A DNA stretch of 61,454 bases, the filler included. It is 7 parts of 7 records of this genome, joined end to end, with 100 filler letters (N's around TTAATTAATTAA, not from the genome) between each part and the next. Parts side by side here need not be neighbours in the genome. Positions count along the whole stretch, not along the records: positions 23,810 to 37,776 come from SRR31156797_6136; 6 more parts are not named here. One strand, written 5' to 3'. The notes beneath the pieces were generated by a model that had not been told where the DNA came from, did not search any database, and saw only the letters and a program-made list of their open reading frames with translations. The translations under genes and the position numbers were made by a program. Positions 1 through 61,454 of the stretch are shown here, piece by piece. Numbering within the stretch: the stretch's first letter is position 1; each line of letters starts with the position of its first letter.

Positions 1-71
1 TTCAAATTCAAGGCGGAAACAATTTTTAACGCCGAAGTTGGGCAAATTAACAATAATTTGATCATCGAGTC

Positions 72-1865
72 TCAGTAATAAGACCAGATTGAATTGTAGT
101 CCTTGAGTTGTTCCCCGTCCCGTTGAAGGCGCTTGAGGTAATCGTCAATAGAGACATCGGTGTAGACATAGGTACCCATGAGCACCATTCTTTTTTCCCA
201 GGGATGGAACTCGTAGACACGACGTCCGTCTGGAAGGATGGCGATTATATCACGGTTTTGACCGGCGCGGAGGTGATTCTTGCCCAGACGCGGTAGATTG
301 AACACAATCTCATCGGTGCGCACGGTTCCCGGAAAGAGCCGGGCTTCTTCCTGTTGCTCCTGCAGCAGACGGGCTATGGGCACTCGATAATCGTCGGTCT
401 CCTCTTTGCCCTTGGTATTGAAGGTGTAGTATGGGGTCACCCCGATCAATCGAAGCTTCTGCCGCAGGGTTGCTGCCTCGAACTTGCGCGAATTGTAATA
501 CGTGAACACCATCTGGTTGTAGACCTCGACCCCAAAGAGGCGGAAACGCTGCACCGCTTGCATGGCCTCGGGTGTGATCTCAGTGGGATGTTCAAAATGG
601 GTGATAATAACCACCTCCCGCCGTCCGGGTTCGTGAAACCGCGTGATGGTCCGTACCAGGGAGTCCGTGATACGTTGCGGCAGGGTCACCGGAGTGCGGG
701 TACCGACACGGATTCGAAGTACATGCTCCATCTGCGCCAGACGACTGAGGATCATCTCCAGTCGCTCATCGGAGAGGATTAAAGGATCGCCACCGGTGAC
801 CAGGACCTCGGAGATCTCTTTGGTCTTGCCGATCCAGTCAAGTGCTTTCTCAAGCTTTTTCTCGCCCAGGGCCGCGTCCGAAGAGGTTGCATCCTGAATC
901 TGCCAGTTGCGCTGGCAATAGACGCAAATTTGGGGACAGGTCAACACCGGTTTGAGAATGACAATGCCGGGATAACGGCGGGTGATGCCATCAATGGGCG
1001 AGGTATCCCCCTCAACCATGAAATCATTGCTGCAGCCGGGGTCATTCTCGTAATCGCTGACCCGTTTGACGTACCGCATAGGCGGAATCACCTGCGCGCG
1101 AATGGCCGTATCCCAAATGCCGCGATTTTCCGGATCCATTAAAGAGACGGTATAGGGTGTAATACCAAAGGGCATACGCTCTTGCCTGGCCATGGTGATG
1201 GCAGCCTTCTCCTCATCGGAAAGATTGATCAATTCTCCCAGGACCTGTGGATCACGGATAATATGGCGGGTATGCCAATTCCAGTCATTCCACTCCAGGT
1301 CAGTGATCTTGAAATACCCAAAGAGGTTCTGCCTGTTGCTGCTGTGCTCACGAATCAACGCATCATCCATGCCGCAGGGATAGCGATCGATAAACGTCTG
1401 TACCTTGCGAGCCATACGGGAAAGATCCGTGGAACGCATTTTTGCTGCGGTCCGCCCTGAATGCTTGAGAAAGGCGGGTGGTTTTTCCGTATATAGGTTC
1501 GTCAACCCTTTGATGCCTTTCACCAGATGCTGCAATTCTGCGATAAAACCTGAATTCGGCACAGGCCCCTGAAGCCGCCCGTGGAGCAGATCATCAAGAT
1601 AGGCGAGCAGGGAAAATCCAGCCAGTTCTTCGCTCCGGGTGTTGAGCATGTTCCGTAGCACCCTGATCGCATCCCTGAAGATCACCCATTCCAAAGCGGC
1701 CATGTCGTGGGTTTTATCATAAATATTAAGAAGCAGATTGGAGAGATGGTCTCGAAGCTTGTATCGTTTTTCCTCCAAAGTTACATTGGAAAGCAAAATT
1801 GCTTCCATGATCGGGTCAAGGGCAATAATTTTTCGAATTTGTTTCACACGTTGCGTAGTTTTCAT
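72..1865 (-). CDS. KamA (lysine 2,3-aminomutase-like) family radical SAM protein with long N-terminal extension
   Basis: CPQICVYCQR radical SAM motif; WNDWNWH, ITPY, RRYP, VLVTGGDPL, IRVGTRTPV and THFEHP motifs typical of the KamA/EpmB family. Confidence 0.88.
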   Translation of the reverse strand: MKTTQRVKQIRKIIALDPIMEAILLSNVTLEEKRYKLRDHLSNLLLNIYDKTHDMAALEWVIFRDAIRVLRNMLNTRSEELAGFSLLAYLDDLLHGRLQGPVPNSGFIAELQHLVKGIKGLTNLYTEKPPAFLKHSGRTAAKMRSTDLSRMARKVQTFIDRYPCGMDDALIREHSSNRQNLFGYFKITDLEWNDWNWHTRHIIRDPQVLGELINLSDEEKAAITMARQERMPFGITPYTVSLMDPENRGIWDTAIRAQVIPPMRYVKRVSDYENDPGCSNDFMVEGDTSPIDGITRRYPGIVILKPVLTCPQICVYCQRNWQIQDATSSDAALGEKKLEKALDWIGKTKEISEVLVTGGDPLILSDERLEMILSRLAQMEHVLRIRVGTRTPVTLPQRITDSLVRTITRFHEPGRREVVIITHFEHPTEITPEAMQAVQRFRLFGVEVYNQMVFTYYNSRKFEAATLRQKLRLIGVTPYYTFNTKGKEETDDYRVPIARLLQEQQEEARLFPGTVRTDEIVFNLPRLGKNHLRAGQNRDIIAILPDGRRVYEFHPWEKRMVLMGTYVYTDVSIDDYLKRLQRDGEQLKDYNSIWSYY

Positions 1866-2049
1866 CGGGTACCTTCAATTTCTTCTATTCAATTTCTCGT
1901 AAAAAAACCACGATTTGTAGTTCATACTTCACCTGTGACTGTGTCAGACAGTGAAACCATATAGCCTACCTTCCCTTGAAAATGCAAGTATTCATCGCTC
2001 CCTTACCCGGCGCTTAAAGGCGCCGAAACAAGACGCTTGGGCTCAAAAA

Positions 2050-3396
2050 TTAAAGCGTCGGCGTAATACCAAACATCTGGGGCCAAACGGTTAACATAAT
2101 CAGAATGACGGCTTGAATAATGATGAAGGGGACAACCCCCTTGTAGATATGCCATGTTTTGACCTCAGGTGGTGCCACCCCCTTTAGATAGAACAGGCTG
2201 AACCCAAAGGGCGGGGTGAGAAACGAGGTCTGAAGGTTCATGGCAATCAAGATCGCATACCATACCGGATTGATCCCAATGGCCAATGAGATGGGCACCA
2301 GAATCGGAACAATGATATAAGAAATTTCAATAAAATCAATAAAGAATCCCAGAACCATGATGGCCACCATGGACAGGATGATAAACCCCCATTTTTCTCC
2401 GGGCAGGCCCATCATGAATTCCTCAACGATCAGATCTCCCCCTGTATAGGTGAACACCATGGAAAAGGCTGTGGCACCAATGAGGATGCCAAAAACCATG
2501 GCCGTTATATTCACGGTTTCCAGGGCGCTTTCATGTATCAGCTTCAATGACAAGGACCGATACAAGGCTGCCAGTACAAGGGCACCTATCCCCCCCACTG
2601 CTGCTGATTCAGTGGGAGTTGCAATCCCTGTGAAAATGGAGCCCAGAACCAGGATAATCAAAATCAGCGGGGGCAGAATGGTTTTTATGGCTGCCAGTAT
2701 CTGCCTGGATTTTGTACCGGCATTTTCCTGAAGAGGGATGGCAGGGGCCGCATCTTTTTGAAAAAATGAGACAATCAGAATATACAGAATGTATGCCCCC
2801 ACAAGGACCAGGCCGGGCCGGACTGCAGCGACAAAAAGGTCTCCGACAGGCACCTGAAAAACATCCCCCAGGATAATCAAAACGATTGAAGGCGGGATGA
2901 TCTGGCCCAGGGTGCCCGAGGCGCAAATGGTTCCGGTTGCCAATTGTTTATTGTACTTATACTTGATCATCACGGGCAGAGAAATGACACCCATAGCCAC
3001 AACGCTGGCACCGACCACACCGGTGGATGCAGCAAGAAGAGCGCCCACGAGGATGGTGGAGATGGCAAGTCCCCCCCGAATTTCTCCGAATAAGGATCCC
3101 ATGGATTCCAGCAGGCGTTCAGCCAATTTTGATTTTTGAAGGACAATTCCCATAAAGATGAACAAAGGAATTGCCATTAAAATGGTATTGTTCATTATGG
3201 CCCAGATCCGATGGGGCATAAAGGCAAACATATCTTTGCCCAGAATCAAGCCTTCAATGAGAGATCCGTCCTGGCCGATTTCAACAATTCCTGCGATAAA
3301 CCCGAAAACCACTGATACCGCACCAAAAGTGAATGCCACAGGAAAGCCCCACAACAGCATGAACAGAGCAACAAAAAACATGATAATGCCGACCAT
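2050..3396 (-). CDS. dctM: TRAP transporter large permease DctM
   Basis: Highly hydrophobic; ASGTLGQIIPPS, GIATPTE and SFLTPPFG motifs; start reassigned to MVGIIMFF just after the dctQ stop. Confidence 0.93.
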   Translation of the reverse strand: MVGIIMFFVALFMLLWGFPVAFTFGAVSVVFGFIAGIVEIGQDGSLIEGLILGKDMFAFMPHRIWAIMNNTILMAIPLFIFMGIVLQKSKLAERLLESMGSLFGEIRGGLAISTILVGALLAASTGVVGASVVAMGVISLPVMIKYKYNKQLATGTICASGTLGQIIPPSIVLIILGDVFQVPVGDLFVAAVRPGLVLVGAYILYILIVSFFQKDAAPAIPLQENAGTKSRQILAAIKTILPPLILIILVLGSIFTGIATPTESAAVGGIGALVLAALYRSLSLKLIHESALETVNITAMVFGILIGATAFSMVFTYTGGDLIVEEFMMGLPGEKWGFIILSMVAIMVLGFFIDFIEISYIIVPILVPISLAIGINPVWYAILIAMNLQTSFLTPPFGFSLFYLKGVAPPEVKTWHIYKGVVPFIIIQAVILIMLTVWPQMFGITPTL

Positions 3397-3398
3397 TG

Positions 3399-3923
3399 TT
3401 ACTCTCCTTCTCCTGGGTCTGCATGAACACCCAGCAGCACATTGATATGTCTGATAATCACCCCAATGGTCGAGAAAATCAGTAGAAAAAATGAAAAAGG
3501 TACCAGGGCCTTGATGATCCATCTACGGGTCAGGCCGCCTGGATCACCGCTGATTTCATTGGTATGAAATGCTTCAAGAACAAATTCAATGGAGCCAAAA
3601 CCGATCAACAAAGAAAAGGGGATTAAAAAGACAACAATTCCCACAATGTTGATTATGGCCTGTTTTCGTTTGTTCAGGTTGTCGTAAATCAGATCCACTC
3701 TGACATGCCCGTCTTCAAACATTGCATAGGAAATGCCGATGAGAAATACGGCTGAAAACAGGTGCCATTCCATCTCCTGCATGGCAATGGAGCCATGTTT
3801 GAACAAATATCGCATAATCACGTCGTAGAAGACGTTCAGCAGCATGAAGACCATGATACAGGCTGTGATGTTCCCCAGGATCACTGAAAATCGGTCATAT
3901 AATTTTTCAATTTTTACCAACAT
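3399..3923 (-). CDS. dctQ: TRAP transporter small permease DctQ
   Basis: About 4 TM helices; MQEMEWHLF and GHVRVDLIY motifs; start reassigned to MLVKIEK. Confidence 0.92.
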   Translation of the reverse strand: MLVKIEKLYDRFSVILGNITACIMVFMLLNVFYDVIMRYLFKHGSIAMQEMEWHLFSAVFLIGISYAMFEDGHVRVDLIYDNLNKRKQAIINIVGIVVFLIPFSLLIGFGSIEFVLEAFHTNEISGDPGGLTRRWIIKALVPFSFFLLIFSTIGVIIRHINVLLGVHADPGEGE

Positions 3924-3963
3924 ACGATCTTCCTTGACTTGTAACTTGCAAAACCGCTTTGTG

Positions 3964-4007
3964 GAACATGTCCTGTTCTTGGCAAGCGCCAAAAACAGGA
4001 CATGTTC
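3964..4007 (-). terminator. Long stem-loop between dctP and dctQ (attenuator or mRNA stabiliser)
   Basis: GAACATGTCCTGTTCTTGGC-aagc-GCCAAAAACAGGACATGTTC, ~20-bp near-perfect inverted repeat. Confidence 0.65.
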
Positions 4008-4052
4008 ATCCCGCTCTTAATTTACATCTCTTTTTTACACTCGATGATCAAG

Positions 4053-5135
4053 TTACAGGTTGTTTTCCAGGTAAGAGTAATCCGACATTTTGGTCCATTC
4101 CCTGGCTTTTTTCTGATAGGCATTTTGAGAATCCAGAATCTTTTTCAGCATGGGATTACTTGCTGATTTTTCTTTCAGCAGTTTTTTGTTGGAGGCTTTC
4201 ATGGCATCCATGACATCTTTGGGGAATGTTTTTACCTTGATGTTTGGATACTCTTTTTCAATTTTAGACCAGGCCTCTGAACTCATGTGGTAATTCTGGG
4301 TATACATTTCATAGGCAGCCAGTTTCATGGCTGTTTTCAGGATGGCTTTATTTTGTTCAGATAATTTATTAAATTTCTTCTGGTTGACCAGGAACTGAAG
4401 TTCAGTGGCAGGTTCGTGCCAGCCCGTATAGTAATAGGGGGCAACCTTGTGAAACCCCATATTAATGTCCATACCAGGCCCAACCCATTCCAGGGCGTCA
4501 ATGGTGCCTCTTTCAAGGGCCATGTAAAGCTCGCCCGGTGCAATATTGGTAACGGTCAACCCTAAGTCGGCCATGACTTCCCCGGCAAATCCGGGAATTC
4601 GCATTTTCAAACCCTTGAGGTCATCCAGGCTGTTAATTTCTTTTGCAAACCAACCGCCCATCTGCTGTCCGGTGTTGCCGCCGGGAAAGGAAAGGACTTT
4701 ATGTTTGGCATAGGCTTCCTGCATTAACGCCATGCCGCCGCCATAATAGAACCAGGCGTTTTGTTCTGATGCTGTCATACCAAAAGGCATGGTGGTCAGA
4801 GGAAGAAGGGCAAGGTCTTTGCCTTTCCAATAATAGGAGGCGGAATGTCCCATGTCATACTGGCCCAGTTTTACCATGTCCAGAATGCCGAATGCAGATT
4901 TGTGTTTGTTGGCCGAGTCAATACGAATGGTGAAGTTGCCATTGCTCATGGTGTCAACCATTTGTGCCATGTTATACACTGCATCAGTAAATGGAGGGGC
5001 ATTGGATCCCCAGGTCATGGCCAGTTTCCATTTGACTTTTTTTTCCGCCGCACCTGCAAAGCCTACAGATAGCAGAAACATCAGAATGGTCAAAAAAACT
5101 ACGAATTTTGAATTAGTCTTTTCTAAACGCATCAT
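4053..5135 (-). CDS. dctP: TRAP substrate-binding protein DctP (2-oxoacid/monocarboxylate-binding TakP-like clade)
   Basis: Signal peptide; HSASYYWKGK, GNTGQQMGGWF, GLKMRIPG and YYTGWHEP motifs. Confidence 0.92.
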   Translation of the reverse strand: MMRLEKTNSKFVVFLTILMFLLSVGFAGAAEKKVKWKLAMTWGSNAPPFTDAVYNMAQMVDTMSNGNFTIRIDSANKHKSAFGILDMVKLGQYDMGHSASYYWKGKDLALLPLTTMPFGMTASEQNAWFYYGGGMALMQEAYAKHKVLSFPGGNTGQQMGGWFAKEINSLDDLKGLKMRIPGFAGEVMADLGLTVTNIAPGELYMALERGTIDALEWVGPGMDINMGFHKVAPYYYTGWHEPATELQFLVNQKKFNKLSEQNKAILKTAMKLAAYEMYTQNYHMSSEAWSKIEKEYPNIKVKTFPKDVMDAMKASNKKLLKEKSASNPMLKKILDSQNAYQKKAREWTKMSDYSYLENNL

Positions 5136-5347
5136 TTTACCTCTCCTCTAAAAATTATTGTTTGCATTAATTGTTATTCCAAAAACCTCCTTTAAAAGCT
5201 TCGGCAAAACAGACAATTTGTCGCATAATTTTTCAACATATCCGGTATCATCAGATTTTAAAATAGTTTTCTGAGGCAGCATAATGGATAAAATATTGAC
5301 ATACATGATAAGAGAAGCTAAATAATATCTATTATCATTTGCTCTAA

Positions 5348-5803
5348 ATGGGGTCTCATGTGATCAAAACTAAAAAAAGATATGAAGTCATTATTCAAAA
5401 CTTGAGGGATGAAGGCCACAAAATAACGCCTCAAAGGATGGCTATCGTTAGATTGCTTTCAGAAAGTGAAGGTCACCCCAGTGTTGAGGATATCTATGAT
5501 CAAATTAAAGAAGATTTTCCAACCATGAGCCTTGCCACAGTATATAGAAATATTGTATTAATAAAATCACTTGGTCAAATTCTCGAGTTGGGTTTTCCGG
5601 ATGGAAGTAATCGTTATGATGGAAACAAACCTTATCCTCATCCTCATGTTATTTGTATAAAATGTAAAAAAATTGTCGATCCGGACTTGGGTAGTCTGGA
5701 TAATGTGACAAAAGAAGTTGCAGAAGAGACGGGTTTCAAAATTTTGAATCACCGTTTAGATTTTTTTGGCATATGCAGCGATTGTATGACAAAAAAAACT
5801 TAA
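5348..5803 (+). CDS. perR: Fur-family peroxide regulator (PerR-like)
   Basis: ITPQR, HPSVEDIY, SLATVYRN, HPHVICIKC and CSDC motifs; directly upstream of katG. Confidence 0.85.
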   Translation: MGSHVIKTKKRYEVIIQNLRDEGHKITPQRMAIVRLLSESEGHPSVEDIYDQIKEDFPTMSLATVYRNIVLIKSLGQILELGFPDGSNRYDGNKPYPHPHVICIKCKKIVDPDLGSLDNVTKEVAEETGFKILNHRLDFFGICSDCMTKKT

Positions 5804-5817
5804 TATATTTTTTTACC

Positions 5818-5844
5818 ATTAGTTGATAACGATTATCAACTAAT
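5818..5844 (+). promoter_or_regulatory. Fur/PerR operator upstream of katG
   Basis: ATTAGTTGATAA-cga-TTATCAACTAAT with perfect 12-bp arms; core TGATAAC-G-ATTATCA has one mismatch to the 7-1-7 Fur box. Confidence 0.8.
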
Positions 5845-5872
5845 ATTTAATCTCCATAATAATCAAAATTAG

Positions 5873-8044
<2,172 letters not shown>

Positions 8045-8060
8045 TAAATTTTAGTCCGGC

Positions 8061-8095
8061 GTAGAACTCCTGGCCCTCTGGGTCAGGAGTTTTAC
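8061..8095 (+). terminator. Intrinsic terminator after katG
   Basis: AACTCCTGGCCC-tct-GGGTCAGGAGTT followed by Ts. Confidence 0.65.
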
Positions 8096-8359
8096 CCCAA
8101 CGTTGCATTAATTTAAAAAAGTTTTATGCAATACTGGGGTGTTTTTTTTTCTGGGGTGGTCGGTCACGGCATGAACGGTATGGTTCGGCTTTTCGTATCC
8201 CATTGGGAACTTATGAGAAAATCAATCTGCCACAGGTCCTGGGTATCAACCATTGGATTATTATTATCATTTTTGCAATGGGCTCTATCGTTTTGTTCCG
8301 TTTTTTTGAACAGCAAAAACTTTAAGGAACGAGTCTTAAATAACTTACCCATTTTGCTA

Positions 8360-8459
8360 NNNNNNNNNNNNNNNNNNNNNNNNNNNNNNNNNNNNNNNNN
8401 NNNTTAATTAATTAANNNNNNNNNNNNNNNNNNNNNNNNNNNNNNNNNNNNNNNNNNNN
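8360..8459. other. Artificial contig spacer
   Basis: N-run + TTAATTAATTAA (stops in all six frames) + N-run; composition changes across it. Confidence 0.98.
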
Positions 8460-9308
8460 TGTTGTCCAGGTTGGGTGAACTTCTTCGAGATGCAGTTCCC
8501 TGACATGATTGATATACCTTCGACTGCTCGTTCACCACAGCAAATGTTTGGAGCAATTGCTAAAACATATTTTGCTGAGCAATATGGTGTAAAACGCGAA
8601 GATTTGATTGTGGTATCAATCATGCCATGTTTAGCTAAGAAATATGAAGCTCAACGTGATGAATTTAAAACAAATGGTAACCCAGATGTAGACTTTTCAA
8701 TCACAACAAGAGAATTAGCTCACTTAATTAAAGAGGCTAACATGGACCTTGAGAACATGCCTGATGAAGATTTCGACAATCCACTTGGCGAATCAACAGG
8801 AGCATCTGTTATTTTCGGTGCAACTGGCGGTGTAATTGAAGCTGCTACACGTACTGCATACGAAATACACACTGGTAAAAAACTTGAAAAAGTTGATTTC
8901 GAGCAACTTCGTGGAATGGAAGGTATTCGTGAAGCTAAAGTTGATTTTGATGGTTTAGAGTTGAATATTGGAATTGCTCACGGATTAGGAAATGCGCGTA
9001 AAATGATTGAAGACATCAGATCTGGAAAATCTCACTTCCATGCGATCGAAATTATGGCATGTCCTGGTGGATGTATCGGTGGTGGTGGTCAACCATTACA
9101 CCATGGTAATTCAAGCATCTTGAAGAAACGTGCGGAAGCACTATATCGTGAAGATGCAGGTAAGAAAATCCGTAAATCGCATGAGAATCCAATGATTGTT
9201 GAACTTTACGAGAAATTCTTAGGTGAACCAATGAGTGAAAAAGCACATCATTTGTTGCACACTCATTACGCTGACAGAAAGCCAAAAGTGAAGTTAAAAG
9301 AAGACTAA
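8460..9308 (+). CDS. [FeFe]-hydrogenase catalytic subunit, C-terminal part (5'-truncated)
   Basis: Frame opens at the contig edge with CCPGW (P1); MPCLAKKYE (P2); EIMACPGGCIGGGGQ (P3); C-terminal RKSHENP...AHHLLHTHY. Confidence 0.95.
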   Translation, partial: CCPGWVNFFEMQFPDMIDIPSTARSPQQMFGAIAKTYFAEQYGVKREDLIVVSIMPCLAKKYEAQRDEFKTNGNPDVDFSITTRELAHLIKEANMDLENMPDEDFDNPLGESTGASVIFGATGGVIEAATRTAYEIHTGKKLEKVDFEQLRGMEGIREAKVDFDGLELNIGIAHGLGNARKMIEDIRSGKSHFHAIEIMACPGGCIGGGGQPLHHGNSSILKKRAEALYREDAGKKIRKSHENPMIVELYEKFLGEPMSEKAHHLLHTHYADRKPKVKLKED

Positions 9309-9348
9309 TAATCATTGAAACTGAAGTAAAAACGATAAACTTAAAAAT

Positions 9349-9843
9349 ATGAGTGAATCTAAAGTAGCCTTAAAAAAATCAGACGTTGAAAAACTCAAGG
9401 CAGCCTGCAAAGAATTCAATTACGAAGCCGGTGAATTGATCAACGTACTACATAGAGCTCAAAGTATTTTCGGATATTTACCTGCCGAAGTACAAGAAAT
9501 CGTAGCAGATGAATTAAATGTACCAGTAGCAAAAGTTTACGGAGTTGTAACTTTCTACTCATTCTTCACTATGATTCCAAAAGGACGCAATCCAATCTCA
9601 ATTTGTACAGGTACAGCATGTTATGTGCGTGGTGCTGACAAAGTATTGGATGAATTTAAACGTCTATTGAAAATTGATGTAGGTGAAACATCTGCAGATG
9701 GTGAGTTTTCATTGAACTGCCTACGTTGTGTAGGAGCTTGCGGATTAGCACCAGTTGTGCTTGTTGGTGAAAAAACATACGGACGTGTTTCTCCAGATGA
9801 AGTACGCGACATTTTGAAAGAATATGACTACGAGGTAGAATAA
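9349..9843 (+). CDS. NuoE/HndA-like 2Fe-2S subunit of a multimeric hydrogenase
   Basis: CTGTACYVRG and CVGACGLAP motifs; follows the hydrogenase gene. Confidence 0.93.
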   Translation: MSESKVALKKSDVEKLKAACKEFNYEAGELINVLHRAQSIFGYLPAEVQEIVADELNVPVAKVYGVVTFYSFFTMIPKGRNPISICTGTACYVRGADKVLDEFKRLLKIDVGETSADGEFSLNCLRCVGACGLAPVVLVGEKTYGRVSPDEVRDILKEYDYEVE

Positions 9844-9864
9844 CCTTATAGCAATTAACTATGT

Positions 9865-9896
9865 AAAAGCCGTTTCTTTTCAGAAGCGGCTTTTTT
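9865..9896 (+). terminator. Intrinsic terminator
   Basis: AAAAGCCGTTTCT-tttc-AGAAGCGGCTTTTTT. Confidence 0.8.
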
Positions 9897-9949
9897 AGTT
9901 TTGAGTATTGAGTTGAGAGTTATGAGATATGCCAGATTAACAACTTGTA

Positions 9950-10490
9950 CACGGATGCAATAGAAAAATCGGGCGGTAGCTGAGGGGAAATCGAACATGG
10001 TATTGTTTTATATGAAATCAATATTCCATGTTTTCATTGTATATTTTTTTAATTTGTTTTAATTAATCTAATAGTTTCTGCAACCTCATTATTAACAATT
10101 AAGGTTGCACCCTGCGCTGCCGCGCGAGTCTCTCGCGTGGTTTTGGTTCTGTTCTATTACTGCCTAGGACAATTCTCCTCCATTCAATTATATAAAAAAG
10201 CCAGCAAAAATCTAAATTTTGGACACCCACGTAATAGAATCGAACGGTAGCCAAGAGTTTTCAATATATAATTCCAGAAAAATCACATATTTGCAGCTTG
10301 GAATCAAGCTGCAAATATCACCGCGATGAACATTTGATTTTTGAAGAAATTATCCATCGGTGATATGTAATTTGGGGTAATGATATTGGACTCCTCCGGA
10401 GTCCCTATTCACAAATCATATTTCATTGCTATAGATATGCAAACCCTACGGGTTTGTTTTGCCATGCTGCCGGGAGAATCTTTCGCTCCT
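9950..10490. repeat. Cluster of short palindromic (REP-like) elements
   Basis: TGCAACCT/AGGTTGCA (10079-10109), ATATTTGCAGCTTG-gaat-CAAGCTGCAAATAT (10287-10318), GGACTCC-tcc-GGAGTCC (10388-10404), AAACCC-tac-GGGTTT (10441-10455). Confidence 0.55.
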
Positions 10491-10598
10491 GCCTTGAGTG
10501 TTGTCCAAAGGTGAACTCAGTTCAAGAAAAGGAACGTTAATTCTGTTTAAATTCTTATCAATTTTCATTTCCCTGTTTCATATCTCGTAAATCCGCTT

Positions 10599-10606
10599 TA
10601 TCTTTG
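10599..10606 (+). promoter_or_regulatory. Bacteroidota-type -7 promoter element
   Basis: TATCTTTG matches TAnnTTTG shortly upstream of the CDS at 10624. Confidence 0.55.
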
Positions 10607-10623
10607 TTTTAAGACCAAATATT

Positions 10624-11526
10624 ATGATGCTAAGCATTTGCATAACCACAAGAGATACCTCATTACATGGTTTAATTGAAAGATTATCAGAGCAATCTGC
10701 AGCTCTTGATATTCAGGCTGAAATATTAGTTGCTGAATCAGGTTCATCTCAAAAAACGAGTAATGAGAATGAGACCATGTGCAATAGAGAACATATCAAG
10801 TATTTTAAGCACAACCAACATATGAGCCATGGTCAAATGAAAAACATGTTAGCCAAACATGCAGCTGGCGCTTATTTGCTTTTTCTTAACGGCAAAAATC
10901 ATATTACACATCGTAACTACCTGAGTATGTTCACTGAAATAATGCAACCGGGTGTAATAATAGAAGGTGGCACAACAGCTTCGGGCATAAAACCAGAAAA
11001 GTCTTACCAACTCCATTGGATGGCTATGCACAACTTATTAACTTTTGATGCAGACCAACGAAACCAACATCCTTATTACCATTTGACTACCAACAACATG
11101 CTTATCCCACGTGGAATTTTTTTACAATTCCCAATGGATGAAGGAGATGATTATACAGAAGTGCTTCCTTATACTTTCGAATTAAAAAAGAACTCAATTC
11201 CTGTGATCCATATCGATAATCCGGTATCAACTTTTGACTATTTACCAGCACTTAAGTTTTTAGTAATCACACGTATTCAAATGCAACAAACCGCAAAATG
11301 GTTAACAAAACTAAGTGGCCCCGAAAAAGAGCATATTGGAATTCCTGAATTTGTAAAAATTACAAATCTGGATAAACACCGCATCAAAAGATTATTCAAG
11401 CATCTTTATAAATCACATTACGCATCAATTATGCGTAAAATATCTGAACCTGAGTACAATCAAATAAAAAAATATCGAAATTTCAGACGATTAATGCTGT
11501 GGGAAGCATTAAAGAAAAATAATTAA
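10624..11526 (+). CDS. Divergent glycosyltransferase family 2-like protein
   Basis: MLSICITT, EILVAESGS and NMLAKHAAGAYLLFLNG resemble a GT-A N-terminus; the DxD position reads NGK. Confidence 0.65.
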   Translation: MMLSICITTRDTSLHGLIERLSEQSAALDIQAEILVAESGSSQKTSNENETMCNREHIKYFKHNQHMSHGQMKNMLAKHAAGAYLLFLNGKNHITHRNYLSMFTEIMQPGVIIEGGTTASGIKPEKSYQLHWMAMHNLLTFDADQRNQHPYYHLTTNNMLIPRGIFLQFPMDEGDDYTEVLPYTFELKKNSIPVIHIDNPVSTFDYLPALKFLVITRIQMQQTAKWLTKLSGPEKEHIGIPEFVKITNLDKHRIKRLFKHLYKSHYASIMRKISEPEYNQIKKYRNFRRLMLWEALKKNN

Positions 11527-11566
11527 CTCATTTTATCACCTTTGATATTATCCTAAACTATTAATT

Positions 11567-12082
11567 ATGAAAAATTTAGCCATATTAATCACTAGCATTT
11601 CTTTGCTTTTAAGTTGTTCATCAGCCCCAAAACCAGCTGAGCCTAATTATTTACCACCTATTAAAGCTGAAATTCCGGCAGAATTGCAAAATAACACTGA
11701 GATTGTGGATTACATTAATACCACAACAGAGGTTTTAAATGAATTCACTAAAGATCTTGAAGATTTATATGTAAAAATAGAGCCATATGCAAATGTGCCT
11801 GAATCAGAATTATCTACCATGGACAAATTGCGAATAAGTAAACATGCCTTACAGTTTACTGCTGAAATGGCCAAGTTAGGTGCTAAAATGGCCACCATGA
11901 AAGAAACTTACCATTTGATGTCTGACGAGCTTTCAGAGGAAGAGCAACAAGCATTGGATGTCATCAATGAAACATTTCTCAAACGGATAAAACAGCTAAA
12001 TGATAAATACGAGGATATTGACAATTTTGAATTAGAGATTGAAGAAGATCAAGAAATTCAAGAAGATTCTGTGCAAGCCTAA
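11567..12082 (+). CDS. Hypothetical helical lipoprotein
   Basis: Lipobox LLSC after a hydrophobic stretch. Confidence 0.75.
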   Translation: MKNLAILITSISLLLSCSSAPKPAEPNYLPPIKAEIPAELQNNTEIVDYINTTTEVLNEFTKDLEDLYVKIEPYANVPESELSTMDKLRISKHALQFTAEMAKLGAKMATMKETYHLMSDELSEEEQQALDVINETFLKRIKQLNDKYEDIDNFELEIEEDQEIQEDSVQA

Positions 12083-12838
12083 TTACCTATTTTCAGCACA
12101 ACAAAAATCACAAACAAGCTTCCTGTATTGCCTTTTATTTGAAAGCATTGCAGGATGCTTTCCTTTATCAAAAACATGTAGTTCACTATTAGGAAGTAAA
12201 TCATGTACGAGTTTCACTTTCTCAGCAGCCCGTGGAATCATGTTATCATTTTCCAATGCAGTTAATAAAACCCTGCAATCAACCTCTTCCAAAAAGTCAA
12301 ACCAAACTGTTTTATGTTCAGCAAAATGCAATAAGTTTTTAGAATCTTTATTTAAAACATCTTTCCAATCATTTCCATGTAGATATTTGAAAAACATTTT
12401 AAAAAACTTAAGATTCATTGTATTATTTCGCTGTTTAACTAATGCTTTGGCTCTTTCAGGAGGTAAAGCCAACCCTTCAAAGCTATCAGCTATAACAGAT
12501 AATGCATTAATTTCATGGTCATTAGCTAAATGGAAAGCTATAATTGCGCCACCACTTGTACCCATCAAGTGTAAATCTGTTTTACCAATTTTAACAAGTG
12601 CCTTTTTGATTAAAAATGCACTATATTGCCAAAAATCACCCTCAAATCCTGAAATTCGATCACTTCTTCCATGCCCCGGCAAATCAAAAGCAAATACTTT
12701 AAAATGTTTTGCAAAATATTTTATCTCTGCTTTAAGCATTTTTGAGGAACCACCATTACTGTGAAAAAGGGCTAAAGGTGTTCCTTTACCCCGCTCATTA
12801 TAAAAGATTCTTATATTTTTAACTGTAATGTATGGCAT
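12083..12838 (-). CDS. Alpha/beta hydrolase
   Basis: FDLPGHGRS, GTSGG nucleophile elbow, C-terminal GKH. Confidence 0.88.
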   Translation of the reverse strand: MPYITVKNIRIFYNERGKGTPLALFHSNGGSSKMLKAEIKYFAKHFKVFAFDLPGHGRSDRISGFEGDFWQYSAFLIKKALVKIGKTDLHLMGTSGGAIIAFHLANDHEINALSVIADSFEGLALPPERAKALVKQRNNTMNLKFFKMFFKYLHGNDWKDVLNKDSKNLLHFAEHKTVWFDFLEEVDCRVLLTALENDNMIPRAAEKVKLVHDLLPNSELHVFDKGKHPAMLSNKRQYRKLVCDFCCAENR

Positions 12839-12898
12839 AAAGCGATATTTCTTTCAATATACATTAATTTCAATGAAAGATAAAATATATTCGAATCC

Positions 12899-14644
12899 CT
12901 ATCTTAAAATTTTGTGTACCAATGAAACAGTAAAGTAACTCAACAATAGCATACCAACAAATCCCTGAATTGCACTCAATCCTCGGGCTGGACCAACAGG
13001 AAAATGGTCTCCATAACCAATTGTTAGCATTGTAATTGCACTATGATAAAAACTCTTTGACCATAATGATAAGTCATACTCTGCTCCTACACTCACTACA
13101 ATATCGCCAGCTCCGGTTACAATAATCAATAAGTACATCATACTAAACAGTACATAAAATAAGATCATAGTACCGAAAACCCTTGCAGGGCTGGTTCCAT
13201 AAAGCCCTGTTAAATCCAATAATACCTTATCAAGAGCAAAGGCCACATTATCCTTTATACTTCCCCAAATACTTTGGTTCTTACGATGCTTTCTTGAACG
13301 TGCTTTTGATCTGCGATACTCAACATATGCTAAATCTTCATAATCATATTGACCATTCCGATTAAAATTCTCTTTTAACATAAGAAATTGGGTAGCTTTC
13401 TGATAATGAGTTGTTTGATCTTTTTGGTTATACACAGCTTTTTCCACCTCATTCTTACGCCAGTCTATATAAAGCAGTCCCGGTAAACTCATATCAGTAA
13501 AGTTGATAATTGGAACAGGAACACCTCCTTCAGGCAAGTGCATATCAAGTATATCACGAATAACAGCATTTGATAAATCAATAGAGCAAGCCTTACTCAT
13601 TCTAAAGTTGAGGTATCTATTGAAAAAACAATAGCTTAAGTCAAGATTGTGAATATTTGCTTTTTCAAAAATCAGCAAGGCATCCATTGTTTCAGCCCTT
13701 GAAAGATTTAAATCTGACTTTTCAAAAATAGTTTCAGAAAAGTCAACTCTTCCAAAGCCAAATCCAACTTTCTTAAAGGTCATTTTTCCATTTCTAACTT
13801 CGCAACCAGTAAAATCCCAAAATCCATCATCAGCTATTGAACGGTTAAAATTTGCCTTTACGCCATTAAATTCTGTTGTTCTGAAATCTATATCCCCTTT
13901 GCCAAAGTTTGCTCTATCAAAAGAAACATCTTTTCCTGAGAACTTAGCAAATTGAAAACCTATCCTACCATCACCAATTTGTGCCACCTTAAAACTAACA
14001 CCGCCCGAGAAATATGTATCAACCATATTGATATTACCACCTTTAAACTCACAATTGGTGAAATCTGCCGGACAATCCTCAAACCTGGCATATTGAAAAT
14101 ATTTTTCGTGATTGCACAAAATAGCATTTTTCATGCTAAATGAGCCACCTTTCATTTTAAGTTCTGAAAAATTGATCCCACCTTTATGCAAAGCAATATA
14201 TTCAAAAATTACGTTGGTATCAGTTAAGCTGGAATGATGCATATCAAGATCACCTCCAAGAAAAATCGTATCTCGAAAATTTATTTCCCCTCCTTCAATT
14301 TGAATATAACTAAAGTCTATTATCCGATTTACTTCAAAAAAAGACCTGTTTGCAATGACTCGGTTTAGTTTTACAATGTCTTTTTTGTCTTTAAGTTGAA
14401 GTCTTCTCCAAGCAGTAATTGAAAAATTTTTTACATAGGCTTCATCTAACAATACCTCCTTCTTAGCCTCAATGTTTGCATAAACTTCCTCCAAATTGGC
14501 TAAGCCATAATCAATTGTTCCAATATCATGATCTTCGCTATCAAAAAACTGAATTACAGCAGTCTGGGCATATTCTGTGCCTTGTTTAGAAATATATTTC
14601 TTGGGAACAGCTTTAACAGTGTAGTGGTGAAATCGTCGATGCAT
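12899..14644 (-). CDS. Pentapeptide-repeat-like protein fused to a 2-TM ion channel (Ion_trans_2-like) domain
   Basis: Long F-x-x-A-x-F periodic region; C-terminal TM helices with pore motif TMLTIGYGD. Confidence 0.8.
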   Translation of the reverse strand: MHRRFHHYTVKAVPKKYISKQGTEYAQTAVIQFFDSEDHDIGTIDYGLANLEEVYANIEAKKEVLLDEAYVKNFSITAWRRLQLKDKKDIVKLNRVIANRSFFEVNRIIDFSYIQIEGGEINFRDTIFLGGDLDMHHSSLTDTNVIFEYIALHKGGINFSELKMKGGSFSMKNAILCNHEKYFQYARFEDCPADFTNCEFKGGNINMVDTYFSGGVSFKVAQIGDGRIGFQFAKFSGKDVSFDRANFGKGDIDFRTTEFNGVKANFNRSIADDGFWDFTGCEVRNGKMTFKKVGFGFGRVDFSETIFEKSDLNLSRAETMDALLIFEKANIHNLDLSYCFFNRYLNFRMSKACSIDLSNAVIRDILDMHLPEGGVPVPIINFTDMSLPGLLYIDWRKNEVEKAVYNQKDQTTHYQKATQFLMLKENFNRNGQYDYEDLAYVEYRRSKARSRKHRKNQSIWGSIKDNVAFALDKVLLDLTGLYGTSPARVFGTMILFYVLFSMMYLLIIVTGAGDIVVSVGAEYDLSLWSKSFYHSAITMLTIGYGDHFPVGPARGLSAIQGFVGMLLLSYFTVSLVHKILR

Positions 14645-14782
14645 ACGTTTTTTGAGTCAATTTAATACAAAAAACAATATCAATCAATTAAATATATTGG
14701 CATCTTAAATTATTAATATCTTAAACAATTTAATTCCTATGGCGTTGTACTCACAAATTTTAATCTTAAAATCACAAAAACT

Positions 14783-15382
14783 ATGAGTTTCAAATTACCA
14801 GATTTAAAATACGATTATAATGCTTTAGAGCCTTACATTGATACACAAACAATGGAAATTCACCACACTAAACACCATGGTGGATATACTACAAAGTTGA
14901 ACGCAGCATTGGAAGCTGAAAATGTATCAGGCAAAAGCATTGAAGAAATTTTGCAAAATATTTCAAAATTCAGCACAGGTGTAAGGAATAATGGTGGTGG
15001 ATATTACAACCACAACTTATTTTGGGAACTAATGAGTCCTAATGGTGGTGGGAATCCTACTGGCGAAATTGGAAATGCCATTGCTGAAACATTTGGTTCT
15101 TATGATAAATTCAAAGACGAATTTGCAAATGCAGCAGCTACCAGATTCGGTTCAGGTTGGGCCTGGCTGGTAAAAGAAAATGGTCAACTTAAAATTGGTA
15201 GCACACCAAACCAGGATAATCCACTTATGGACCTATCTGACTTTAAAGGTCAACCCCTATTGGGATTAGACGTTTGGGAACACGCTTACTATTTAAAATA
15301 TCAAAACCGTAGACCAGAATACATTGATGCATTCTTTAATGTTATCAACTGGGATAAAGTAAATGAACTTTATAAAGGATAA
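14783..15382 (+). CDS. sodA: Superoxide dismutase, Mn-type signature
   Basis: HHTKHH, NNGGG..NH, NQDNP and DVWEHAYY motifs. Confidence 0.9.
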
Positions 15383-15481
15383 AATTCATTCCGGATAGAT
15401 ACTCAATGACCCGAGCATTTCACATTTACCAACCGTTGTATAGCTTTCCCACACATTGAACTATCTGGAATGAATCTTAAT

Positions 15482-15516
15482 TAAGGGCGTCATCAAACAA
15501 GATGACGCCTTTATTT
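15482..15516 (+). terminator. Intrinsic terminator between the SOD genes
   Basis: AAGGGCGTCATC-aaacaa-GATGACGCCTTT-ATTT. Confidence 0.7.
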
Positions 15517-15565
15517 GTATATTCAGGCAGACGGTTGAATTTTAAACATATTAAATAGGAAAGCT

Positions 15566-16141
15566 ATGTCATTTGAATTACCAAAATTACCTTATGAGCT
15601 CAATGCACTTGAGCCTTACATTAGTGAAAAAACATTCGAATTTCACTTCGGAAAACATCACAAAGCATACGTTGATAAAGTTAACGCGTTGATAAAAGGA
15701 ACTGAATTTGAAAACGCCAAACTAGAAGAGATTATTGAAAAAGCCGATGGTGGTATTTTTAATAATGGAGCTCAGGTTTGGAATCATTCATTTTACTTTT
15801 TATCATTAAGTCCAAATCCTAAAAAAGAACCATCAGGACCACTATCTGATGCAATCAACGATACTTTTGGTAGCTTTGAGCAATTTAAAACAGACTTTGC
15901 AAACGCAGGTGCAGGATTATTTGGTTCAGGCTGGGTTTGGTTAGTTAAAAATAAAGAAGGTAAACTTGAAATACTTCAAGGTGCAAATGCCGAAAATCCA
16001 TTGAGAGATGGCTACCATCCAATCATGACAATGGATGTATGGGAACATGCATACTACCTCGATACTCAAAATGCACGTCCAAAATACATCGAAAACTTCT
16101 TTGAAGTGCTAGACTGGGCTGTTATAGAGAAGAGATTTTAA
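15566..16141 (+). CDS. sodB: Superoxide dismutase, Fe-type signature
   Basis: HFGKHH, FNNGAQVWNH, NAENP and DVWEHAYY motifs. Confidence 0.88.
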   Translation: MSFELPKLPYELNALEPYISEKTFEFHFGKHHKAYVDKVNALIKGTEFENAKLEEIIEKADGGIFNNGAQVWNHSFYFLSLSPNPKKEPSGPLSDAINDTFGSFEQFKTDFANAGAGLFGSGWVWLVKNKEGKLEILQGANAENPLRDGYHPIMTMDVWEHAYYLDTQNARPKYIENFFEVLDWAVIEKRF

Positions 16142-16163
16142 TTGTATTTTACTAATACTTTTT

Positions 16164-16189
16164 AAGGGTGCAAATTGCACCCTTTTTTT
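16164..16189 (+). terminator. Intrinsic terminator
   Basis: AAGGGTGCAA-a-TTGCACCCTT followed by a T-run. Confidence 0.75.
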
Positions 16190-16249
16190 ATTATCATTTA
16201 ATATAATGCTTGATTTTTTGTATTTTTAAGAAAACTAAACTCATAAATT

Positions 16250-16810
16250 ATGAAATACCTCATCCCTCTTCTATTATTGGCACTTGTAGCATGCAGCCAG
16301 GAAAAACAAAACACAAATCAAGAAGTTAAACAGGATCAGAAAAAAGAGGAAATTTTAAAACAACCTCAGGAATTTAATAAAGAGGATGCTGTTGCTCATA
16401 TCAGAGAAATGTTCACAAAAATTAACGAACAGGCCGTAAAAGCAGAAATTATTCAAAAGGAAATGATGGAAGAATCAGCTGAAGGTGGTCAGCTCAAAGC
16501 ATATAAGCTTGATGGAAAAGTTATTAAGCTTGAAATGTTGGCTTTTGGTGAAACTGGTCGTGCCACTAAGGAATACTATTTCGAAGATGAGAAACTCATT
16601 TTTGCATTTACAAAAGAAGAATATTACGACCGTCCTATGTATGTTGAAGGTGCCAAAATTTCTAAAACCATTGAAAATAGATACTATTTCTACAACGAGA
16701 AACTATTCAAATGGCTTGATCCGGAAAAGAAAGAGGTTGATTTGGAAAATGCAAAAGAAACATCAGATAATGTTTTAAATGAAGCCAAAGATTATTTCTC
16801 CAAGTTTTAA
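16250..16810 (+). CDS. Hypothetical lipoprotein
   Basis: Lipobox LVAC. Confidence 0.75.
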   Translation: MKYLIPLLLLALVACSQEKQNTNQEVKQDQKKEEILKQPQEFNKEDAVAHIREMFTKINEQAVKAEIIQKEMMEESAEGGQLKAYKLDGKVIKLEMLAFGETGRATKEYYFEDEKLIFAFTKEEYYDRPMYVEGAKISKTIENRYYFYNEKLFKWLDPEKKEVDLENAKETSDNVLNEAKDYFSKF

Positions 16811-17127
16811 TGAAAACTGATTAACTTCTACAAAACTTAAACAAAACCTCAATTCAAAGCCTTTATTTTAAAGGTCTTGAACATCCTCATTTTCTATATT
16901 GCTGAATATCAACTTCTTTTATTTAGAATGACTATTGTTTTGTTAACTTAAAGTTAAATATTCGTTCTAAACAAATATTGTAATAATATATCTATATAGC
17001 TGGTTTAGGGTCCTTTAGCTTTACACGCACATAACCAAATCTTTATTTTTGTTTAATATTTTAACTAATATCTTAAACAAAACATTAATTGAGGATGTTA
17101 GGGTCTCAAAATCTACAATTAAAATTT

Positions 17128-17613
17128 ATGATTATGAGAACAATTATTCTTTCAACACTCGCATTGTTTTTCAGTATTGGACTGAAAGCACAAACGGCTG
17201 AAGTACAAATTATACACAATTCAGCTGACGCTGCCGCTGCGACGGTAGATATTTATTTGGATGGAACCTTAATTGAGGATGATTTTCCATTCAGAGAAGC
17301 TACGACATTTTTATCTGTTCCTGCTGAACAAGAAATCGTTGTTGGTATTGCTCCTTCAACTTCAACTTCAGTGATCGATACAATTGCTGCATTTGCTTAT
17401 AATTTAACAGCAAATGAAAAGTATATTATTGTAGCTAACGGAATCGTTAGTGGTTCAGGTTACGATCCTGTTCAGGATTTTGATTTGTATGTTTATCCAA
17501 TGGCAAGAGATGCTGCTGCTTCAAGTGGAAATACTGACGTATTGGTATTTCACGGAAGTACTGACGCTCCTATTGTTGACATTTATGAAACTGCTGTTGT
17601 AGGTGGTGAATTA
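17128..17613 (+). CDS. Secreted DUF4397-like protein (3'-truncated)
   Basis: Signal peptide ending LKA-Q; repeated VQIIHNSAD..VDIY / VFHGSTDAP.VDIY domain starts. Confidence 0.75.
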
Positions 17614-17713
17614 NNNNNNNNNNNNNNNNNNNNNNNNNNNNNNNNNNNNNNNNNNNNTTAATTAATTAANNNNNNNNNNNNNNNNNNNNNNNNNNNNNNN
17701 NNNNNNNNNNNNN
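17614..17713. other. Artificial contig spacer
   Basis: N-run + TTAATTAATTAA + N-run. Confidence 0.98.
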
Positions 17714-18147
17714 ACGCTGGCAAATGGTCCGGCAACAGATTCCAGCGCCGTCGATCCGGCCTTGTTCCGCACGTCCTTGTCGGCGCCTTTGGCCAGCAGC
17801 GCCTCGACAATCTCGGTGCGGCACAAGAAAGCGGCAACATGCAGCGGCGTCGCTCCTTCGTTGTTGGTAATGGTCAGGTCCGCCCCGGCGTCGATCAACG
17901 CTCGGGCCACCTCCGTCTTGCCGAAGGTCGCCGCGACATTCAGCGCCGTGGACCCGTACGCGTCTTTCGTGTTCAGATCGGACCCCGCCTCGATGTGTTG
18001 CCGCACGGCCGCAACATCCCCATTGAGAGCGGCCATCTGGAGGCTCACCAGCGGAGGCCGTGCTGCCTGCTCCGAATCCTCCTGCTTCCCGCAACCGGCC
18101 CCAACAAGGACTATGACCAAAAGCACAACTGTCATTGCTGTCTTCAT
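17714..18147 (-). CDS. Ankyrin-repeat lipoprotein (3'-truncated)
   Basis: Lipobox GAGC; GSTALNVAA and GATPLHVAA ankyrin repeats; GAAGGGAG RBS before MKTAM. Confidence 0.88.
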
Positions 18148-18347
18148 CTTTACTCCCTTCATGCAAACGTAACACAAATCATTCGTCAAACCATGCATCA
18201 CTCACCTCTTCCTGAAAGAAACGCGCCACCCGGTTACAGAGAAAAAGATAGAGCAGGCTGGTAGCGGAGGAGATTAGCGGGGCCGCAATACGGAGACAGG
18301 CACGAGTGGCAGTCCCGACCCGACCCGGCGCGATGTGGGCCGATCGG

Positions 18348-19478
18348 TCAGCGCGTCCCTTCCCGTCGAGAAGGGATCTTGAGGCGCGCACCACAGCGTG
18401 GGCATTTGCCGGAGCGACCGGCGCGCCGGGCCGGGACCTTGATCTTCTGCCCACACGAACAGGCGAAGCGAATGGTCTGCCCTTGAGGCGCCGGGGCCGC
18501 TCCCGTCCGCCTTTCAGATTTCGATCGGACGGCCGGGCTGGGGGACACCGCAGGCGGCATCTGAACGGGCGCCCCACAACGCAGACACTGAACCACCTTG
18601 CCGGCGCACCGTTTGGAGACCGCGATCCTCTCGCCGCAGACGCACATCGGCTCAGCCGGCGCCGCCGGGACCAGTGCCCCGGTGGCCAGGTCGAGCGTTG
18701 GGAAAGAGGCGGGCTGGTCGGCCGGGACCGCCCGCGCAGATGTCAGGTCTTCCAGGGGGTCTCTGGATGGCGCGCTCGTGGCGGCGCAGGAATCCTCTGC
18801 TCTCGGCTTCCTGCGGTCCTCCCAAATCTGTACGAGGGATCGGTCGTATTCGTCGAGCAGGCACCACCGCTTCTTGCAGAACAGGACGCCCATCGCCACC
18901 CCGGCCGCAAATCCGCCCAGGTGAGCAAAATGCGCCACGCCGGACGAACCCCACTTCAGCGCCCCCAGAATATCCCAGAACAGCCAGAACAGAATCATCC
19001 AATAGCTGCGCACGGCGAACTGACGCACGTAGACCAGGAAGAACCAGAAGTAGCAGGTAATCTCGTTCTGGGGAAACATGACGAGATACATGCCCACGAT
19101 GCCATTGATGGCGCCGCTGGCTCCGATGGCCGGGTGCGGCGAGGCGATCAGGTGCACCATCCCAGCGGCCACGCCCAGGGCCAGGTAGACGGGAGGATAC
19201 CGCAAATTGCCGATGTTGGCGCAGACGGCGTTGCCGAAGATCCAGAGGAACCACATGTTCCCAACCAGATGCCAGAAACCCCCGTGGAGCCACATATGCC
19301 CCAGCAAGCCTTTGAGTCCCCATCCCTGCAGCGCCAGCGCCTCGGTGATATTGGCAGATCCGTTTTGGGTCATCTCCTTGATCTGAAGGAAGGCGACGAC
19401 CACGCAGACCGCCACGATCAGCCAGTTCGCCACGGGCCGTTTGTCCTGGGGGACGTCAACTTGCCAGGGTATGATCAC
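18348..19478 (-). CDS. Rhomboid intramembrane serine protease with C-terminal zinc ribbons
   Basis: HMWLHGGFWHLVGNMWFL, GASG and AHFAHLGG motifs; two CxCG...CxxC modules. Confidence 0.92.
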   Translation of the reverse strand: MIIPWQVDVPQDKRPVANWLIVAVCVVVAFLQIKEMTQNGSANITEALALQGWGLKGLLGHMWLHGGFWHLVGNMWFLWIFGNAVCANIGNLRYPPVYLALGVAAGMVHLIASPHPAIGASGAINGIVGMYLVMFPQNEITCYFWFFLVYVRQFAVRSYWMILFWLFWDILGALKWGSSGVAHFAHLGGFAAGVAMGVLFCKKRWCLLDEYDRSLVQIWEDRRKPRAEDSCAATSAPSRDPLEDLTSARAVPADQPASFPTLDLATGALVPAAPAEPMCVCGERIAVSKRCAGKVVQCLRCGAPVQMPPAVSPSPAVRSKSERRTGAAPAPQGQTIRFACSCGQKIKVPARRAGRSGKCPRCGARLKIPSRREGTR

Positions 19479-19917
19479 GGCCTACCATCCTCGCCTACAG
19501 ATTCGTTCGGTGTCTCTTCCGCTGCGAGCAAGCACGCCTGCGTCACTGGTGACTCCTGCTCCGTAGAAATTCAAGCCACGATCCGCGAGCACGATCGAGC
19601 GTCAGAGCGTCCGTGCGCGCTTCACTCATCCAGCGCTTCACTTGGAACGGGTGAGACTGACCTCCGTAGGCTCTATGCTACAAAAACAAGGCCCTTTTGT
19701 CACGAACAACCCGGGAACTCCCGGGGAACGAAGCAACGTGCGGTCGATGTGACGCGCCGCACTCCGGCATATTCATCGCAAAGATAGTTTGGGCTCAGGC
19801 GCCCAGCATGGTAGAAAGAGATGGGCTGGTCCGGACAACGGGGCCTGGCCAAATAGACCGAGACAATGCAACGCAGAATCGAGCTCTGCTGCGCTGGCTC
19901 GATAGATTGGAATTGCC

Positions 19918-20529
19918 ATGAATCAGCCTTCGATTATTCTGCGCCCCTCCCGCCCCACGTTCGACGAAGGTCTGGCGTTTGCGCGCTACCTCGACCAGGC
20001 GGCCGAGGGCTTCTTCCGTTTCATGCTCGGCCGACGTGTGGCCGACATCATCGCCACGGCCTACGTCCAGCCCGACCACGACTTGTCTTATCAACACGTC
20101 ACCTTTGCCGAACGGGACGGTGCCATCGTGGGCATGGCCTCCGGGTACAGCGCCGAGCAGCATCACCGTTCCTCGCTCCAGCCTCTCCAGCAGGCAGCGG
20201 GAGAGTCGGCCCTGCGCATGAAGGCCGTGACCCTACTCTGTGCGCCGCTGCTGCGCATTCTCGACACCATTGCCGAGAGCGATTTCTACCTCCAGGCCAT
20301 TGCCATCGACAAAGCACTCCGCGGCCAAGGCCTCGGCTCAGCCCTGATCGACGCGCTCGAAGACCGGGCCCGCACCGGCGGATCGGCCCGTCTGGCCCTC
20401 GACGTGTTCGCCAAAAACCGCAGCGCGCGCCGACTCTACGAGCATCGCGGCATGACCATCGATTCCCAGTGGCCCAAGCGCCTGGTCCCGCCGGGGCTGA
20501 GACTCCTGCGCATGACCAAACCACTCTGA
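19918..20529 (+). CDS. GNAT N-acetyltransferase
   Basis: RGQGLGSAL acetyl-CoA motif; N..ARRLYE..G motif. Confidence 0.9.
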   Translation: MNQPSIILRPSRPTFDEGLAFARYLDQAAEGFFRFMLGRRVADIIATAYVQPDHDLSYQHVTFAERDGAIVGMASGYSAEQHHRSSLQPLQQAAGESALRMKAVTLLCAPLLRILDTIAESDFYLQAIAIDKALRGQGLGSALIDALEDRARTGGSARLALDVFAKNRSARRLYEHRGMTIDSQWPKRLVPPGLRLLRMTKPL

Positions 20530-21013
20530 TCCCGCAGACAAACACCGGCCCGCCAGACGGTACCCGATACCGCGACTGCCCTGGACGCGGGCCTGGCGAC
20601 AGGCCATGAGAATTGCCCATAATCTGGTGGTATGCCATAGCCAGATGTAGTATAAAGAAGTGGAGAGAGGAAGATGCGGTCTGGGTGCGTCAGAACCGGG
20701 GGCAGGTGGTCTTGGTGACGGAGGTACCGTGGTGAGGGTACTGGGTCGGCAGGCGGGGCGCAAAGACGGGGGAGCCCATTCGGCAGCGAATCTACGTACA
20801 TCCGCATTCCACGTGAGGGCTGTGTGCTTTTTTCCGAGAAAGGAGGTGAACTAACCTACGCCACAAGATCGGAAGCACGAGGTCAATCCTTGAATCCCCC
20901 CATGGAAAGGGGTTTTCGGAGGCAGGAATCCTCCGACGTGTGTCAAAGGGATGCGTGCATCGGCATGTGAGGAGAGAGGTCGAAGAAATCGTTGTTTTGA
21001 AAGGAGGACCACT

Positions 21014-23662
21014 ATGTTTCGGAAGTTCTTTGCTTGTTTTCTTTTGGTGCTTGGTCTTCTCGGCGCGAATGCCGCCTGGGGCCAGGTGGACGCGCCCGTG
21101 GTGCCCGATCCGGCTGACGGCGCCGTTGATGTGGCCGAGATGCCGGTGCTGACCTGGGCGGCCGACGAAACAGCCTTCCTGTACGATGTCTATCTGGGCA
21201 CGGATATGGACCTCGTCGCGGCCGGGGATGCGAGTGTCTTCCAGGATCAGGTGGCCGAGGCCGCCTTTGCGCCGGACGCCCTGGAGCGCGGGATCACCTA
21301 CTACTGGAAGGTCGACGTGACCACCGGGAACCAAAGAGCGAGTGAGACCCATCCGGGCGATGTCTGGAGCTTCCGGGTGATCGACCGGAACACAGAGAAT
21401 TGGGAAACGACGGTTGCGGGAGATGCACCGGCGTATCTCGACACCTTTGTTGCCAGCGGTGCCTACGACATCGGCGCACTGAGTGGTGAGATCACCTACG
21501 AGTTCGTCGTCAAGAGCAATCCTGATGAGACCCAGGCCAGTATGGCCCTGATCGGCAGGCACGGCCATGGCGAGACGACCGCGGCGCTGAAGTACGAGCA
21601 GTGGAATAACACCGGGACATACGGTGCCACCGCCTACGGCGTGGCCGACTATGACTACGGTGTTCCGACGGCGCCGGGTGAGTACACCCATCTGACGTTC
21701 GTGTCCAGCGAAGATGCCGCGACGACCACGCTGTATGTCAATGGCGTCGAGGCGGGCAGTGTCGCCGGCGCCATTACCTTGGCGGGTGTTGTCGGCATCG
21801 GTCGTGCCATCCAAGATCCGGAAGGAGCCGAGTTCATCGATGACTTCGATGGGGCGATTTTCGGCGTGGCGATCTACGACGTGGCGCTTGCCGCTGACAC
21901 CATCGCCAAGCATAGCGGCAGCTACTTCACGCCGATCGCCATCACCGATCCGAACCTGTTGATCTACTACAATTTCGAATCAGGCGAAGGCACCGCCGTC
22001 ATCGACGCCTCGGGGCACGGCAACCACAGTCAGTTCATGGGAACCCCGGAATGGACGGCGGGCGCTTTCGGAGGCGGTCTGGCCATCGTGCGCGATGAGG
22101 TTGACTACATCGAGACGACCGGCACTCTGGGCATCACGACCAACACCGTTACTGTCAGCGGTTGGGTGAAGCACGACGAGACACCTCAGGGCTGGTCCGG
22201 TATCCTGACTCACCGGGGCAGCGGCAACCTGGGCCTGCAGCACAATGGCGCGGAAGGTCCGGACGGTGCGGAACTCCGCTATATGTGGGGCGCCGATCAA
22301 TACTGGGACTTCTCCTCAGGACTGCTGATTCCCAACGGCGAATGGTACTTCGCGGCGCTAGCCATCTCACCGGACATGGCCACGCTATATCTCAACGGCG
22401 CTGAGCTAACGGCGACCAATGTCGCTGAGCACGTGCCGGTGACGTTCGACAGCGAGATTCGCGTTGCCAGAGACCATGTTGACGATCGCATTATGACCTG
22501 TGTGATCGACGAAGTCAGGCTTTACGACAAGACGCTCTCGGATGTTGAGATTCTCAAGCTCATGGGAACCGTCGCGGATGTCACGGGCCCCGGGGACGTC
22601 GTTCAGGGCGTTCCGAACGATGAAGACTGGCCGGGCGCGGAGACACCTGACCTGGCAGTCGATGATGACACGGCCACGAAGTATCTGCACTTCAAAGGCG
22701 AAACGGAACCGACCGGATTCCAGATCGCGCCGGCTTCCGGCCTGACCATTGTCACGGGGCTGACCCTCACCACGGCCAACGATGCCATCGAGCGTGACCC
22801 CATTTCATTCGAGCTCTCGGGTTCCAATGAGAGCATTGATGGGCCATACGAGGTGATTGCCAGCGGTGACATCGTCGACTTCGCCCAGGAGACGGCCTGG
22901 CCGCGCTTCACGATGAACGTCACACCGATTGTATTTGAGAACCATGTGGCCTACCAATACTACCAGGTCATGTTCCCCGCCGTCCGAGACCCCGGCAGTG
23001 CCAACAGCATGCAGATTGCCGAAGTGGAACTGTTGGGCACCCCCGGCCCCGTGGCCCACTGGGCCCTGGACGACGCCGCAGGTGCCGTAGCACTGGACTC
23101 CAGCGCCAATGCCAATGACGGCGCGGTGATGGGCGACCCCCTGTGGGTCGAAGGCATTATGGGCGGTGCCCTGGATCTGGATGGTGTGGACGACTACGTC
23201 GATTGCGGCGGCGCAGCGCTCTACAGTATCACCGACGCCTTTACCCTGAGCGTCTGGATCAATTGGCGGACTCCCGCCGCCGAATGGCAGACGGTGGTTG
23301 CCAAAGGCGACAATGCCTGGCGACTGGCCCGCGGCGGCGATACGCAGACGATGGACTTCGGGTTCACCGCCGGAGGCGATCGAGGGTGGCAAGCGGCGCG
23401 CACGGCCAGTGAGGTACCGCTGGGCGAATGGCATCATGTCGCCGCCACGATTGACACGGTCGAAGGCGCCAAGATCTATCTCGATGGTGTCCTGGAAGGC
23501 ACCAATCCGGACTTGGGCGGTATCACCGTGGGCGACTACCCGGCGTATATCGGCGAGAATCCTCAGGCGGCAGGGCGCTTCTGGGACGGCCTCGTTGATG
23601 ATGTTCGGATCTATGGTGGCGTGCTGTCTGCGCCTCAGATTAGTCGACTCGCGAACCCCTAA
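21014..23662 (+). CDS. Secreted multi-domain LamG/concanavalin-like protein
   Basis: AAGGAGG RBS at 21001; signal peptide; TYYWKVD...GDVWSF module; three LamG-like domains ending GVAIYD, IDEVRLYD and VDDVRIYG. Confidence 0.88.
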   Translation: MFRKFFACFLLVLGLLGANAAWGQVDAPVVPDPADGAVDVAEMPVLTWAADETAFLYDVYLGTDMDLVAAGDASVFQDQVAEAAFAPDALERGITYYWKVDVTTGNQRASETHPGDVWSFRVIDRNTENWETTVAGDAPAYLDTFVASGAYDIGALSGEITYEFVVKSNPDETQASMALIGRHGHGETTAALKYEQWNNTGTYGATAYGVADYDYGVPTAPGEYTHLTFVSSEDAATTTLYVNGVEAGSVAGAITLAGVVGIGRAIQDPEGAEFIDDFDGAIFGVAIYDVALAADTIAKHSGSYFTPIAITDPNLLIYYNFESGEGTAVIDASGHGNHSQFMGTPEWTAGAFGGGLAIVRDEVDYIETTGTLGITTNTVTVSGWVKHDETPQGWSGILTHRGSGNLGLQHNGAEGPDGAELRYMWGADQYWDFSSGLLIPNGEWYFAALAISPDMATLYLNGAELTATNVAEHVPVTFDSEIRVARDHVDDRIMTCVIDEVRLYDKTLSDVEILKLMGTVADVTGPGDVVQGVPNDEDWPGAETPDLAVDDDTATKYLHFKGETEPTGFQIAPASGLTIVTGLTLTTANDAIERDPISFELSGSNESIDGPYEVIASGDIVDFAQETAWPRFTMNVTPIVFENHVAYQYYQVMFPAVRDPGSANSMQIAEVELLGTPGPVAHWALDDAAGAVALDSSANANDGAVMGDPLWVEGIMGGALDLDGVDDYVDCGGAALYSITDAFTLSVWINWRTPAAEWQTVVAKGDNAWRLARGGDTQTMDFGFTAGGDRGWQAARTASEVPLGEWHHVAATIDTVEGAKIYLDGVLEGTNPDLGGITVGDYPAYIGENPQAAGRFWDGLVDDVRIYGGVLSAPQISRLANP

Positions 23663-23709
23663 CGCCGGAGGCCTGCCTTGACGGAGGTTTGAACAGGTCC
23701 ACAGCAATG

Positions 23710-23809
23710 NNNNNNNNNNNNNNNNNNNNNNNNNNNNNNNNNNNNNNNNNNNNTTAATTAATTAANNNNNNNNNNNNNNNNNNNNNNNNNNNNNNNNNNN
23801 NNNNNNNNN
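23710..23809. other. Artificial contig spacer
   Basis: N-run + TTAATTAATTAA + N-run. Confidence 0.98.
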
Positions 23810-23810
23810 T

Positions 23811-24740
23811 GCTGTACAACACTCTAACCAACACTCTGACCAATCCACGGACGATCCCGTTCATTGGCTCACCGAAAGACAGGCTATAATTTTAAAATTT
23901 CTAATTCAAAATGAAAGCAATTTAACACGCCTACGCGATGTCACTCAAAACACTGATATTCCTAAAGGAACCGTCCGAGACTCCTTAAGGGTTCTAGAAA
24001 AATACGGATTTATTTCACACCCTGAACGTTTTAGAAGAGGGCGATTTCAAGGGTTTTCTTATTCTCCAAACAAAGAAAAATGTACCCGCTTTATGAAGAT
24101 TAGAGGCGATACCATCCCCTTACGGTTGACCGTACCGCAGACCGTACCGCACGCGGTACAACACTCTGACCGCCCTTTAAATTTTCCAGAAAACCCCACT
24201 CCTATTAAAAAGATAGATAGAAGATATATCTATCTATCTAAAGACGCGCGCGCGACCCTGTTGAATGCGAATCCGGTGCTCGGGGAAATTGGTTTTGAAG
24301 ATCGGCAATTGAAGGAGGTTATCGAAGCCTGGAAAATTTTAGGGCAAGATTTGACGACTCTGCCCGAATCATTGGAAAGGGTTACTTGGGCAATTGAAAA
24401 CGATTCGAAGGACAATCCGAAAATCGATAATGCGCTAAATTACGTTTACGGCTCATTGAAAAAAGGACCTTTTGCAAAATTGAAAGGATTCGTTTCAAAA
24501 AAAGAAAAAGCGCTACAAGAAAAAATTGACGAAGAACAACGCCTAATCGACAAAGAACAACAGATTAAAGAAAAACAGAAAGAACTCAAAAATCTTAAAT
24601 TCGAGAATTGGTGGAATAACTTGACGCAAAAAGAGCGAAATAACATTGACAAAACATCAAAATTCAAATTAACTGAAGGCAGTCCAGTAGCAATCGCACA
24701 TCGTATGAATCATTTTGAAAAGAGGGAAGGGGAGGGTTAA
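23811..24740 (+). CDS. Putative replication initiator with winged-HTH domain (5'-truncated)
   Basis: Frame is open from the contig edge, 94 codons upstream of the listed ORF: LTERQAIILKFL...TRLRDVTQNTDIPKGTVRDSLRVLEKYGFI (wHTH), flanked by 12-bp coding repeats. Confidence 0.6.
   Translation, partial: AVQHSNQHSDQSTDDPVHWLTERQAIILKFLIQNESNLTRLRDVTQNTDIPKGTVRDSLRVLEKYGFISHPERFRRGRFQGFSYSPNKEKCTRFMKIRGDTIPLRLTVPQTVPHAVQHSDRPLNFPENPTPIKKIDRRYIYLSKDARATLLNANPVLGEIGFEDRQLKEVIEAWKILGQDLTTLPESLERVTWAIENDSKDNPKIDNALNYVYGSLKKGPFAKLKGFVSKKEKALQEKIDEEQRLIDKEQQIKEKQKELKNLKFENWWNNLTQKERNNIDKTSKFKLTEGSPVAIAHRMNHFEKREGEG
23817..23852 (+). repeat. 12-bp tandem repeats in the rep-like gene
   Basis: CAACACTCTAAC CAACACTCTGAC CAATCCACGGAC. 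Confidence 0.7.
24129..24170 (+). repeat. 12-bp tandem repeats in the rep-like gene
   Basis: ACCGTACCGCAG ACCGTACCGCAC GCGGTACAACAC TCTGAC; shares GTACAACACTCT with the repeat at the contig start. Confidence 0.7.
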
Positions 24741-24988
24741 TGAATAAAGCGTCTTTTGACAATGAAATTCTGCGCGCCAGAACGATGGTTGAGTATGATC
24801 GAAAACCTGATTATTGGTATGCTTTTCAGGATGGCCTGAAACGGCAATTTTACGGCGATAAATATTCCAGCCAGGCCATTCACGATCTTTTGCTGAACCA
24901 GGTCCATTCGTCCGACGCCTGCCACCGGTTAAAAGGGAAGGGTTATCGGGACGGTTTTTATTTTCGTCCGGTTTTACGAAAATCTTAA
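24740..24988 (+). CDS. Hypothetical protein
   Basis: GGAGG RBS; TAATG coupling to the upstream gene. Confidence 0.75.
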   Translation: MNKASFDNEILRARTMVEYDRKPDYWYAFQDGLKRQFYGDKYSSQAIHDLLLNQVHSSDACHRLKGKGYRDGFYFRPVLRKS

Positions 24989-25064
24989 ACTCAGCTGTTA
25001 AAATTTTTAAATAATCTCGAATTATATTCGAAGATCAAAGCCTTAAACATAAGAAGGGGGTCCT

Positions 25065-26234
25065 GTGAAAATATCATATCGCGCAATCACGCCTTTTTTC
25101 GTACTTGTCTTGCTGTTAATCGTTTTTACCGGAACCGCAAATGCAATAACACAATCGAAATTTTATTATTCTTTCAAAGAACTGCCTGAATTTATTGCAA
25201 TTGATGCTGATGATAATGGCCTTTATGACTATTATCTGATTACCGATAGCCACTGGGTGGCCAGTGTGCATTGTTTTGGTGGTGTTGCCTGTGGTGATGA
25301 AACGCCGGAACTGGAAGCCTATGTTTACGAATGGAAATTGAATCCTGATCTAAGTAAAGAAATAATTTACGACAAACCCATTATGACCTTTTACGGCGAT
25401 AACCACAAAATTGAGTTCGATCTTCCTATCAAAAATTTGCCGTATCGAACTGTTGTGGTCATGAGGTTTTCGAATTGGGATCCTAATGAACCTCAAATAC
25501 ACGGTCGAAGCTATACGTTTTATACACAAAAACCCGACCCGGCGCCAGCCCCCCATATCTGGGAATATTACGATTGGGACGCGAAAGAAACTAAAGTCGG
25601 AATGCAAATGGACGACATTGGTGATCTTTCCGTTTTTAACAATCTGTTCGTCAACGGCGCTTCTGCCTGGGGGGACGCACCGTTTGTGCTTGGTCAGACT
25701 CTTCGAAATCGCGGAATGGTCATTTCTAACATGCATCCCAATTACCCCAAAAATATTTATTTCGGTTGGAATACCGGCCCAGTTCAAGAATTCGCCGAAA
25801 TCTTCGCTTTGCAGGAAGGCATCGCCTGGAAAAATCTTGTTCTGAACCCTCATGGCGGAAATTTGGGTGTCGGGACAAAAAACCCGAGATTCTTAATCGA
25901 TACAGCCGGTGGTGCTTATTGCAACGGGTCCGCCTGGGTCAACGCATCCAGCCGGGAACTGAAACAGGACATCCGGAGCCTTTCTTCAGCTGAAGCATTC
26001 GCCGTGTTGAAAAGATTGGTTCCGAAGGAATACGCCTATAAAGCCGATCCGTCGGAAAAGACCCTTGGCTTCATCGCGGAGGACGTTCCAGATCTGGTCG
26101 CCACGAATGACCGGAAATCCATCAACACGATGGACATCGTTGCCGTATTGACCAAGGTTGTTCAGGACCAGCAAAAGGCCATTGAAAGGCAACAAAGGGA
26201 AATTGAGAAATTGAAAGGTCTGTTGAAGAAATGA
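25065..26234 (+). CDS. Secreted protein with C-terminal intramolecular chaperone (peptidase S74 / tail-fibre chaperone) domain
   Basis: Signal peptide (ANA); GNLGVGTKNP; SSRELKQDI cleavage motif; GFIAEDVP; terminal coiled coil. Confidence 0.85.
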   Translation: MKISYRAITPFFVLVLLLIVFTGTANAITQSKFYYSFKELPEFIAIDADDNGLYDYYLITDSHWVASVHCFGGVACGDETPELEAYVYEWKLNPDLSKEIIYDKPIMTFYGDNHKIEFDLPIKNLPYRTVVVMRFSNWDPNEPQIHGRSYTFYTQKPDPAPAPHIWEYYDWDAKETKVGMQMDDIGDLSVFNNLFVNGASAWGDAPFVLGQTLRNRGMVISNMHPNYPKNIYFGWNTGPVQEFAEIFALQEGIAWKNLVLNPHGGNLGVGTKNPRFLIDTAGGAYCNGSAWVNASSRELKQDIRSLSSAEAFAVLKRLVPKEYAYKADPSEKTLGFIAEDVPDLVATNDRKSINTMDIVAVLTKVVQDQQKAIERQQREIEKLKGLLKK

Positions 26235-26247
26235 AATATATACGAGG

Positions 26248-26778
26248 ATGGTTATACTCATGAGTAAAACAAAACCAAAAAAACCAGTTGAAGGTTTTGA
26301 TGAGATTTATAATATCGTCGAAGTTTCAAAATTTTTAAGAAAAAGTTCACAATGGACGGTTCGGTATGCTGTAGAACTCGGAGGTGTGAAAATTGGTCAT
26401 ACTTGGTTTTTTGCAAAAAGCAACCTCGAAAGAATTTTGAAGGTTAGTGTTGAGAGCGAAAGTCAAATACTTCAATTGAAAAGAAATCGTTTAAACGCAT
26501 TGGCCGCTCTTATTGAATTGTCTGGTTTGAAAGACGATATTCAGAAAATTTCGAGTACGAAAATCCCGTCTGAATTTCTGGAGTTTGATGAAGTTCCTGT
26601 TTTGTTAAAAGATGATGAATTTTTGCCGGTTAAAAAAATCTCTGATTTATTGGGGTTAACCGTCTTTCAAATCCATAGAAACGCCGAGCAGCTTGGTGGT
26701 GTTTTTGTAGGCGGTAAAACCGGACGATGGCTATTTACAAAAAAACGTTTCATGGTTGCATTCCATAGCATCTCGTAA
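26248..26778 (+). CDS. Protein with two excisionase/MerR-like HTH domains
   Basis: Internal duplication: EVSKFL..ELGGVKIGHTWFF and KISDLL..QLGGVFVGGKTGRWLF. Confidence 0.65.
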   Translation: MVILMSKTKPKKPVEGFDEIYNIVEVSKFLRKSSQWTVRYAVELGGVKIGHTWFFAKSNLERILKVSVESESQILQLKRNRLNALAALIELSGLKDDIQKISSTKIPSEFLEFDEVPVLLKDDEFLPVKKISDLLGLTVFQIHRNAEQLGGVFVGGKTGRWLFTKKRFMVAFHSIS

Positions 26779-26789
26779 AAAAAACGCTC

Positions 26790-27371
26790 ATGTCAGAAAT
26801 AAATAGAAAAAAGAAAGAGCAAAATATCAAGGAGATATTTAAAGCCACTTTAGAAATTACAAACAATTATGGTCTCCTTGGTGCGACTATATCCAAAATC
26901 GCTAGTGCAGCTGAACTTTCTCCGGCAACGATTTACATTTATTACAAAAACAAAGAAGATTTAATGATTACAACATTTTCTCAGGTTTATAAAAAAATAG
27001 GTGAAGTCGCAAAAAAAAATCTTGATGAAAAAGGAACGATTGAAGATAAAATAAAACACTGTTACAGAAATATATTAGTTTTTTCAGTAAATAATCGGAA
27101 ATATTATAGTTTCTTTGAACAATTCGTTAACACTCCATATATCCAAAATGTCGATATTGATGAAGTCATAAACACCTTTAGCACTTGTTTATGTGTCATA
27201 AAGGAAGGAATGGCGGCAGGCCTTATCAAACCGGATATTAGCATTGCCAGATCATTTGTTTTTGGTACTATTATTTTTTTATCGAACCCTTACCTTTGCC
27301 CAGGATTTAAATTAACAAATGAAAAAATAGAAATGGCAGCTCAGTCATCTTGGGATGCCATAAGAAAATAA
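26790..27371 (+). CDS. TetR/AcrR-family regulator
   Basis: ATISKIASAAELSPATIYIYYKNKEDL motif. Confidence 0.92.
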   Translation: MSEINRKKKEQNIKEIFKATLEITNNYGLLGATISKIASAAELSPATIYIYYKNKEDLMITTFSQVYKKIGEVAKKNLDEKGTIEDKIKHCYRNILVFSVNNRKYYSFFEQFVNTPYIQNVDIDEVINTFSTCLCVIKEGMAAGLIKPDISIARSFVFGTIIFLSNPYLCPGFKLTNEKIEMAAQSSWDAIRK

Positions 27372-27702
27372 CTTCCCAGGGTAAACACATTCAGAGTTAT
27401 AGACGATGTGTGATACCGTGGAGAAAAAAATGAAAACGCTCAAATTCGCCCCAGGATCGCGGTTTATAAAAAATACGGCCCCTTTTACGTCTCGTCTCCT
27501 TAACGCTTCACACGGCCCCGATTTACTTCAAATTCTATGTAATGCAACACTGTGGAGGAAATATAACATTGTTTTTTTGTAGGGTAGGGCGTTTTGGCCT
27601 TCCGATTATGAAAATTTACATCAATGTTATTAAAAAAATAAACTGTTACATAAGGGGTTTTTAAAGGCAAACGCACATAATATTCGTGAATGTATAGATG
27701 GA

Positions 27703-27739
27703 TTATTCGTGATTTGTAAAAAAAATCTCTTAATACATA
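27703..27739 (+). repeat. 37-bp conserved upstream motif, copy 1 (putative promoter/operator)
   Basis: TTATTCGTGATTTGTAAAAAAAATCTCTTAATACATA; 35/37 identical to 34224-34260. Confidence 0.85.
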
Positions 27740-27810
27740 ATTAACGATGCGGTAAACAACGCAATCTCAAGTCAAAGCTCGGTACGCCGAGCAAGGAAAG
27801 GAGAATCATC

Positions 27811-28593
27811 ATGATCCAATATAATCGTATTGAGGCCGCGCTGGCCTCGCTGGCAGACAGCACGGACCGGAGCATCGCGCTCCGAAATGAGACCTTCACT
27901 TTTAGCGGGCTTAACAGCCCGTACGTTTCACACCAATCTTGTGTAATGTCCCAGGGGCACCATGTCCCTGGGACGGCCGTTTTTTCAAACGGCCGTTACA
28001 CCTTAGTGGTTACATGGAAAAATTCATGGGTTGGGTTTGACCCGGCTCTACCCACTTTTGACGAACCCAACTCACCTCATTGGCGTGCTCTTCCGGCCCA
28101 CATGGTTCAACCATTATTAAAATTTCCGGCCACAGCGCCGGAATGGTTAAGGGATGGCCGCGTCCTGTTTGTTATGGTCCCCGATTTTTTCTCTCATCTC
28201 GATGGTGAGGGAAAACCGGTTTTCCGGCCCACTTGCCGCATCACCGCCACTTTCTCCGATGGGCAGGGTAATGAGAGCCTTCGGGTTCTCGTCGAAGAAG
28301 ATAATTCGGAGGCTGTTGATTCGGCCTCTGGACTCCGGTTGTATAACGGCCGAATCTGGCAAGGCGGTAAAAATGGTAGCCCGCTTAGCCAAGAGCGGGT
28401 CGTAAACGTCGGTAAGGTTGAACCTTCTGATGAATTTGCGGAATTGATTCCGCAAACGCTGGGCGAATTCATCCAGTGTAAAACAGGGCATAAATGCCCT
28501 GACGAAAAAGGGGAATGGAGAGAATGTCCGGACTCTTGTCCGGGAAAAACCGAAAATTGGCACTGGCGGGATGCCAGTGCCGAAGAGGATTAA
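27811..28593 (+). CDS. Hypothetical protein, first gene of the orphan array
   Basis: AAGGAG RBS preceded by hairpin GCTCGG-tacg-CCGAGC; Cys-rich C-terminus. Confidence 0.8.
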   Translation: MIQYNRIEAALASLADSTDRSIALRNETFTFSGLNSPYVSHQSCVMSQGHHVPGTAVFSNGRYTLVVTWKNSWVGFDPALPTFDEPNSPHWRALPAHMVQPLLKFPATAPEWLRDGRVLFVMVPDFFSHLDGEGKPVFRPTCRITATFSDGQGNESLRVLVEEDNSEAVDSASGLRLYNGRIWQGGKNGSPLSQERVVNVGKVEPSDEFAELIPQTLGEFIQCKTGHKCPDEKGEWRECPDSCPGKTENWHWRDASAEED

Positions 28594-28602
28594 AAAATTT
28601 TG

Positions 28603-28642
28603 CCCGCAACTGGCGTAATGCCGGAAGCGGGTTCTTTTTTTT
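28603..28642 (+). terminator. Terminator-like hairpin with T-run
   Basis: CCCGC...GCGGG followed by TTCTTTTTTTT. Confidence 0.55.
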
Positions 28643-28652
28643 GGAGGATATT

Positions 28653-29190
28653 ATGAACTATGAAAAAGTTAAGACGACTCGCCGCCGTCTTGAAGATCAA
28701 ATTCGTCAGGACTGCGCCCGGCTTGAACGGTTAGGCGTTGACCCTGCGGAACTCGTCCAGGCCCTGGAGGGTTGTATGGGGTTTTGGTGGGGTGAATTGC
28801 AGGACATCGAGATTCCGGGGAAATAGCACAAATCGAAGAGAAGAGTACAACCGTGCCGTTCGTGCCGAAATGGCCGGTGGTGAAGGCACTCTCGAATTGT
28901 TGAGGAAGGTCTATTTCTTCCGGAATAAAAAAAAGCTTTATGGGTCAATTACGGATACAAGAAAATTATTGGCTGAAATTGAAACGGAGTTGAACGAAAT
29001 TAGGATGAAAAGAACAGAGAGTTTTATGGGGGTCGAATTCGAGATCGACTGTATCGCAGACAGAGACACATTGCAAAAACGTGCGCAAAACGGCGAACTT
29101 ACGCCGAATGGTTATTATATGGCGCTTAAAGCGTCGTGGAACAACCTGACTGATTCTGAAAAAGCCGAAGAATTGGGGAAAATTGCCTAA
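28653..29190 (+). CDS. Hypothetical protein, apparently frameshifted at G4 (28817-28820)
   Basis: GGAGG RBS then MNYEKVK...IEIPG; removing one G continues into NSTNRREEYNRAVRAEMAG...ELGKIA. Confidence 0.6.
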
Positions 29191-29251
29191 AAAACATGTG
29201 GTCCCCGGCATCCACACCGATACCGGGGGAGGGAAGAAAAGGAGTAACAAA

Positions 29252-29553
29252 ATGAAATTATGTGATGCATGCGGAAAACCAGTAAAAGGCGGGATCGGAA
29301 TTGGATCAGCACTGATGTGCCGAGAATGTGAGCCCCTGGTAGTTGCTGAAATCACCCGGCTCAGGGAGGACGGAAAACCGGTCAATGCCCTGCATATTGC
29401 TAAACGGATTTACCGGGAAAAAACAGTGGTGGAGATTACAGGCTCCGCGAAATCCCCGCCGATCTCTGGGACCGTGCAAAACACCGGGCGGTCGATGATG
29501 GGGATTCGTTGCGGGATCTGATTTTAAAGGCCCTGCATGAGTATTTAAAATAA
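29252..29553 (+). CDS. Zinc ribbon plus ribbon-helix-helix regulator, apparently frameshifted at A6 (29418-29423)
   Basis: AAGGAG RBS; CDAC...CREC; adding one A gives ...DYRLREIPADLWDRAKHRAVDDGDSLRDLILKALHEYLK*, a typical RHH pattern. Confidence 0.7.
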
Positions 29554-29581
29554 CCAGCGCGGGGGATAGCAAGAGGGAGGG

Positions 29582-29836
29582 ATGATCATGGAGGTACGAC
29601 GCATCAAGGGAGTCCAAGGCGGTTATCATATCACCCGTGTTAGAGGCTTCAATCAAGTAAATTACTTGCGGGCACCGGGAGAAAATTTTGAACTAGTTGC
29701 ATCTATTCCGTGCGGACAATTTGGTGGACCGGGGAATCCAGGATCGCCAGACCTTAGCCCGATGGGAAACCCGAATGCAACACGCGATATAAACACAGCG
29801 ATCATGGAACACGCCACTAGGGTCAAGGAGGGATGA
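29582..29836 (+). CDS. Hypothetical protein
   Basis: GGAGGG RBS; stop overlaps the next start. Confidence 0.72.
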   Translation: MIMEVRRIKGVQGGYHITRVRGFNQVNYLRAPGENFELVASIPCGQFGGPGNPGSPDLSPMGNPNATRDINTAIMEHATRVKEG

Positions 29837-30501
29837 TCATGAAAACAGTGAAAAATGACAGAATCCGCGTCACGGTATCAGATGAAAAATGGGAGTCGTA
29901 CCGTGACCATGCAGAGCGTTTGGTCCAGATCAGTGCAAATCGCCAAAATGTTGAGCAAACCATTCGGGGGCTCGTCTTGTCCGACGCAATGAGCAAAATA
30001 GGAAATCGCTCAGAAAAAGAATTGCTGAAAGACGAGAGACCAAGTAAGGCCGAAATTTTCGAAAAAGCGAGATTGATGCTGCGAGACCGTTATTTGGCAG
30101 AACATTGCAAATATGATTTAATGAATGTGCTTCAACGGCTTCATGCCGGCGCACGGCTGTCAACGGGAATGCAAATCGACGTTGATGAGGCAAATGCCTA
30201 TGCAGATGGCATTTTGAGCCCGATTACCCCTGAAAAGGCGACGAAAATCCTCGCCCCATACTTCGGAGAAAAAGAGAAAACAAGCGAGTATCGGCGAGTC
30301 CTTAAAAATACAAACTTACGGATGAATCCGAGCGAATACCCCGAAAAAATTCTGGCTGAGGCCACTGAAATTCTGCGAGAGGAAGTAGAAAACGAACGGA
30401 AATACCGTTCGGCCCGTAGTGACATGGACGGATGGGAAATTGAAATAATCGGCGACATGCCCGAACAAATCGGCATGTGTCGGTTTACCGCCACTCAATA
30501 A
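29833..30501 (+). CDS. Hypothetical protein
   Basis: GGAGG RBS; ATGA coupling; 222-aa ORF. Confidence 0.8.
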   Translation: MIMKTVKNDRIRVTVSDEKWESYRDHAERLVQISANRQNVEQTIRGLVLSDAMSKIGNRSEKELLKDERPSKAEIFEKARLMLRDRYLAEHCKYDLMNVLQRLHAGARLSTGMQIDVDEANAYADGILSPITPEKATKILAPYFGEKEKTSEYRRVLKNTNLRMNPSEYPEKILAEATEILREEVENERKYRSARSDMDGWEIEIIGDMPEQIGMCRFTATQ

Positions 30502-30521
30502 CCAGGAGAAGAAAAAAAACA

Positions 30522-30638
30522 ATGCCAACAAAAGAAGTTTTCTTTGAGAAATACAAGGGTGGAAAACGCAGAGAAGAGTATAATCGGGCCGTCCGAGCTG
30601 AGATGGCAGGTATTGATCGTACTCAGGATAGCGCATAA
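30522..30638 (+). CDS. 38-aa small protein (not in the ORF track)
   Basis: AGGAG RBS; MPTKEVFFEKYKGGKRREEYNRAVRAEMAGIDRTQDSA*; shares 15 identical residues with 28834-28878. Confidence 0.7.
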   Translation: MPTKEVFFEKYKGGKRREEYNRAVRAEMAGIDRTQDSA

Positions 30639-30658
30639 CACACAAGGGAGGAGACGTC

Positions 30659-30868
30659 ATGAAAGCGTGTAACGATCAAGAACAATGGGTGGACACTGGA
30701 CGGTGGGTTGCGTGGAATAACGATAGCCACAAAATTGAGGCGGATAATTTCGCTACAGCACATTCGTGTTTTAACTGGATTGATAAAAAATTTCCAGAAG
30801 ATGCAAACGGCGTCCAGGAAAATGTCAGGCCAGAATGGTTTGACTATGAAATTTCAGATGATCATTAA
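30659..30868 (+). CDS. Small acidic, Trp-rich hypothetical protein
   Basis: GGAGGAG RBS; 69 aa. Confidence 0.75.
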   Translation: MKACNDQEQWVDTGRWVAWNNDSHKIEADNFATAHSCFNWIDKKFPEDANGVQENVRPEWFDYEISDDH

Positions 30869-30905
30869 AAAACGGGGCCGTTAAAATCGAAAAACTTAGA
30901 GGAGA

Positions 30906-31381
30906 ATGATAATGTATCAGATAGCCGTTGCAGGGCATAAAATTGAGATTAAAAACATCGTGCAACAATACGATGAATGGGATTTCGTAACAGCGGAAGT
31001 AACGATCAACAGCGGTAAGCCGGTCGAATTCTACGCATATATTAATGATGGGGTTATTGACCGCTCTTCCGACAGCCATACAGCAACACGGATGCTGATC
31101 AGTTTGAATTCAAGGCAATGCTTGAAAGCCTGGAGGCTGAATCGGAAATCCTGCATAGAATTTCCGATGTTATCGATAAGGAAATTTCTTCACCATTGTC
31201 GGAAGAGGAAATTTCCGAAAAACTAAAATCCGCGGGCTTTAGGCTTTTGGGCCGTGACCCGTACCACAACAACGAGTGGCATGTGGCCCGGTGGATTGAT
31301 AATCATAGTTCAACGACAGTGGGGTACTACAACACCCTGAGAGAAATCGAAGCTGCGTTGACTTCAGGAGAAATGGGGTAA
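30906..31381 (+). CDS. Acidic hypothetical protein, apparently frameshifted near 31067
   Basis: GAGGAG RBS; adding one T joins ...VIDRS to FRQPYSNTDADQFEFKAMLESLEAESE...GEMG*, merging ORFs 30906 and 31118. Confidence 0.6.
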
Positions 31382-31986
31382 TGACTGACCCCCAGAACCA
31401 GAAAAGGAAAGAGGCGTACCGTGAGGCCGTGAACGCTAACGGCCTCAATAAAGCTGTTTTGACAGGTCTGCATCAAACTACGGAGAATACAGTTGATAAA
31501 TGGTTGTATTCTCAGAAACGGTATCCATCGTTTTTGGCATGTTGTGAGCTATACGCGTATTTGCGGATCATAAAAGGGGATATCCCAAATGATCTGTTTA
31601 CACTGTTTCAATCCCCTCGCCGAACAGCGCAGGCGTTTGTGAAATCCCAAAAAAAACGTAAGAGAACGGGGGGGCGCCCCCAAAAAGTCTACATTTTCGA
31701 CGGCAAAGAAATGGCAGTCAGCGAAATTGCCAAGGAGCTCGGTTTGCCACGAAAAACAACGTACGGCCGCATCTACGCTGCCAAATATACCAACATCGAC
31801 AAACCGGATGTCAGCGATATCCGACACCGGAAAAAAGTTGGCGTTACTATAGATGTAGAACAGGCACGCGCGTTGAGAAAGCAGGGGATGTCGTATGAAC
31901 AAATAGCTGAGAAATTAGGGGTAACACGACATACAGTGTATTTTCGGCTTAATTATAAGAAAATTTCTCACGTGAGGGAGGGATGA
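31381..31986 (+). CDS. Multi-HTH DNA-binding protein
   Basis: TTENTVDKWL, VSEIAKELGLPRKTTYGRI and GMSYEQIAEKLGVTRHTVYFRL HTH-like segments. Confidence 0.8.
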   Translation: MTDPQNQKRKEAYREAVNANGLNKAVLTGLHQTTENTVDKWLYSQKRYPSFLACCELYAYLRIIKGDIPNDLFTLFQSPRRTAQAFVKSQKKRKRTGGRPQKVYIFDGKEMAVSEIAKELGLPRKTTYGRIYAAKYTNIDKPDVSDIRHRKKVGVTIDVEQARALRKQGMSYEQIAEKLGVTRHTVYFRLNYKKISHVREG

Positions 31987-32174
31987 TCATAAAATACAAA
32001 TTAATCAGCGTCAAAGGGACGGAAGAATTTTCAGGGTCTGAGGCGGACGCTATTGAGGCCGCCATTGAAATGGAAGAAAATTTTCAACCCGCCTTCGGCG
32101 TGACGGTCGAGGATGCGGAAGGTGACACCGTCGCTGAAATACGCGACGGGAAATTGTATGATTGGGATGACTAA
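31983..32174 (+). CDS. Small, very acidic hypothetical protein
   Basis: GGAGGG RBS; ATGA coupling; about a quarter of residues are D/E. Confidence 0.78.
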   Translation: MIIKYKLISVKGTEEFSGSEADAIEAAIEMEENFQPAFGVTVEDAEGDTVAEIRDGKLYDWDD

Positions 32175-32207
32175 CCCCGCACACCCCCACTGGGGAAGGA
32201 GATAATC

Positions 32208-32639
32208 ATGGATTGGGCGCAAGAATTAATAGAGGATATTAAAGAAAAGGACCTGGCAGGATTTGAAGCGACAGATAGATTCTGCATTGCATACAAGGAT
32301 GGCGATTCAACGGATGCATGGGAAAAATTAGAGAAAGAGTCAATCCAGAAAGAAGACTTTGAAGGTTATATCCTCCTGCTTTTTGAGGATGGTTCGTGTT
32401 TCGCAGAGTGGAACGAAGGGACGGATAAATTTTATTCCCATGTGGGGGATTTGGAAGCGGAAGATGATGATGTTGAAAAACGGTTATCGCCATACCTGTA
32501 CGACGAAGACAATTTTATTGAAGCCCGGTGGACCCCTAACGGATCCATCGAATACCGTGTAAAGGAGCGTAATGACGGGTGGCAAATTACACCGCTTCAA
32601 GAGCACCCGGGAGAAAGTGTGTTGGAGTGGTTGCCGTAA
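32208..32639 (+). CDS. Very acidic hypothetical protein
   Basis: AAGGAG RBS; about a quarter of residues are D/E. Confidence 0.8.
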   Translation: MDWAQELIEDIKEKDLAGFEATDRFCIAYKDGDSTDAWEKLEKESIQKEDFEGYILLLFEDGSCFAEWNEGTDKFYSHVGDLEAEDDDVEKRLSPYLYDEDNFIEARWTPNGSIEYRVKERNDGWQITPLQEHPGESVLEWLP

Positions 32640-32676
32640 ACCACCGAATTGTTTTTACCGAAAGGAGACCTTTGGG

Positions 32677-33429
32677 ATGAATGATTTAATTACAATCGGC
32701 AATAATGGACGAGAAATTTCGGATACAAACTATTTCGATACCGAGCACGCAGCTCAGGGGTTTTTCTTCGCTTCTACGAACGCAGGCGCTGTTCGCCTGC
32801 TGGTGCCCGATTCTCAAATTGCCGTTATCACTGAATTTAAAACGGCCGAATACGTGATCTTATCCCGTGGTCCTTGGCCGGACCTTGGCTTTCGTCGTCC
32901 TGAAGGAATTGAATTGTTGTTCGAGGATTATAGCGATAACCCATTTGCGTTACATATGCCCCCCGAACAATTTGACATGCTCCCGGATGGAATAGGGGAG
33001 TGGGTTTTTGCGGTATGGACACGCAACGGCAAGCAATTTGAGTGTCCGTTAAAATATCGGAAAGTAGACCGAATTCCGTACATGAAAGAATGGATAGTGA
33101 AACGGGTTTTCCCGTTGAGAGTAGTATTGTCCGTAACGACAAAGCATTTGTTGACAGAGCCTGAAAATGACAAGGATAACGGAATAGGCGATATTGTCGA
33201 ATTAATTAGCTATATGGTGGGCATGAAGCTTTTTGATAGCCAATTGCCCAGTTTTGCGGAAAAATGCAGGACGGCTTTGTTATCTCAATATCCGGATCTG
33301 GCCTATGTTGATGATAAAGTGATTAATTCAATAAAGGCCGTTAATCCGGAAAATTGGATTAAGGTTTTGCTTGACAAATGTACGTCTGAATTCGGTTTAA
33401 AAGCAGAATATGAGGTGGATAAAATCTAA
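32677..33429 (+). CDS. Two-domain mobile-element hypothetical protein
   Basis: AAGGAG RBS before MNDLITI; N-domain TNYFDTEHA..NAGAVRLLVPD..ILSRGPW..ELLFED; C-domain FPLRVVLSVTT..QLP..LLSQYPDL. Confidence 0.78.
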   Translation: MNDLITIGNNGREISDTNYFDTEHAAQGFFFASTNAGAVRLLVPDSQIAVITEFKTAEYVILSRGPWPDLGFRRPEGIELLFEDYSDNPFALHMPPEQFDMLPDGIGEWVFAVWTRNGKQFECPLKYRKVDRIPYMKEWIVKRVFPLRVVLSVTTKHLLTEPENDKDNGIGDIVELISYMVGMKLFDSQLPSFAEKCRTALLSQYPDLAYVDDKVINSIKAVNPENWIKVLLDKCTSEFGLKAEYEVDKI

Positions 33430-34187
33430 TGAGACCTGTCGAACATTTGAACGATATCGAGGGAAGATATCCCAACGCTTGGAAATTGGTTGACAAGTTC
33501 CGTCGTGACCGGGGGAAAACCCTCCCGAATTGGCCGGAATGGTGTTTTCTACCAATGTCCGGTTGGTACGCAATTGTCAGCGATGTAGGTGATAAGTTAA
33601 CTGTGCCGTTCGATAGGGCTCTCGATATAGGGCGCCTTGCCGCTCTTGGGACATGGCGATATTCTCAAGGCGTTTACCGTTTTGATTCGAATATTTTTGA
33701 TACGCTGTGGAAGACCCCAATTACGGGAAATCTTCCAACGAATATGTTTTTAAGATTGCCGGAATGGTGTTTATATATCGAAATTCCAGGGCAAAAGAAT
33801 ATGCATGGTTTCTGGGTCCACCTGGAATCGGACACAAAAGATCATCGCAAAGAGTTACGGCTTTTAATGGACCTTGACGACGGGTTAATGCCGATGCCGA
33901 TACATATCGGTGATTGGCCCCTGGAAACCGCAATAAAAAAAGCTATTGTGGAAAGTTATCACCACATTCCGATGAAAACCACGATGGAAGTTCCGGGGAA
34001 GGACATAATGAAAGCATTTTCTGAAAGTATGGCACCGATGGTTTCCTTAGTCCTTTATCTCTGTTCAGAAAAACCGGATTTCGGAAAACCCACCCGCCCG
34101 GGGGTAAAAAAACACGGGTCTCGTTTGTTTCCGGCAAAAGGCCCCACTATTTGGCATATCGGTGATGAAAAACGGAAAAACCATTAG
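33429..34187 (+). CDS. AcrVA2/FinQ-family-like protein, C-terminally shortened
   Basis: Colinear motifs LGTWRYSQGVYRFD, PTNMFLRLPEWCLYIE, HGFW, LVLYLCSEKPD and PTIWHIG match my recollection of AcrVA2 (YGAWRNTLGIYQLD, PTSIFLNLPDWCVYVD, KGFW, LLWLCVAEPD, PFIYQIG). Confidence 0.72.
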   Translation: MRPVEHLNDIEGRYPNAWKLVDKFRRDRGKTLPNWPEWCFLPMSGWYAIVSDVGDKLTVPFDRALDIGRLAALGTWRYSQGVYRFDSNIFDTLWKTPITGNLPTNMFLRLPEWCLYIEIPGQKNMHGFWVHLESDTKDHRKELRLLMDLDDGLMPMPIHIGDWPLETAIKKAIVESYHHIPMKTTMEVPGKDIMKAFSESMAPMVSLVLYLCSEKPDFGKPTRPGVKKHGSRLFPAKGPTIWHIGDEKRKNH

Positions 34188-34223
34188 GGATAAGTATGGT
34201 GAAAAGCGCCTCTGTTGAAAGAT

Positions 34224-34260
34224 TTATTCGTGATTTGTAAAAAAAAACCCTTAATACATA
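34224..34260 (+). repeat. 37-bp conserved upstream motif, copy 2
   Basis: TTATTCGTGATTTGTAAAAAAAAACCCTTAATACATA. Confidence 0.85.
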
Positions 34261-34295
34261 TACAGAACGATAAAAATCTAAAAGGGAGAAATATT

Positions 34296-34580
34296 ATGAA
34301 ATACGAAGTTTCTCAGATATTTGCAAGCCTTGGAGACCCAAGTACCAAAACATTTGATAGCTGGGTGGCCGCTCAACACTATGCCAATGAATTAAAAGCC
34401 GACATAACGGACATGATTTCAGGTTGGGAAAACGCCCCCGCAAGTCAAGTCGGTTTTTCAAATGAATTTGAGGCATGGGACGAAGCTTACGAAATGTCCG
34501 ATGGTGGTGTGTTCTTTTCAGGGGCCGCTGCTCAAATGATCGCAAAAAAAGCAATTAAGATCGAAAAATTTAATGATTAA
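34296..34580 (+). CDS. Small acidic hypothetical protein
   Basis: AAGGGAG RBS before MKYEVSQ; lies downstream of motif copy 2. Confidence 0.78.
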   Translation: MKYEVSQIFASLGDPSTKTFDSWVAAQHYANELKADITDMISGWENAPASQVGFSNEFEAWDEAYEMSDGGVFFSGAAAQMIAKKAIKIEKFND

Positions 34581-34649
34581 CCCCGTTCCCCACCACCGAT
34601 GGTGGGGCATTTACATAAATTATAGGTATGCAACCGCTTTTCTCCTTAT

Positions 34650-34687
34650 CCCCCCGGATCCGAAGCTGATCCGGGGGGGTCTTTTCT
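34650..34687 (+). terminator. GC-rich terminator hairpin
   Basis: CCCCCCGGATC-cgaagct-GATCCGGGGGG followed by GTCTTTTCT. Confidence 0.75.
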
Positions 34688-34722
34688 CGTTTATAGTCCG
34701 GTTTTTTTAAAGGCAAAAAAAC

Positions 34723-35073
34723 GTGTTAACTGCTGAAGATTTTAAACCAGAAATTTTATGTAAAAAATTTCTTACTTGGTATCAGGAAAGAGAAGATTTT
34801 ATCGAAAAATCCGAATACCGGGAAGATCAACGGTATACTGTTTATATCTTCAGAAAGGATAAATATGGCGCCTATCTTTTGCGCGGGGGAAAACTTTGCT
34901 GGTCCGATGTTCCAGAAGACCAGCTCAATTATAATCGCATCCAGCAAAACGACCTTTTCATAAATTCTAAAAAACTCGGCAAAGTGGTTGTCTATGATCG
35001 ACAAGGTTCAGGAACAACCCTTGTCGGAAAATCCTTCGAATCAGCGATTGAAAAGATTAATCGTGATTTGTAA
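34723..35073 (+). CDS. Hypothetical protein
   Basis: 116-aa ORF with GTG start; its stop lies within partial motif copy 3. Confidence 0.6.
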   Translation: MLTAEDFKPEILCKKFLTWYQEREDFIEKSEYREDQRYTVYIFRKDKYGAYLLRGGKLCWSDVPEDQLNYNRIQQNDLFINSKKLGKVVVYDRQGSGTTLVGKSFESAIEKINRDL

Positions 35074-35077
35074 AAAA
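35055..35077 (+). repeat. Partial third copy of the conserved motif
   Basis: GATTAATCGTGATTTGTAAAAAA. Confidence 0.65.
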
Positions 35078-35445
35078 GAGAATGATTCTGGAAACCACGA
35101 GTGCTTAACCACCATAAAAATTAACAAAATTTTTATAGCCAAAAAAAGTGTATCTGTACGTTGTCACTCCCATAACAAAAACTTATTAAAACAGAGGCAA
35201 TAATTTCTTGACAAAATGGTTGAATCGATAGACGATCGTTATGTTGTGTTGATATAAATATTAGATTATTTTTTGATCGGAATACGTTGCGATAATATTA
35301 AAGGTAAAATATCCAAAAAAAACAATAAACCCGGATTTCAGATATTCCTAAATAAAATTCCGTACTTAAAACTTTGGAAGGATGTCTAATAATATAGTTT
35401 CGATTCAATTTTTGATTTAATGAAAAAAATAAAGGAGCCATAAAA

Positions 35446-35823
35446 ATGAACATCTCACCAGGAACTATAAAAAAAATGTATATCCCGCAGAACAAATTAG
35501 TTATTTTTACGGTTATCGGGTTGTCGACTTTTGATCAGTTTATGAATATTGCAGTTTCGTTTTTTGAAAAAAAAATCTTAAAACGGGTGATATGGGATTT
35601 TCGTCATGGCGCAGTTGGGCCATTTTCATCTCAACAACTGGATTCCCTGTTTTTAGCGAAAAATACAAAAAAGGATTTAAAATGCTTTATCATTGCTCCG
35701 GAAAATAAAACTTATCAAACAGAGGACAATTTCCGCTTACTTAACAAAATGAAAGATCTTCCGGTGAATGTTAAAGTAGGACGTAATGTAACGTTTGAAG
35801 AACGTACTTGGTTATTTTCGTAA
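35446..35823 (+). CDS. Small alpha/beta (STAS/SEC14-like) hypothetical protein
   Basis: AAGGAG RBS; VIWDFR and FIIAP strand pattern. Confidence 0.55.
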   Translation: MNISPGTIKKMYIPQNKLVIFTVIGLSTFDQFMNIAVSFFEKKILKRVIWDFRHGAVGPFSSQQLDSLFLAKNTKKDLKCFIIAPENKTYQTEDNFRLLNKMKDLPVNVKVGRNVTFEERTWLFS

Positions 35824-35845
35824 AATTCTTTTAGGGGAAGCAACA

Positions 35846-36427
35846 ATGCAAAGTTCAAACGCCGCTTATTCTCTAAAACCCCTTGAAATTAAAAAACTGA
35901 TTCGGGCCTGTAGGACGCTTCGGGAAAGAATTATCATCAAACTCATGGCCTATTCAGGATTACGCCGTGAAGAGGTGGCCAACCTCAAAATCGAAAAAAT
36001 TGATTGGGAAAGGAATCGGATTAGTTTTATCGGAAAATATCGTCTCGATGGGTCGGTCCCGATTGCTCCGGACCTCATGCAGGACATCCTGTTTTACCTG
36101 GCCGGCAGAAAAGAGGGGCCGGTTTTCCCTTCGAGAAAAAATAAAAAGAACTGCATTTGTCTGGTTCAGATTAATCGGATCGTTTCTGATATTGGGGTCA
36201 GAGCCAAAATCAAAAGTCCGAATCCTAAAAGTAAGACGCGCCATGTAACGCCTCATTTACTCAGGCATTCCTTTGCGCGTATGGCTAAAGATTCGGGATT
36301 AACGACGGAGGACGTTCAAAAGTTGCTCCGTCATAGCTCATTTGCTACAACGATGAACCTTTACGGCACAAAATCTTTTTCGGATGTTCAGGAAAGTTAT
36401 GAAGAAAAATTCCTGAACTATATGTGA
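35846..36427 (+). CDS. Tyrosine recombinase (catalytic domain only)
   Basis: SGLRREE, PHLLRHSFA and LRHSS.ATTMNLY catalytic motifs; start reassigned to MQSSN. Confidence 0.93.
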   Translation: MQSSNAAYSLKPLEIKKLIRACRTLRERIIIKLMAYSGLRREEVANLKIEKIDWERNRISFIGKYRLDGSVPIAPDLMQDILFYLAGRKEGPVFPSRKNKKNCICLVQINRIVSDIGVRAKIKSPNPKSKTRHVTPHLLRHSFARMAKDSGLTTEDVQKLLRHSSFATTMNLYGTKSFSDVQESYEEKFLNYM

Positions 36428-36526
36428 CCAAAAAGCCTCAGGGCCCCAAATGCGGTTTTTCGGGGCTTTTTTCAAATAAAAATGTTTATTTTAAGCGGGT
36501 TATCATATGGTCCCTTTGATTAAAAA

Positions 36527-36820
36527 ATGATCATTTCTAATAATCCAAAATGGCCGGACTCTAAGCCCATGTGGGTGGTGATGCGGGAAAAAGAACGCAA
36601 CTCTAAAACGGAGAATACACCCGAATCAATGAGGCAAAAGCTTCGGGCTTTTCGGCAGGCCTATCCCTGGGCGTCCAGGTGGCAATGTGTTTTAGCGGTA
36701 AAATTAAGTGACTGCAAAACAAGAGAAGAATTTGAACAAAAAATCGAAAATTTCAGAGACCAGCAAAAGTATGTTTTGTCTAAGATTTTCGAGAACGCGT
36801 GGAAAGAGATACCAAAATGA
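36527..36820 (+). CDS. Hypothetical protein
   Basis: 97-aa ORF; stop overlaps the next ATG. Confidence 0.55.
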   Translation: MIISNNPKWPDSKPMWVVMREKERNSKTENTPESMRQKLRAFRQAYPWASRWQCVLAVKLSDCKTREEFEQKIENFRDQQKYVLSKIFENAWKEIPK

Positions 36821-37137
36821 AATTCTTAACCGACGTAAAAGAAAAACGATTTATTTGTCTCGAATGTCACGCAACGGCCCGTGTTGTCACTCTTGAAGAA
36901 ATAGATGTGGCCTGGTGTGATACTTTCGAATGTGTCAACAACAACACAATGGTTAATTTAGACGGTCGGTGGGAAGAATTCGAACATGAAGATATTTTCG
37001 AATTAGACGAAATCCAAGGCCTGTTGTTCAAAGAGGTCTTCGTTAATTCGTGGGAGAACCGAGTCCAGGGTAACTCTTCAAAAGCCGCTCGGCCTCGCTC
37101 CCATCTGTCTCTTGTGAGTCCACATATAAGAATCTAG
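36817..37137 (+). CDS. Hypothetical protein with CxxC motif
   Basis: ATGA coupling at MKFLTDV; CLECH. Confidence 0.55.
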   Translation: MKFLTDVKEKRFICLECHATARVVTLEEIDVAWCDTFECVNNNTMVNLDGRWEEFEHEDIFELDEIQGLLFKEVFVNSWENRVQGNSSKAARPRSHLSLVSPHIRI

Positions 37138-37163
37138 ATCCGAGCACCCCTTCATCCGGATTT

Positions 37164-37421
37164 ATGATCACCGCCGTTTGGCATGGCCTGGAACCGGTTG
37201 CCATGCTTTCGGAGAGATCGTCGCCCCCGATAATTGTAATCAAAAATTTACCTTTTTCGGTAGAAAAATCACCCCTGTTTTTAACTCAAAAACACTCAAA
37301 ATTCGAAGCCCCCTATTATAAAGGAGTACTTCTTTATAATAGGGGAACTTTTTTTCAGCCTGTGGCCATCTTTATTGGGCCGCTCGATCCATCGACCGTT
37401 TATCAATCGTTTGCAACATGA
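37164..37421 (+). CDS. Hypothetical protein
   Basis: 85-aa ORF on the element's coding strand. Confidence 0.4.
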   Translation: MITAVWHGLEPVAMLSERSSPPIIVIKNLPFSVEKSPLFLTQKHSKFEAPYYKGVLLYNRGTFFQPVAIFIGPLDPSTVYQSFAT

Positions 37422-37526
37422 AACGTCCTGGCGCGGTCCATTTTAGCATCGCCGCGAGCGACAACATTGTGAAAATCGCTAATTATATCCAATCAAAATG
37501 ATTTAAAATCGAAGAGGTTTTGTAAA

Positions 37527-37776
37527 ATGAAAGGCATACGCGAAAAAATTATATCTTTGTTTGAAATGGATGTGGCAGGTCGGGGTTATTGTTCCAAAGA
37601 AATCCACGAACTTTTCGGTTTTAGTCGAAGTAGAATCGATGAAATCTTGTCCGATCTTTTCAAGAAAGGCTGGTTGATCCAAAAAGACCCAAGCAAAATA
37701 AGGGGTAAAAATCGGAATATTTTGTATAAAAAACCCGGTCTTATTTCCGGTCTTATTTCCGGTCTTAACCCGGTCT
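37527..37776 (+). CDS. Winged-HTH protein (3'-truncated), running into tandem repeats
   Basis: GAGG RBS; SKEIHELFGFSRSRIDEILSDLFKKGWL. Confidence 0.7.
37735..37776 (+). repeat. ~12-bp tandem repeats at the contig end
   Basis: CCGGTCTTATTT CCGGTCTTATTT CCGGTCTTAAC CCGGTCT. Confidence 0.8.
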
Positions 37777-37876
37777 NNNNNNNNNNNNNNNNNNNNNNNN
37801 NNNNNNNNNNNNNNNNNNNNTTAATTAATTAANNNNNNNNNNNNNNNNNNNNNNNNNNNNNNNNNNNNNNNNNNNN
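37777..37876. other. Artificial contig spacer
   Basis: N-run + TTAATTAATTAA + N-run. Confidence 0.98.
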
Positions 37877-37901
37877 TAGGTTCAAGTCCTAGAGGGGGAG
37901 C
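37877..37901 (+). tRNA. 3' fragment of a tRNA (probably tRNA-Asn)
   Basis: TAGG-TTCAAGT-CCTAG T-arm, acceptor strand AGGGGGA and discriminator G; anticodon not visible; followed by a terminator-like hairpin. Confidence 0.7.
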
Positions 37902-38133
37902 AACAAAAAAGAGATTCAATTAATTTTGGGTCTCTTTTTTTGTTTTAGATACTCGATCAGGTATACTGCAAAACTTCTTCATAGGTTGTTTCTTTTTATT
38001 TTTTTAACGCTTGCTTTATCTAAGGCGTTTGTTCTCAGTTTTTTAATTTCCAAAAGATGATTGATGTTTATTCTCTAAAAAAGGCCTGAAAAATGTTTTA
38101 TCTTCGTAAGCTCAAACACAATTACAGAATACA

Positions 38134-39684
38134 ATGATAAGCCGTCTTGCTGCAAACCGTAAAGGTATTTTCTATATTCTCGGAATTCATTTAATAGTTA
38201 GAATGATAGTGGCTGCATGTACCAATTTTGGTATTGATGAGGTGTACTATGTTTCCTATGGCTTATATCCCGACTGGAGCTTTTTTGATCATCCTCCTAT
38301 GATCAGTGTATTGATGCGACTCACCACATTAGATATGCTTTTAATGGATGAGTTTTTTATTCGATTGGGATCTGTGATTCTGGGAAGTATAAATGTGTAT
38401 CTGATTTATAAAATGGGCTGCTTGCTCAAAAACAGGTATACCGGTATTATCAGTGCATTGCTAACGTGTGCTTCTATATATGCTTCTGTAATTACAGGTG
38501 TATTTATTTTGCCTGATACACCGCAGAGTTTCTTTTGGATATTGGCCTTGTACATCTTTATAAAATACATTCAATCCGATTCAGATAAGTATTTGTATTA
38601 TTTTGGAGTGGCAGTTGGTTTTGCCATGTTGAGTAAATATCATGGCGTGTTCCTATGGGGAGGAGCCGGATTGTATTTTTTAACCTACAAATACAAGAAG
38701 CTATTTAGCAGTTCATTTATCCTGTCTGTAGTTATTTCTTTATTGATCTTTTCTCCGGTAGTCATTTGGAATTATTTCAATGATTTATCCAGTTTAAACT
38801 TTCATAGCGATAGAGTTGGTAGTGGATCTATCTTGCCTAACTTTAAAAACTTCTTTCCTGAATTCTTTGGACAGATATTTTATAACAATCCTTTCAATGT
38901 CGTATTCATCGTCGTAAGTATTGTTTACTTCTGGAGAAATAGAGATTGGGCTATCTCCAAGCCATTGGCTTTTTTAATCTATACCGGGGTGCCTTTATCT
39001 CTGTTGGTTTTGGGTATGTCAATGTATAACGGAACATTGCCGCACTGGAGCGGACCGGGATACTTTGGGCTTATTCTGGTAGCCGGAGTTTATGGCTCAT
39101 CTTACCTGAAAGAAAAGTCATCTAAAGCCTTAAACAGATATATATGGGGCGGTCAAATTTTATTAGGCGTTTTGTTGTTGGTGGCCATGATTCAGGTTCA
39201 CACGGGTATTATTCCAATGGTAAATGAAAAGAATCCTACTAAACTGGGCAAAAATGATCCTACACTTGATTTATATGCCTGGGATAAAGTTGGGGAATTA
39301 ATTGATCAATCTCTTTCGGAAGAAGTTGCAAAAGGTACTTTGCAGGATGATTTTGTGGTGATGACACATAAATGGTTTCCTGCAGGACATTTAGATTATT
39401 ATTACGCTTTACCTCACCAAAAGCAACTGTTGGTTTGGGGCGATATAAAAGCACAGCATATTTACAAACGCACAAATGTCATCAGAGGAGGAATTCAAGT
39501 TGGTCAGGATGCCTGCTTTATTACAACTTCATTGTACTATAGAGAACCTAAGGCTGAATTAACGACTCATTTTGAAGAAGTAGATAAAGAGCCAACTGTG
39601 CTGACTGTGCAACGTGGAGGTAAAGATGTGATGTATGTTTTTATATGGAAGATGCATCAATTAAAAAGTGAGTTAGATTTATAG
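38134..39684 (+). CDS. ArnT/PMT-like (GT-C) membrane glycosyltransferase
   Basis: DEVYY, FDHPPM, LPDTP and AMLSKY motifs; many TM helices. Confidence 0.88.
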   Translation: MISRLAANRKGIFYILGIHLIVRMIVAACTNFGIDEVYYVSYGLYPDWSFFDHPPMISVLMRLTTLDMLLMDEFFIRLGSVILGSINVYLIYKMGCLLKNRYTGIISALLTCASIYASVITGVFILPDTPQSFFWILALYIFIKYIQSDSDKYLYYFGVAVGFAMLSKYHGVFLWGGAGLYFLTYKYKKLFSSSFILSVVISLLIFSPVVIWNYFNDLSSLNFHSDRVGSGSILPNFKNFFPEFFGQIFYNNPFNVVFIVVSIVYFWRNRDWAISKPLAFLIYTGVPLSLLVLGMSMYNGTLPHWSGPGYFGLILVAGVYGSSYLKEKSSKALNRYIWGGQILLGVLLLVAMIQVHTGIIPMVNEKNPTKLGKNDPTLDLYAWDKVGELIDQSLSEEVAKGTLQDDFVVMTHKWFPAGHLDYYYALPHQKQLLVWGDIKAQHIYKRTNVIRGGIQVGQDACFITTSLYYREPKAELTTHFEEVDKEPTVLTVQRGGKDVMYVFIWKMHQLKSELDL

Positions 39685-39688
39685 TTTT

Positions 39689-42058
39689 ATGCGCTTTTTT
39701 CTATTGCATAAGAAAAAGACCTTGTATGGACTCATCGTAGTCTTGCTATCCATACTATTCTATTTCTCCATTTCATTCCCACTATTTAAAGTAGATTATT
39801 CTACTGTTATTTATGCCAAAAGCAATCAATTGTTGGGTGCACATATTGCCAAGGATGGTCAATGGCGTTTCCCGCAAGGAGATTCTGTACCCTCTAAATT
39901 TACCACCTGTTTACTCTTGTTTGAAGATGAGCATTTTTTTCATCATCCAGGCGTCAATCCTTTTTCTCTGGCAAGAGCCTTAAAGCAAAATATTACGCAG
40001 GGCAAAGTAGTCAGTGGAGGTAGCACGATTACCATGCAGGTAATTCGTTTGGCAACCCAACGAAAGCGGAATGTCTGGAATAAATGCATCGAGACCATTC
40101 AGGCTTTGCGTTTGGAATGTTCTTTTTCGAAGCAGGAAATTCTGGAGTCCTATGCCACGCATGCACCTTTCGGTGGAAATGTGGTTGGATTGGAAGCGGC
40201 TTCGTGGCGTTACTTTCAGCGATCACCTTTTCAATTGTCGTGGGCAGAAAGTGCCATGCTGGCTGTTTTACCTAATGCACCAGGTCTGATTCACACCGGT
40301 AAAAACCGCAACTTGCTTCGCGAAAAAAGAAATCGTTTACTGAACAAACTCTTTAAACAAGGTTATCTGGATGAGATGGATTATCAGCTGGCTTTGGATG
40401 AAGAGATTCCAAACCATCCTTACGCTTTACCACAGGAGGCACCTCATTTGCTCGACTATTGCCGAAAAATGCAGGAGGGGAAAATTTATCATCTCAACCT
40501 GGATTACACTTTACAGCAAAGAGTAATCAAAACGGTAGAATTACATCATCAAAAATTAAGGCTTAACAAGGTGCATAATGCCGGAGCTATTGTATTAGAT
40601 GTTAAAACCGGGAACATACTGGCATATTGCGGCAATACCGAAGCAGAGGCGGGGCAGGTGCACCAAAATCATGTGGATGTGGTTCAGGCTCCGAGGAGTA
40701 CAGGAAGTATTCTAAAGCCATTTTTGTATGCTGCTGCTTTACAGGATGGATTATTATTACCGCATATGCTTATTCCGGATATTCCGACCTACTATAAAAA
40801 TTTTGCCCCTAAAAATTATAATCGGACATACTCAGGAGCCATGCCCGCACACGAAGCATTGAGCCGTTCTTTAAATGTTCCTGCCGTGAAATTATTGGAA
40901 GAATATGATGTAGCCAGATTTTGCGATGTTTTGCAGGAAAGCGGTTTAACTACCATTAAAAATGATCCGGAGTATTATGGTTTGTCCCTGATTTTAGGAG
41001 GTGCTGAAGCTAATTTGTTTGAACTTAGTGGGGCTTATGCTTCTATGGCCAGAACATTGCAGGATTATAACACCCATAGCAGTCAATATTACAGTCGGGC
41101 TTTTCAGCAGCCTTTGCTATTTGCTGATCAGGAACTCAACCAGGGAAATCTGAGCGAATTTTATTCCATATATAGTGCCGGTGCTATCTACTATACTTTC
41201 GATGCGTTAACCGGCGTTTCTCGCCCGGAAGAAGAAGCTGGATGGGAGATGTTTTCATCGAGCAGGAAGATAGCGTGGAAAACTGGAACCAGTTTTGGTT
41301 ATCGCGATGCCTGGGCTATCGGCATTACGCCTGAATATGTAGTTGGCGTTTGGGTGGGTAATGCAACAGGAGAGGGGCGTCCGGGAATTGTAGGCGGAAG
41401 CGCTGCCGGGCCGCTGATGTTTGATATCTTTCGTCATCTGCCGCACACATCGTGGTTTCAAATGCCATACGACGATATGATTAAAGCTGCAGTTTGTAAG
41501 CAGTCCGGATATAAAGCCGGTCCTTATTGTAAAACGGACTCCATGTATATTCCTCGGCAGGGAAACAATGGTGAATTATGTCCCTATCATCAGTTAATTC
41601 ATTTGGATGCCAGCGGCCAATATCGTGTAAATTCGGATTGTTACCCGGTCTCGCAAATGCAACATCAGCATTGGTTTAATCTGCCTCCGGTTATGGAATG
41701 GTATTATCGTCGCCATCATCCTTTGTATAAAAAGATTCCGTCATTGCATCCTGATTGTGAAGGCCAAAAGATTAAGATGATGGAATTTATTTATCCTCAG
41801 CATACCCAGGATATTTATTTACCGGTTGGATTAGATGGAACTACGCAAGAAGTGGTGTTGAAAGTGGCGCACCGTCAGTCATCGGCTACCATTTACTGGC
41901 ATTTGGATGATCATTATCTGGGCGAAACCACTTTTACGCATCAAATGGCCATTCAGCCTTCCGTTGGTAAACACAAAATTACCTTGATGGACAACAATGG
42001 AAATGCGATTTATAAATGGATTAATTGTATTGGACGAGGGGATGGCAGTATTCAGTGA
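39689..42058 (+). CDS. pbpC: Penicillin-binding protein 1C
   Basis: EDEHF and GGSTITMQ (GT51); SILK, SLN and KTG (transpeptidase); C-terminal BiPBP-like domain. Confidence 0.93.
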   Translation: MRFFLLHKKKTLYGLIVVLLSILFYFSISFPLFKVDYSTVIYAKSNQLLGAHIAKDGQWRFPQGDSVPSKFTTCLLLFEDEHFFHHPGVNPFSLARALKQNITQGKVVSGGSTITMQVIRLATQRKRNVWNKCIETIQALRLECSFSKQEILESYATHAPFGGNVVGLEAASWRYFQRSPFQLSWAESAMLAVLPNAPGLIHTGKNRNLLREKRNRLLNKLFKQGYLDEMDYQLALDEEIPNHPYALPQEAPHLLDYCRKMQEGKIYHLNLDYTLQQRVIKTVELHHQKLRLNKVHNAGAIVLDVKTGNILAYCGNTEAEAGQVHQNHVDVVQAPRSTGSILKPFLYAAALQDGLLLPHMLIPDIPTYYKNFAPKNYNRTYSGAMPAHEALSRSLNVPAVKLLEEYDVARFCDVLQESGLTTIKNDPEYYGLSLILGGAEANLFELSGAYASMARTLQDYNTHSSQYYSRAFQQPLLFADQELNQGNLSEFYSIYSAGAIYYTFDALTGVSRPEEEAGWEMFSSSRKIAWKTGTSFGYRDAWAIGITPEYVVGVWVGNATGEGRPGIVGGSAAGPLMFDIFRHLPHTSWFQMPYDDMIKAAVCKQSGYKAGPYCKTDSMYIPRQGNNGELCPYHQLIHLDASGQYRVNSDCYPVSQMQHQHWFNLPPVMEWYYRRHHPLYKKIPSLHPDCEGQKIKMMEFIYPQHTQDIYLPVGLDGTTQEVVLKVAHRQSSATIYWHLDDHYLGETTFTHQMAIQPSVGKHKITLMDNNGNAIYKWINCIGRGDGSIQ

Positions 42059-42157
42059 ACAGTGATCAGTCGACAGTTAACAGTTAACAGTAGGCAGTCA
42101 TCAGTCATTAGTAAACAGGGATCAGTTAACAGTAAGCAGTCTGCAGTCAATAGTTTA
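42046..42157 (+). repeat. Degenerate 7-bp tandem repeat (CAGTNNN)x16
   Basis: cagtatt cagtgaa cagtgat cagtcga cagttaa cagttaa cagtagg cagtcat cagtcat tagtaaa cagggat cagttaa cagtaag cagtctg cagtcaa tagttta. Confidence 0.9.
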
Positions 42158-42355
42158 GGCAAAGCTTTTTTATACATAATATTCTTGCCGATATATTACC
42201 GGCTTTTGCCTAAGAGGATTATATTTGTTTTTCTTAATTCAATAGATCTTTAGGTGAACTTATTGTTTTAAGTACCATGTAAATAAACCTAAGGTCTTTT
42301 ATCTAAAATCTAAGGATCTAATATTATCATCATCTTAACTCAATTCATATAAACT

Positions 42356-43075
42356 ATGCTTCTTTATACAGAAAACCGATATGAGGGTGTAACTATTGAT
42401 GCTGCATCATTACCTGCGTCCACCGAAAAGTTTAAAGAAGATATTTCGGAGCTTATGGCCAAGTTTAGCCATAAACAATTGCTTTGGGCTAATATTCCTA
42501 TCGAGAAATCGGAATTTGTTCCAGTTTTGACTCAATTGGGTTTTGAGTTTCATCATTGCGATGAAAGAAATCTGATGTTGGTGAAACAATTAACCCCCGG
42601 GGCTTATATTCCTACTACAAAAAACTACATTGTTGGTGTAGGTGCTGTAGTGATGCACCAGGGAAAGCTGCTTGTTATAAAAGATAGGTTTAATGCGGGT
42701 TACAAACTGCCCGGTGGACATATTGACAAGGGTGAATCCATTAAAGAGGCACTTAAACGAGAGGTGCTGGAGGAAACCGGGGTTCACATTGACTTTGAGT
42801 CTATCGTTAATTTAGGGCATTTTAAAAACGGACAATTCGGTGAATCGAACTTGTATATTGTCTGTACAGCCAAAGCCCTTAGCACAGCAATAAATATTGC
42901 CGATTCTATAGAAATTGCAGAAGCGAAATGGATGGAACTGGAAGCTTTTTTACAAGATGAGGAAGTAAACAATTATAATAAGAGCGTTGTAAAAGCAGCC
43001 TATGGCAATAAGGAGTTAAAACTAACCGAACAACAAGTAAAATTGCGTGTAAGTAGTGGCGAGGTGTTTTATTGA
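42356..43075 (+). CDS. Nudix hydrolase (NUDT6-like, with N-terminal domain)
   Basis: Nudix box GGHIDKGESIKEALKREVLEETG. Confidence 0.92.
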   Translation: MLLYTENRYEGVTIDAASLPASTEKFKEDISELMAKFSHKQLLWANIPIEKSEFVPVLTQLGFEFHHCDERNLMLVKQLTPGAYIPTTKNYIVGVGAVVMHQGKLLVIKDRFNAGYKLPGGHIDKGESIKEALKREVLEETGVHIDFESIVNLGHFKNGQFGESNLYIVCTAKALSTAINIADSIEIAEAKWMELEAFLQDEEVNNYNKSVVKAAYGNKELKLTEQQVKLRVSSGEVFY

Positions 43076-43269
43076 ATGCTTATTGTAAGGATGAATATTA
43101 GATTTATCGGATGATTTTATAAAGTAAAATAGTGAATATGTTGTTTATTTGATTATTTAAAATGTAATTAATCGATTTAGTATCAAAATAAATAATTAAG
43201 AATATTTTGTATTGAGATAAAATAAGATTTTTTTTAAACAAAATATTAAACATTATTAACATTTATTTT

Positions 43270-43692
43270 ATGAAAAAAGTATTATTAAGTTTATTTATTG
43301 CTTTAACATCCTTACAAATTGGGTTTGCAGGAGATCCAGTTCCTGTTACTGAAGGTTATCCAAGTATGGAAGTTACCTTAAAGGTTGTTCCGGAGAGTAT
43401 TAATCCATGGGACGAATATACATTTGAATGGGTAGAAGTTAATGTAGGTAGTAGGTTAGAGACTGCTTATCTTCCAAACAACCAATATCTTGTATGTTTG
43501 CCTCCTGGGGAATATACAACTAGTGATGCCTTTAAATGTGCTTATGTTATTGATGCTAAGATTTATAAAAATGGTGTGTACATAGGAACAAAACGGTTTC
43601 AAGATAATTTGGCACCTAGTTCGACTGTAGCATTTATTAGTATAGAAACGGTTACTCACACAAAGATGTGGTATATACCAGAAAATTGGTAA
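43270..43692 (+). CDS. Secreted hypothetical protein
   Basis: Signal peptide; AT-rich upstream region. Confidence 0.7.
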   Translation: MKKVLLSLFIALTSLQIGFAGDPVPVTEGYPSMEVTLKVVPESINPWDEYTFEWVEVNVGSRLETAYLPNNQYLVCLPPGEYTTSDAFKCAYVIDAKIYKNGVYIGTKRFQDNLAPSSTVAFISIETVTHTKMWYIPENW

Positions 43693-43760
43693 AATTATAA
43701 TGCACCCCAGTAGGTACTGATCTATGATCCGAGAAATAGCCTTTTTACGGGAATAAAAAT

Positions 43761-43797
43761 AAAAAGAGCTGCAATTAAATAAGTTGCAGCTCTTTTT
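43761..43797. terminator. Bidirectional terminator
   Basis: AAAAAGAGCTGCAA...TTGCAGCTCTTTTT between convergent genes. Confidence 0.8.
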
Positions 43798-43803
43798 ATG
43801 CGT

Positions 43804-44229
43804 TTACAAATTGCTCTTTATTTTTTCTATCATATCGGCATACGCATCATCCGACAAATAGCTTTGTTGCGGATTCATTTCAAAAACACCACCAAACTTG
43901 TAGCCGTCTTTATACTTGGGCGCTATGTGCATATGAATGTGGGTTAAAGTATCGGAGTAGGCTCCGTAATTAATTTTGGTTGGATTAAATACCTTTTGTA
44001 AAGCCTTACCTACTTTGGCCACATCGCTCATAAAAGCATTGCGCTCTTCAGCGCTCAACTCATGAAATTCGATGCCATGATCTTTATACACCACATTGCA
44101 TCTGCCTGTATACGATTGCTCTTTAAACAGGAATAATTGCGATACTTCCAAATCGCAAATTTTAATCATCAATTCGTCAAGAATAGGAAGGTGTTGACAA
44201 TACAAACATTCTGATGCCGGACTAGCCAT
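43804..44229 (-). CDS. HIT-family protein
   Basis: CLYC and HIHMHI histidine triad. Confidence 0.9.
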   Translation of the reverse strand: MASPASECLYCQHLPILDELMIKICDLEVSQLFLFKEQSYTGRCNVVYKDHGIEFHELSAEERNAFMSDVAKVGKALQKVFNPTKINYGAYSDTLTHIHMHIAPKYKDGYKFGGVFEMNPQQSYLSDDAYADMIEKIKSNL

Positions 44230-44417
44230 TTTTTTTAAGTTTTAAAGGTTAACTATTAATAAAAATCAAGTATTAAAATGATGAACACAAAGGCACTGGG
44301 GCACAGCGTTTATAAAAGTATTTATTGTTGTTATTATTTTGATCCTATTCTTGTAGCCCATAGGAACAATTTTACTTTAAAAAAATATAATAACCTGAGT
44401 TCGATTAAAATTTCAGA

Positions 44418-44517
44418 NNNNNNNNNNNNNNNNNNNNNNNNNNNNNNNNNNNNNNNNNNNNTTAATTAATTAANNNNNNNNNNNNNNNNNNNNNNNNNNN
44501 NNNNNNNNNNNNNNNNN
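44418..44517. other. Artificial contig spacer
   Basis: N-run + TTAATTAATTAA + N-run. Confidence 0.98.
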
Positions 44518-44521
44518 AAAA

Positions 44522-46018
44522 ATGAAAAAAATGAAAGTTAAAATAATATTAGCTGGGCTTTTAGCCATCCTATTTATTTCCTGTCAAGAGTCATTTCTTG
44601 ATATTCCTTCCGAGGAATCTTTAACTACTACAGTATATTTCCAAACTGAAAATGATTTTCAGGCAGCTGTAAATGGAGTATATGCCACTATGCGCCAATG
44701 GTTCGGCTCAGGAGGTGACGTATCAACAACGCCTTTAATCCTTATTGGTGATATTCATTCTGATAATTCGCGTTATGCATTAAATCCTGATTACCGGGCA
44801 ACAGGAGCGGTGGAAACACCGGCTGATTTTGTTCCGGAAATAACATTATTCTCTGATTACTGGAATACTTTTTATGGCTGGATTTCCCGTTCCAATCAGG
44901 TAATTTATAACATCGACGATGCTGATATTGATGCTTCCGCCAAAGCAAATTTAAAAGGACAAGCACTATTCTTGAGAGCATATAGTTATTGGTGGCTGGT
45001 ACGTTTATACGGAGATGCAATTTTACACCTTGAACCTGTTTCAACTTTGGATGAAACAAGTAAAGCCTTATCTCCTGAAGCTGATGTTAAAGCACAAATA
45101 ATTTCTGATGCTACTGAAGCTGCTGGTCTATTATCAGGAAAAGCAGAACAGGAAGCAGGCAGAGTTACAAAAGGAACAGCATATATGTTATTAGCAGATT
45201 TGCACATGTTCTACAGCGAATGGGCAGCTGCCGAAACAGCATTGAAAAGTATTACAGGATATTCCTTAATGGATAATTATGCAGATGTGTTTGATCCTGC
45301 AAATAAAAACAACTCCGAATCTATTTTTGAAATCCAGTTTTCTTCCTCTTCCTCTGATTATGCCAGCTATTTTACTTATATGTATTTCCCTTATCCAACA
45401 TCTGCTGATGTTCTTGCACAATGGACGGGAATTAGTAATCCTCAGACCTTAACAAGAGGTGAAATGTATAACACTCCAACTCCTGAATTAATTTCGAAAT
45501 ATGAAGATGGAGACGAACGTTTTGATGCTTCTATTATGTACATTGATGATGCTAATGGCAAAAATTTTCCAATGTGTATCAAATATTTACACCCACATGC
45601 TTTGTATTGGCAATCGGATGATAATCTTCCAATTTATCGCTATTCCGAAACTCTTCTATATCTTGCTGAAGCTGCAAATGAACAAGGAAATACTGCAGAA
45701 GCACAAGGTTATTTAAATCAGGTTAGAGAAAGGGCTGGTTTAGCAAATACAACTGCATCTTCTCAAGCCGATCTGCGGGAAGCGATATTAAATGAAAGAC
45801 AAGTAGAATTTGCATTTGAAGGAAATCGCTGGTTTGATTTAGTACGTACCGGAAAAATGCAGGAAGTAATTTCTGCTTATGGAGCCAATGTAAAAGCTAA
45901 TCCTGAAGCATATTATTTCCAGGGTGGTTATCTTCCGGTAGCAACTGCTTTCACCGATACAAGAACTAAATTCGAATTACCGGATAGCGAAAAATTATAC
46001 AATCCGAACATCGATTAA
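44522..46018 (+). CDS. RagB/SusD-family lipoprotein
   Basis: Lipobox FISC; GQALFLRAY, ESIFEIQF, RYSETLLYLAEA and ERQVEFAFEGNRWFDLVR motifs. Confidence 0.95.
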   Translation: MKKMKVKIILAGLLAILFISCQESFLDIPSEESLTTTVYFQTENDFQAAVNGVYATMRQWFGSGGDVSTTPLILIGDIHSDNSRYALNPDYRATGAVETPADFVPEITLFSDYWNTFYGWISRSNQVIYNIDDADIDASAKANLKGQALFLRAYSYWWLVRLYGDAILHLEPVSTLDETSKALSPEADVKAQIISDATEAAGLLSGKAEQEAGRVTKGTAYMLLADLHMFYSEWAAAETALKSITGYSLMDNYADVFDPANKNNSESIFEIQFSSSSSDYASYFTYMYFPYPTSADVLAQWTGISNPQTLTRGEMYNTPTPELISKYEDGDERFDASIMYIDDANGKNFPMCIKYLHPHALYWQSDDNLPIYRYSETLLYLAEAANEQGNTAEAQGYLNQVRERAGLANTTASSQADLREAILNERQVEFAFEGNRWFDLVRTGKMQEVISAYGANVKANPEAYYFQGGYLPVATAFTDTRTKFELPDSEKLYNPNID

Positions 46019-46029
46019 ACTCGATTTAC

Positions 46030-46066
46030 AAAAAGAGGAAGGAGAAAATATTCCTTCCTCTTTTTT
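46030..46066 (+). terminator. Hairpin/terminator after susD
   Basis: AAAAAGAGGAAGGA...TTCCTTCCTCTTTTT. Confidence 0.75.
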
Positions 46067-46151
46067 CTTTAAACCATTTTAATTAATATCACTCTAAAAA
46101 ATTTAAAACGTATAGTAAATTCTAAAAATATTAACTAATTACCAGCCTAAA

Positions 46152-49100
46152 ATGAACCAGAAAATTTCCGGAAACAAAAAAATTAAGAAAAAAGCTTTTC
46201 AACTTTTTATTCTCCTGCTCTCAATAACTTCCCTAACAAATTGCACCAGTGATAAAAAAATAATCGATAACCTAACTGTTGAATATACTGCAACGCCATT
46301 GGGAATCGATGTTGAAAATCCAAGATTCGGATGGCAAATGCAAACACTTCCAAATGAACGTGGATATTATCAGACGGCTTATCAGATTGAAGTAAAAAAC
46401 AATTCCGGTGAAATAATCTGGGATTCAGAAAAAGTGAATAATAATACTTCCCTGGCTGTAAAATATGAAGGTACAAAGTTGCAGCCTTCAACAAAATATA
46501 ACTGGACAGTTACTGTCTGGGACCAAAACAACGAAGCACATGTTGCAAATTCGTGGTTCGAAACCGGACTAATGAATCCTTCACAATCGGCCTGGAGTGG
46601 AGCAGAATGGATTGGCGGTTCAGATGACGATTTGGTGTTTTATTCTCATTACCAACTGATTTTCAATATGAAGTATTCGGTTGCCATTGTTGAAGGAAGT
46701 ACAAAAGCTGCACTGGTTTATGGGGCAAACGATATCCGGCTAATGGATAAATACAAAAACATTTTCCAGGTTGAAAACAAAAAGGATGAAAGCTATATAA
46801 AACTGGAACTGGATGTTTCAAAAATCGACGGCTCATCAAATGGTTTGGCACAATTAAATGTTTATCGCGCAGGTTATACAAAAGACGATAATCCTGATAT
46901 TCCTTTAAAAAGTTTTGACATAAAATCATCGGTAATCAATTCGGGCAATAAATACAATAAACACAACATAGCGTTTAACAGCGCTTTCGGGCAAATAACA
47001 CTTTCTGTTGACGGACAGGATGATTTTTTTGTTCAGGAAGAAAGCAATAATCAGAACAATGATATGCCTGCTTTTATGAGGCGCAACCGCGGAGCATCAG
47101 TTAATCTGAATCCGGTTGGATCGGGTGGAAATTACATTCCGTTTGGTATGGTTTGCGATTTGGGTTTTTCAGCTGAACCAGGACAAAAAGCAATATTCTC
47201 GGATGTGGAAATTTTGAACGACCGCTTACCTAACAATACTCTTTTTAAAGAAGACTTATCGGGCGTTTACAATGGAATTTTTGCCGGAAAAGTTAATGTT
47301 TCAGAAAATGCTTATTTAGTTGATGGTGGTTCTGAAGGTATATTGGTTATAGCCGATCCAAGCAGAAATTCAACTCCTTTATTACGCACAGAATTTGAAA
47401 CAACGAAAAAAGTCGAAAATGCACGTTTATACGTTACAGCACGTGGTATTTATGAGATTTTCATTAATGGCGAAAGGGTTGGAAACGACTATTATAATCC
47501 GGGACAAACACAATACAATAAATCACACTTTTACCAAACCTACGATGTTACCTCTTTGGTTAAATCGGGAAATAATGCAATTGGTGCCATGATGTCCGAA
47601 GGATGGTGGAGTGGATTGCTAAGTTTTGGTTCCATATGGAATCATTTTGGCGATCGCCAGTCATTGCTTGCAAAAATGGATATTACTTATAGCGATGGTT
47701 CTAAAGAAACTATTACAACCGACAATAATTGGAAATATTACAATAATAGTCCGATTTTATACAGTAGCCTCGATTTAGGTGAAGTTTACGATGCTACCAA
47801 AGAGGATAAAATTGAAGGCTGGAAAAATGCAGAATTTGACGATTCAGACTGGCAAAACACTTCCGTTATTCCTTTAGAAGGAACAGCTTTCTCAGGAGTA
47901 GAACGAGAACGTGATGGGTCTGTTACTCAGTTCAATTACGACGATATGCAGTTAATAGGGCAAATTGGAAATAACGCCGGCGTTTTTGAAACATTAACCG
48001 CCCAAAGTATGGAGGAAGTTCGTCCGGGAGTTTATGTTTATAATATGGGGCAAAATTTTGTAGGTGTACCTAAAATCTCAATTTCAAACGGAATTGCCGG
48101 AGATACTCTTGTCCTCAGATTTGCTGAAATTCTTTATCCAGATTTGGAAGAATCGGGCGATAATGTTGGAATGATAATGACTGAAAATTACCGGGCTGCA
48201 CTTTGTCAGGATATTTATATAATGAAGAATGGTGCACAGGTTTTCCAACCTAAATTTACATCACGCGGTTACCAGATTATAGAAATTACAGGAATTGATG
48301 AGCCACTTCCACTGGAAGCAGTGCAGGGAGTAGCCATTAGCTCAGTTATTGATTTAACTGCCGAATATAATACCTCCAACCCACAAGTAAATCAGTTATG
48401 GTCGAACCTGGTTTGGTCGAATGTCGATAATTTCCTTACCATTCCAACCGATTGTCCGCAGCGTAACGAACGCATGGGATGGTCGGGCGATATTTCTGTT
48501 TTTTCCAGAACAGCAACTTATCTTTCCAACTCCGACCAATTCCTGAGAAGACACATGTTTGCCATGCGCGATGTACAAAAAGAAAGCGGAAAATTTACCG
48601 ATGTTGCACCAATTGGTGGTGGTTTCGGTGGCGTTCTGTGGGGAAGCGCTGGTATTACCGTCCCTTGGGAAACGTATCTGCAATTTAACGATGTTGCTTT
48701 ACTTGAAGAACATTACGATGCTATGGTGGCTTACATCGATTACCTGGAAACAACTTTAGACCCGGAAACAGGAATTACAAGCGATGGTCAACTGGGCGAC
48801 TGGCTGGGACCACAAAATAATAAACTGGGAACTCCTTTCCTTACAACTGCTTACCATGTCTTCGATCTGGAAATTATGAAAAACGTTGCAAGCATATTGG
48901 AGAAAAGTGAAGATGCAGCCCGATTTGAAAAAATGTATAAAGAGAGAAAAGATTTCTTTAATAATACATTTGTAAATGAAGATGGAAAAACATTAGGATT
49001 AGTTGGGGGAGCGCGTGGATTTGGCCCTGTCGGCCCGGCTCAGCCCGAATTCAGATTAGCCGACACACAAACTTCTTATGCTGTTGGACTTGCTCTTAAT

Positions 49101-49775
49101 GCTTTCAGCGATGAAAACAAAGCGAAAATGGCTGAAAACCTGGCAATAACCATCGAACGCCAAAATGAAGATGACGAAGGAGTACTTCGTCCGGAATATT
49201 CTCTAATGACTGGGTTTATTGGTACTGCATGGGTAAGCAAAGCCCTTTCCGACAATGGTTACAATGAACAGGCATACAAATTATTACAAAATACAAAATA
49301 CCCGTCATGGTTGTATTCCATTGAACAAGGTGCTACCTCAATTTGGGAGCGGTTAAATGGTTATACTGTGGAAAATGGATTTGGCGGTAACAATAGTATG
49401 AATTCATTTAACCACTATTCGTTTGGTGCCGTTGGTCAGTGGATGCTGGCTTATTCACTGGGAATTGAAAGAGATGAACCCGGATTCCAAAAATTCATTC
49501 TTCAACCAACACCCGACCCATCGGGTGAAATGACCTGGGCGGAAGGTTACTACGACTCTATGTACGGAAAAATTTACAGCAAATGGGAAGTTAATAACGG
49601 ACAACTAATTTATGAAGCAACTGTTCCGGGAAATACTTCTGCAACGCTCTATTTACCCGTAAAATCTGAAACTGACATTATCGATGCAGACGGATGCACT
49701 CTGGTAAAATTTGAAAACAACAAAGCAGTATATCAATTGCAATCAGGCACCTACAAATTTATAAGTAATTTATAA
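46152..49775 (+). CDS. GH78 alpha-L-rhamnosidase-family lipoprotein
   Basis: IPTDCPQRNERMGWSGD, GATSIWERLN and MNSFNHYSFGAV motifs. Confidence 0.93.
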   Translation: MNQKISGNKKIKKKAFQLFILLLSITSLTNCTSDKKIIDNLTVEYTATPLGIDVENPRFGWQMQTLPNERGYYQTAYQIEVKNNSGEIIWDSEKVNNNTSLAVKYEGTKLQPSTKYNWTVTVWDQNNEAHVANSWFETGLMNPSQSAWSGAEWIGGSDDDLVFYSHYQLIFNMKYSVAIVEGSTKAALVYGANDIRLMDKYKNIFQVENKKDESYIKLELDVSKIDGSSNGLAQLNVYRAGYTKDDNPDIPLKSFDIKSSVINSGNKYNKHNIAFNSAFGQITLSVDGQDDFFVQEESNNQNNDMPAFMRRNRGASVNLNPVGSGGNYIPFGMVCDLGFSAEPGQKAIFSDVEILNDRLPNNTLFKEDLSGVYNGIFAGKVNVSENAYLVDGGSEGILVIADPSRNSTPLLRTEFETTKKVENARLYVTARGIYEIFINGERVGNDYYNPGQTQYNKSHFYQTYDVTSLVKSGNNAIGAMMSEGWWSGLLSFGSIWNHFGDRQSLLAKMDITYSDGSKETITTDNNWKYYNNSPILYSSLDLGEVYDATKEDKIEGWKNAEFDDSDWQNTSVIPLEGTAFSGVERERDGSVTQFNYDDMQLIGQIGNNAGVFETLTAQSMEEVRPGVYVYNMGQNFVGVPKISISNGIAGDTLVLRFAEILYPDLEESGDNVGMIMTENYRAALCQDIYIMKNGAQVFQPKFTSRGYQIIEITGIDEPLPLEAVQGVAISSVIDLTAEYNTSNPQVNQLWSNLVWSNVDNFLTIPTDCPQRNERMGWSGDISVFSRTATYLSNSDQFLRRHMFAMRDVQKESGKFTDVAPIGGGFGGVLWGSAGITVPWETYLQFNDVALLEEHYDAMVAYIDYLETTLDPETGITSDGQLGDWLGPQNNKLGTPFLTTAYHVFDLEIMKNVASILEKSEDAARFEKMYKERKDFFNNTFVNEDGKTLGLVGGARGFGPVGPAQPEFRLADTQTSYAVGLALNAFSDENKAKMAENLAITIERQNEDDEGVLRPEYSLMTGFIGTAWVSKALSDNGYNEQAYKLLQNTKYPSWLYSIEQGATSIWERLNGYTVENGFGGNNSMNSFNHYSFGAVGQWMLAYSLGIERDEPGFQKFILQPTPDPSGEMTWAEGYYDSMYGKIYSKWEVNNGQLIYEATVPGNTSATLYLPVKSETDIIDADGCTLVKFENNKAVYQLQSGTYKFISNL

Positions 49776-50007
49776 TAACAACTTATTTTGTATTCTTATA
49801 CAATGGTTTAGTTAAGTTTCAAAAGGAAGACGAAAGTCGAAAAGGGGTGGAAATTAAAATCCCCCCTTTTTTAATCTTATTAATTTTTTTGTATTTTATT
49901 TTGAGGCACTATGCCTTTTAATCGTAAATTGTTTATTTTTACCGAATTGTAGTTTCACAGTTATAAAAAATATTAAAATAAAAATTAAACTTATATCAAC
50001 CTGAAAA

Positions 50008-53000
50008 ATGAAAACTTATTGGTCTAAAACTATAATTAAAAGCATTTTTATAATTGCTTTTATTATTTCCGGATATCTGCAGGCAAATGCATCTTCTACA
50101 AAGGTTTATGACTTAACTGTAAATTTCGAGAAAAATCCAATCGGCATTGAAACGGACAATATAAAATTCTCCTGGAAAATGAAATCAAACCTGATTGGTC
50201 AGGCACAGGAAAAATACCAGATTATTGTAACTGAAAAATCAGGAAATGAAATTTGGAACAGTGGAGAAACAATCAGTGATAAATCTGTAGCAATTCCTTA
50301 CGAAGGCCCGGATTTAAAATTCGAGACTCAATATAAATGGAATGTTACAGTAACATGTTCAAACGGTGAAATAATTAAATCAGAAACGAATTCTTTTGAA
50401 ACTGGAACTGATTTTGAAAATGCGGAATGGATCTATTATAAGCGAAAAGTTGACAATTGTTTTAAAAGTTCTATTAATATAGGCCTAAAACCAACGATAA
50501 TAGAAGATGGGTTCACCTTGTACTTTGGAATTAAAAATCAGGAAAACAAGTTTGAATGGACTTTTACAACAAAATCCCTTTCTGCTTCAAAAATAAATGC
50601 CAGTGGAAATTCATCGCTGGATGTTGTTGATTTATCGGAAATAGTTTCTGCAAACATTCCTTTCGAATTATCAGTCACTATTACCAACAATAAAATATTA
50701 ACAGTTATCGATGGCAAAGAAATTAGCTCAATTAAGCATTCCTATTCAATCGAACGGCCCTATGTTGGGTTAATGGTTTCAGAGCAACAAATGAACCGGA
50801 GAACAAGAGAAATTACCCGTCCGGCACAAACTGCCAGGTTTGAAAATTTCATACTAACTGTTGATGGAGAACAAGAACAAATCGGAGAACAGTCGTTTAC
50901 TTTAGAAGCGCCAATACCCGATCCCAATGCGCAACCACGCTTTGGTCCGCGGGGAGGTGGCGGTGGTGTTACATTTTATCAAACCAATTACAAGAGTCGG
51001 CCTGTTGAATATGAAGAAGAATCAACAAAAATGCCTTTGTTTAGAACAGAACAGGTACTTTCAGGAAAAGTAAAATCAGCTCGACTATATATTTCTTCTC
51101 TCGGAATCTTTGATGCATTTATCAATGGGAAAGAAGTAAAACAGCTTACAAACGACGGAAAAATTCTGGATGATATTTTCAGCCCGGGATGGACCAATTA
51201 CAACGATTACCTTTACTACCGCACTTACGATGTTTCATCGTATATTGAAGGAGATAAAATTGCTTTCGGAGCTATGTTGGGAAACGGCTGGTACGGGGGT
51301 TTAATTGGCCGTGAATATTACCACGAAATTGGAGAAGCCGGGATAAACGAACCTGCATTAATAGCAAAATTATGTATTTATTATGAAGATGGAAGCCAGC
51401 AGGTTATAACTACAAATACTGAAGAATGGACGGTTTCCGAAGAAGGTCCGGTAATTCTAAACGATTTCTTTATTGGTGAAATTTACGACGCCAGGCTTGA
51501 AAAAAATATAGAAGGCTGGAACAATCCAGGATTTGACGATTCTGGCTGGAAAAAAGTTAACCAGCTCACAGATTTTAACCCTCAACTAACTGGAGGAGAT
51601 GAGAATACAGCCTACATGCTCGAGGAGTATCGGATCAATCCAAAAGCCGGTGAAGATACCTACATTTTTGATCCTGAGAATATTAATTTTTCCAGCGATC
51701 TGAAATTTGGCAGCGTTGTTCCCGAAAAGGTAGATCCCGAGAAAAAGATTACCCTGAACAAGGGAAAAAAATTAATGGTCGATTTAGGACAAAATATTGC
51801 AGGTGTTACAGGAATCAGGGTTTCTGGTCCGGAAGGAACGCAAATTCGGTTACAGGGAGCAGAAATGCTAAACGATGGCAAAAACAACCCAAATCATGAA
51901 AGTGGAGCCGGTAGTTGTGGTCCAAAAGGAACACTTTACCTCACAGGTTTAACAAGAGACCGCCATGATGAAAAAGAATGGTACACCGATGTGTATTACC
52001 TGAATGATAAAGAAATTCAGGATTATCGCGCAAGCTATACCTTCCACGGTTATCGTTATCTTGAAATTTCTACAGATAATGATGTTGTTATTCATAAAAT
52101 CTATGCCCAGCCAATTACCTCAGTTACCAAACAAACGGGGAATATTATAACCAATAACGAAAATGTAAATCAACTCTTTAAAAACTCCCTCTGGAGCCAA
52201 ATGGGCAACCACATCACCATTCCAACCGATTGCCCAAACCGTTCAGAAAGACTCGGCTGGTCGGGCGATATTACGGTATTTGCCGAAACTGCATTATACA
52301 ATTTTGATGCTTTTAATTTTATGAACAATTACATGGAAATTGCATCAAATTATGCTGAAAATAATGATGGAAGGTTTGGCACAACCATGCCTGGACCAAG
52401 CAACGGGGCAGCAGTTTCAAGTGGTGGTTTTGGCGGCGGCGGAAGAACAAATGCCGGCTGGACAGACGTAGGTATTATTTTAACCTGGGCATTGTTCCAG
52501 CAAACTGGCGATATTTCTGTTTTGGAGAAAAACTATGATTTACTCGCTGCATACATGGACGAAGTAATTGAAGACGATCTTCGCGCCGGTTATGGCGACT
52601 GGGTAGCGCTACAAACTACTTCAGGAACATTTATGGCCGGTGTTTACCAGGCTTACGACGCACTTTTAATGTCGAAAATAGCCGAAGAGGTTGGGAATTA
52701 TTTCGATGTAAAAAAATACAAGATTGAATATGAAAGGATGAGAGAAATTCTGGCTGAAAAATACGTCGATAATAAAGGAAATTTATTGTCTGTAACTGCC
52801 GATAATATTACCAATGGCGGATTCCTTTCAACCGGTATTATTCAGGATAATTCACAAACCAGCATTCTTTGGGCATTAAAAATGCAGTTGTATAATTCAG
52901 AGGAAGAGAAGCAAACTTTTATTAAAAACCTGCTTACTAATATTGATAATGAAGGTGGAAGTATTCGCAAAGCACAGGGAGAAAAAACATTATCTACAGG

Positions 53001-53658
53001 ATTTTTGGGCGTTAACGTGCTGTTACCAGTACTTACCGAAAACGGATTGGCTAGTTCAGCTTACGACCTTTTACTTCAGGATGAAATGCCTTCATGGCTT
53101 TATGAAGTAAAACAGGGAGCAACAACTACATGGGAAAGATGGAATGCCTACAGTCATATAAACAGTTTCGAAGATAATGGTATGAATTCCTTCAACCATT
53201 ACGCTTACGGTGCAGTTACCGAATGGATGTTTGAATACATGGCAGGCATTCAGAAAGATGAAAAGAATCCGGGATTCAAAAATGTTATTCTTCAACCCAT
53301 AATTGATAACGGAAGTAAATTCAATAATCAAGAGAGAATTAACAGGGTTACCGGTGAATATGAATCGTATTACGGCAAAATAACTTCCGGCTGGTCGGCA
53401 AAAGATGGAAATCTTGTTAGTTATTCAGTAACTATTCCTGCCAATACTACAGCTACCTTATTTCTTCCAGTTGGTAAAAATCTAACAAATGAATCGCTTG
53501 ATAATTTTGAAAGTATTCCGGGAATATCGTTCAAAGAGATAACCTTGAAAAACGGATTGAATGTTGCTGAATTTCAAGTGCTTTCAGGAGCATTCCTGTT
53601 TGAAATAGAAAATGGAAAACTTCAGGTTTCTTCAACAAAGGAGTATGTATTGAAATAA
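50008..53658 (+). CDS. GH78 alpha-L-rhamnosidase-family protein
   Basis: IPTDCPNRSERLGWSGD, GATTTWERWN and MNSFNHYAYGAV motifs. Confidence 0.93.
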   Translation: MKTYWSKTIIKSIFIIAFIISGYLQANASSTKVYDLTVNFEKNPIGIETDNIKFSWKMKSNLIGQAQEKYQIIVTEKSGNEIWNSGETISDKSVAIPYEGPDLKFETQYKWNVTVTCSNGEIIKSETNSFETGTDFENAEWIYYKRKVDNCFKSSINIGLKPTIIEDGFTLYFGIKNQENKFEWTFTTKSLSASKINASGNSSLDVVDLSEIVSANIPFELSVTITNNKILTVIDGKEISSIKHSYSIERPYVGLMVSEQQMNRRTREITRPAQTARFENFILTVDGEQEQIGEQSFTLEAPIPDPNAQPRFGPRGGGGGVTFYQTNYKSRPVEYEEESTKMPLFRTEQVLSGKVKSARLYISSLGIFDAFINGKEVKQLTNDGKILDDIFSPGWTNYNDYLYYRTYDVSSYIEGDKIAFGAMLGNGWYGGLIGREYYHEIGEAGINEPALIAKLCIYYEDGSQQVITTNTEEWTVSEEGPVILNDFFIGEIYDARLEKNIEGWNNPGFDDSGWKKVNQLTDFNPQLTGGDENTAYMLEEYRINPKAGEDTYIFDPENINFSSDLKFGSVVPEKVDPEKKITLNKGKKLMVDLGQNIAGVTGIRVSGPEGTQIRLQGAEMLNDGKNNPNHESGAGSCGPKGTLYLTGLTRDRHDEKEWYTDVYYLNDKEIQDYRASYTFHGYRYLEISTDNDVVIHKIYAQPITSVTKQTGNIITNNENVNQLFKNSLWSQMGNHITIPTDCPNRSERLGWSGDITVFAETALYNFDAFNFMNNYMEIASNYAENNDGRFGTTMPGPSNGAAVSSGGFGGGGRTNAGWTDVGIILTWALFQQTGDISVLEKNYDLLAAYMDEVIEDDLRAGYGDWVALQTTSGTFMAGVYQAYDALLMSKIAEEVGNYFDVKKYKIEYERMREILAEKYVDNKGNLLSVTADNITNGGFLSTGIIQDNSQTSILWALKMQLYNSEEEKQTFIKNLLTNIDNEGGSIRKAQGEKTLSTGFLGVNVLLPVLTENGLASSAYDLLLQDEMPSWLYEVKQGATTTWERWNAYSHINSFEDNGMNSFNHYAYGAVTEWMFEYMAGIQKDEKNPGFKNVILQPIIDNGSKFNNQERINRVTGEYESYYGKITSGWSAKDGNLVSYSVTIPANTTATLFLPVGKNLTNESLDNFESIPGISFKEITLKNGLNVAEFQVLSGAFLFEIENGKLQVSSTKEYVLK

Positions 53659-53745
53659 TCCGACTTGAACTACACCAAAGCTTTTCAGATGATAATTCAT
53701 TCAAAATAAACTACTTAATAATTAACAAATAAAGGAGGCTATCCA

Positions 53746-54134
53746 ATGAACTCATTAAAAATCGTTCCCTACATTAAAAATTTCTTGTTTGTGCTTTTTG
53801 TGACAACCGGAATTACAGTGCTGTTTTCTGCCTGCGAAAAAACCATAACTTATCCGGTAACTCCCGACACTCTTGGATCTGGCAACGTCAAATGGTCGGA
53901 AGCTGAGACTGTTGACGGCTGGACTAAAGTAACCAACGAAGATGGCACCACACTCGGATATTCAAAGAACTCAGGTCTTCAGCTAATCCAGCTTGACGGA
54001 TATGCTTTTAAAGATCTCAACAGAAACAATTTGCTCGATGAGTTTGAAGACTGGCGCCTCGATTTTAAAACCAGAGCAAAAGCCATGGTTGATGAATTTA
54101 CAGTAGAACAAATGATGGGAATGAAAATGAATCC
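53746..54134 (+). CDS. Probable GH3-like glycosidase lipoprotein, N-terminus (truncated)
   Basis: Lipobox FSAC; DGYAFKDLNRN..LD.FEDWRL...RA motif seen at GH3 N-termini. Confidence 0.65.
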
Positions 54135-54234
54135 NNNNNNNNNNNNNNNNNNNNNNNNNNNNNNNNNNNNNNNNNNNNTTAATTAATTAANNNNNNNNNN
54201 NNNNNNNNNNNNNNNNNNNNNNNNNNNNNNNNNN
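54135..54234. other. Artificial contig spacer
   Basis: N-run + TTAATTAATTAA + N-run. Confidence 0.98.
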
Positions 54235-55268
54235 ATTATATCATCTCCTATGGTAAATGCAAGCTTGGATTTTTCTTCCACACACACGTCTCCACCCAGG
54301 AGAATAACTTCAGTCTCTATGTTAATTCCTTCTATTTCTGTTATGTCAATTATTAGTTTTTCCATGCACACATTTCCTATAACCTCACACTTTTGATTAT
54401 GAATAAATACATAACCTTTACCTGATAATTGCCTCATATACCCTTGAGCATATCCAACAGGTATAATTGCTATTGTTCTCTCTTTAATACTTGGTTTTAG
54501 TGAATAGGAAATTCTATCGCCTATCTTTATTTTTTTTACTTCAATCACTTTACTCTTCCATGTAAATATTTCTTTTATATTTCCATCCGGTTCAATCAAA
54601 GGTTGTAAACCATAGAGTGACATCCCTATTCTAACAAAATCTAAGTTATATTTATTATATTTTAGTCCCGCTGCGCTGTTGGCTATATGTTTGCACTTAA
54701 AAAGTATCCTATTTTTTCCAAACTTTGTCAATAGTTTTTCAAATTGCTTAAATTGGTATTCAGTATATTTTTCATCGGATTCCGCAGCTGCAAAATGACT
54801 GTAAATCCCTTCAACATTGATTTTATTTTTAATAAAAATTTCGGACGCTTCTCGAACATTAGCCAATTTAAAACCAAGTCTATTCATTCCTGTATCAACT
54901 TTAACATGGAATTTCAGTTTTTCTATATCCTTCCCTAAATCATCTATCCATTTATTTAAATAATAGGTATTAAATATTGTAAATATATAATTTTTATTTA
55001 TGCTATTTTTAAAATTTTCTGAATTTGTTTCATTAAAAATCAAGATCTCTTTTGTTACACCATTCTCTCTTAATTCTTCAGCTTCGGCATATGTTGCAAC
55101 TGCAAACATGTCTGTTCCTAGTTTTTCAAGTTCCTGAGATATTCTAACCGCTCCCATGCCATATGCATTAGCCTTAACTACAGAGATTATTTTTGTTTTA
55201 GTTTTTTCTTTCATGTAGTTAAAATTACTAGCTAACTTATTTAAATCTATTTCTAACCATGTATCCAA
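54235..55268 (-). CDS. alr: Alanine racemase (3'-truncated)
   Basis: VVKANAYG, HVKVDTGMNRLG, HIANSA and IPVGYA.G motifs. Confidence 0.93.
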
Positions 55269-55294
55269 TCTTTTATGCCCCCACTTTTTTATAT

Positions 55295-56818
55295 TTAGTC
55301 TATTTTTTTCCTAAAATTTAGTGCTTCCAGTAAATGACCTACCTGAACGATTTTTTCCCCCGCTAAATCAGCAATTGTTCTGGAAACTTTAAGTATTCTA
55401 TCAAAACCTCTTGCTGACAGGTTCATATTTCTACTTGCTATTTTTAACATATTTTCTGCTTCTTTATCTAATTTACAGTATTTTTTTATATCTTTAGATG
55501 TCATATTAGAATTGGTATACTTATTATCGAATCTATTATTTTGAAGTTCTCTCGCTAGTTCAATTCTTTCTTTAATTATTTCGGATTTTTCACCTTCTGA
55601 ATAATTAAATAGTTCTTCCTCTTTAAGTTTTTGTACTTCAACGTAAAGATCTATTCTATCAAGGATCGGTCCTGAAAGTTTCTCCATATATTTTTTTCTC
55701 TCTCGTTCAGTACAAGTACAGAAATTTATTCCTTCATTTCCATAATGACCACATGGGCAAGGGTTACTTGCGCCTATAAGAATAAAGTTACTTGGAAATG
55801 TAGTTCTGTATAGTGATCTACTTATACTAATCTGTCTGTCTTCTAATGGTTGTCTTAATGTTTCCAAAACTTTTTTAGGAAATTCAGCCATCTCGTCTAA
55901 AAACAATACTCCATTATGAGACAAAGATATCTCTCCTGGTTTAGCAACTCTTCCTCCACCGATAAGTGATACATCGGACGCAGTATGATGAGGACTTCTA
56001 AACGGTCTTTTATTCATAACTGGATTGTTTTTACTTAACATTCCTGCCACACTATATATTTTAGTTGATTCAATCTTTTCCTGTTCATTCATTTCAGGTA
56101 AGATAGTTATGAATCTTTTGGCAAGCATCGATTTTCCTGAACCTGGTGGTCCTATCATGAATAGATTATGCCCCCCTGCCGCTGATATCTCCATGGCTCT
56201 TTTTGCCTGGTATTGCCCTTTAACTTCTGCAAAATCTATTTCATAGTTTGAAGTGCTATTTATATCTTCGATATCCAAATTATTATCAATTTCAATACCA
56301 TCATTTAAGAAGTTAACAACATCTTTAAGATTTCTAACTAGAACTATGTCAATTCCTTGAATTAAACAAGCCTCTTTTCTATTTTCATAAGGCAGAATTA
56401 CACCTTTCAAACCATTTTCTTTTGCCAAAATCACAGCATTAATTATTCCTTTAGTAGATTTAATTTCTCCACTTAATGAAATTTCGCCTATGATTAAATA
56501 ATTTTTTAATTTTTCACTTAATAAAACTCCGTAACATGATAAGATTCCAACAGCTATTGGTAAATCAAAAGCTGCCCCCTCTTTTCTAATATCTGCCGGA
56601 GACAAATTGACTACTATTTTTTTAGGAGTAATCTCAAAACCACTATTTTTAATCCCTGCTCTAACTCTTTCCTTACTTTCAGCTATTGCAGTATCCCCCA
56701 TACCTACTATATTAAATGCCGGAAGTCCATTATTTATATCAACCTCAACATCTACTAAAAATGTTTCTACCCCTAGAAAACTACTACTTAGTACTTTTGA
56801 TAGCATATTTGACCCCAT
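55295..56818 (-). CDS. comM: YifB/ComM Mg-chelatase-like AAA+ ATPase
   Basis: GPPGSGKS, PFRSPHH, LFLDE and NPCPCG motifs. Confidence 0.92.
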   Translation of the reverse strand: MGSNMLSKVLSSSFLGVETFLVDVEVDINNGLPAFNIVGMGDTAIAESKERVRAGIKNSGFEITPKKIVVNLSPADIRKEGAAFDLPIAVGILSCYGVLLSEKLKNYLIIGEISLSGEIKSTKGIINAVILAKENGLKGVILPYENRKEACLIQGIDIVLVRNLKDVVNFLNDGIEIDNNLDIEDINSTSNYEIDFAEVKGQYQAKRAMEISAAGGHNLFMIGPPGSGKSMLAKRFITILPEMNEQEKIESTKIYSVAGMLSKNNPVMNKRPFRSPHHTASDVSLIGGGRVAKPGEISLSHNGVLFLDEMAEFPKKVLETLRQPLEDRQISISRSLYRTTFPSNFILIGASNPCPCGHYGNEGINFCTCTERERKKYMEKLSGPILDRIDLYVEVQKLKEEELFNYSEGEKSEIIKERIELARELQNNRFDNKYTNSNMTSKDIKKYCKLDKEAENMLKIASRNMNLSARGFDRILKVSRTIADLAGEKIVQVGHLLEALNFRKKID

Positions 56819-56920
56819 TTCTATTTTATTTTTTTGCCATGGATAAACACAGATCTAAAAAAATTAAAGGCAATTAGTAATCCACAGCAATATTCTTCAA
56901 TTTTTTCTTTTTTATTCAAT

Positions 56921-58060
56921 TTAATCTTCTAAGGCTTTTATAAATCTATCTATATCTTCAAACTCCAGTAGTGCCCCTAATGATATTCTCAATCTAGGTT
57001 TTACTACTGTTGGTTTTCGTATTGCTGCAATATATATTCCCCGCTTTAATAATTTTTGACTTAACTCCAGTACTCGTTCGTTGCTATCAAAAATTACCGG
57101 TATAATTTGTGTCTCCGTTTCCCCAACATTATAACCTAAATGATGTAATTTTTCCAGAGTATATATTTTAAGCTTCTTTAACTTTTCTCTTCTCTCTTCT
57201 TCCAATTCAGAAATTTCAAGCGCTCTTAAACTTACAGCTGCAATTAATGGTGGAATAGTCGTTGTATAAATTAAGCTTCTTCCTTTATTAATGATATATT
57301 CAATCAGTTCTGTCTTTCCAGCTGCATAGCCTCCTTGAGCCCCATATGCTTTAGAAAAAGTTCCCATATTTATATCGATTTCTTCAAGAACATTTTGCTC
57401 TTCAGCAAGCCCCGCTCCATTTTTACCTAATACTCCTCCTGCGTGTGCTTCATCAATCATTAATAAGGCATTATAATTTTTTTTTAGATCAACTAACTCA
57501 TTTAATTTAGCTTTATCTCCATCCATACTAAAAACTGTATCTGTAACTATTAAAGCTTTTTTATAATCTGCTCGATTTTTATCAAGTTTTTTTTCCAAGT
57601 CAAGTATATCATTATGTTTATATCTTATTAGTTTAGCTCCACTAAGTTTTATTCCATCGTATATACTAGCATGATTTAACTTATCACAAAATATCACATC
57701 ATTTTCATCAACGAGGGAACTGATTATTCCAATATTGGCATCATAACCACTATTGAAGAATACTGCCTTTTCTTGTTTTTTTAATTCAGCTATTTTCTCT
57801 TCAAGTTTATCAAATATATCCGCTGTTCCACAAACTAATCTACTTGCTCCACTTCCTATTCCGTATTTTTCAATGGCCTCTTTTGCAGTTTTTTTTAGTT
57901 CACCGCTATCTCTTAAACCAAGATAATTACTTGAAGACATATCCAGATATCTCTTCTCCTCTATGATAATATATTTATTTTCTAATCTATCGATTTTTTT
58001 TATTTGTCTAAAATTATTATTTGATTTTAACTTATCTAACTCATCACTATAAAAAGACAT
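56921..58060 (-). CDS. bioF: 8-amino-7-oxononanoate synthase
   Basis: SNYLGL, GSGASRLV, VFSMDGD, DEAH and GTFSKAYG motifs; next to bioB. Confidence 0.92.
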   Translation of the reverse strand: MSFYSDELDKLKSNNNFRQIKKIDRLENKYIIIEEKRYLDMSSSNYLGLRDSGELKKTAKEAIEKYGIGSGASRLVCGTADIFDKLEEKIAELKKQEKAVFFNSGYDANIGIISSLVDENDVIFCDKLNHASIYDGIKLSGAKLIRYKHNDILDLEKKLDKNRADYKKALIVTDTVFSMDGDKAKLNELVDLKKNYNALLMIDEAHAGGVLGKNGAGLAEEQNVLEEIDINMGTFSKAYGAQGGYAAGKTELIEYIINKGRSLIYTTTIPPLIAAVSLRALEISELEEERREKLKKLKIYTLEKLHHLGYNVGETETQIIPVIFDSNERVLELSQKLLKRGIYIAAIRKPTVVKPRLRISLGALLEFEDIDRFIKALED

Positions 58061-58098
58061 ATTTTCTCCTATTAGTTTATAATTGACTCATTGGTCAA

Positions 58099-58131
58099 CA
58101 AAAGAAAAAGCAGTTTCTACAGAAACCGCTC
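58099..58131 (-). terminator. Terminator after bioB
   Basis: Minus strand AGCGGTTTC-tgta-GAAACTGCT followed by TTTTCTTTT. Confidence 0.7.
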
Positions 58132-58140
58132 CTAATTATA

Positions 58141-59112
58141 CTATTTAACTTCCCACATTTTTTTTATATTTTCTATAAATGTAAAATCTTCCTCTTCACT
58201 TCTTCCTTTAAGAGTTAGATACCCTCCTACTAACATTCCATTAGCTCCGGCCATAAATGCCATCCCCATGAAATCTTTAAGGATTCCTTCTCTTCCTGCT
58301 CCAATTTTAAGTACTTTATTTTTATGAATAAGCCTATAAATTGCAAAAGTTTTAAGTATCTCGTCCATACCAAGGTGTTCTCTTTCACCTAAAGGAGTTC
58401 CCTTTATCGGGTTTAATATGTTAATTGGAATCCCATCAACATCTAGCTCTTTAAGAGTAAATGCCATATCTATTCGATCTTCCCAAGTTTCACCCATTCC
58501 AATGATTCCACCACTACAAACATCTACTCCAGCTCTTTTTGCAGCTTTAATTGTTTCAATTCTATCATCAATTTTATGTGTAGTAGCTACAATATCATTA
58601 TAAGCTTCAACTGATGTTTGAAGATTATTGTGGATTCTTGTCACTCCTAATTCTTTTAATTCTAAAATTTCTTCTTCTGAAAGAAGACCAATTGAACAAC
58701 AAAGGTCTACACTTTCACCTTTTTCTTTTGCTTGCGTTACAAAGCTTTTAATATCTTCAAAATCTTGTGATCCTTTTTTAATACTTCTTCCACTTGTTAC
58801 AACTCCAAATTTACTTGAACCAAGTTCAGAAGCTCTTTCATATTCTTCTAAAAGTTTATCAGTAGCTTTTAGCTCATAAGTTTTAACTTCTGTATTATAA
58901 TGAGCTGATTGAGCACAGAATTTACAATCTTCCTGGCATAATCCTGATTTAGCATTTGATATTGTACAAGTATTTATTTTGTTTCCACAGTATTTTTCTC
59001 TAATTTCATTTGCAACAGCAAATAGTTCCATTAATTTTGCACCAGAAAGTTTTGTTAATTCCAAAGCTTCCTCTTTAGTAATTTCATTATCAATAAATTT
59101 TCTTAAATCCAA
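58141..59112 (-). CDS. bioB: Biotin synthase
   Basis: CQEDCKFCAQS, CSGGIIGMGE, GREG and GANG...GYLT motifs. Confidence 0.95.
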   Translation of the reverse strand: MDLRKFIDNEITKEEALELTKLSGAKLMELFAVANEIREKYCGNKINTCTISNAKSGLCQEDCKFCAQSAHYNTEVKTYELKATDKLLEEYERASELGSSKFGVVTSGRSIKKGSQDFEDIKSFVTQAKEKGESVDLCCSIGLLSEEEILELKELGVTRIHNNLQTSVEAYNDIVATTHKIDDRIETIKAAKRAGVDVCSGGIIGMGETWEDRIDMAFTLKELDVDGIPINILNPIKGTPLGEREHLGMDEILKTFAIYRLIHKNKVLKIGAGREGILKDFMGMAFMAGANGMLVGGYLTLKGRSEEEDFTFIENIKKMWEVK

Positions 59113-59115
59113 ATT

Positions 59116-61017
59116 TTACTCCTTCTCTATACACATCAAGGTAAGGTCATCTAAAACAGGAAGGCCCTCCAAGAAGTCTTTTAAATCTCCAAATATATTT
59201 GTAACTACATCATGCGCACTTGCTCTGTAGTTTTCTTTCAACACATATTTTAACCTATCAGTTCCGTAGAACTCTTCATCTTTGTTTTGAGCTTCATTTA
59301 TTCCATCAGTATAAAGGAATAACTTATCACCTTTTTCCATTGTTATTTCAGCATCTTCAAAATTAAGTAATCCAGGGAAATCTTGCTCGGAGAATAAACC
59401 AAGCACTTGACTACTTCCTGGTAATTCATGAACTTCACCGCTTTTTTTCAAAAATAAAACCGGCTCTTGTGATGCTCTACAGTATCTAATTGTTCCTTTT
59501 GAATTATCAAGTATCATATAGAATAAACTTATAAACTTACCATCAGGAAAACTTACCGACACTTCTTCATTTAATTTTTTAAGTAGTTCACTTGGCTTTA
59601 CTCCCTCTTTTACGTGAGTAATCAAATGAACTTTAAACATTGTAGATAGAAGTGCTGCCGGGATTCCATGTCCTGATACATCAGCAAAAACAACTGCAAA
59701 TTCATCATCATTTAACTTGATAAAATCATAAAAATCTCCACCTATATCTTGCGACGGCTTATATTTAACCGAAAATTTATATCCTGGTAATGCAGGATAT
59801 TCTTGCGGTAATAAGTTTGATTGAATCTCAGAAGCCATTTTTAGTTCATCTTCAAGTTCAGAGTAAAGTTTATAAAGCTGTTTATTCTTTTTCTCCAATT
59901 CTTTTTCTCTAATTTGAAGCTCATGGAAAAGTCTTTGATTTTCCTTCATTAGCTTATTTTCTTTATCAACTTTTTTAAGAATATAGATTAGCTCTTCTTT
60001 TTTAAATGGTTTATTTAAAAAATCTGAGGCCCCTAGTCTTATTGCTTTTACTGCTAAATTAACATCAGTTTCTGTTGTCAACATAACTGTAGGGATATTT
60101 TTTTCTTTTGGATTAAATGCTTCAATAAACTCTAAACCGTTCATTACAGGCATTTCATAATCCACCAGAATAATATCAGGCGGATTTTTAGACAATTCTT
60201 TTAATGCAACCGGAGGTTCACCATATGTAATTGTCTTAAAACCTTCTTCCTCTAAAACAGTAGAAATTAAAGCTCTCATAAATCTGGCATCATCAATTAT
60301 TGCTACTCTAATTTTTTCCTCGTGTTCACTAACACTCAAAATCTCAGATATATCATCATAAGTTTCAAGATATTTTTCAAGTTTTACTAAACTAATTAGT
60401 TTCTTAATTCTTTGAGATTTAATAACAAATTTAACTTCTCCGTTAATCTCATGTATTTTTTTTCTAATATAAATTAAAACTCCAAGTCCAACTGACTCCA
60501 TATAATTCAGTTTTGAGATATCTATAATAAACGATTTCTTATTTTCATTTATAAGTTTGTCTGTTGTAACTTTTAATTTGTATGAATTTTTAATATTTAG
60601 CTCAGAATTAATTTTAATTATCATCCATTTCTCTTCCTGAACTAACTCAAATTCAAGGTTCTCTTCTTTATCAAAAAACCTTTGAACAGCATCATAGATT
60701 ACTTTTATGTCTGTTCCTTTAACATAGACAATATCTGATACGCCCTTTTTAAAAGTTTCAACAATATCAGAATTACCCATGTTTTTTTCAAAGATAACTA
60801 TAGCAGGAATTTTAGAGATTTGCTCTTTCTTCCTTATCTGTTCAAGCTCCTCTAGCGATTGATCACCCATAAGTATAAGATCATAACCAGAGTCACTCCA
60901 ATTATTCAATTCTTCTTTTGTAACTATATCTGCTTCATATTCACCAGAATCAAATAGATTTCTGATCTCTCTTTCAAGAGGATGATTGTTCATTATTACT
61001 GCTATCTTCTTCATCAT
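59116..61017 (-). CDS. Fusion of degenerate REC, STAS, REC, coiled coil and PP2C/SpoIIE phosphatase domains
   Basis: IIDISKLNYMESVGLG (STAS); IIDD..DYEMPVMNG..KPF (REC); GGDFYD, DVSGHG, YTDG and DDLT (PP2C). Confidence 0.9.
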   Translation of the reverse strand: MMKKIAVIMNNHPLEREIRNLFDSGEYEADIVTKEELNNWSDSGYDLILMGDQSLEELEQIRKKEQISKIPAIVIFEKNMGNSDIVETFKKGVSDIVYVKGTDIKVIYDAVQRFFDKEENLEFELVQEEKWMIIKINSELNIKNSYKLKVTTDKLINENKKSFIIDISKLNYMESVGLGVLIYIRKKIHEINGEVKFVIKSQRIKKLISLVKLEKYLETYDDISEILSVSEHEEKIRVAIIDDARFMRALISTVLEEEGFKTITYGEPPVALKELSKNPPDIILVDYEMPVMNGLEFIEAFNPKEKNIPTVMLTTETDVNLAVKAIRLGASDFLNKPFKKEELIYILKKVDKENKLMKENQRLFHELQIREKELEKKNKQLYKLYSELEDELKMASEIQSNLLPQEYPALPGYKFSVKYKPSQDIGGDFYDFIKLNDDEFAVVFADVSGHGIPAALLSTMFKVHLITHVKEGVKPSELLKKLNEEVSVSFPDGKFISLFYMILDNSKGTIRYCRASQEPVLFLKKSGEVHELPGSSQVLGLFSEQDFPGLLNFEDAEITMEKGDKLFLYTDGINEAQNKDEEFYGTDRLKYVLKENYRASAHDVVTNIFGDLKDFLEGLPVLDDLTLMCIEKE

Positions 61018-61034
61018 ATCACCTTTTAGTTGTT

Positions 61035-61439
61035 TTATTTTATATTTCTTACAACGTTGGCAAGTACTCCGTTAATAAATTCAAATGATTTATTATCTCC
61101 ATATTTTTTTGCTAACTCAACAGCTTCATTTACAGCTATTTCTACTCCAACTTTTTTATTAACAAGTTCGTAAACAGAGAAAACAAGTAGTGCTTTTTCA
61201 ACATTTCCTAATCTGTCAAATGTCCAATTTTCCATATTTGCTTCTACAAGTTCAACCAATTCATCTTTTTTCGTTGAAATTTCAGATGCATACTCTCTTA
61301 TGAATTTTCTTTGTTGCTCAACAAGTTTTACATCCTCTCTTTCTAAATAATCCTTTAGTATTTCAGATGCTGACATTCCATTTATCTCTGCTTCAAAGAG
61401 TAACTTAAAAAGTTCCTCTCTCGCTAATCTTCTTCCCAT
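61035..61439 (-). CDS. nusB: Transcription antitermination factor NusB
   Basis: RRLARE, NEAVELAKKYG and FINGVL motifs. Confidence 0.95.
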   Translation of the reverse strand: MGRRLAREELFKLLFEAEINGMSASEILKDYLEREDVKLVEQQRKFIREYASEISTKKDELVELVEANMENWTFDRLGNVEKALLVFSVYELVNKKVGVEIAVNEAVELAKKYGDNKSFEFINGVLANVVRNIK

Positions 61440-61454
61440 TATTCCTGCCTTTCT

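What the first reader, a model, noticed from the sequence alone, without database searches (positions are those of the whole stretch)
27700..35080. Candidate anti-defence gene array on a small mobile element
Seen: about 15 co-oriented, mostly short orphan genes with strong RBSs and coupled stops/starts. Several are strongly acidic, and they are interleaved with an RHH regulator and a multi-HTH regulator. The array includes an AcrVA2/FinQ-like gene and carries copies of a conserved 37-bp motif upstream of two of its genes. Known: anti-CRISPR/anti-defence genes cluster as small acidic ORFs next to HTH or RHH (Aca-type) repressors. Inference: the neighbours are uncharacterised inhibitors of host defence.
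Basis: partly seen in the sequence, partly recalled or inferred. Interest (0 to 1): 0.85.

Follow-up and report, generated by a model that had tools for sequence, protein, structure and literature searches.

The report
Plasmid accessory operon, possible anti-defence genes
A 14-kb plasmid-like contig carries a one-directional run of 17 small, mostly unknown genes of the kind plasmids use to establish themselves in new hosts, but its one recognisable anti-defence gene is cut short and two others are frameshifted, so an anti-defence role is plausible, not shown.

Summary
There are 17 co-oriented ORFs (27811-35073). 14 of 17 have Shine-Dalgarno motifs, four junctions are coupled, and 7 of 17 have pI ≤5. 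There is a multi-HTH protein, and a 37-nt motif (35/37 identical) lies upstream of o01 and o16, with a partial third copy.

New facts:
- The window is seven contigs joined by N linkers. The array lies on a 13,967-bp contig with a plasmid-type backbone gene.
- The AcrVA2/FinQ-like gene (o15) is a true homologue. It keeps the N-terminal W/D residues but ends at residue 252 and lacks the C-terminal HxR motif that AcrVA2 needs.
- The RHH is readable only through a -1 frameshift. o09/o10 look frameshifted, and o07 is a 38-aa fragment of an o03-like gene.
- Three or four families recur on plasmids or ICEs, some beside ArdA, ArdB, RadC, DUF4942, SSB and ParB genes: o14 N-domain (898 clusters, no PDB/BFVD fold match), o06 (no PDB fold match), o15 and, weakly, o03.
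- The remaining genes are orphans.

Best reading: a horizontally assembled, partly decayed establishment or anti-defence-type operon. It is a new member of a known kind. Inhibitor activity is untested.

The parts
23811..24740 (+). u1x: backbone gene, open at the contig's left end. It has a winged HTH and is homologous to proteins encoded next to ParA on Desulfobacterota plasmids.
   Evidence: Open frame from the first base of the contig. Weak wHTH Pfam hits. tblastn finds 5 plasmid records. Pairwise E 4e-18 over 257 aa with L006:707-1885. ParA is adjacent in L006 and nearby in L010.
26790..27371 (+). u5: TetR-family regulator directly upstream of the array.
   Evidence: Pfam TetR_N, TetR_HI_0893_C and TetR_C_10.
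27694..27739 (+). Motif copy 1. It holds a sigma-70-like TTGTAA-16-CATAAT and lies 71 nt before the o01 start. A second TATTCGTGA word lies 24 nt upstream.
   Evidence: Promoter scan hit at 27714-27741, 9 of 12 matches. Sequence read.
27811..28593 (+). o01: 260 aa, Cys-rich C-terminus, rare family.
   Evidence: No Pfam, PHROG, NCBIfam or PDB match. 4 homologues in 5.8 billion clusters. 0 plasmid records.
28653..28826 (+). o02: 57 aa, pI 4.99, orphan.
28795..29190 (+). o03: about 131 aa, start uncertain (GTG at 28792 or further upstream). Its conserved N-terminal block is shared with o07 and with a 125-aa ORF that follows the o14N homologue on a Desulfosarcina plasmid.
   Evidence: 62-nt repeat at 28830-28891 and 30563-30624, 76% identical, with differences mainly at third codon positions. 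Pairwise E 2e-9 over 36 aa. That ORF is L006 9426-9803. No hit in the whole plasmid collection.
29252..29553 (+). o04: zinc-ribbon-like N-part (29252-29521). An Arc/CopG-like RHH follows, readable only in the -1 frame (29404-29553) after the A6 run at about 29416-29424.
   Evidence: Sequence read. The RHH frame hits phrog_6506 Arc-like repressor, E 2e-5. Codon-usage frame switch at about 29410-29420. No Pfam hit for the RHH piece.
29582..29836 (+). o05: 84 aa, orphan.
29833..30501 (+). o06: 220-222 aa. N-terminal beta-strand plus helices (RHH-like), an all-alpha body and an invariant C-terminal motif. The family occurs in ICE/plasmid arrays.
   Evidence: 15 homologues. Alignment A3. AF2 pLDDT 89.5. 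No PDB fold match, best E 0.46. 15 metagenome loci. L016 and L023 contexts.
30522..30638 (+). o07: 38-aa ORF, an N-terminal fragment paralogous to o03.
   Evidence: No family hits in the right frame.
30659..30868 (+). o08: 69 aa, pI 4.40, orphan.
30906..31381 (+). o09 (30906-31226) and o10 (31118-31381) overlap by 109 nt. The coding signal leaves the o09 frame at about 31065-31080 and continues in the o10 frame, so this is probably one frameshifted gene. o10 has pI 4.73.
   Evidence: No family hits.
31381..31986 (+). o11: 201 aa, basic (pI 10.0), DNA-binding protein with at least two HTHs.
   Evidence: Pfam HTH_23 1.8e-11, Sigma70_r4_2, HTH_7 and others. NCBIfam excisionase-type HTH, 29.9 bits against a cut-off of 28.8. 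One plasmid homologue of its N-half sits in an array of small hypothetical genes.
31983..32174 (+). o12: 63 aa, pI 4.05, orphan.
32208..32639 (+). o13: 143 aa, pI 4.12, orphan.
   Evidence: No homologue found. No usable Atlas hit. No family.
32677..33429 (+). o14: 250 aa. The N-domain (about 5-140) belongs to a large plasmid-borne family with a confident fold model that has no PDB or BFVD match. The C-domain is DUF7736.
   Evidence: 1145 plasmid records, 984 of them typed conjugative. 898 representative clusters at E≤1e-3. AF2 pLDDT 95.4. No PDB or BFVD match. DUF7736 at 1.8e-11. phrog_15963.
33429..34187 (+). o15: AcrVA2/FinQ-family homologue, 252 aa, C-terminally truncated. It lacks the HxR motif region.
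34215..34260 (+). Motif copy 2. It starts 28 nt after the o15 stop and ends 35 nt before the o16 start.
   Evidence: This copy did not pass the promoter scan.
34296..34580 (+). o16: 94 aa, pI 4.39, orphan. Single-gene unit.
   Evidence: Weak phrog_7196 hit, E 0.002.
34648..34690 (+). Intrinsic-terminator-like hairpin (13 pairs, 9 GC) followed by a T run, after o16.
34723..35073 (+). o17: 116 aa, GTG start, no SD. Its last codons lie inside motif copy 3.
35048..35077 (+). Motif copy 3 (partial, 87% identical to copy 2 over 30 nt).
35846..36427 (+). d2: short (about 194 aa) tyrosine recombinase downstream of the array.
   Evidence: Pfam Phage_integrase 2.5e-22. phrog_1 and phrog_216. NCBIfam Xer and integron models score far below their cut-offs.

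Best explanation
The array is an accessory operon of a plasmid-like element. It was assembled by horizontal transfer from genes that plasmids and ICEs carry in their establishment or anti-defence islands.

Shown:
- o01-o15 form a tightly packed, SD-led, partly translationally coupled block of 6.4 kb.
- A 37-nt motif precedes this block. A second copy of the motif precedes the single-gene unit o16, which ends in a strong terminator-like hairpin.

Inferred:
- The motif is a shared promoter/operator (TTGTAA-16-CATAAT in copy 1). It lets one of the element's own DNA-binding proteins (TetR u5, the o04 RHH, the RHH-like o06 or the multi-HTH o11) switch both units together, probably soon after entry into a cell.

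By family, the distal gene o15 is a target-specific silencer of the AcrVA2/FinQ type. In AcrVA2, the protein binds the nascent N-terminus of one target protein and triggers loss of its mRNA. This copy keeps the N-terminal binding part but has lost the C-terminal HxR tail, so at best it can bind. Together with two frameshifts and one gene fragment, this says the block is partly decayed cargo.

Some of the intact small acidic orphans (o08, o12, o13, o16) and the two structured unknown families (o06, o14) may be inhibitors of host defence or of rival elements. I put that at roughly 35-40% for at least one gene. Nothing here shows it.
For: - Anatomy. Motif. Promoter-like hit inside copy 1 and terminator after o16.
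- Plasmid-type backbone: u1x is homologous to proteins encoded next to ParA on Desulfobacterota plasmids.
- Contig continuity: a second assembly of the probable source sample gives one identical 13,967-bp contig at depth 91 with no joints.
- o15 = AcrVA2 family. 32 plasmid and 15 phage records hold homologues.
- In the HMMER alignment, the W and D equivalent to AcrVA2 W79/D89 are kept (W76 is invariant in A2).
- The o14N family is on 1145 plasmid records, 984 of them typed conjugative.
- The o14N homologue sits directly upstream of the o15 homologue on Pectobacterium pLPa1526, between ArdA/DUF4942 and ArdK/NikB.
- On a Desulfosarcina plasmid, o14N lies among DUF4942, SSB, antirestriction and ParB genes and is followed by an o03-like ORF.
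- One o06 homologue lies in a co-oriented array with RadC and an Antirestrict (PF03230) gene, upstream of ParA-ParB-RepA. The same ParA-ParB-RepA synteny occurs in L023.
- Mechanism of AcrVA2 and the essential H286/R288/H291: passages of bioRxiv 10.1101/2022.11.29.518452.
- Anti-defence islands on plasmids: passages of PMC11541004.
Against: - The only gene with a known anti-defence relative lacks the motif that relative needs.
- o04/RHH and o09/o10 look frameshifted, and o07 is a fragment.
- None of the other 16 proteins hits a known anti-defence family.
- There is no relaxase, oriT, SSB, methylase or psiB on the contig.
- The 439-nt upstream spacer shows no unusual ssDNA fold (z -0.37 and +0.25).
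- Promoter-like sites are not enriched overall (24 found, 19.3±4.1 expected), and motif copy 2 did not pass the scan.
- Families do not co-occur: o06 is absent from the 4 plasmids that carry o14N or o15 homologues, and none of the 15 o06 loci carries another array gene.
- 3 of 5 o14N contexts are not leading-region-like.
- GC of the block (46.8%) exceeds that of the rest of the contig (39%) only moderately.
Confidence: 0.5

Rival explanations
1. Decaying passenger DNA. The block is a remnant of a larger plasmid or ICE region captured by this element. It is no longer under selection and has no current function.
For: - o15 is truncated right at the block's right edge, 28 nt before motif copy 2.
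- Two frame switches lie inside ORFs, at 91x depth and with no variant calls.
- o07 is a 38-aa fragment.
- The o03 start is unclear.
Against: - 12-13 ORFs are intact, with strong SD motifs and coupled junctions.
- The codon-usage signal is positive along the ORFs.
- The o03/o07 repeat differs mainly at third codon positions.
- A second family member (L008) ends at the same point as o15, so a short form may be a natural variant.
Confidence: 0.22
2. Inter-element competition or plasmid housekeeping rather than anti-defence. The genes regulate or exclude other mobile elements (FinQ-like fertility inhibition), or control the element's own maintenance.
For: - The AcrVA2 family includes FinQ, a fertility inhibitor, and most homologues occur without Cas12a (passages).
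- There are three or four DNA-binding proteins in or beside the array.
- o06 homologues sit just upstream of parA-parB-repA.
- In E. coli IncF plasmids, o14N is coupled to a tyrosine recombinase.
Against: - No target element is known.
- The same homologue contexts also hold classical antirestriction genes.
Confidence: 0.18
3. Cassette array. The three motif copies are recombination sites for the downstream tyrosine recombinase d2, and [o01-o15] and [o16-o17] are exchangeable cassettes.
For: - Three direct copies bracket two units.
- Copies 2 and 3 also resemble each other as the 3' end of an o17-like reading frame.
- The recombinase gene lies 770 nt beyond the last copy.
- There is a sharp GC step at copy 1.
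Against: - The motif has no inverted-repeat core (no inverted repeat reported there).
- d2 scores far below the integron-integrase cut-offs (46.4 against 265).
- The o15 truncation argues for an illegitimate event, not a clean site-specific one.
- One exact match of the 19-mer core in viral contigs is probably chance.
Confidence: 0.07
4. Phage or satellite early region.
For: - o15 and the o14 C-domain match PHROG families.
- u3 carries a tail-fibre-type S74 chaperone domain.
Against: - There are no capsid, terminase, portal or other structural hits on the contig.
- u3 is read from its sequence as having an N-terminal signal-peptide-like segment.
- The backbone gene has plasmid relatives.
Confidence: 0.03

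Closest known systems
AcrVA2 (Moraxella bovoculi anti-CRISPR, PDB 7CI1/7CI2) and its family, which includes FinQ
   Same: o15 is a sequence homologue (E 5.4e-8 to 7ci1 over residues 24-121; phrog_6160 E 8.4e-38). The W and D that align with AcrVA2 W79/D89 are kept. Like most family members it sits on a mobile element.
   Different: - It has 252 aa instead of about 320-350.
- The conserved C-terminal H-x-R...H block, present in 4 of 4 full-length homologues aligned, is absent from o15 and from the whole window.
- The target is unknown, and no Cas12a was looked for.
- Relatedness to FinQ itself is taken from the preprint and was not tested here.
Anti-defence islands in plasmid leading regions (Samuel et al. 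2024, PMC11541004)
   Same: A co-oriented cluster of small genes on a plasmid-like element. Homologues of o14N and o15, and possibly of o03, lie in such islands beside ArdA, DUF4942, SSB, antirestriction and ParB genes.
   Different: No oriT, relaxase, SSB, methyltransferase, psiB or umuCD boundary was found on this contig. There is no Frpo-like ssDNA fold. Only one known anti-defence family is present, and it is truncated.
acr-aca operons (anti-CRISPR genes with an HTH or RHH autorepressor)
   Same: Small acidic ORFs share an operon with HTH and RHH-type DNA-binding genes, and a conserved motif lies at the promoter.
   Different: - The array is far longer (15 genes) than typical acr-aca operons (recalled).
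- The HTH protein is 201 aa with several HTHs and sits mid-operon.
- The RHH is out of frame.
- The operator-like words are direct repeats, not inverted.
- No Aca profile library was available.
ICE accessory region upstream of parA-parB-repA that holds RadC and ArdB-type antirestriction genes (metagenome loci L016, L023)
   Same: It contains an o06 homologue within a co-oriented run of small genes.
   Different: No other array gene is shared. The window's contig has no ParA, ParB or RPA-type RepA.

Membership tests
AcrVA2/FinQ family | Significant sequence similarity to AcrVA2 | tested here: met
   phmmer against the PDB: 7ci1_A at E 5.4e-8, query 24-121 aligned to chain 23-123. phrog_6160 at E 8.4e-38 over 9-247.
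AcrVA2/FinQ family | N-terminal residues of moderate functional importance (W79, D89 in AcrVA2) | tested here: met
   In the alignment, the W of the GxWR block and the D that ends the Y-x-x-D block align with o15 W76 and D86. My count of the chain numbering is offset by one from the paper's. W76 is invariant in A2.
AcrVA2/FinQ family | C-terminal HxR motif (H286, R288, H291), essential for AcrVA2 activity | tested here: not met
   o15 stops where the 4 full-length homologues continue into the conserved H-L-R-R-A-H-W-H block. tblastn with those 4 homologues finds no C-terminal piece anywhere in the window.
AcrVA2/FinQ family | Full length of about 320-350 aa with three domains | tested here: not met
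   o15 has 252 aa. L001 has 332, L002 352 and L007 340.
AcrVA2/FinQ family | Lowers the mRNA and protein of a specific target (Cas12a for AcrVA2) | not testable with these tools
   This needs expression assays.
acr-aca operon | HTH or RHH regulator gene in the same operon | tested here: met
   o11 HTH families. Arc-like RHH, but only in a shifted frame.
acr-aca operon | Regulator belongs to a described Aca family | not tested
   No Aca profile library was on hand. Pfam and NCBIfam give only generic HTH hits.
acr-aca operon | Inverted-repeat operator at the promoter | tested here: inconclusive
   Copy 1 has two direct TATTCGTGA words 24 nt apart. No inverted repeat was reported at the motif.
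Plasmid leading-region anti-defence island | Lies next to oriT or a relaxase, on the first-transferred strand | tested here: not met
   No relaxase or mobilisation family was found among the contig's ORFs. The contig may be incomplete.
Plasmid leading-region anti-defence island | Known anti-defence, SSB, methyltransferase or SOS-inhibitor genes clustered | tested here: not met
   Only the truncated AcrVA2-like gene is present. There are no other hits.
Plasmid leading-region anti-defence island | ssDNA promoter (Frpo/ssi-like hairpin) | tested here: not met
   DNA folds of 27372-27810 on both strands give z -0.37 and +0.25. No comparison with known Frpo sequences was possible.
Integron-like cassette array | Integron-type integrase and attC-like folded sites | tested here: not met
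   TIGR02249 scores 46.4 bits against a cut-off of 265, and PRK15417 scores 27.2 against 435. The motif has no palindromic structure.

The most novel reading that the evidence does not exclude
The array is a working anti-defence arsenal made almost entirely of unseen inhibitors. Within it, the o14 N-domain (about 900 clusters, mostly on conjugative plasmids, with a confident fold that has no match in PDB or BFVD) is a partner or alternative effector module of AcrVA2/FinQ-type silencers. It is translationally coupled to one here and on Pectobacterium plasmids. The tail-less o15, like a second tail-less copy in a Methylococcaceae MAG, would then be a natural 'binder-only' short form that blocks its target without mRNA decay.
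Probability: 0.12. Interest if true: 0.75.

Novelty: new member of a known kind. Interest (0 to 1): 0.4.

Why it matters
If some of these orphans inhibit defence systems, they would add new inhibitor families from an uncultured lineage. The o14 N-domain family is on more than a thousand sequenced plasmids, most of them typed conjugative and from enterobacteria, so a function for it would explain a common plasmid gene. The tail-less AcrVA2-like copies raise a testable question. Can the target-binding part of this family act alone? As it stands, this is a candidate list, not a discovery.

Tried and rejected
- DNA-level search of 27700-35080 against plasmids and phages: no match.
- No whole genome is held for the window.
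- o01 scan of viral contigs: none.
- Motif 19-mer in viral contigs: one exact match. It was judged chance and not followed.
- o13: no homologue and no usable Atlas hit.
- o06 Atlas hits all score below 0.85 and are not usable.
- PDB sequence searches of o14, o01 and o06: nothing significant.
- Fold searches of the o06 and o14N models against the PDB, and of o14N against BFVD: best E 0.46, 0.16 and 0.042, with TM ≤0.38, so no match.
- Domain fusions of o14N: 1 of 10 longer homologues has a Pfam domain (DUF4262). This is uninformative.
- Rfam on the contig: 0 matches.
- tblastn against plasmids: o03 and o16 give none.
- RNA evidence: no RNA holder listed.
- Complex prediction of o15 with the o14 N-domain: no verdict.
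- Circular junction d5 to u1x: d5 shows no similarity to the N-terminus of the u1x homologue. Circularity therefore stays a guess.
- Pfam PF26125 (named in earlier notes) is not in the library at hand. This may be why o15 has no Pfam hit.
- o07 was first searched in a wrong frame and then redone.
- Supplementary tables of the two papers were not seen. They may list o14N-, o06- or o15-like families.
- DUF7736 is found in no paper of the searched library.

Full report
**What the window is.** The window is not one molecule. Six linkers of the form N44-TTAATTAATTAA-N44 split it into seven contigs. Their GC ranges from 31% to 62%. It is therefore a draft or binned assembly, and no host can safely be named. 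No whole genome is held. The finding lies on contig 23810-37776, which is 13,967 bp at 42.7% GC. A second assembly of the one public run that holds this DNA (probably its source, so not independent) gives a single identical 13,967-bp contig. Its depth is 91, it shows no joints or variants, and both ends run into short tandem 12-mers. The junctions around the array are therefore not obvious assembly chimeras. The contig ends are repeat breaks.

**The observation.** Between 27811 and 35073 there are 17 ORFs, all on the + strand.
- 14 of 17 have an SD-like motif within 25 nt of the start, against 4 of 10 flanking genes.
- Four junctions are coupled: o05/o06, o10/o11, o11/o12 and o14/o15.
- 7 of 17 have pI ≤5.0.
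- Only o11 (HTH families) and o14 (DUF7736) reach a Pfam cut-off.
- The 37-nt motif is real. Copies at 27703-27739 and 34224-34260 are 35/37 identical, and the similarity extends to 27694 and 34215. A partial third copy lies at 35048-35077. Its 14-mer core occurs 3 times against 0.11 expected.
- Copy 1 lies 71 nt before o01 and copy 2 lies 35 nt before o16.
- Copy 1 contains TTGTAA-16-CATAAT. Copy 2 did not pass that scan, and promoter-like sites are not enriched overall.
- A strong terminator-like hairpin follows o16.

**The anchor gene.** o15 is a true AcrVA2-family homologue (7ci1, E 5.4e-8; phrog_6160, E 8.4e-38). Homologues occur on 32 plasmid and 15 phage records. Aligned with four full-length plasmid or MAG homologues, o15 stops exactly where they continue into a conserved histidine/arginine block. 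tblastn with those homologues finds no such piece anywhere in the window.

According to the preprint on AcrVA2 (passages read), H286, R288 and H291 in that C-terminal block are needed for activity. W79 and D89 matter moderately. Tail mutants still bind Cas12a. The family, including FinQ, is widespread on mobile elements that mostly lack Cas12a. o15 keeps the W and D equivalents but not the tail. The gene ends 28 nt before motif copy 2. A Methylococcaceae MAG copy (L008) ends at the same point. A short form may therefore be more than an accident, but that is a guess.

**Other signs of decay.**
It is the -1 frame continuation of the zinc-ribbon-like o04 after an A6 run. It matches an Arc-like PHROG at E 2e-5.
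- A codon-usage scan trained on the long array ORFs switches frame there. It also switches at about 31065-31080, between o09 and o10, which overlap by 109 nt.
- o07 is a 38-aa N-terminal fragment paralogous to o03. The two share a 62-nt stretch at 76% identity whose differences fall mainly at third codon positions.
- The o03 start is unclear. The scan over o03 is partly circular, because part of o03 was in the training set.

**Families that recur elsewhere.**
- *o14 N-domain.* It occurs on 1145 plasmid records, 984 of them typed conjugative, and in 898 representative clusters. The AF2 model is very confident (pLDDT 95.4) and has no PDB or BFVD match.
  - Two of the 5 contexts read are leading-region-like. 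On Pectobacterium pLPa1526 it overlaps the start of the o15 homologue, between ArdA/DUF4942 and ArdK/NikB. On a Desulfosarcina plasmid it lies among DUF4942, SSB, antirestriction and ParB genes and is followed by an o03-like ORF.
  - The other three contexts are a P1-like phage-plasmid, an IncF colicin region where it is coupled to a recombinase, and a Geoalkalibacter plasmid.
- *o06.* It has 15 homologues. The model is confident (pLDDT 89.5), mostly helical with an RHH-like N-terminus, and has no PDB match.
  - Of 15 metagenome loci, five are at least 4.8 kb. Two of these (L016, L023) place the homologue upstream of ParA-ParB-RepA. L016 also has RadC and an Antirestrict-family gene in the same co-oriented run.
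  - The other three long loci show IS21/helicase, radical-SAM or no annotation.
- *o11.* Its N-half has one plasmid homologue, inside another run of small hypothetical genes on a Pectobacterium plasmid that also carries an o15 homologue.
- *No shared synteny.* No array gene other than the query was found in any o06 locus. o06 is absent from the four plasmids with o14N or o15 homologues. The combination seen here is unique among what was searched.
- *Orphans and rare families.* o01 has 4 homologues and o13 has none. o02, o05, o08, o12, o16 and o17 have no family hits.

**The element.** The gene at the left contig end (u1x) is open at the contig edge. It is homologous (E 4e-18 over 257 aa) to proteins encoded beside ParA on Desulfobacterota plasmids. 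This supports a plasmid-type backbone. A TetR gene, a short tyrosine recombinase and a secreted protein with an S74 chaperone domain complete the contig. No relaxase, replication initiator of a known family, SSB or methylase was found. The upstream spacer has no unusual ssDNA fold. The array is moderately GC-richer (46.8%) than the rest of the contig (39%). The GC step is sharp at motif copy 1 and gradual on the right.

**Reading.** The best-supported picture is a horizontally assembled accessory operon of the establishment or anti-defence type on a plasmid-like element. It is probably driven, together with o16, from a duplicated promoter/operator motif. It is partly decayed. The anti-defence idea rests on association only.

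Rivals are:
- pure decay;
- inter-element competition or regulation (FinQ-like);
- a recombinase-served cassette array;
- a phage early region.

The kind of system is known (PMC11541004, passages read). The members are new and untested.

Noticed in passing
window 17714-23709: This contig has 61.8% GC and encodes a 903-aa Laminin_G_3 protein. The neighbouring contigs have 31-47% GC. The assembly or bin is compositionally mixed, so linking the plasmid-like contig to a host is unsafe.
   Followed up: partly
window 27947-27975: A 13-pair hairpin (8 GC pairs) followed by a T run lies 136 nt inside the o01 coding region. It is terminator-like and could be an attenuator or chance. The o01 N-terminus is covered by a homologue at 97% coverage, so it is coding.
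   Followed up: no
window 28830-28891 and 30563-30624: A 62-nt coding repeat (76% identical) encodes the same N-terminal peptide block in o03 and in the 38-aa o07. The same block starts an unannotated 125-aa ORF on a Desulfosarcina plasmid (L006 9426-9803), where the record annotates a 324-aa gene on the opposite strand.
   Followed up: partly
L008 4643-5512: A Methylococcaceae MAG copy of the AcrVA2-like gene ends at the same alignment position as o15 and also lacks the C-terminal motif. The remaining 290 nt of that contig hold no match to it.
   Followed up: partly
L005 4846-6043: On an E. coli IncF plasmid, the o14N homologue is directly followed (2-nt gap) by a 260-aa site-specific integrase, next to colicin M and V immunity genes. 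One record even annotates the o14N match as 'phage integrase family protein'.
   Followed up: no
A3 (o06 family), P0013-P0019: Seven of 15 o06 homologues carry an extra conserved C-terminal segment of about 45 aa. One is named 'putative transposon-encoded protein' by its source. Two others (P0005, P0007) have an N-terminal extension of about 140 aa.
   Followed up: no
window 25065-26234: This 389-aa protein has a hydrophobic N-terminal segment that looks like a signal peptide, and a C-terminal Peptidase_S74 (tail-fibre or endosialidase chaperone) domain. It lies on a contig with no other phage structural gene.
   Followed up: no
window 23817-23843 and 37735-37767: Both contig ends lie in 12-nt tandem repeats inside open reading frames (u1x and d5, both with winged HTHs). 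The Desulfosarcina homologue of u1x also has a repetitive N-terminal region. Whether d5 and u1x are one gene across a circular junction was not resolved.
   Followed up: partly

Follow-up and report, generated by a model that had tools for sequence, protein, structure and literature searches.

The stretch of DNA analysed here (the window, 61,454 nucleotides, filler included) encodes the 15-residue peptide RREEYNRAVRAEMAG twice on the plus strand, at 28834-28878 (copy A) and at 30567-30611 (copy B), and we propose that this repeat is the overlap of two partial paralogues of one small-protein family, the 38-aa ORF that contains the second box being probably the N-terminal part of a truncated copy. 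Both copies are homologous to the same family, both are truncated, and the silent sites between their boxes are saturated. That an identical peptide should stand between seemingly unrelated flanks is explained by the fact that the two partial copies overlap exactly in the most conserved box of the family.

The window is made up of seven contigs, with joints in which a 12-nt stop-rich linker stands between two N44 runs, and both copies lie on the same contig, which spans positions 23810-37776 (13,967 nt). A 6.5-kb segment of this contig has a G+C content of 46.8%, compared with 39.4% on both sides, and is bounded by 37-nt direct repeats (27703-27739 and 34224-34260, 95% identity), with a third, partial copy as the 3' end of the gene at 34723-35073 (116 aa). 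Downstream lies a tyrosine recombinase that is split in two ORFs (35446-35823 and 35795-36427). The segment itself consists of small genes that follow one another on one strand, almost none of which has a family assignment, and by our reading Shine-Dalgarno (SD) sites precede 15 of the 19 candidate starts in the block. Copies A and B are located on the same strand with 1.7 kb between them, and small unrelated genes surround both; the genes that flank copy A show no similarity to those that flank copy B, and self-comparison of positions 27700-36500 gave no further duplicated coding segment. The block may be decaying, as suggested by the split recombinase and by a zinc-ribbon-like ORF at 29252 that switches frame at an A6 run; past this run, the sole PDB sequence match of the frame is a CopG-family ribbon-helix-helix protein (E 0.35), with no match in Pfam. 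A megablast search of positions 27800-36500 against phages and plasmids and a tblastn search of the 132-aa ORF against phages both gave no match, and no related loci were found in viral contigs for the island proteins encoded at 33429-34184 and 29833-30498.

Pairwise comparison of the two 45-nt stretches shows nine differences, every one of which is at a third position and silent, exactly as the initial annotation had described them. Of the 135 single-base changes possible in the copy A box only 32 are silent, and when nine substitutions were drawn at random 2,000,000 times the peptide was never preserved, so the silent-only pattern reflects neither chance nor neutral DNA. The codons that differ number 9 of the 14 that are degenerate, against 9.24 +/- 1.68 expected under independent synonymous draws from the codon usage of the island (1,910 codons). 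The silent sites are thus saturated, which indicates an old divergence rather than a recent duplication, and on this ground a recent tandem duplication was rejected. The absence of any replacement change against saturated silent sites also bears out the purifying selection on the peptide that had been suggested at the outset. The target of that selection need not be a free-standing 15-aa motif, however, as the peptide is the invariant core of a whole family. The results speak neither for nor against the docking motif or decoy that had been suggested at the outset.

Conservation at the level of DNA or RNA, where the repeat would serve as a recombination site, an operator or an antisense target and the peptide would be incidental, was also considered, given that the DNA repeat finder extends the similarity to 62 nt at 76% identity and that all nine changes are silent in one antisense frame as well. 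We regard this as very improbable. All nine differences are at wobble positions of the sense frame and the silent sites have diverged to the level expected of random synonymous choice, which means that nothing is conserved beyond the peptide, and the longest identical run between the 45-nt boxes is only 11 nt. The antisense silence is a consequence of wobble positions being shared between the strands, and an open antisense frame of 30 aa or more exists at copy A but not at copy B; the sense frame is the coding frame, as fixed by the aligned homologues. A function in the DNA itself was therefore rejected on the confinement of the differences to wobble positions and on the saturation of the silent sites. 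Integration of a circle via homologous crossover in the box was another candidate, rejected because the boxes share only 80% identity over 45 nt.

The two copies belong to a rare and previously unnamed small-protein family on mobile DNA, which we define from four loci. An exhaustive phmmer search with the query window 28822-29187 against 1.84 billion representatives matched 18 proteins at E<=0.001. One of these, P0001, is a 95-aa protein in a singleton cluster that matches query residues 4-66 with 71% identity (E 6.6e-20), and its residues 16-30 correspond to the copy A box; a second, P0002, is a low-complexity repeat protein and was set aside, while the other 16 belong with the separate module described below. 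A scan with a three-sequence alignment added an 89-aa full-length member on a metagenome contig (L001:209-475), and tblastn against plasmids added a 125-aa unannotated ORF on plasmid NZ_AP021877.1 of Desulfosarcina ovata, for which the match to P0001 has an E value of 5e-5. The full-length members are thus three, of 89-125 aa, and identity within the family is ~70-79%. In a five-sequence alignment (A7) of copies A and B, P0001, L001 and the D. ovata ORF, the invariant columns are M1, G13, E18, N21, A23, R25, A26, E27 and G30, which are concentrated in the box, and the core E..N.A.RAE..G (E18 to G30) is carried by both window copies. All three full-length relatives begin independently with M-P/D...F..KYKG, without an upstream fused domain, and all three have in common a C-terminal stretch (MV.E...RY) after EIR/YIR. 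This stretch is absent from copy A and from copy B, and neither window copy is therefore a complete member. Conservation estimates are weak, as the family has only four sequences besides copy B.

The family is probably all-helical, with the box forming the second helix, according to an AF2 model of P0001 that is all-helical and has the box in helix 17-29, at low confidence (pLDDT 66). Foldseek with this model gave no PDB match at E<=0.001, a PDB search with the A7 sequence profile gave nothing below E 0.17, and the ESM Atlas gave no usable match for the 38-aa ORF or for P0001. No family was found in Pfam, PHROGs, NCBIfam or PADLOC for copies A and B, P0001, the 57-aa ORF upstream of copy A or the 61-aa module downstream of it. 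Alignment A1 detected no related loci in genome and viral contigs, a word-indexed protein search with the 150-aa ORF of copy A gave 0 matches, and the string RAEMAG occurs in the literature only in one unrelated botany paper.

These relatives also put the surroundings of the two boxes in another light. The flanks had been described as unrelated, and this holds only in part: the DNA repeat reaches past the box and each flank is itself family sequence, on opposite sides of the box (P0001 residues 1-36 in copy B and 16-72 in copy A). The saturated silent sites make copies A and B either long-separated paralogues or genes acquired independently, the distance between them being close to that between either copy and P0001.

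The D. ovata locus provides a genomic setting for the family. According to the annotation of the record, the relative is encoded on one strand together with DUF4942, SSB, antirestriction and ParB genes, in a block that adjoins a TraA relaxase, and the plasmid carries one copy of the family gene only. The gene upstream of it shows homology (tblastx, E 2.7e-37) to the N-terminal part of the window gene at 32677-33429, so that the window and the D. ovata loci share two gene families. Plasmid leading regions are reported to encode numerous small proteins that have yet to be characterised (PMC11541004). It is from the D. ovata context alone that we infer a possible role of the family in early entry or establishment.

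Copy B is the simpler of the two window loci. As had been noted, the second box lies inside an ORF of 38 codons with an ATG start, which the ORF list places at 30522-30638 on the plus strand, and an AGGAG Shine-Dalgarno-like site is found at 30505-30509 (+), 12 nt before the ATG. In a tblastn search residues 1-36 of P0001 matched positions 30522-30629 with 72% identity (E 1.1e-13), and the ORF was placed in alignments A1, A4 and A7. It consists of the N-terminal 30 residues of the family, including an N-terminus of the type M-P/D-..-F-..-K/R-Y-K/R-G, followed by a divergent 8-residue tail and a stop. Over the 30 residues 21 are identical to P0001 (10 of the first 15), and in the box all 15 are identical to copy A. 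The middle helices of the family (~31-72, TL.LL...R...L..IR) are absent, the stop falling 8 codons past the box, and the tail departs from the family at G31 and L35, both identical in all four other aligned members. From these comparisons the 38-codon ORF would be a 5' gene fragment or possibly a mini-protein. A truncated paralogue, which the initial annotation had offered as the alternative to a short selected motif, is now the best-supported reading, as the alignments show the ORF to be a fragment of a longer paralogue, equivalent to residues 1-36 of a 95-aa relative.

No decay is visible within the 30 homologous codons of copy B, and its ATG and SD site are intact, an observation that runs against its being a remnant. 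The change at G31 and L35 could mean that time has passed since the truncation with the head constrained, which would favour a maintained mini-protein.

Truncated-paralogue micro-proteins act as dominant-negative partners, a concept that comes from eukaryotic and phage regulators. In keeping with that concept, the 38-aa ORF could be a maintained head-only micro-protein, made up of helix 1 and the box helix, that acts through the partner of the longer member, for example by competing for that partner or by forming mixed oligomers. We consider this unlikely, although it accounts for several features of the locus: the ORF retains its ATG and AGGAG site and is set between two genes with spacers of ~20 nt, its head is conserved with respect both to P0001 and to copy A, and its tail has changed at the two positions where the other members agree. 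The D. ovata relative, moreover, lies among early-entry genes, a setting with many small uncharacterised proteins according to PMC11541004. On the other hand, a recent truncation accounts for the intact head equally well and the D. ovata plasmid is single-copy for the gene. A decay of the surrounding block, if real, would likewise weigh against use of the ORF. No head-only relative was recovered either, there being 0 candidates among proteins of 29-93 aa with the 53-aa reading of the short ORF and 0 matches when viral, genome and metagenome contigs were scanned for the exact box pattern; the protein search, the box pattern and the A1 scans together gave no short-form relative, with power that is low for a family so rare. 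Somewhat more doubtful still is the specific form of this idea in which the truncation spared both N-terminal helices, and with them the invariant box, but removed the hydrophobic continuation. Equally tentative is the suggestion that the head-only product titrates or remodels a partner of the box family and so would be a self-encoded modulator of an early-entry function, with the family as a new class of small effectors that plasmid leading regions and integrative islands would carry.

Copy A retains a different part of the family. Read from a candidate GTG start it extends from 28792 to 29004 on the plus strand, as delimited by phmmer, tblastn and A7, and residues 16-72 of P0001 match positions 28834-29004 with 79% identity (E 1.3e-25), with no third piece anywhere on the window at E<1. 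The middle helices (~31-72) are present. The N-terminus is divergent, only F-R-G aligning with that of the family, and no SD site is located before any candidate start. The box lies within a 150-codon ORF (28738-29190), in which the family homology stops at EIR and is followed in frame, with no stop between, by a 61-aa module at 29005-29190 (+).

This module belongs to a different small-protein family, to judge from phmmer, alignment A3, hhalign and AF2. The matches of 16 of the 18 phmmer proteins are restricted to query residues 58-121, and 13 are aligned from their own residue 1-6. Among these 16 (P0003-P0018), 13 are stand-alone proteins of 61-77 aa that start at the corresponding Met and the remaining three are of 52, 102 and 123 aa. 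The box family and the 61-aa family are unrelated (hhalign probability 0.2%). The AF2 model of the module has a pLDDT of 87, Foldseek with it gave no PDB match at E<=0.001, and the smaller 61-aa family alignment A8 detected no related loci in viral contigs. The module start, like that of copy A, has no SD site before it. The analysis thus brings to attention a family of well-folded 61-aa modules with 16 relatives.

The initial annotation had placed copy A inside a protein of ~178 aa, and this did not hold, as there is no continuous ORF of that kind. The upstream part is a 57-aa ORF (28653-28826, +) with a strong GGAGG site that is in a different frame and terminates at a TAG, its last 35 nt overlapping the candidate copy A start. 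A 178-aa product would be possible only with a +1 shift around the G4/AAA-TAG site (28817-28826), and the only position at which the 57-aa ORF and copy A could be joined in this way is the G4 run at 28817-28820 (+), just before AAA-TAG. It is conceivable that copy A is the middle of a three-part protein (57-aa ORF, copy A and 61-aa module) that is made by +1 frameshifting or was broken by a recent frameshift mutation, the box then being an internal segment as first assumed. In favour of this, the 57-aa ORF alone of the three parts has an SD site, and 28653-29190 measures 538 nt, one base over 179 codons. In prfB, a sense codon and a stop are preceded by a G-rich run, and the G-rich run, sense codon and stop at 28817-28826 recall that site. 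A Logan assembly contig of equal length (13,967 nt), possibly from the same sample and so not independent data, is identical over 27700-31300 with no indel, which shows that the G4 run is not an assembler slip.

We nevertheless think such a fusion improbable. None of the three full-length relatives (P0001, L001 and the D. ovata member) is fused to an upstream domain, so the fused architecture is not conserved, and the frame-0 similarity to the family (F/Y-R-G) starts upstream of the G4 run. The putative shift site is also poor by comparison with prfB, in that AAA re-pairs poorly to AAU and no gap of 3 nt separates it from the G run. In the D. ovata member a GTG start overlaps the stop of the preceding gene, so that a GTG start coupled to an upstream gene is normal for the family. 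Since the homologues lack an upstream fused domain, we favour a start of copy A at GTG 28792, coupled to the 57-aa ORF, which would give an N-terminus of family-like length. Copy A may itself be a remnant, having neither an SD site nor the family C-terminus. If so, the contig would be without an intact family member, and to call copy B the paralogue of a functional gene would be too strong.

Taken together, we propose that the contig carries two incomplete, anciently diverged paralogues of the box family in one same-strand gene block. Copy A would have kept residues ~16-72, its N-terminus having diverged or been replaced and its conserved C-terminus having been lost via the in-frame junction to a module of another family, while of copy B only residues 1-30 would be left, after which a few divergent codons lead to a stop. 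The nine silent and zero replacement differences would then record long-term purifying selection while both lineages coded for protein, and a full-length gene would have been cut short to give copy B, in the course of the module shuffling that is typical of such elements. Copy B is most likely a translatable remnant, functionally unproven. As it stands, the locus would represent ordinary mobile-element mosaicism, and it illustrates that a striking repeat signal can arise without any special short-motif biology when partial copies overlap in the core of their family. Should the 38-aa product prove to be synthesised and active, it would exemplify in bacteria a micro-protein born by truncation. 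The analysis also points to an unannotated ORF, at one of the family loci, in a plasmid block that resembles a leading region.

The proposed arrangement can be compared with several known systems. At the junction of the 57-aa ORF and copy A, the likeness to a prfB-type +1 frameshift lies in a sense codon and an in-frame stop with a G-rich run before them and a downstream ORF in the +1 frame, whereas the spacing and re-pairing at the window site are poor and the homologues are unfused to an upstream ORF. As in truncated-paralogue micro-proteins, the 38-aa ORF corresponds to the N-terminal helices that are conserved in a longer family, itself represented in the same operon-like block, but a conserved short form was not found for it. 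The arrangement of the D. ovata block is similar to that of plasmid leading regions (PMC11541004), whereas no relaxase, oriT, ssb or antirestriction gene was recognised with family libraries on the window's contig. Our preferred reading has its parallel in the partial paralogues of mosaic mobile elements (phages, plasmids and integrative elements), in which same-strand pieces of one family likewise have their junctions at gene boundaries and one piece, here copy A, is fused in frame to a module of another family. The window pieces differ from these in that they do not stem from a recent duplication, their silent sites being saturated, and in that each keeps a part that the other lacks, with copy B retaining its translation signals.

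The window consists of seven contigs rather than one molecule, each joint (8360-8459, 17614-17713, 23710-23809, 37777-37876, 44418-44517, and 54135-54234) being filler and linker in the form N44, a 12-nt stop-rich linker and N44, and the G+C content jumps between 30% and 62% along the window because separate contigs have been joined. The two copies of the 15-aa box have no physical neighbours among the window genes outside their own contig, 23810-37776.

Beyond the window, the 125-aa box-family member on the Desulfosarcina ovata plasmid (positions 3959-4336 of the locus L002, or 83764-84138 on the minus strand of NZ_AP021877.1) is not annotated in that record, and the opposite strand of the same DNA carries an overlapping, annotated 324-aa “hypothetical protein.” The sequence of the latter appears basic and of low complexity, and on this basis the annotation may be a mis-call.

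The 61-aa module that follows copy A of the box-family gene in frame (29005-29190) belongs, together with its relatives P0003-P0018, to a small-protein family for which Pfam and PHROG gave no match. Among the 16 relatives in the alignment, 13 have lengths of 61-77 aa and the remaining three have 52, 102, and 123 aa; P0003 has a C-terminal extension. The module is confidently predicted (pLDDT 87) to form a β-hairpin and three helices, and a Foldseek comparison of this model with the PDB returned nothing at E ≤ 0.001.

Downstream of the module, at 29252-29553, an 89-aa CxxC...CxxC ORF passes at an A6 run (29418) into another frame, whose translation resembles the tail of a ribbon-helix-helix protein. 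This tail frame had no match in Pfam, and the sole PDB sequence match of the tail was a CopG-family protein (E 0.35). The A6 run is possibly a –1 frameshift or slippery site. A 23-nt boundary sequence, comprising a Shine-Dalgarno site and an overlapping stop/start of the GGGAGGGATGATCATG type, is common to three gene junctions (29571-29593, 29822-29844, and 31972-31994), and these sequences could be recombination linkers between gene modules. The N-terminus of a 201-aa HTH protein (31402-31437) weakly resembles the start of the box (58% identity over 12 aa to residues 15-26 of the full-length member P0001, E 1.8), a likeness that is probably due to chance.

A tyrosine recombinase apparently occupies two overlapping ORFs in different frames (35446-35823 and 35795-36427), the C-terminal piece of which aligns to positions 92-263 of a XerA-like model while a family search with the N-terminal piece gave no match; the split gene is possibly a pseudogene. 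Upstream of it lies a 116-aa gene (34723-35073) whose 3' end forms a third, partial copy (35048-35082) of the 37-nt direct repeats (27703-27739 and 34224-34260, 95% identity) that flank a 6.5-kb segment of higher G+C. The repeat layout resembles att-type duplications and looks like an insertion beside a resident integrative element.
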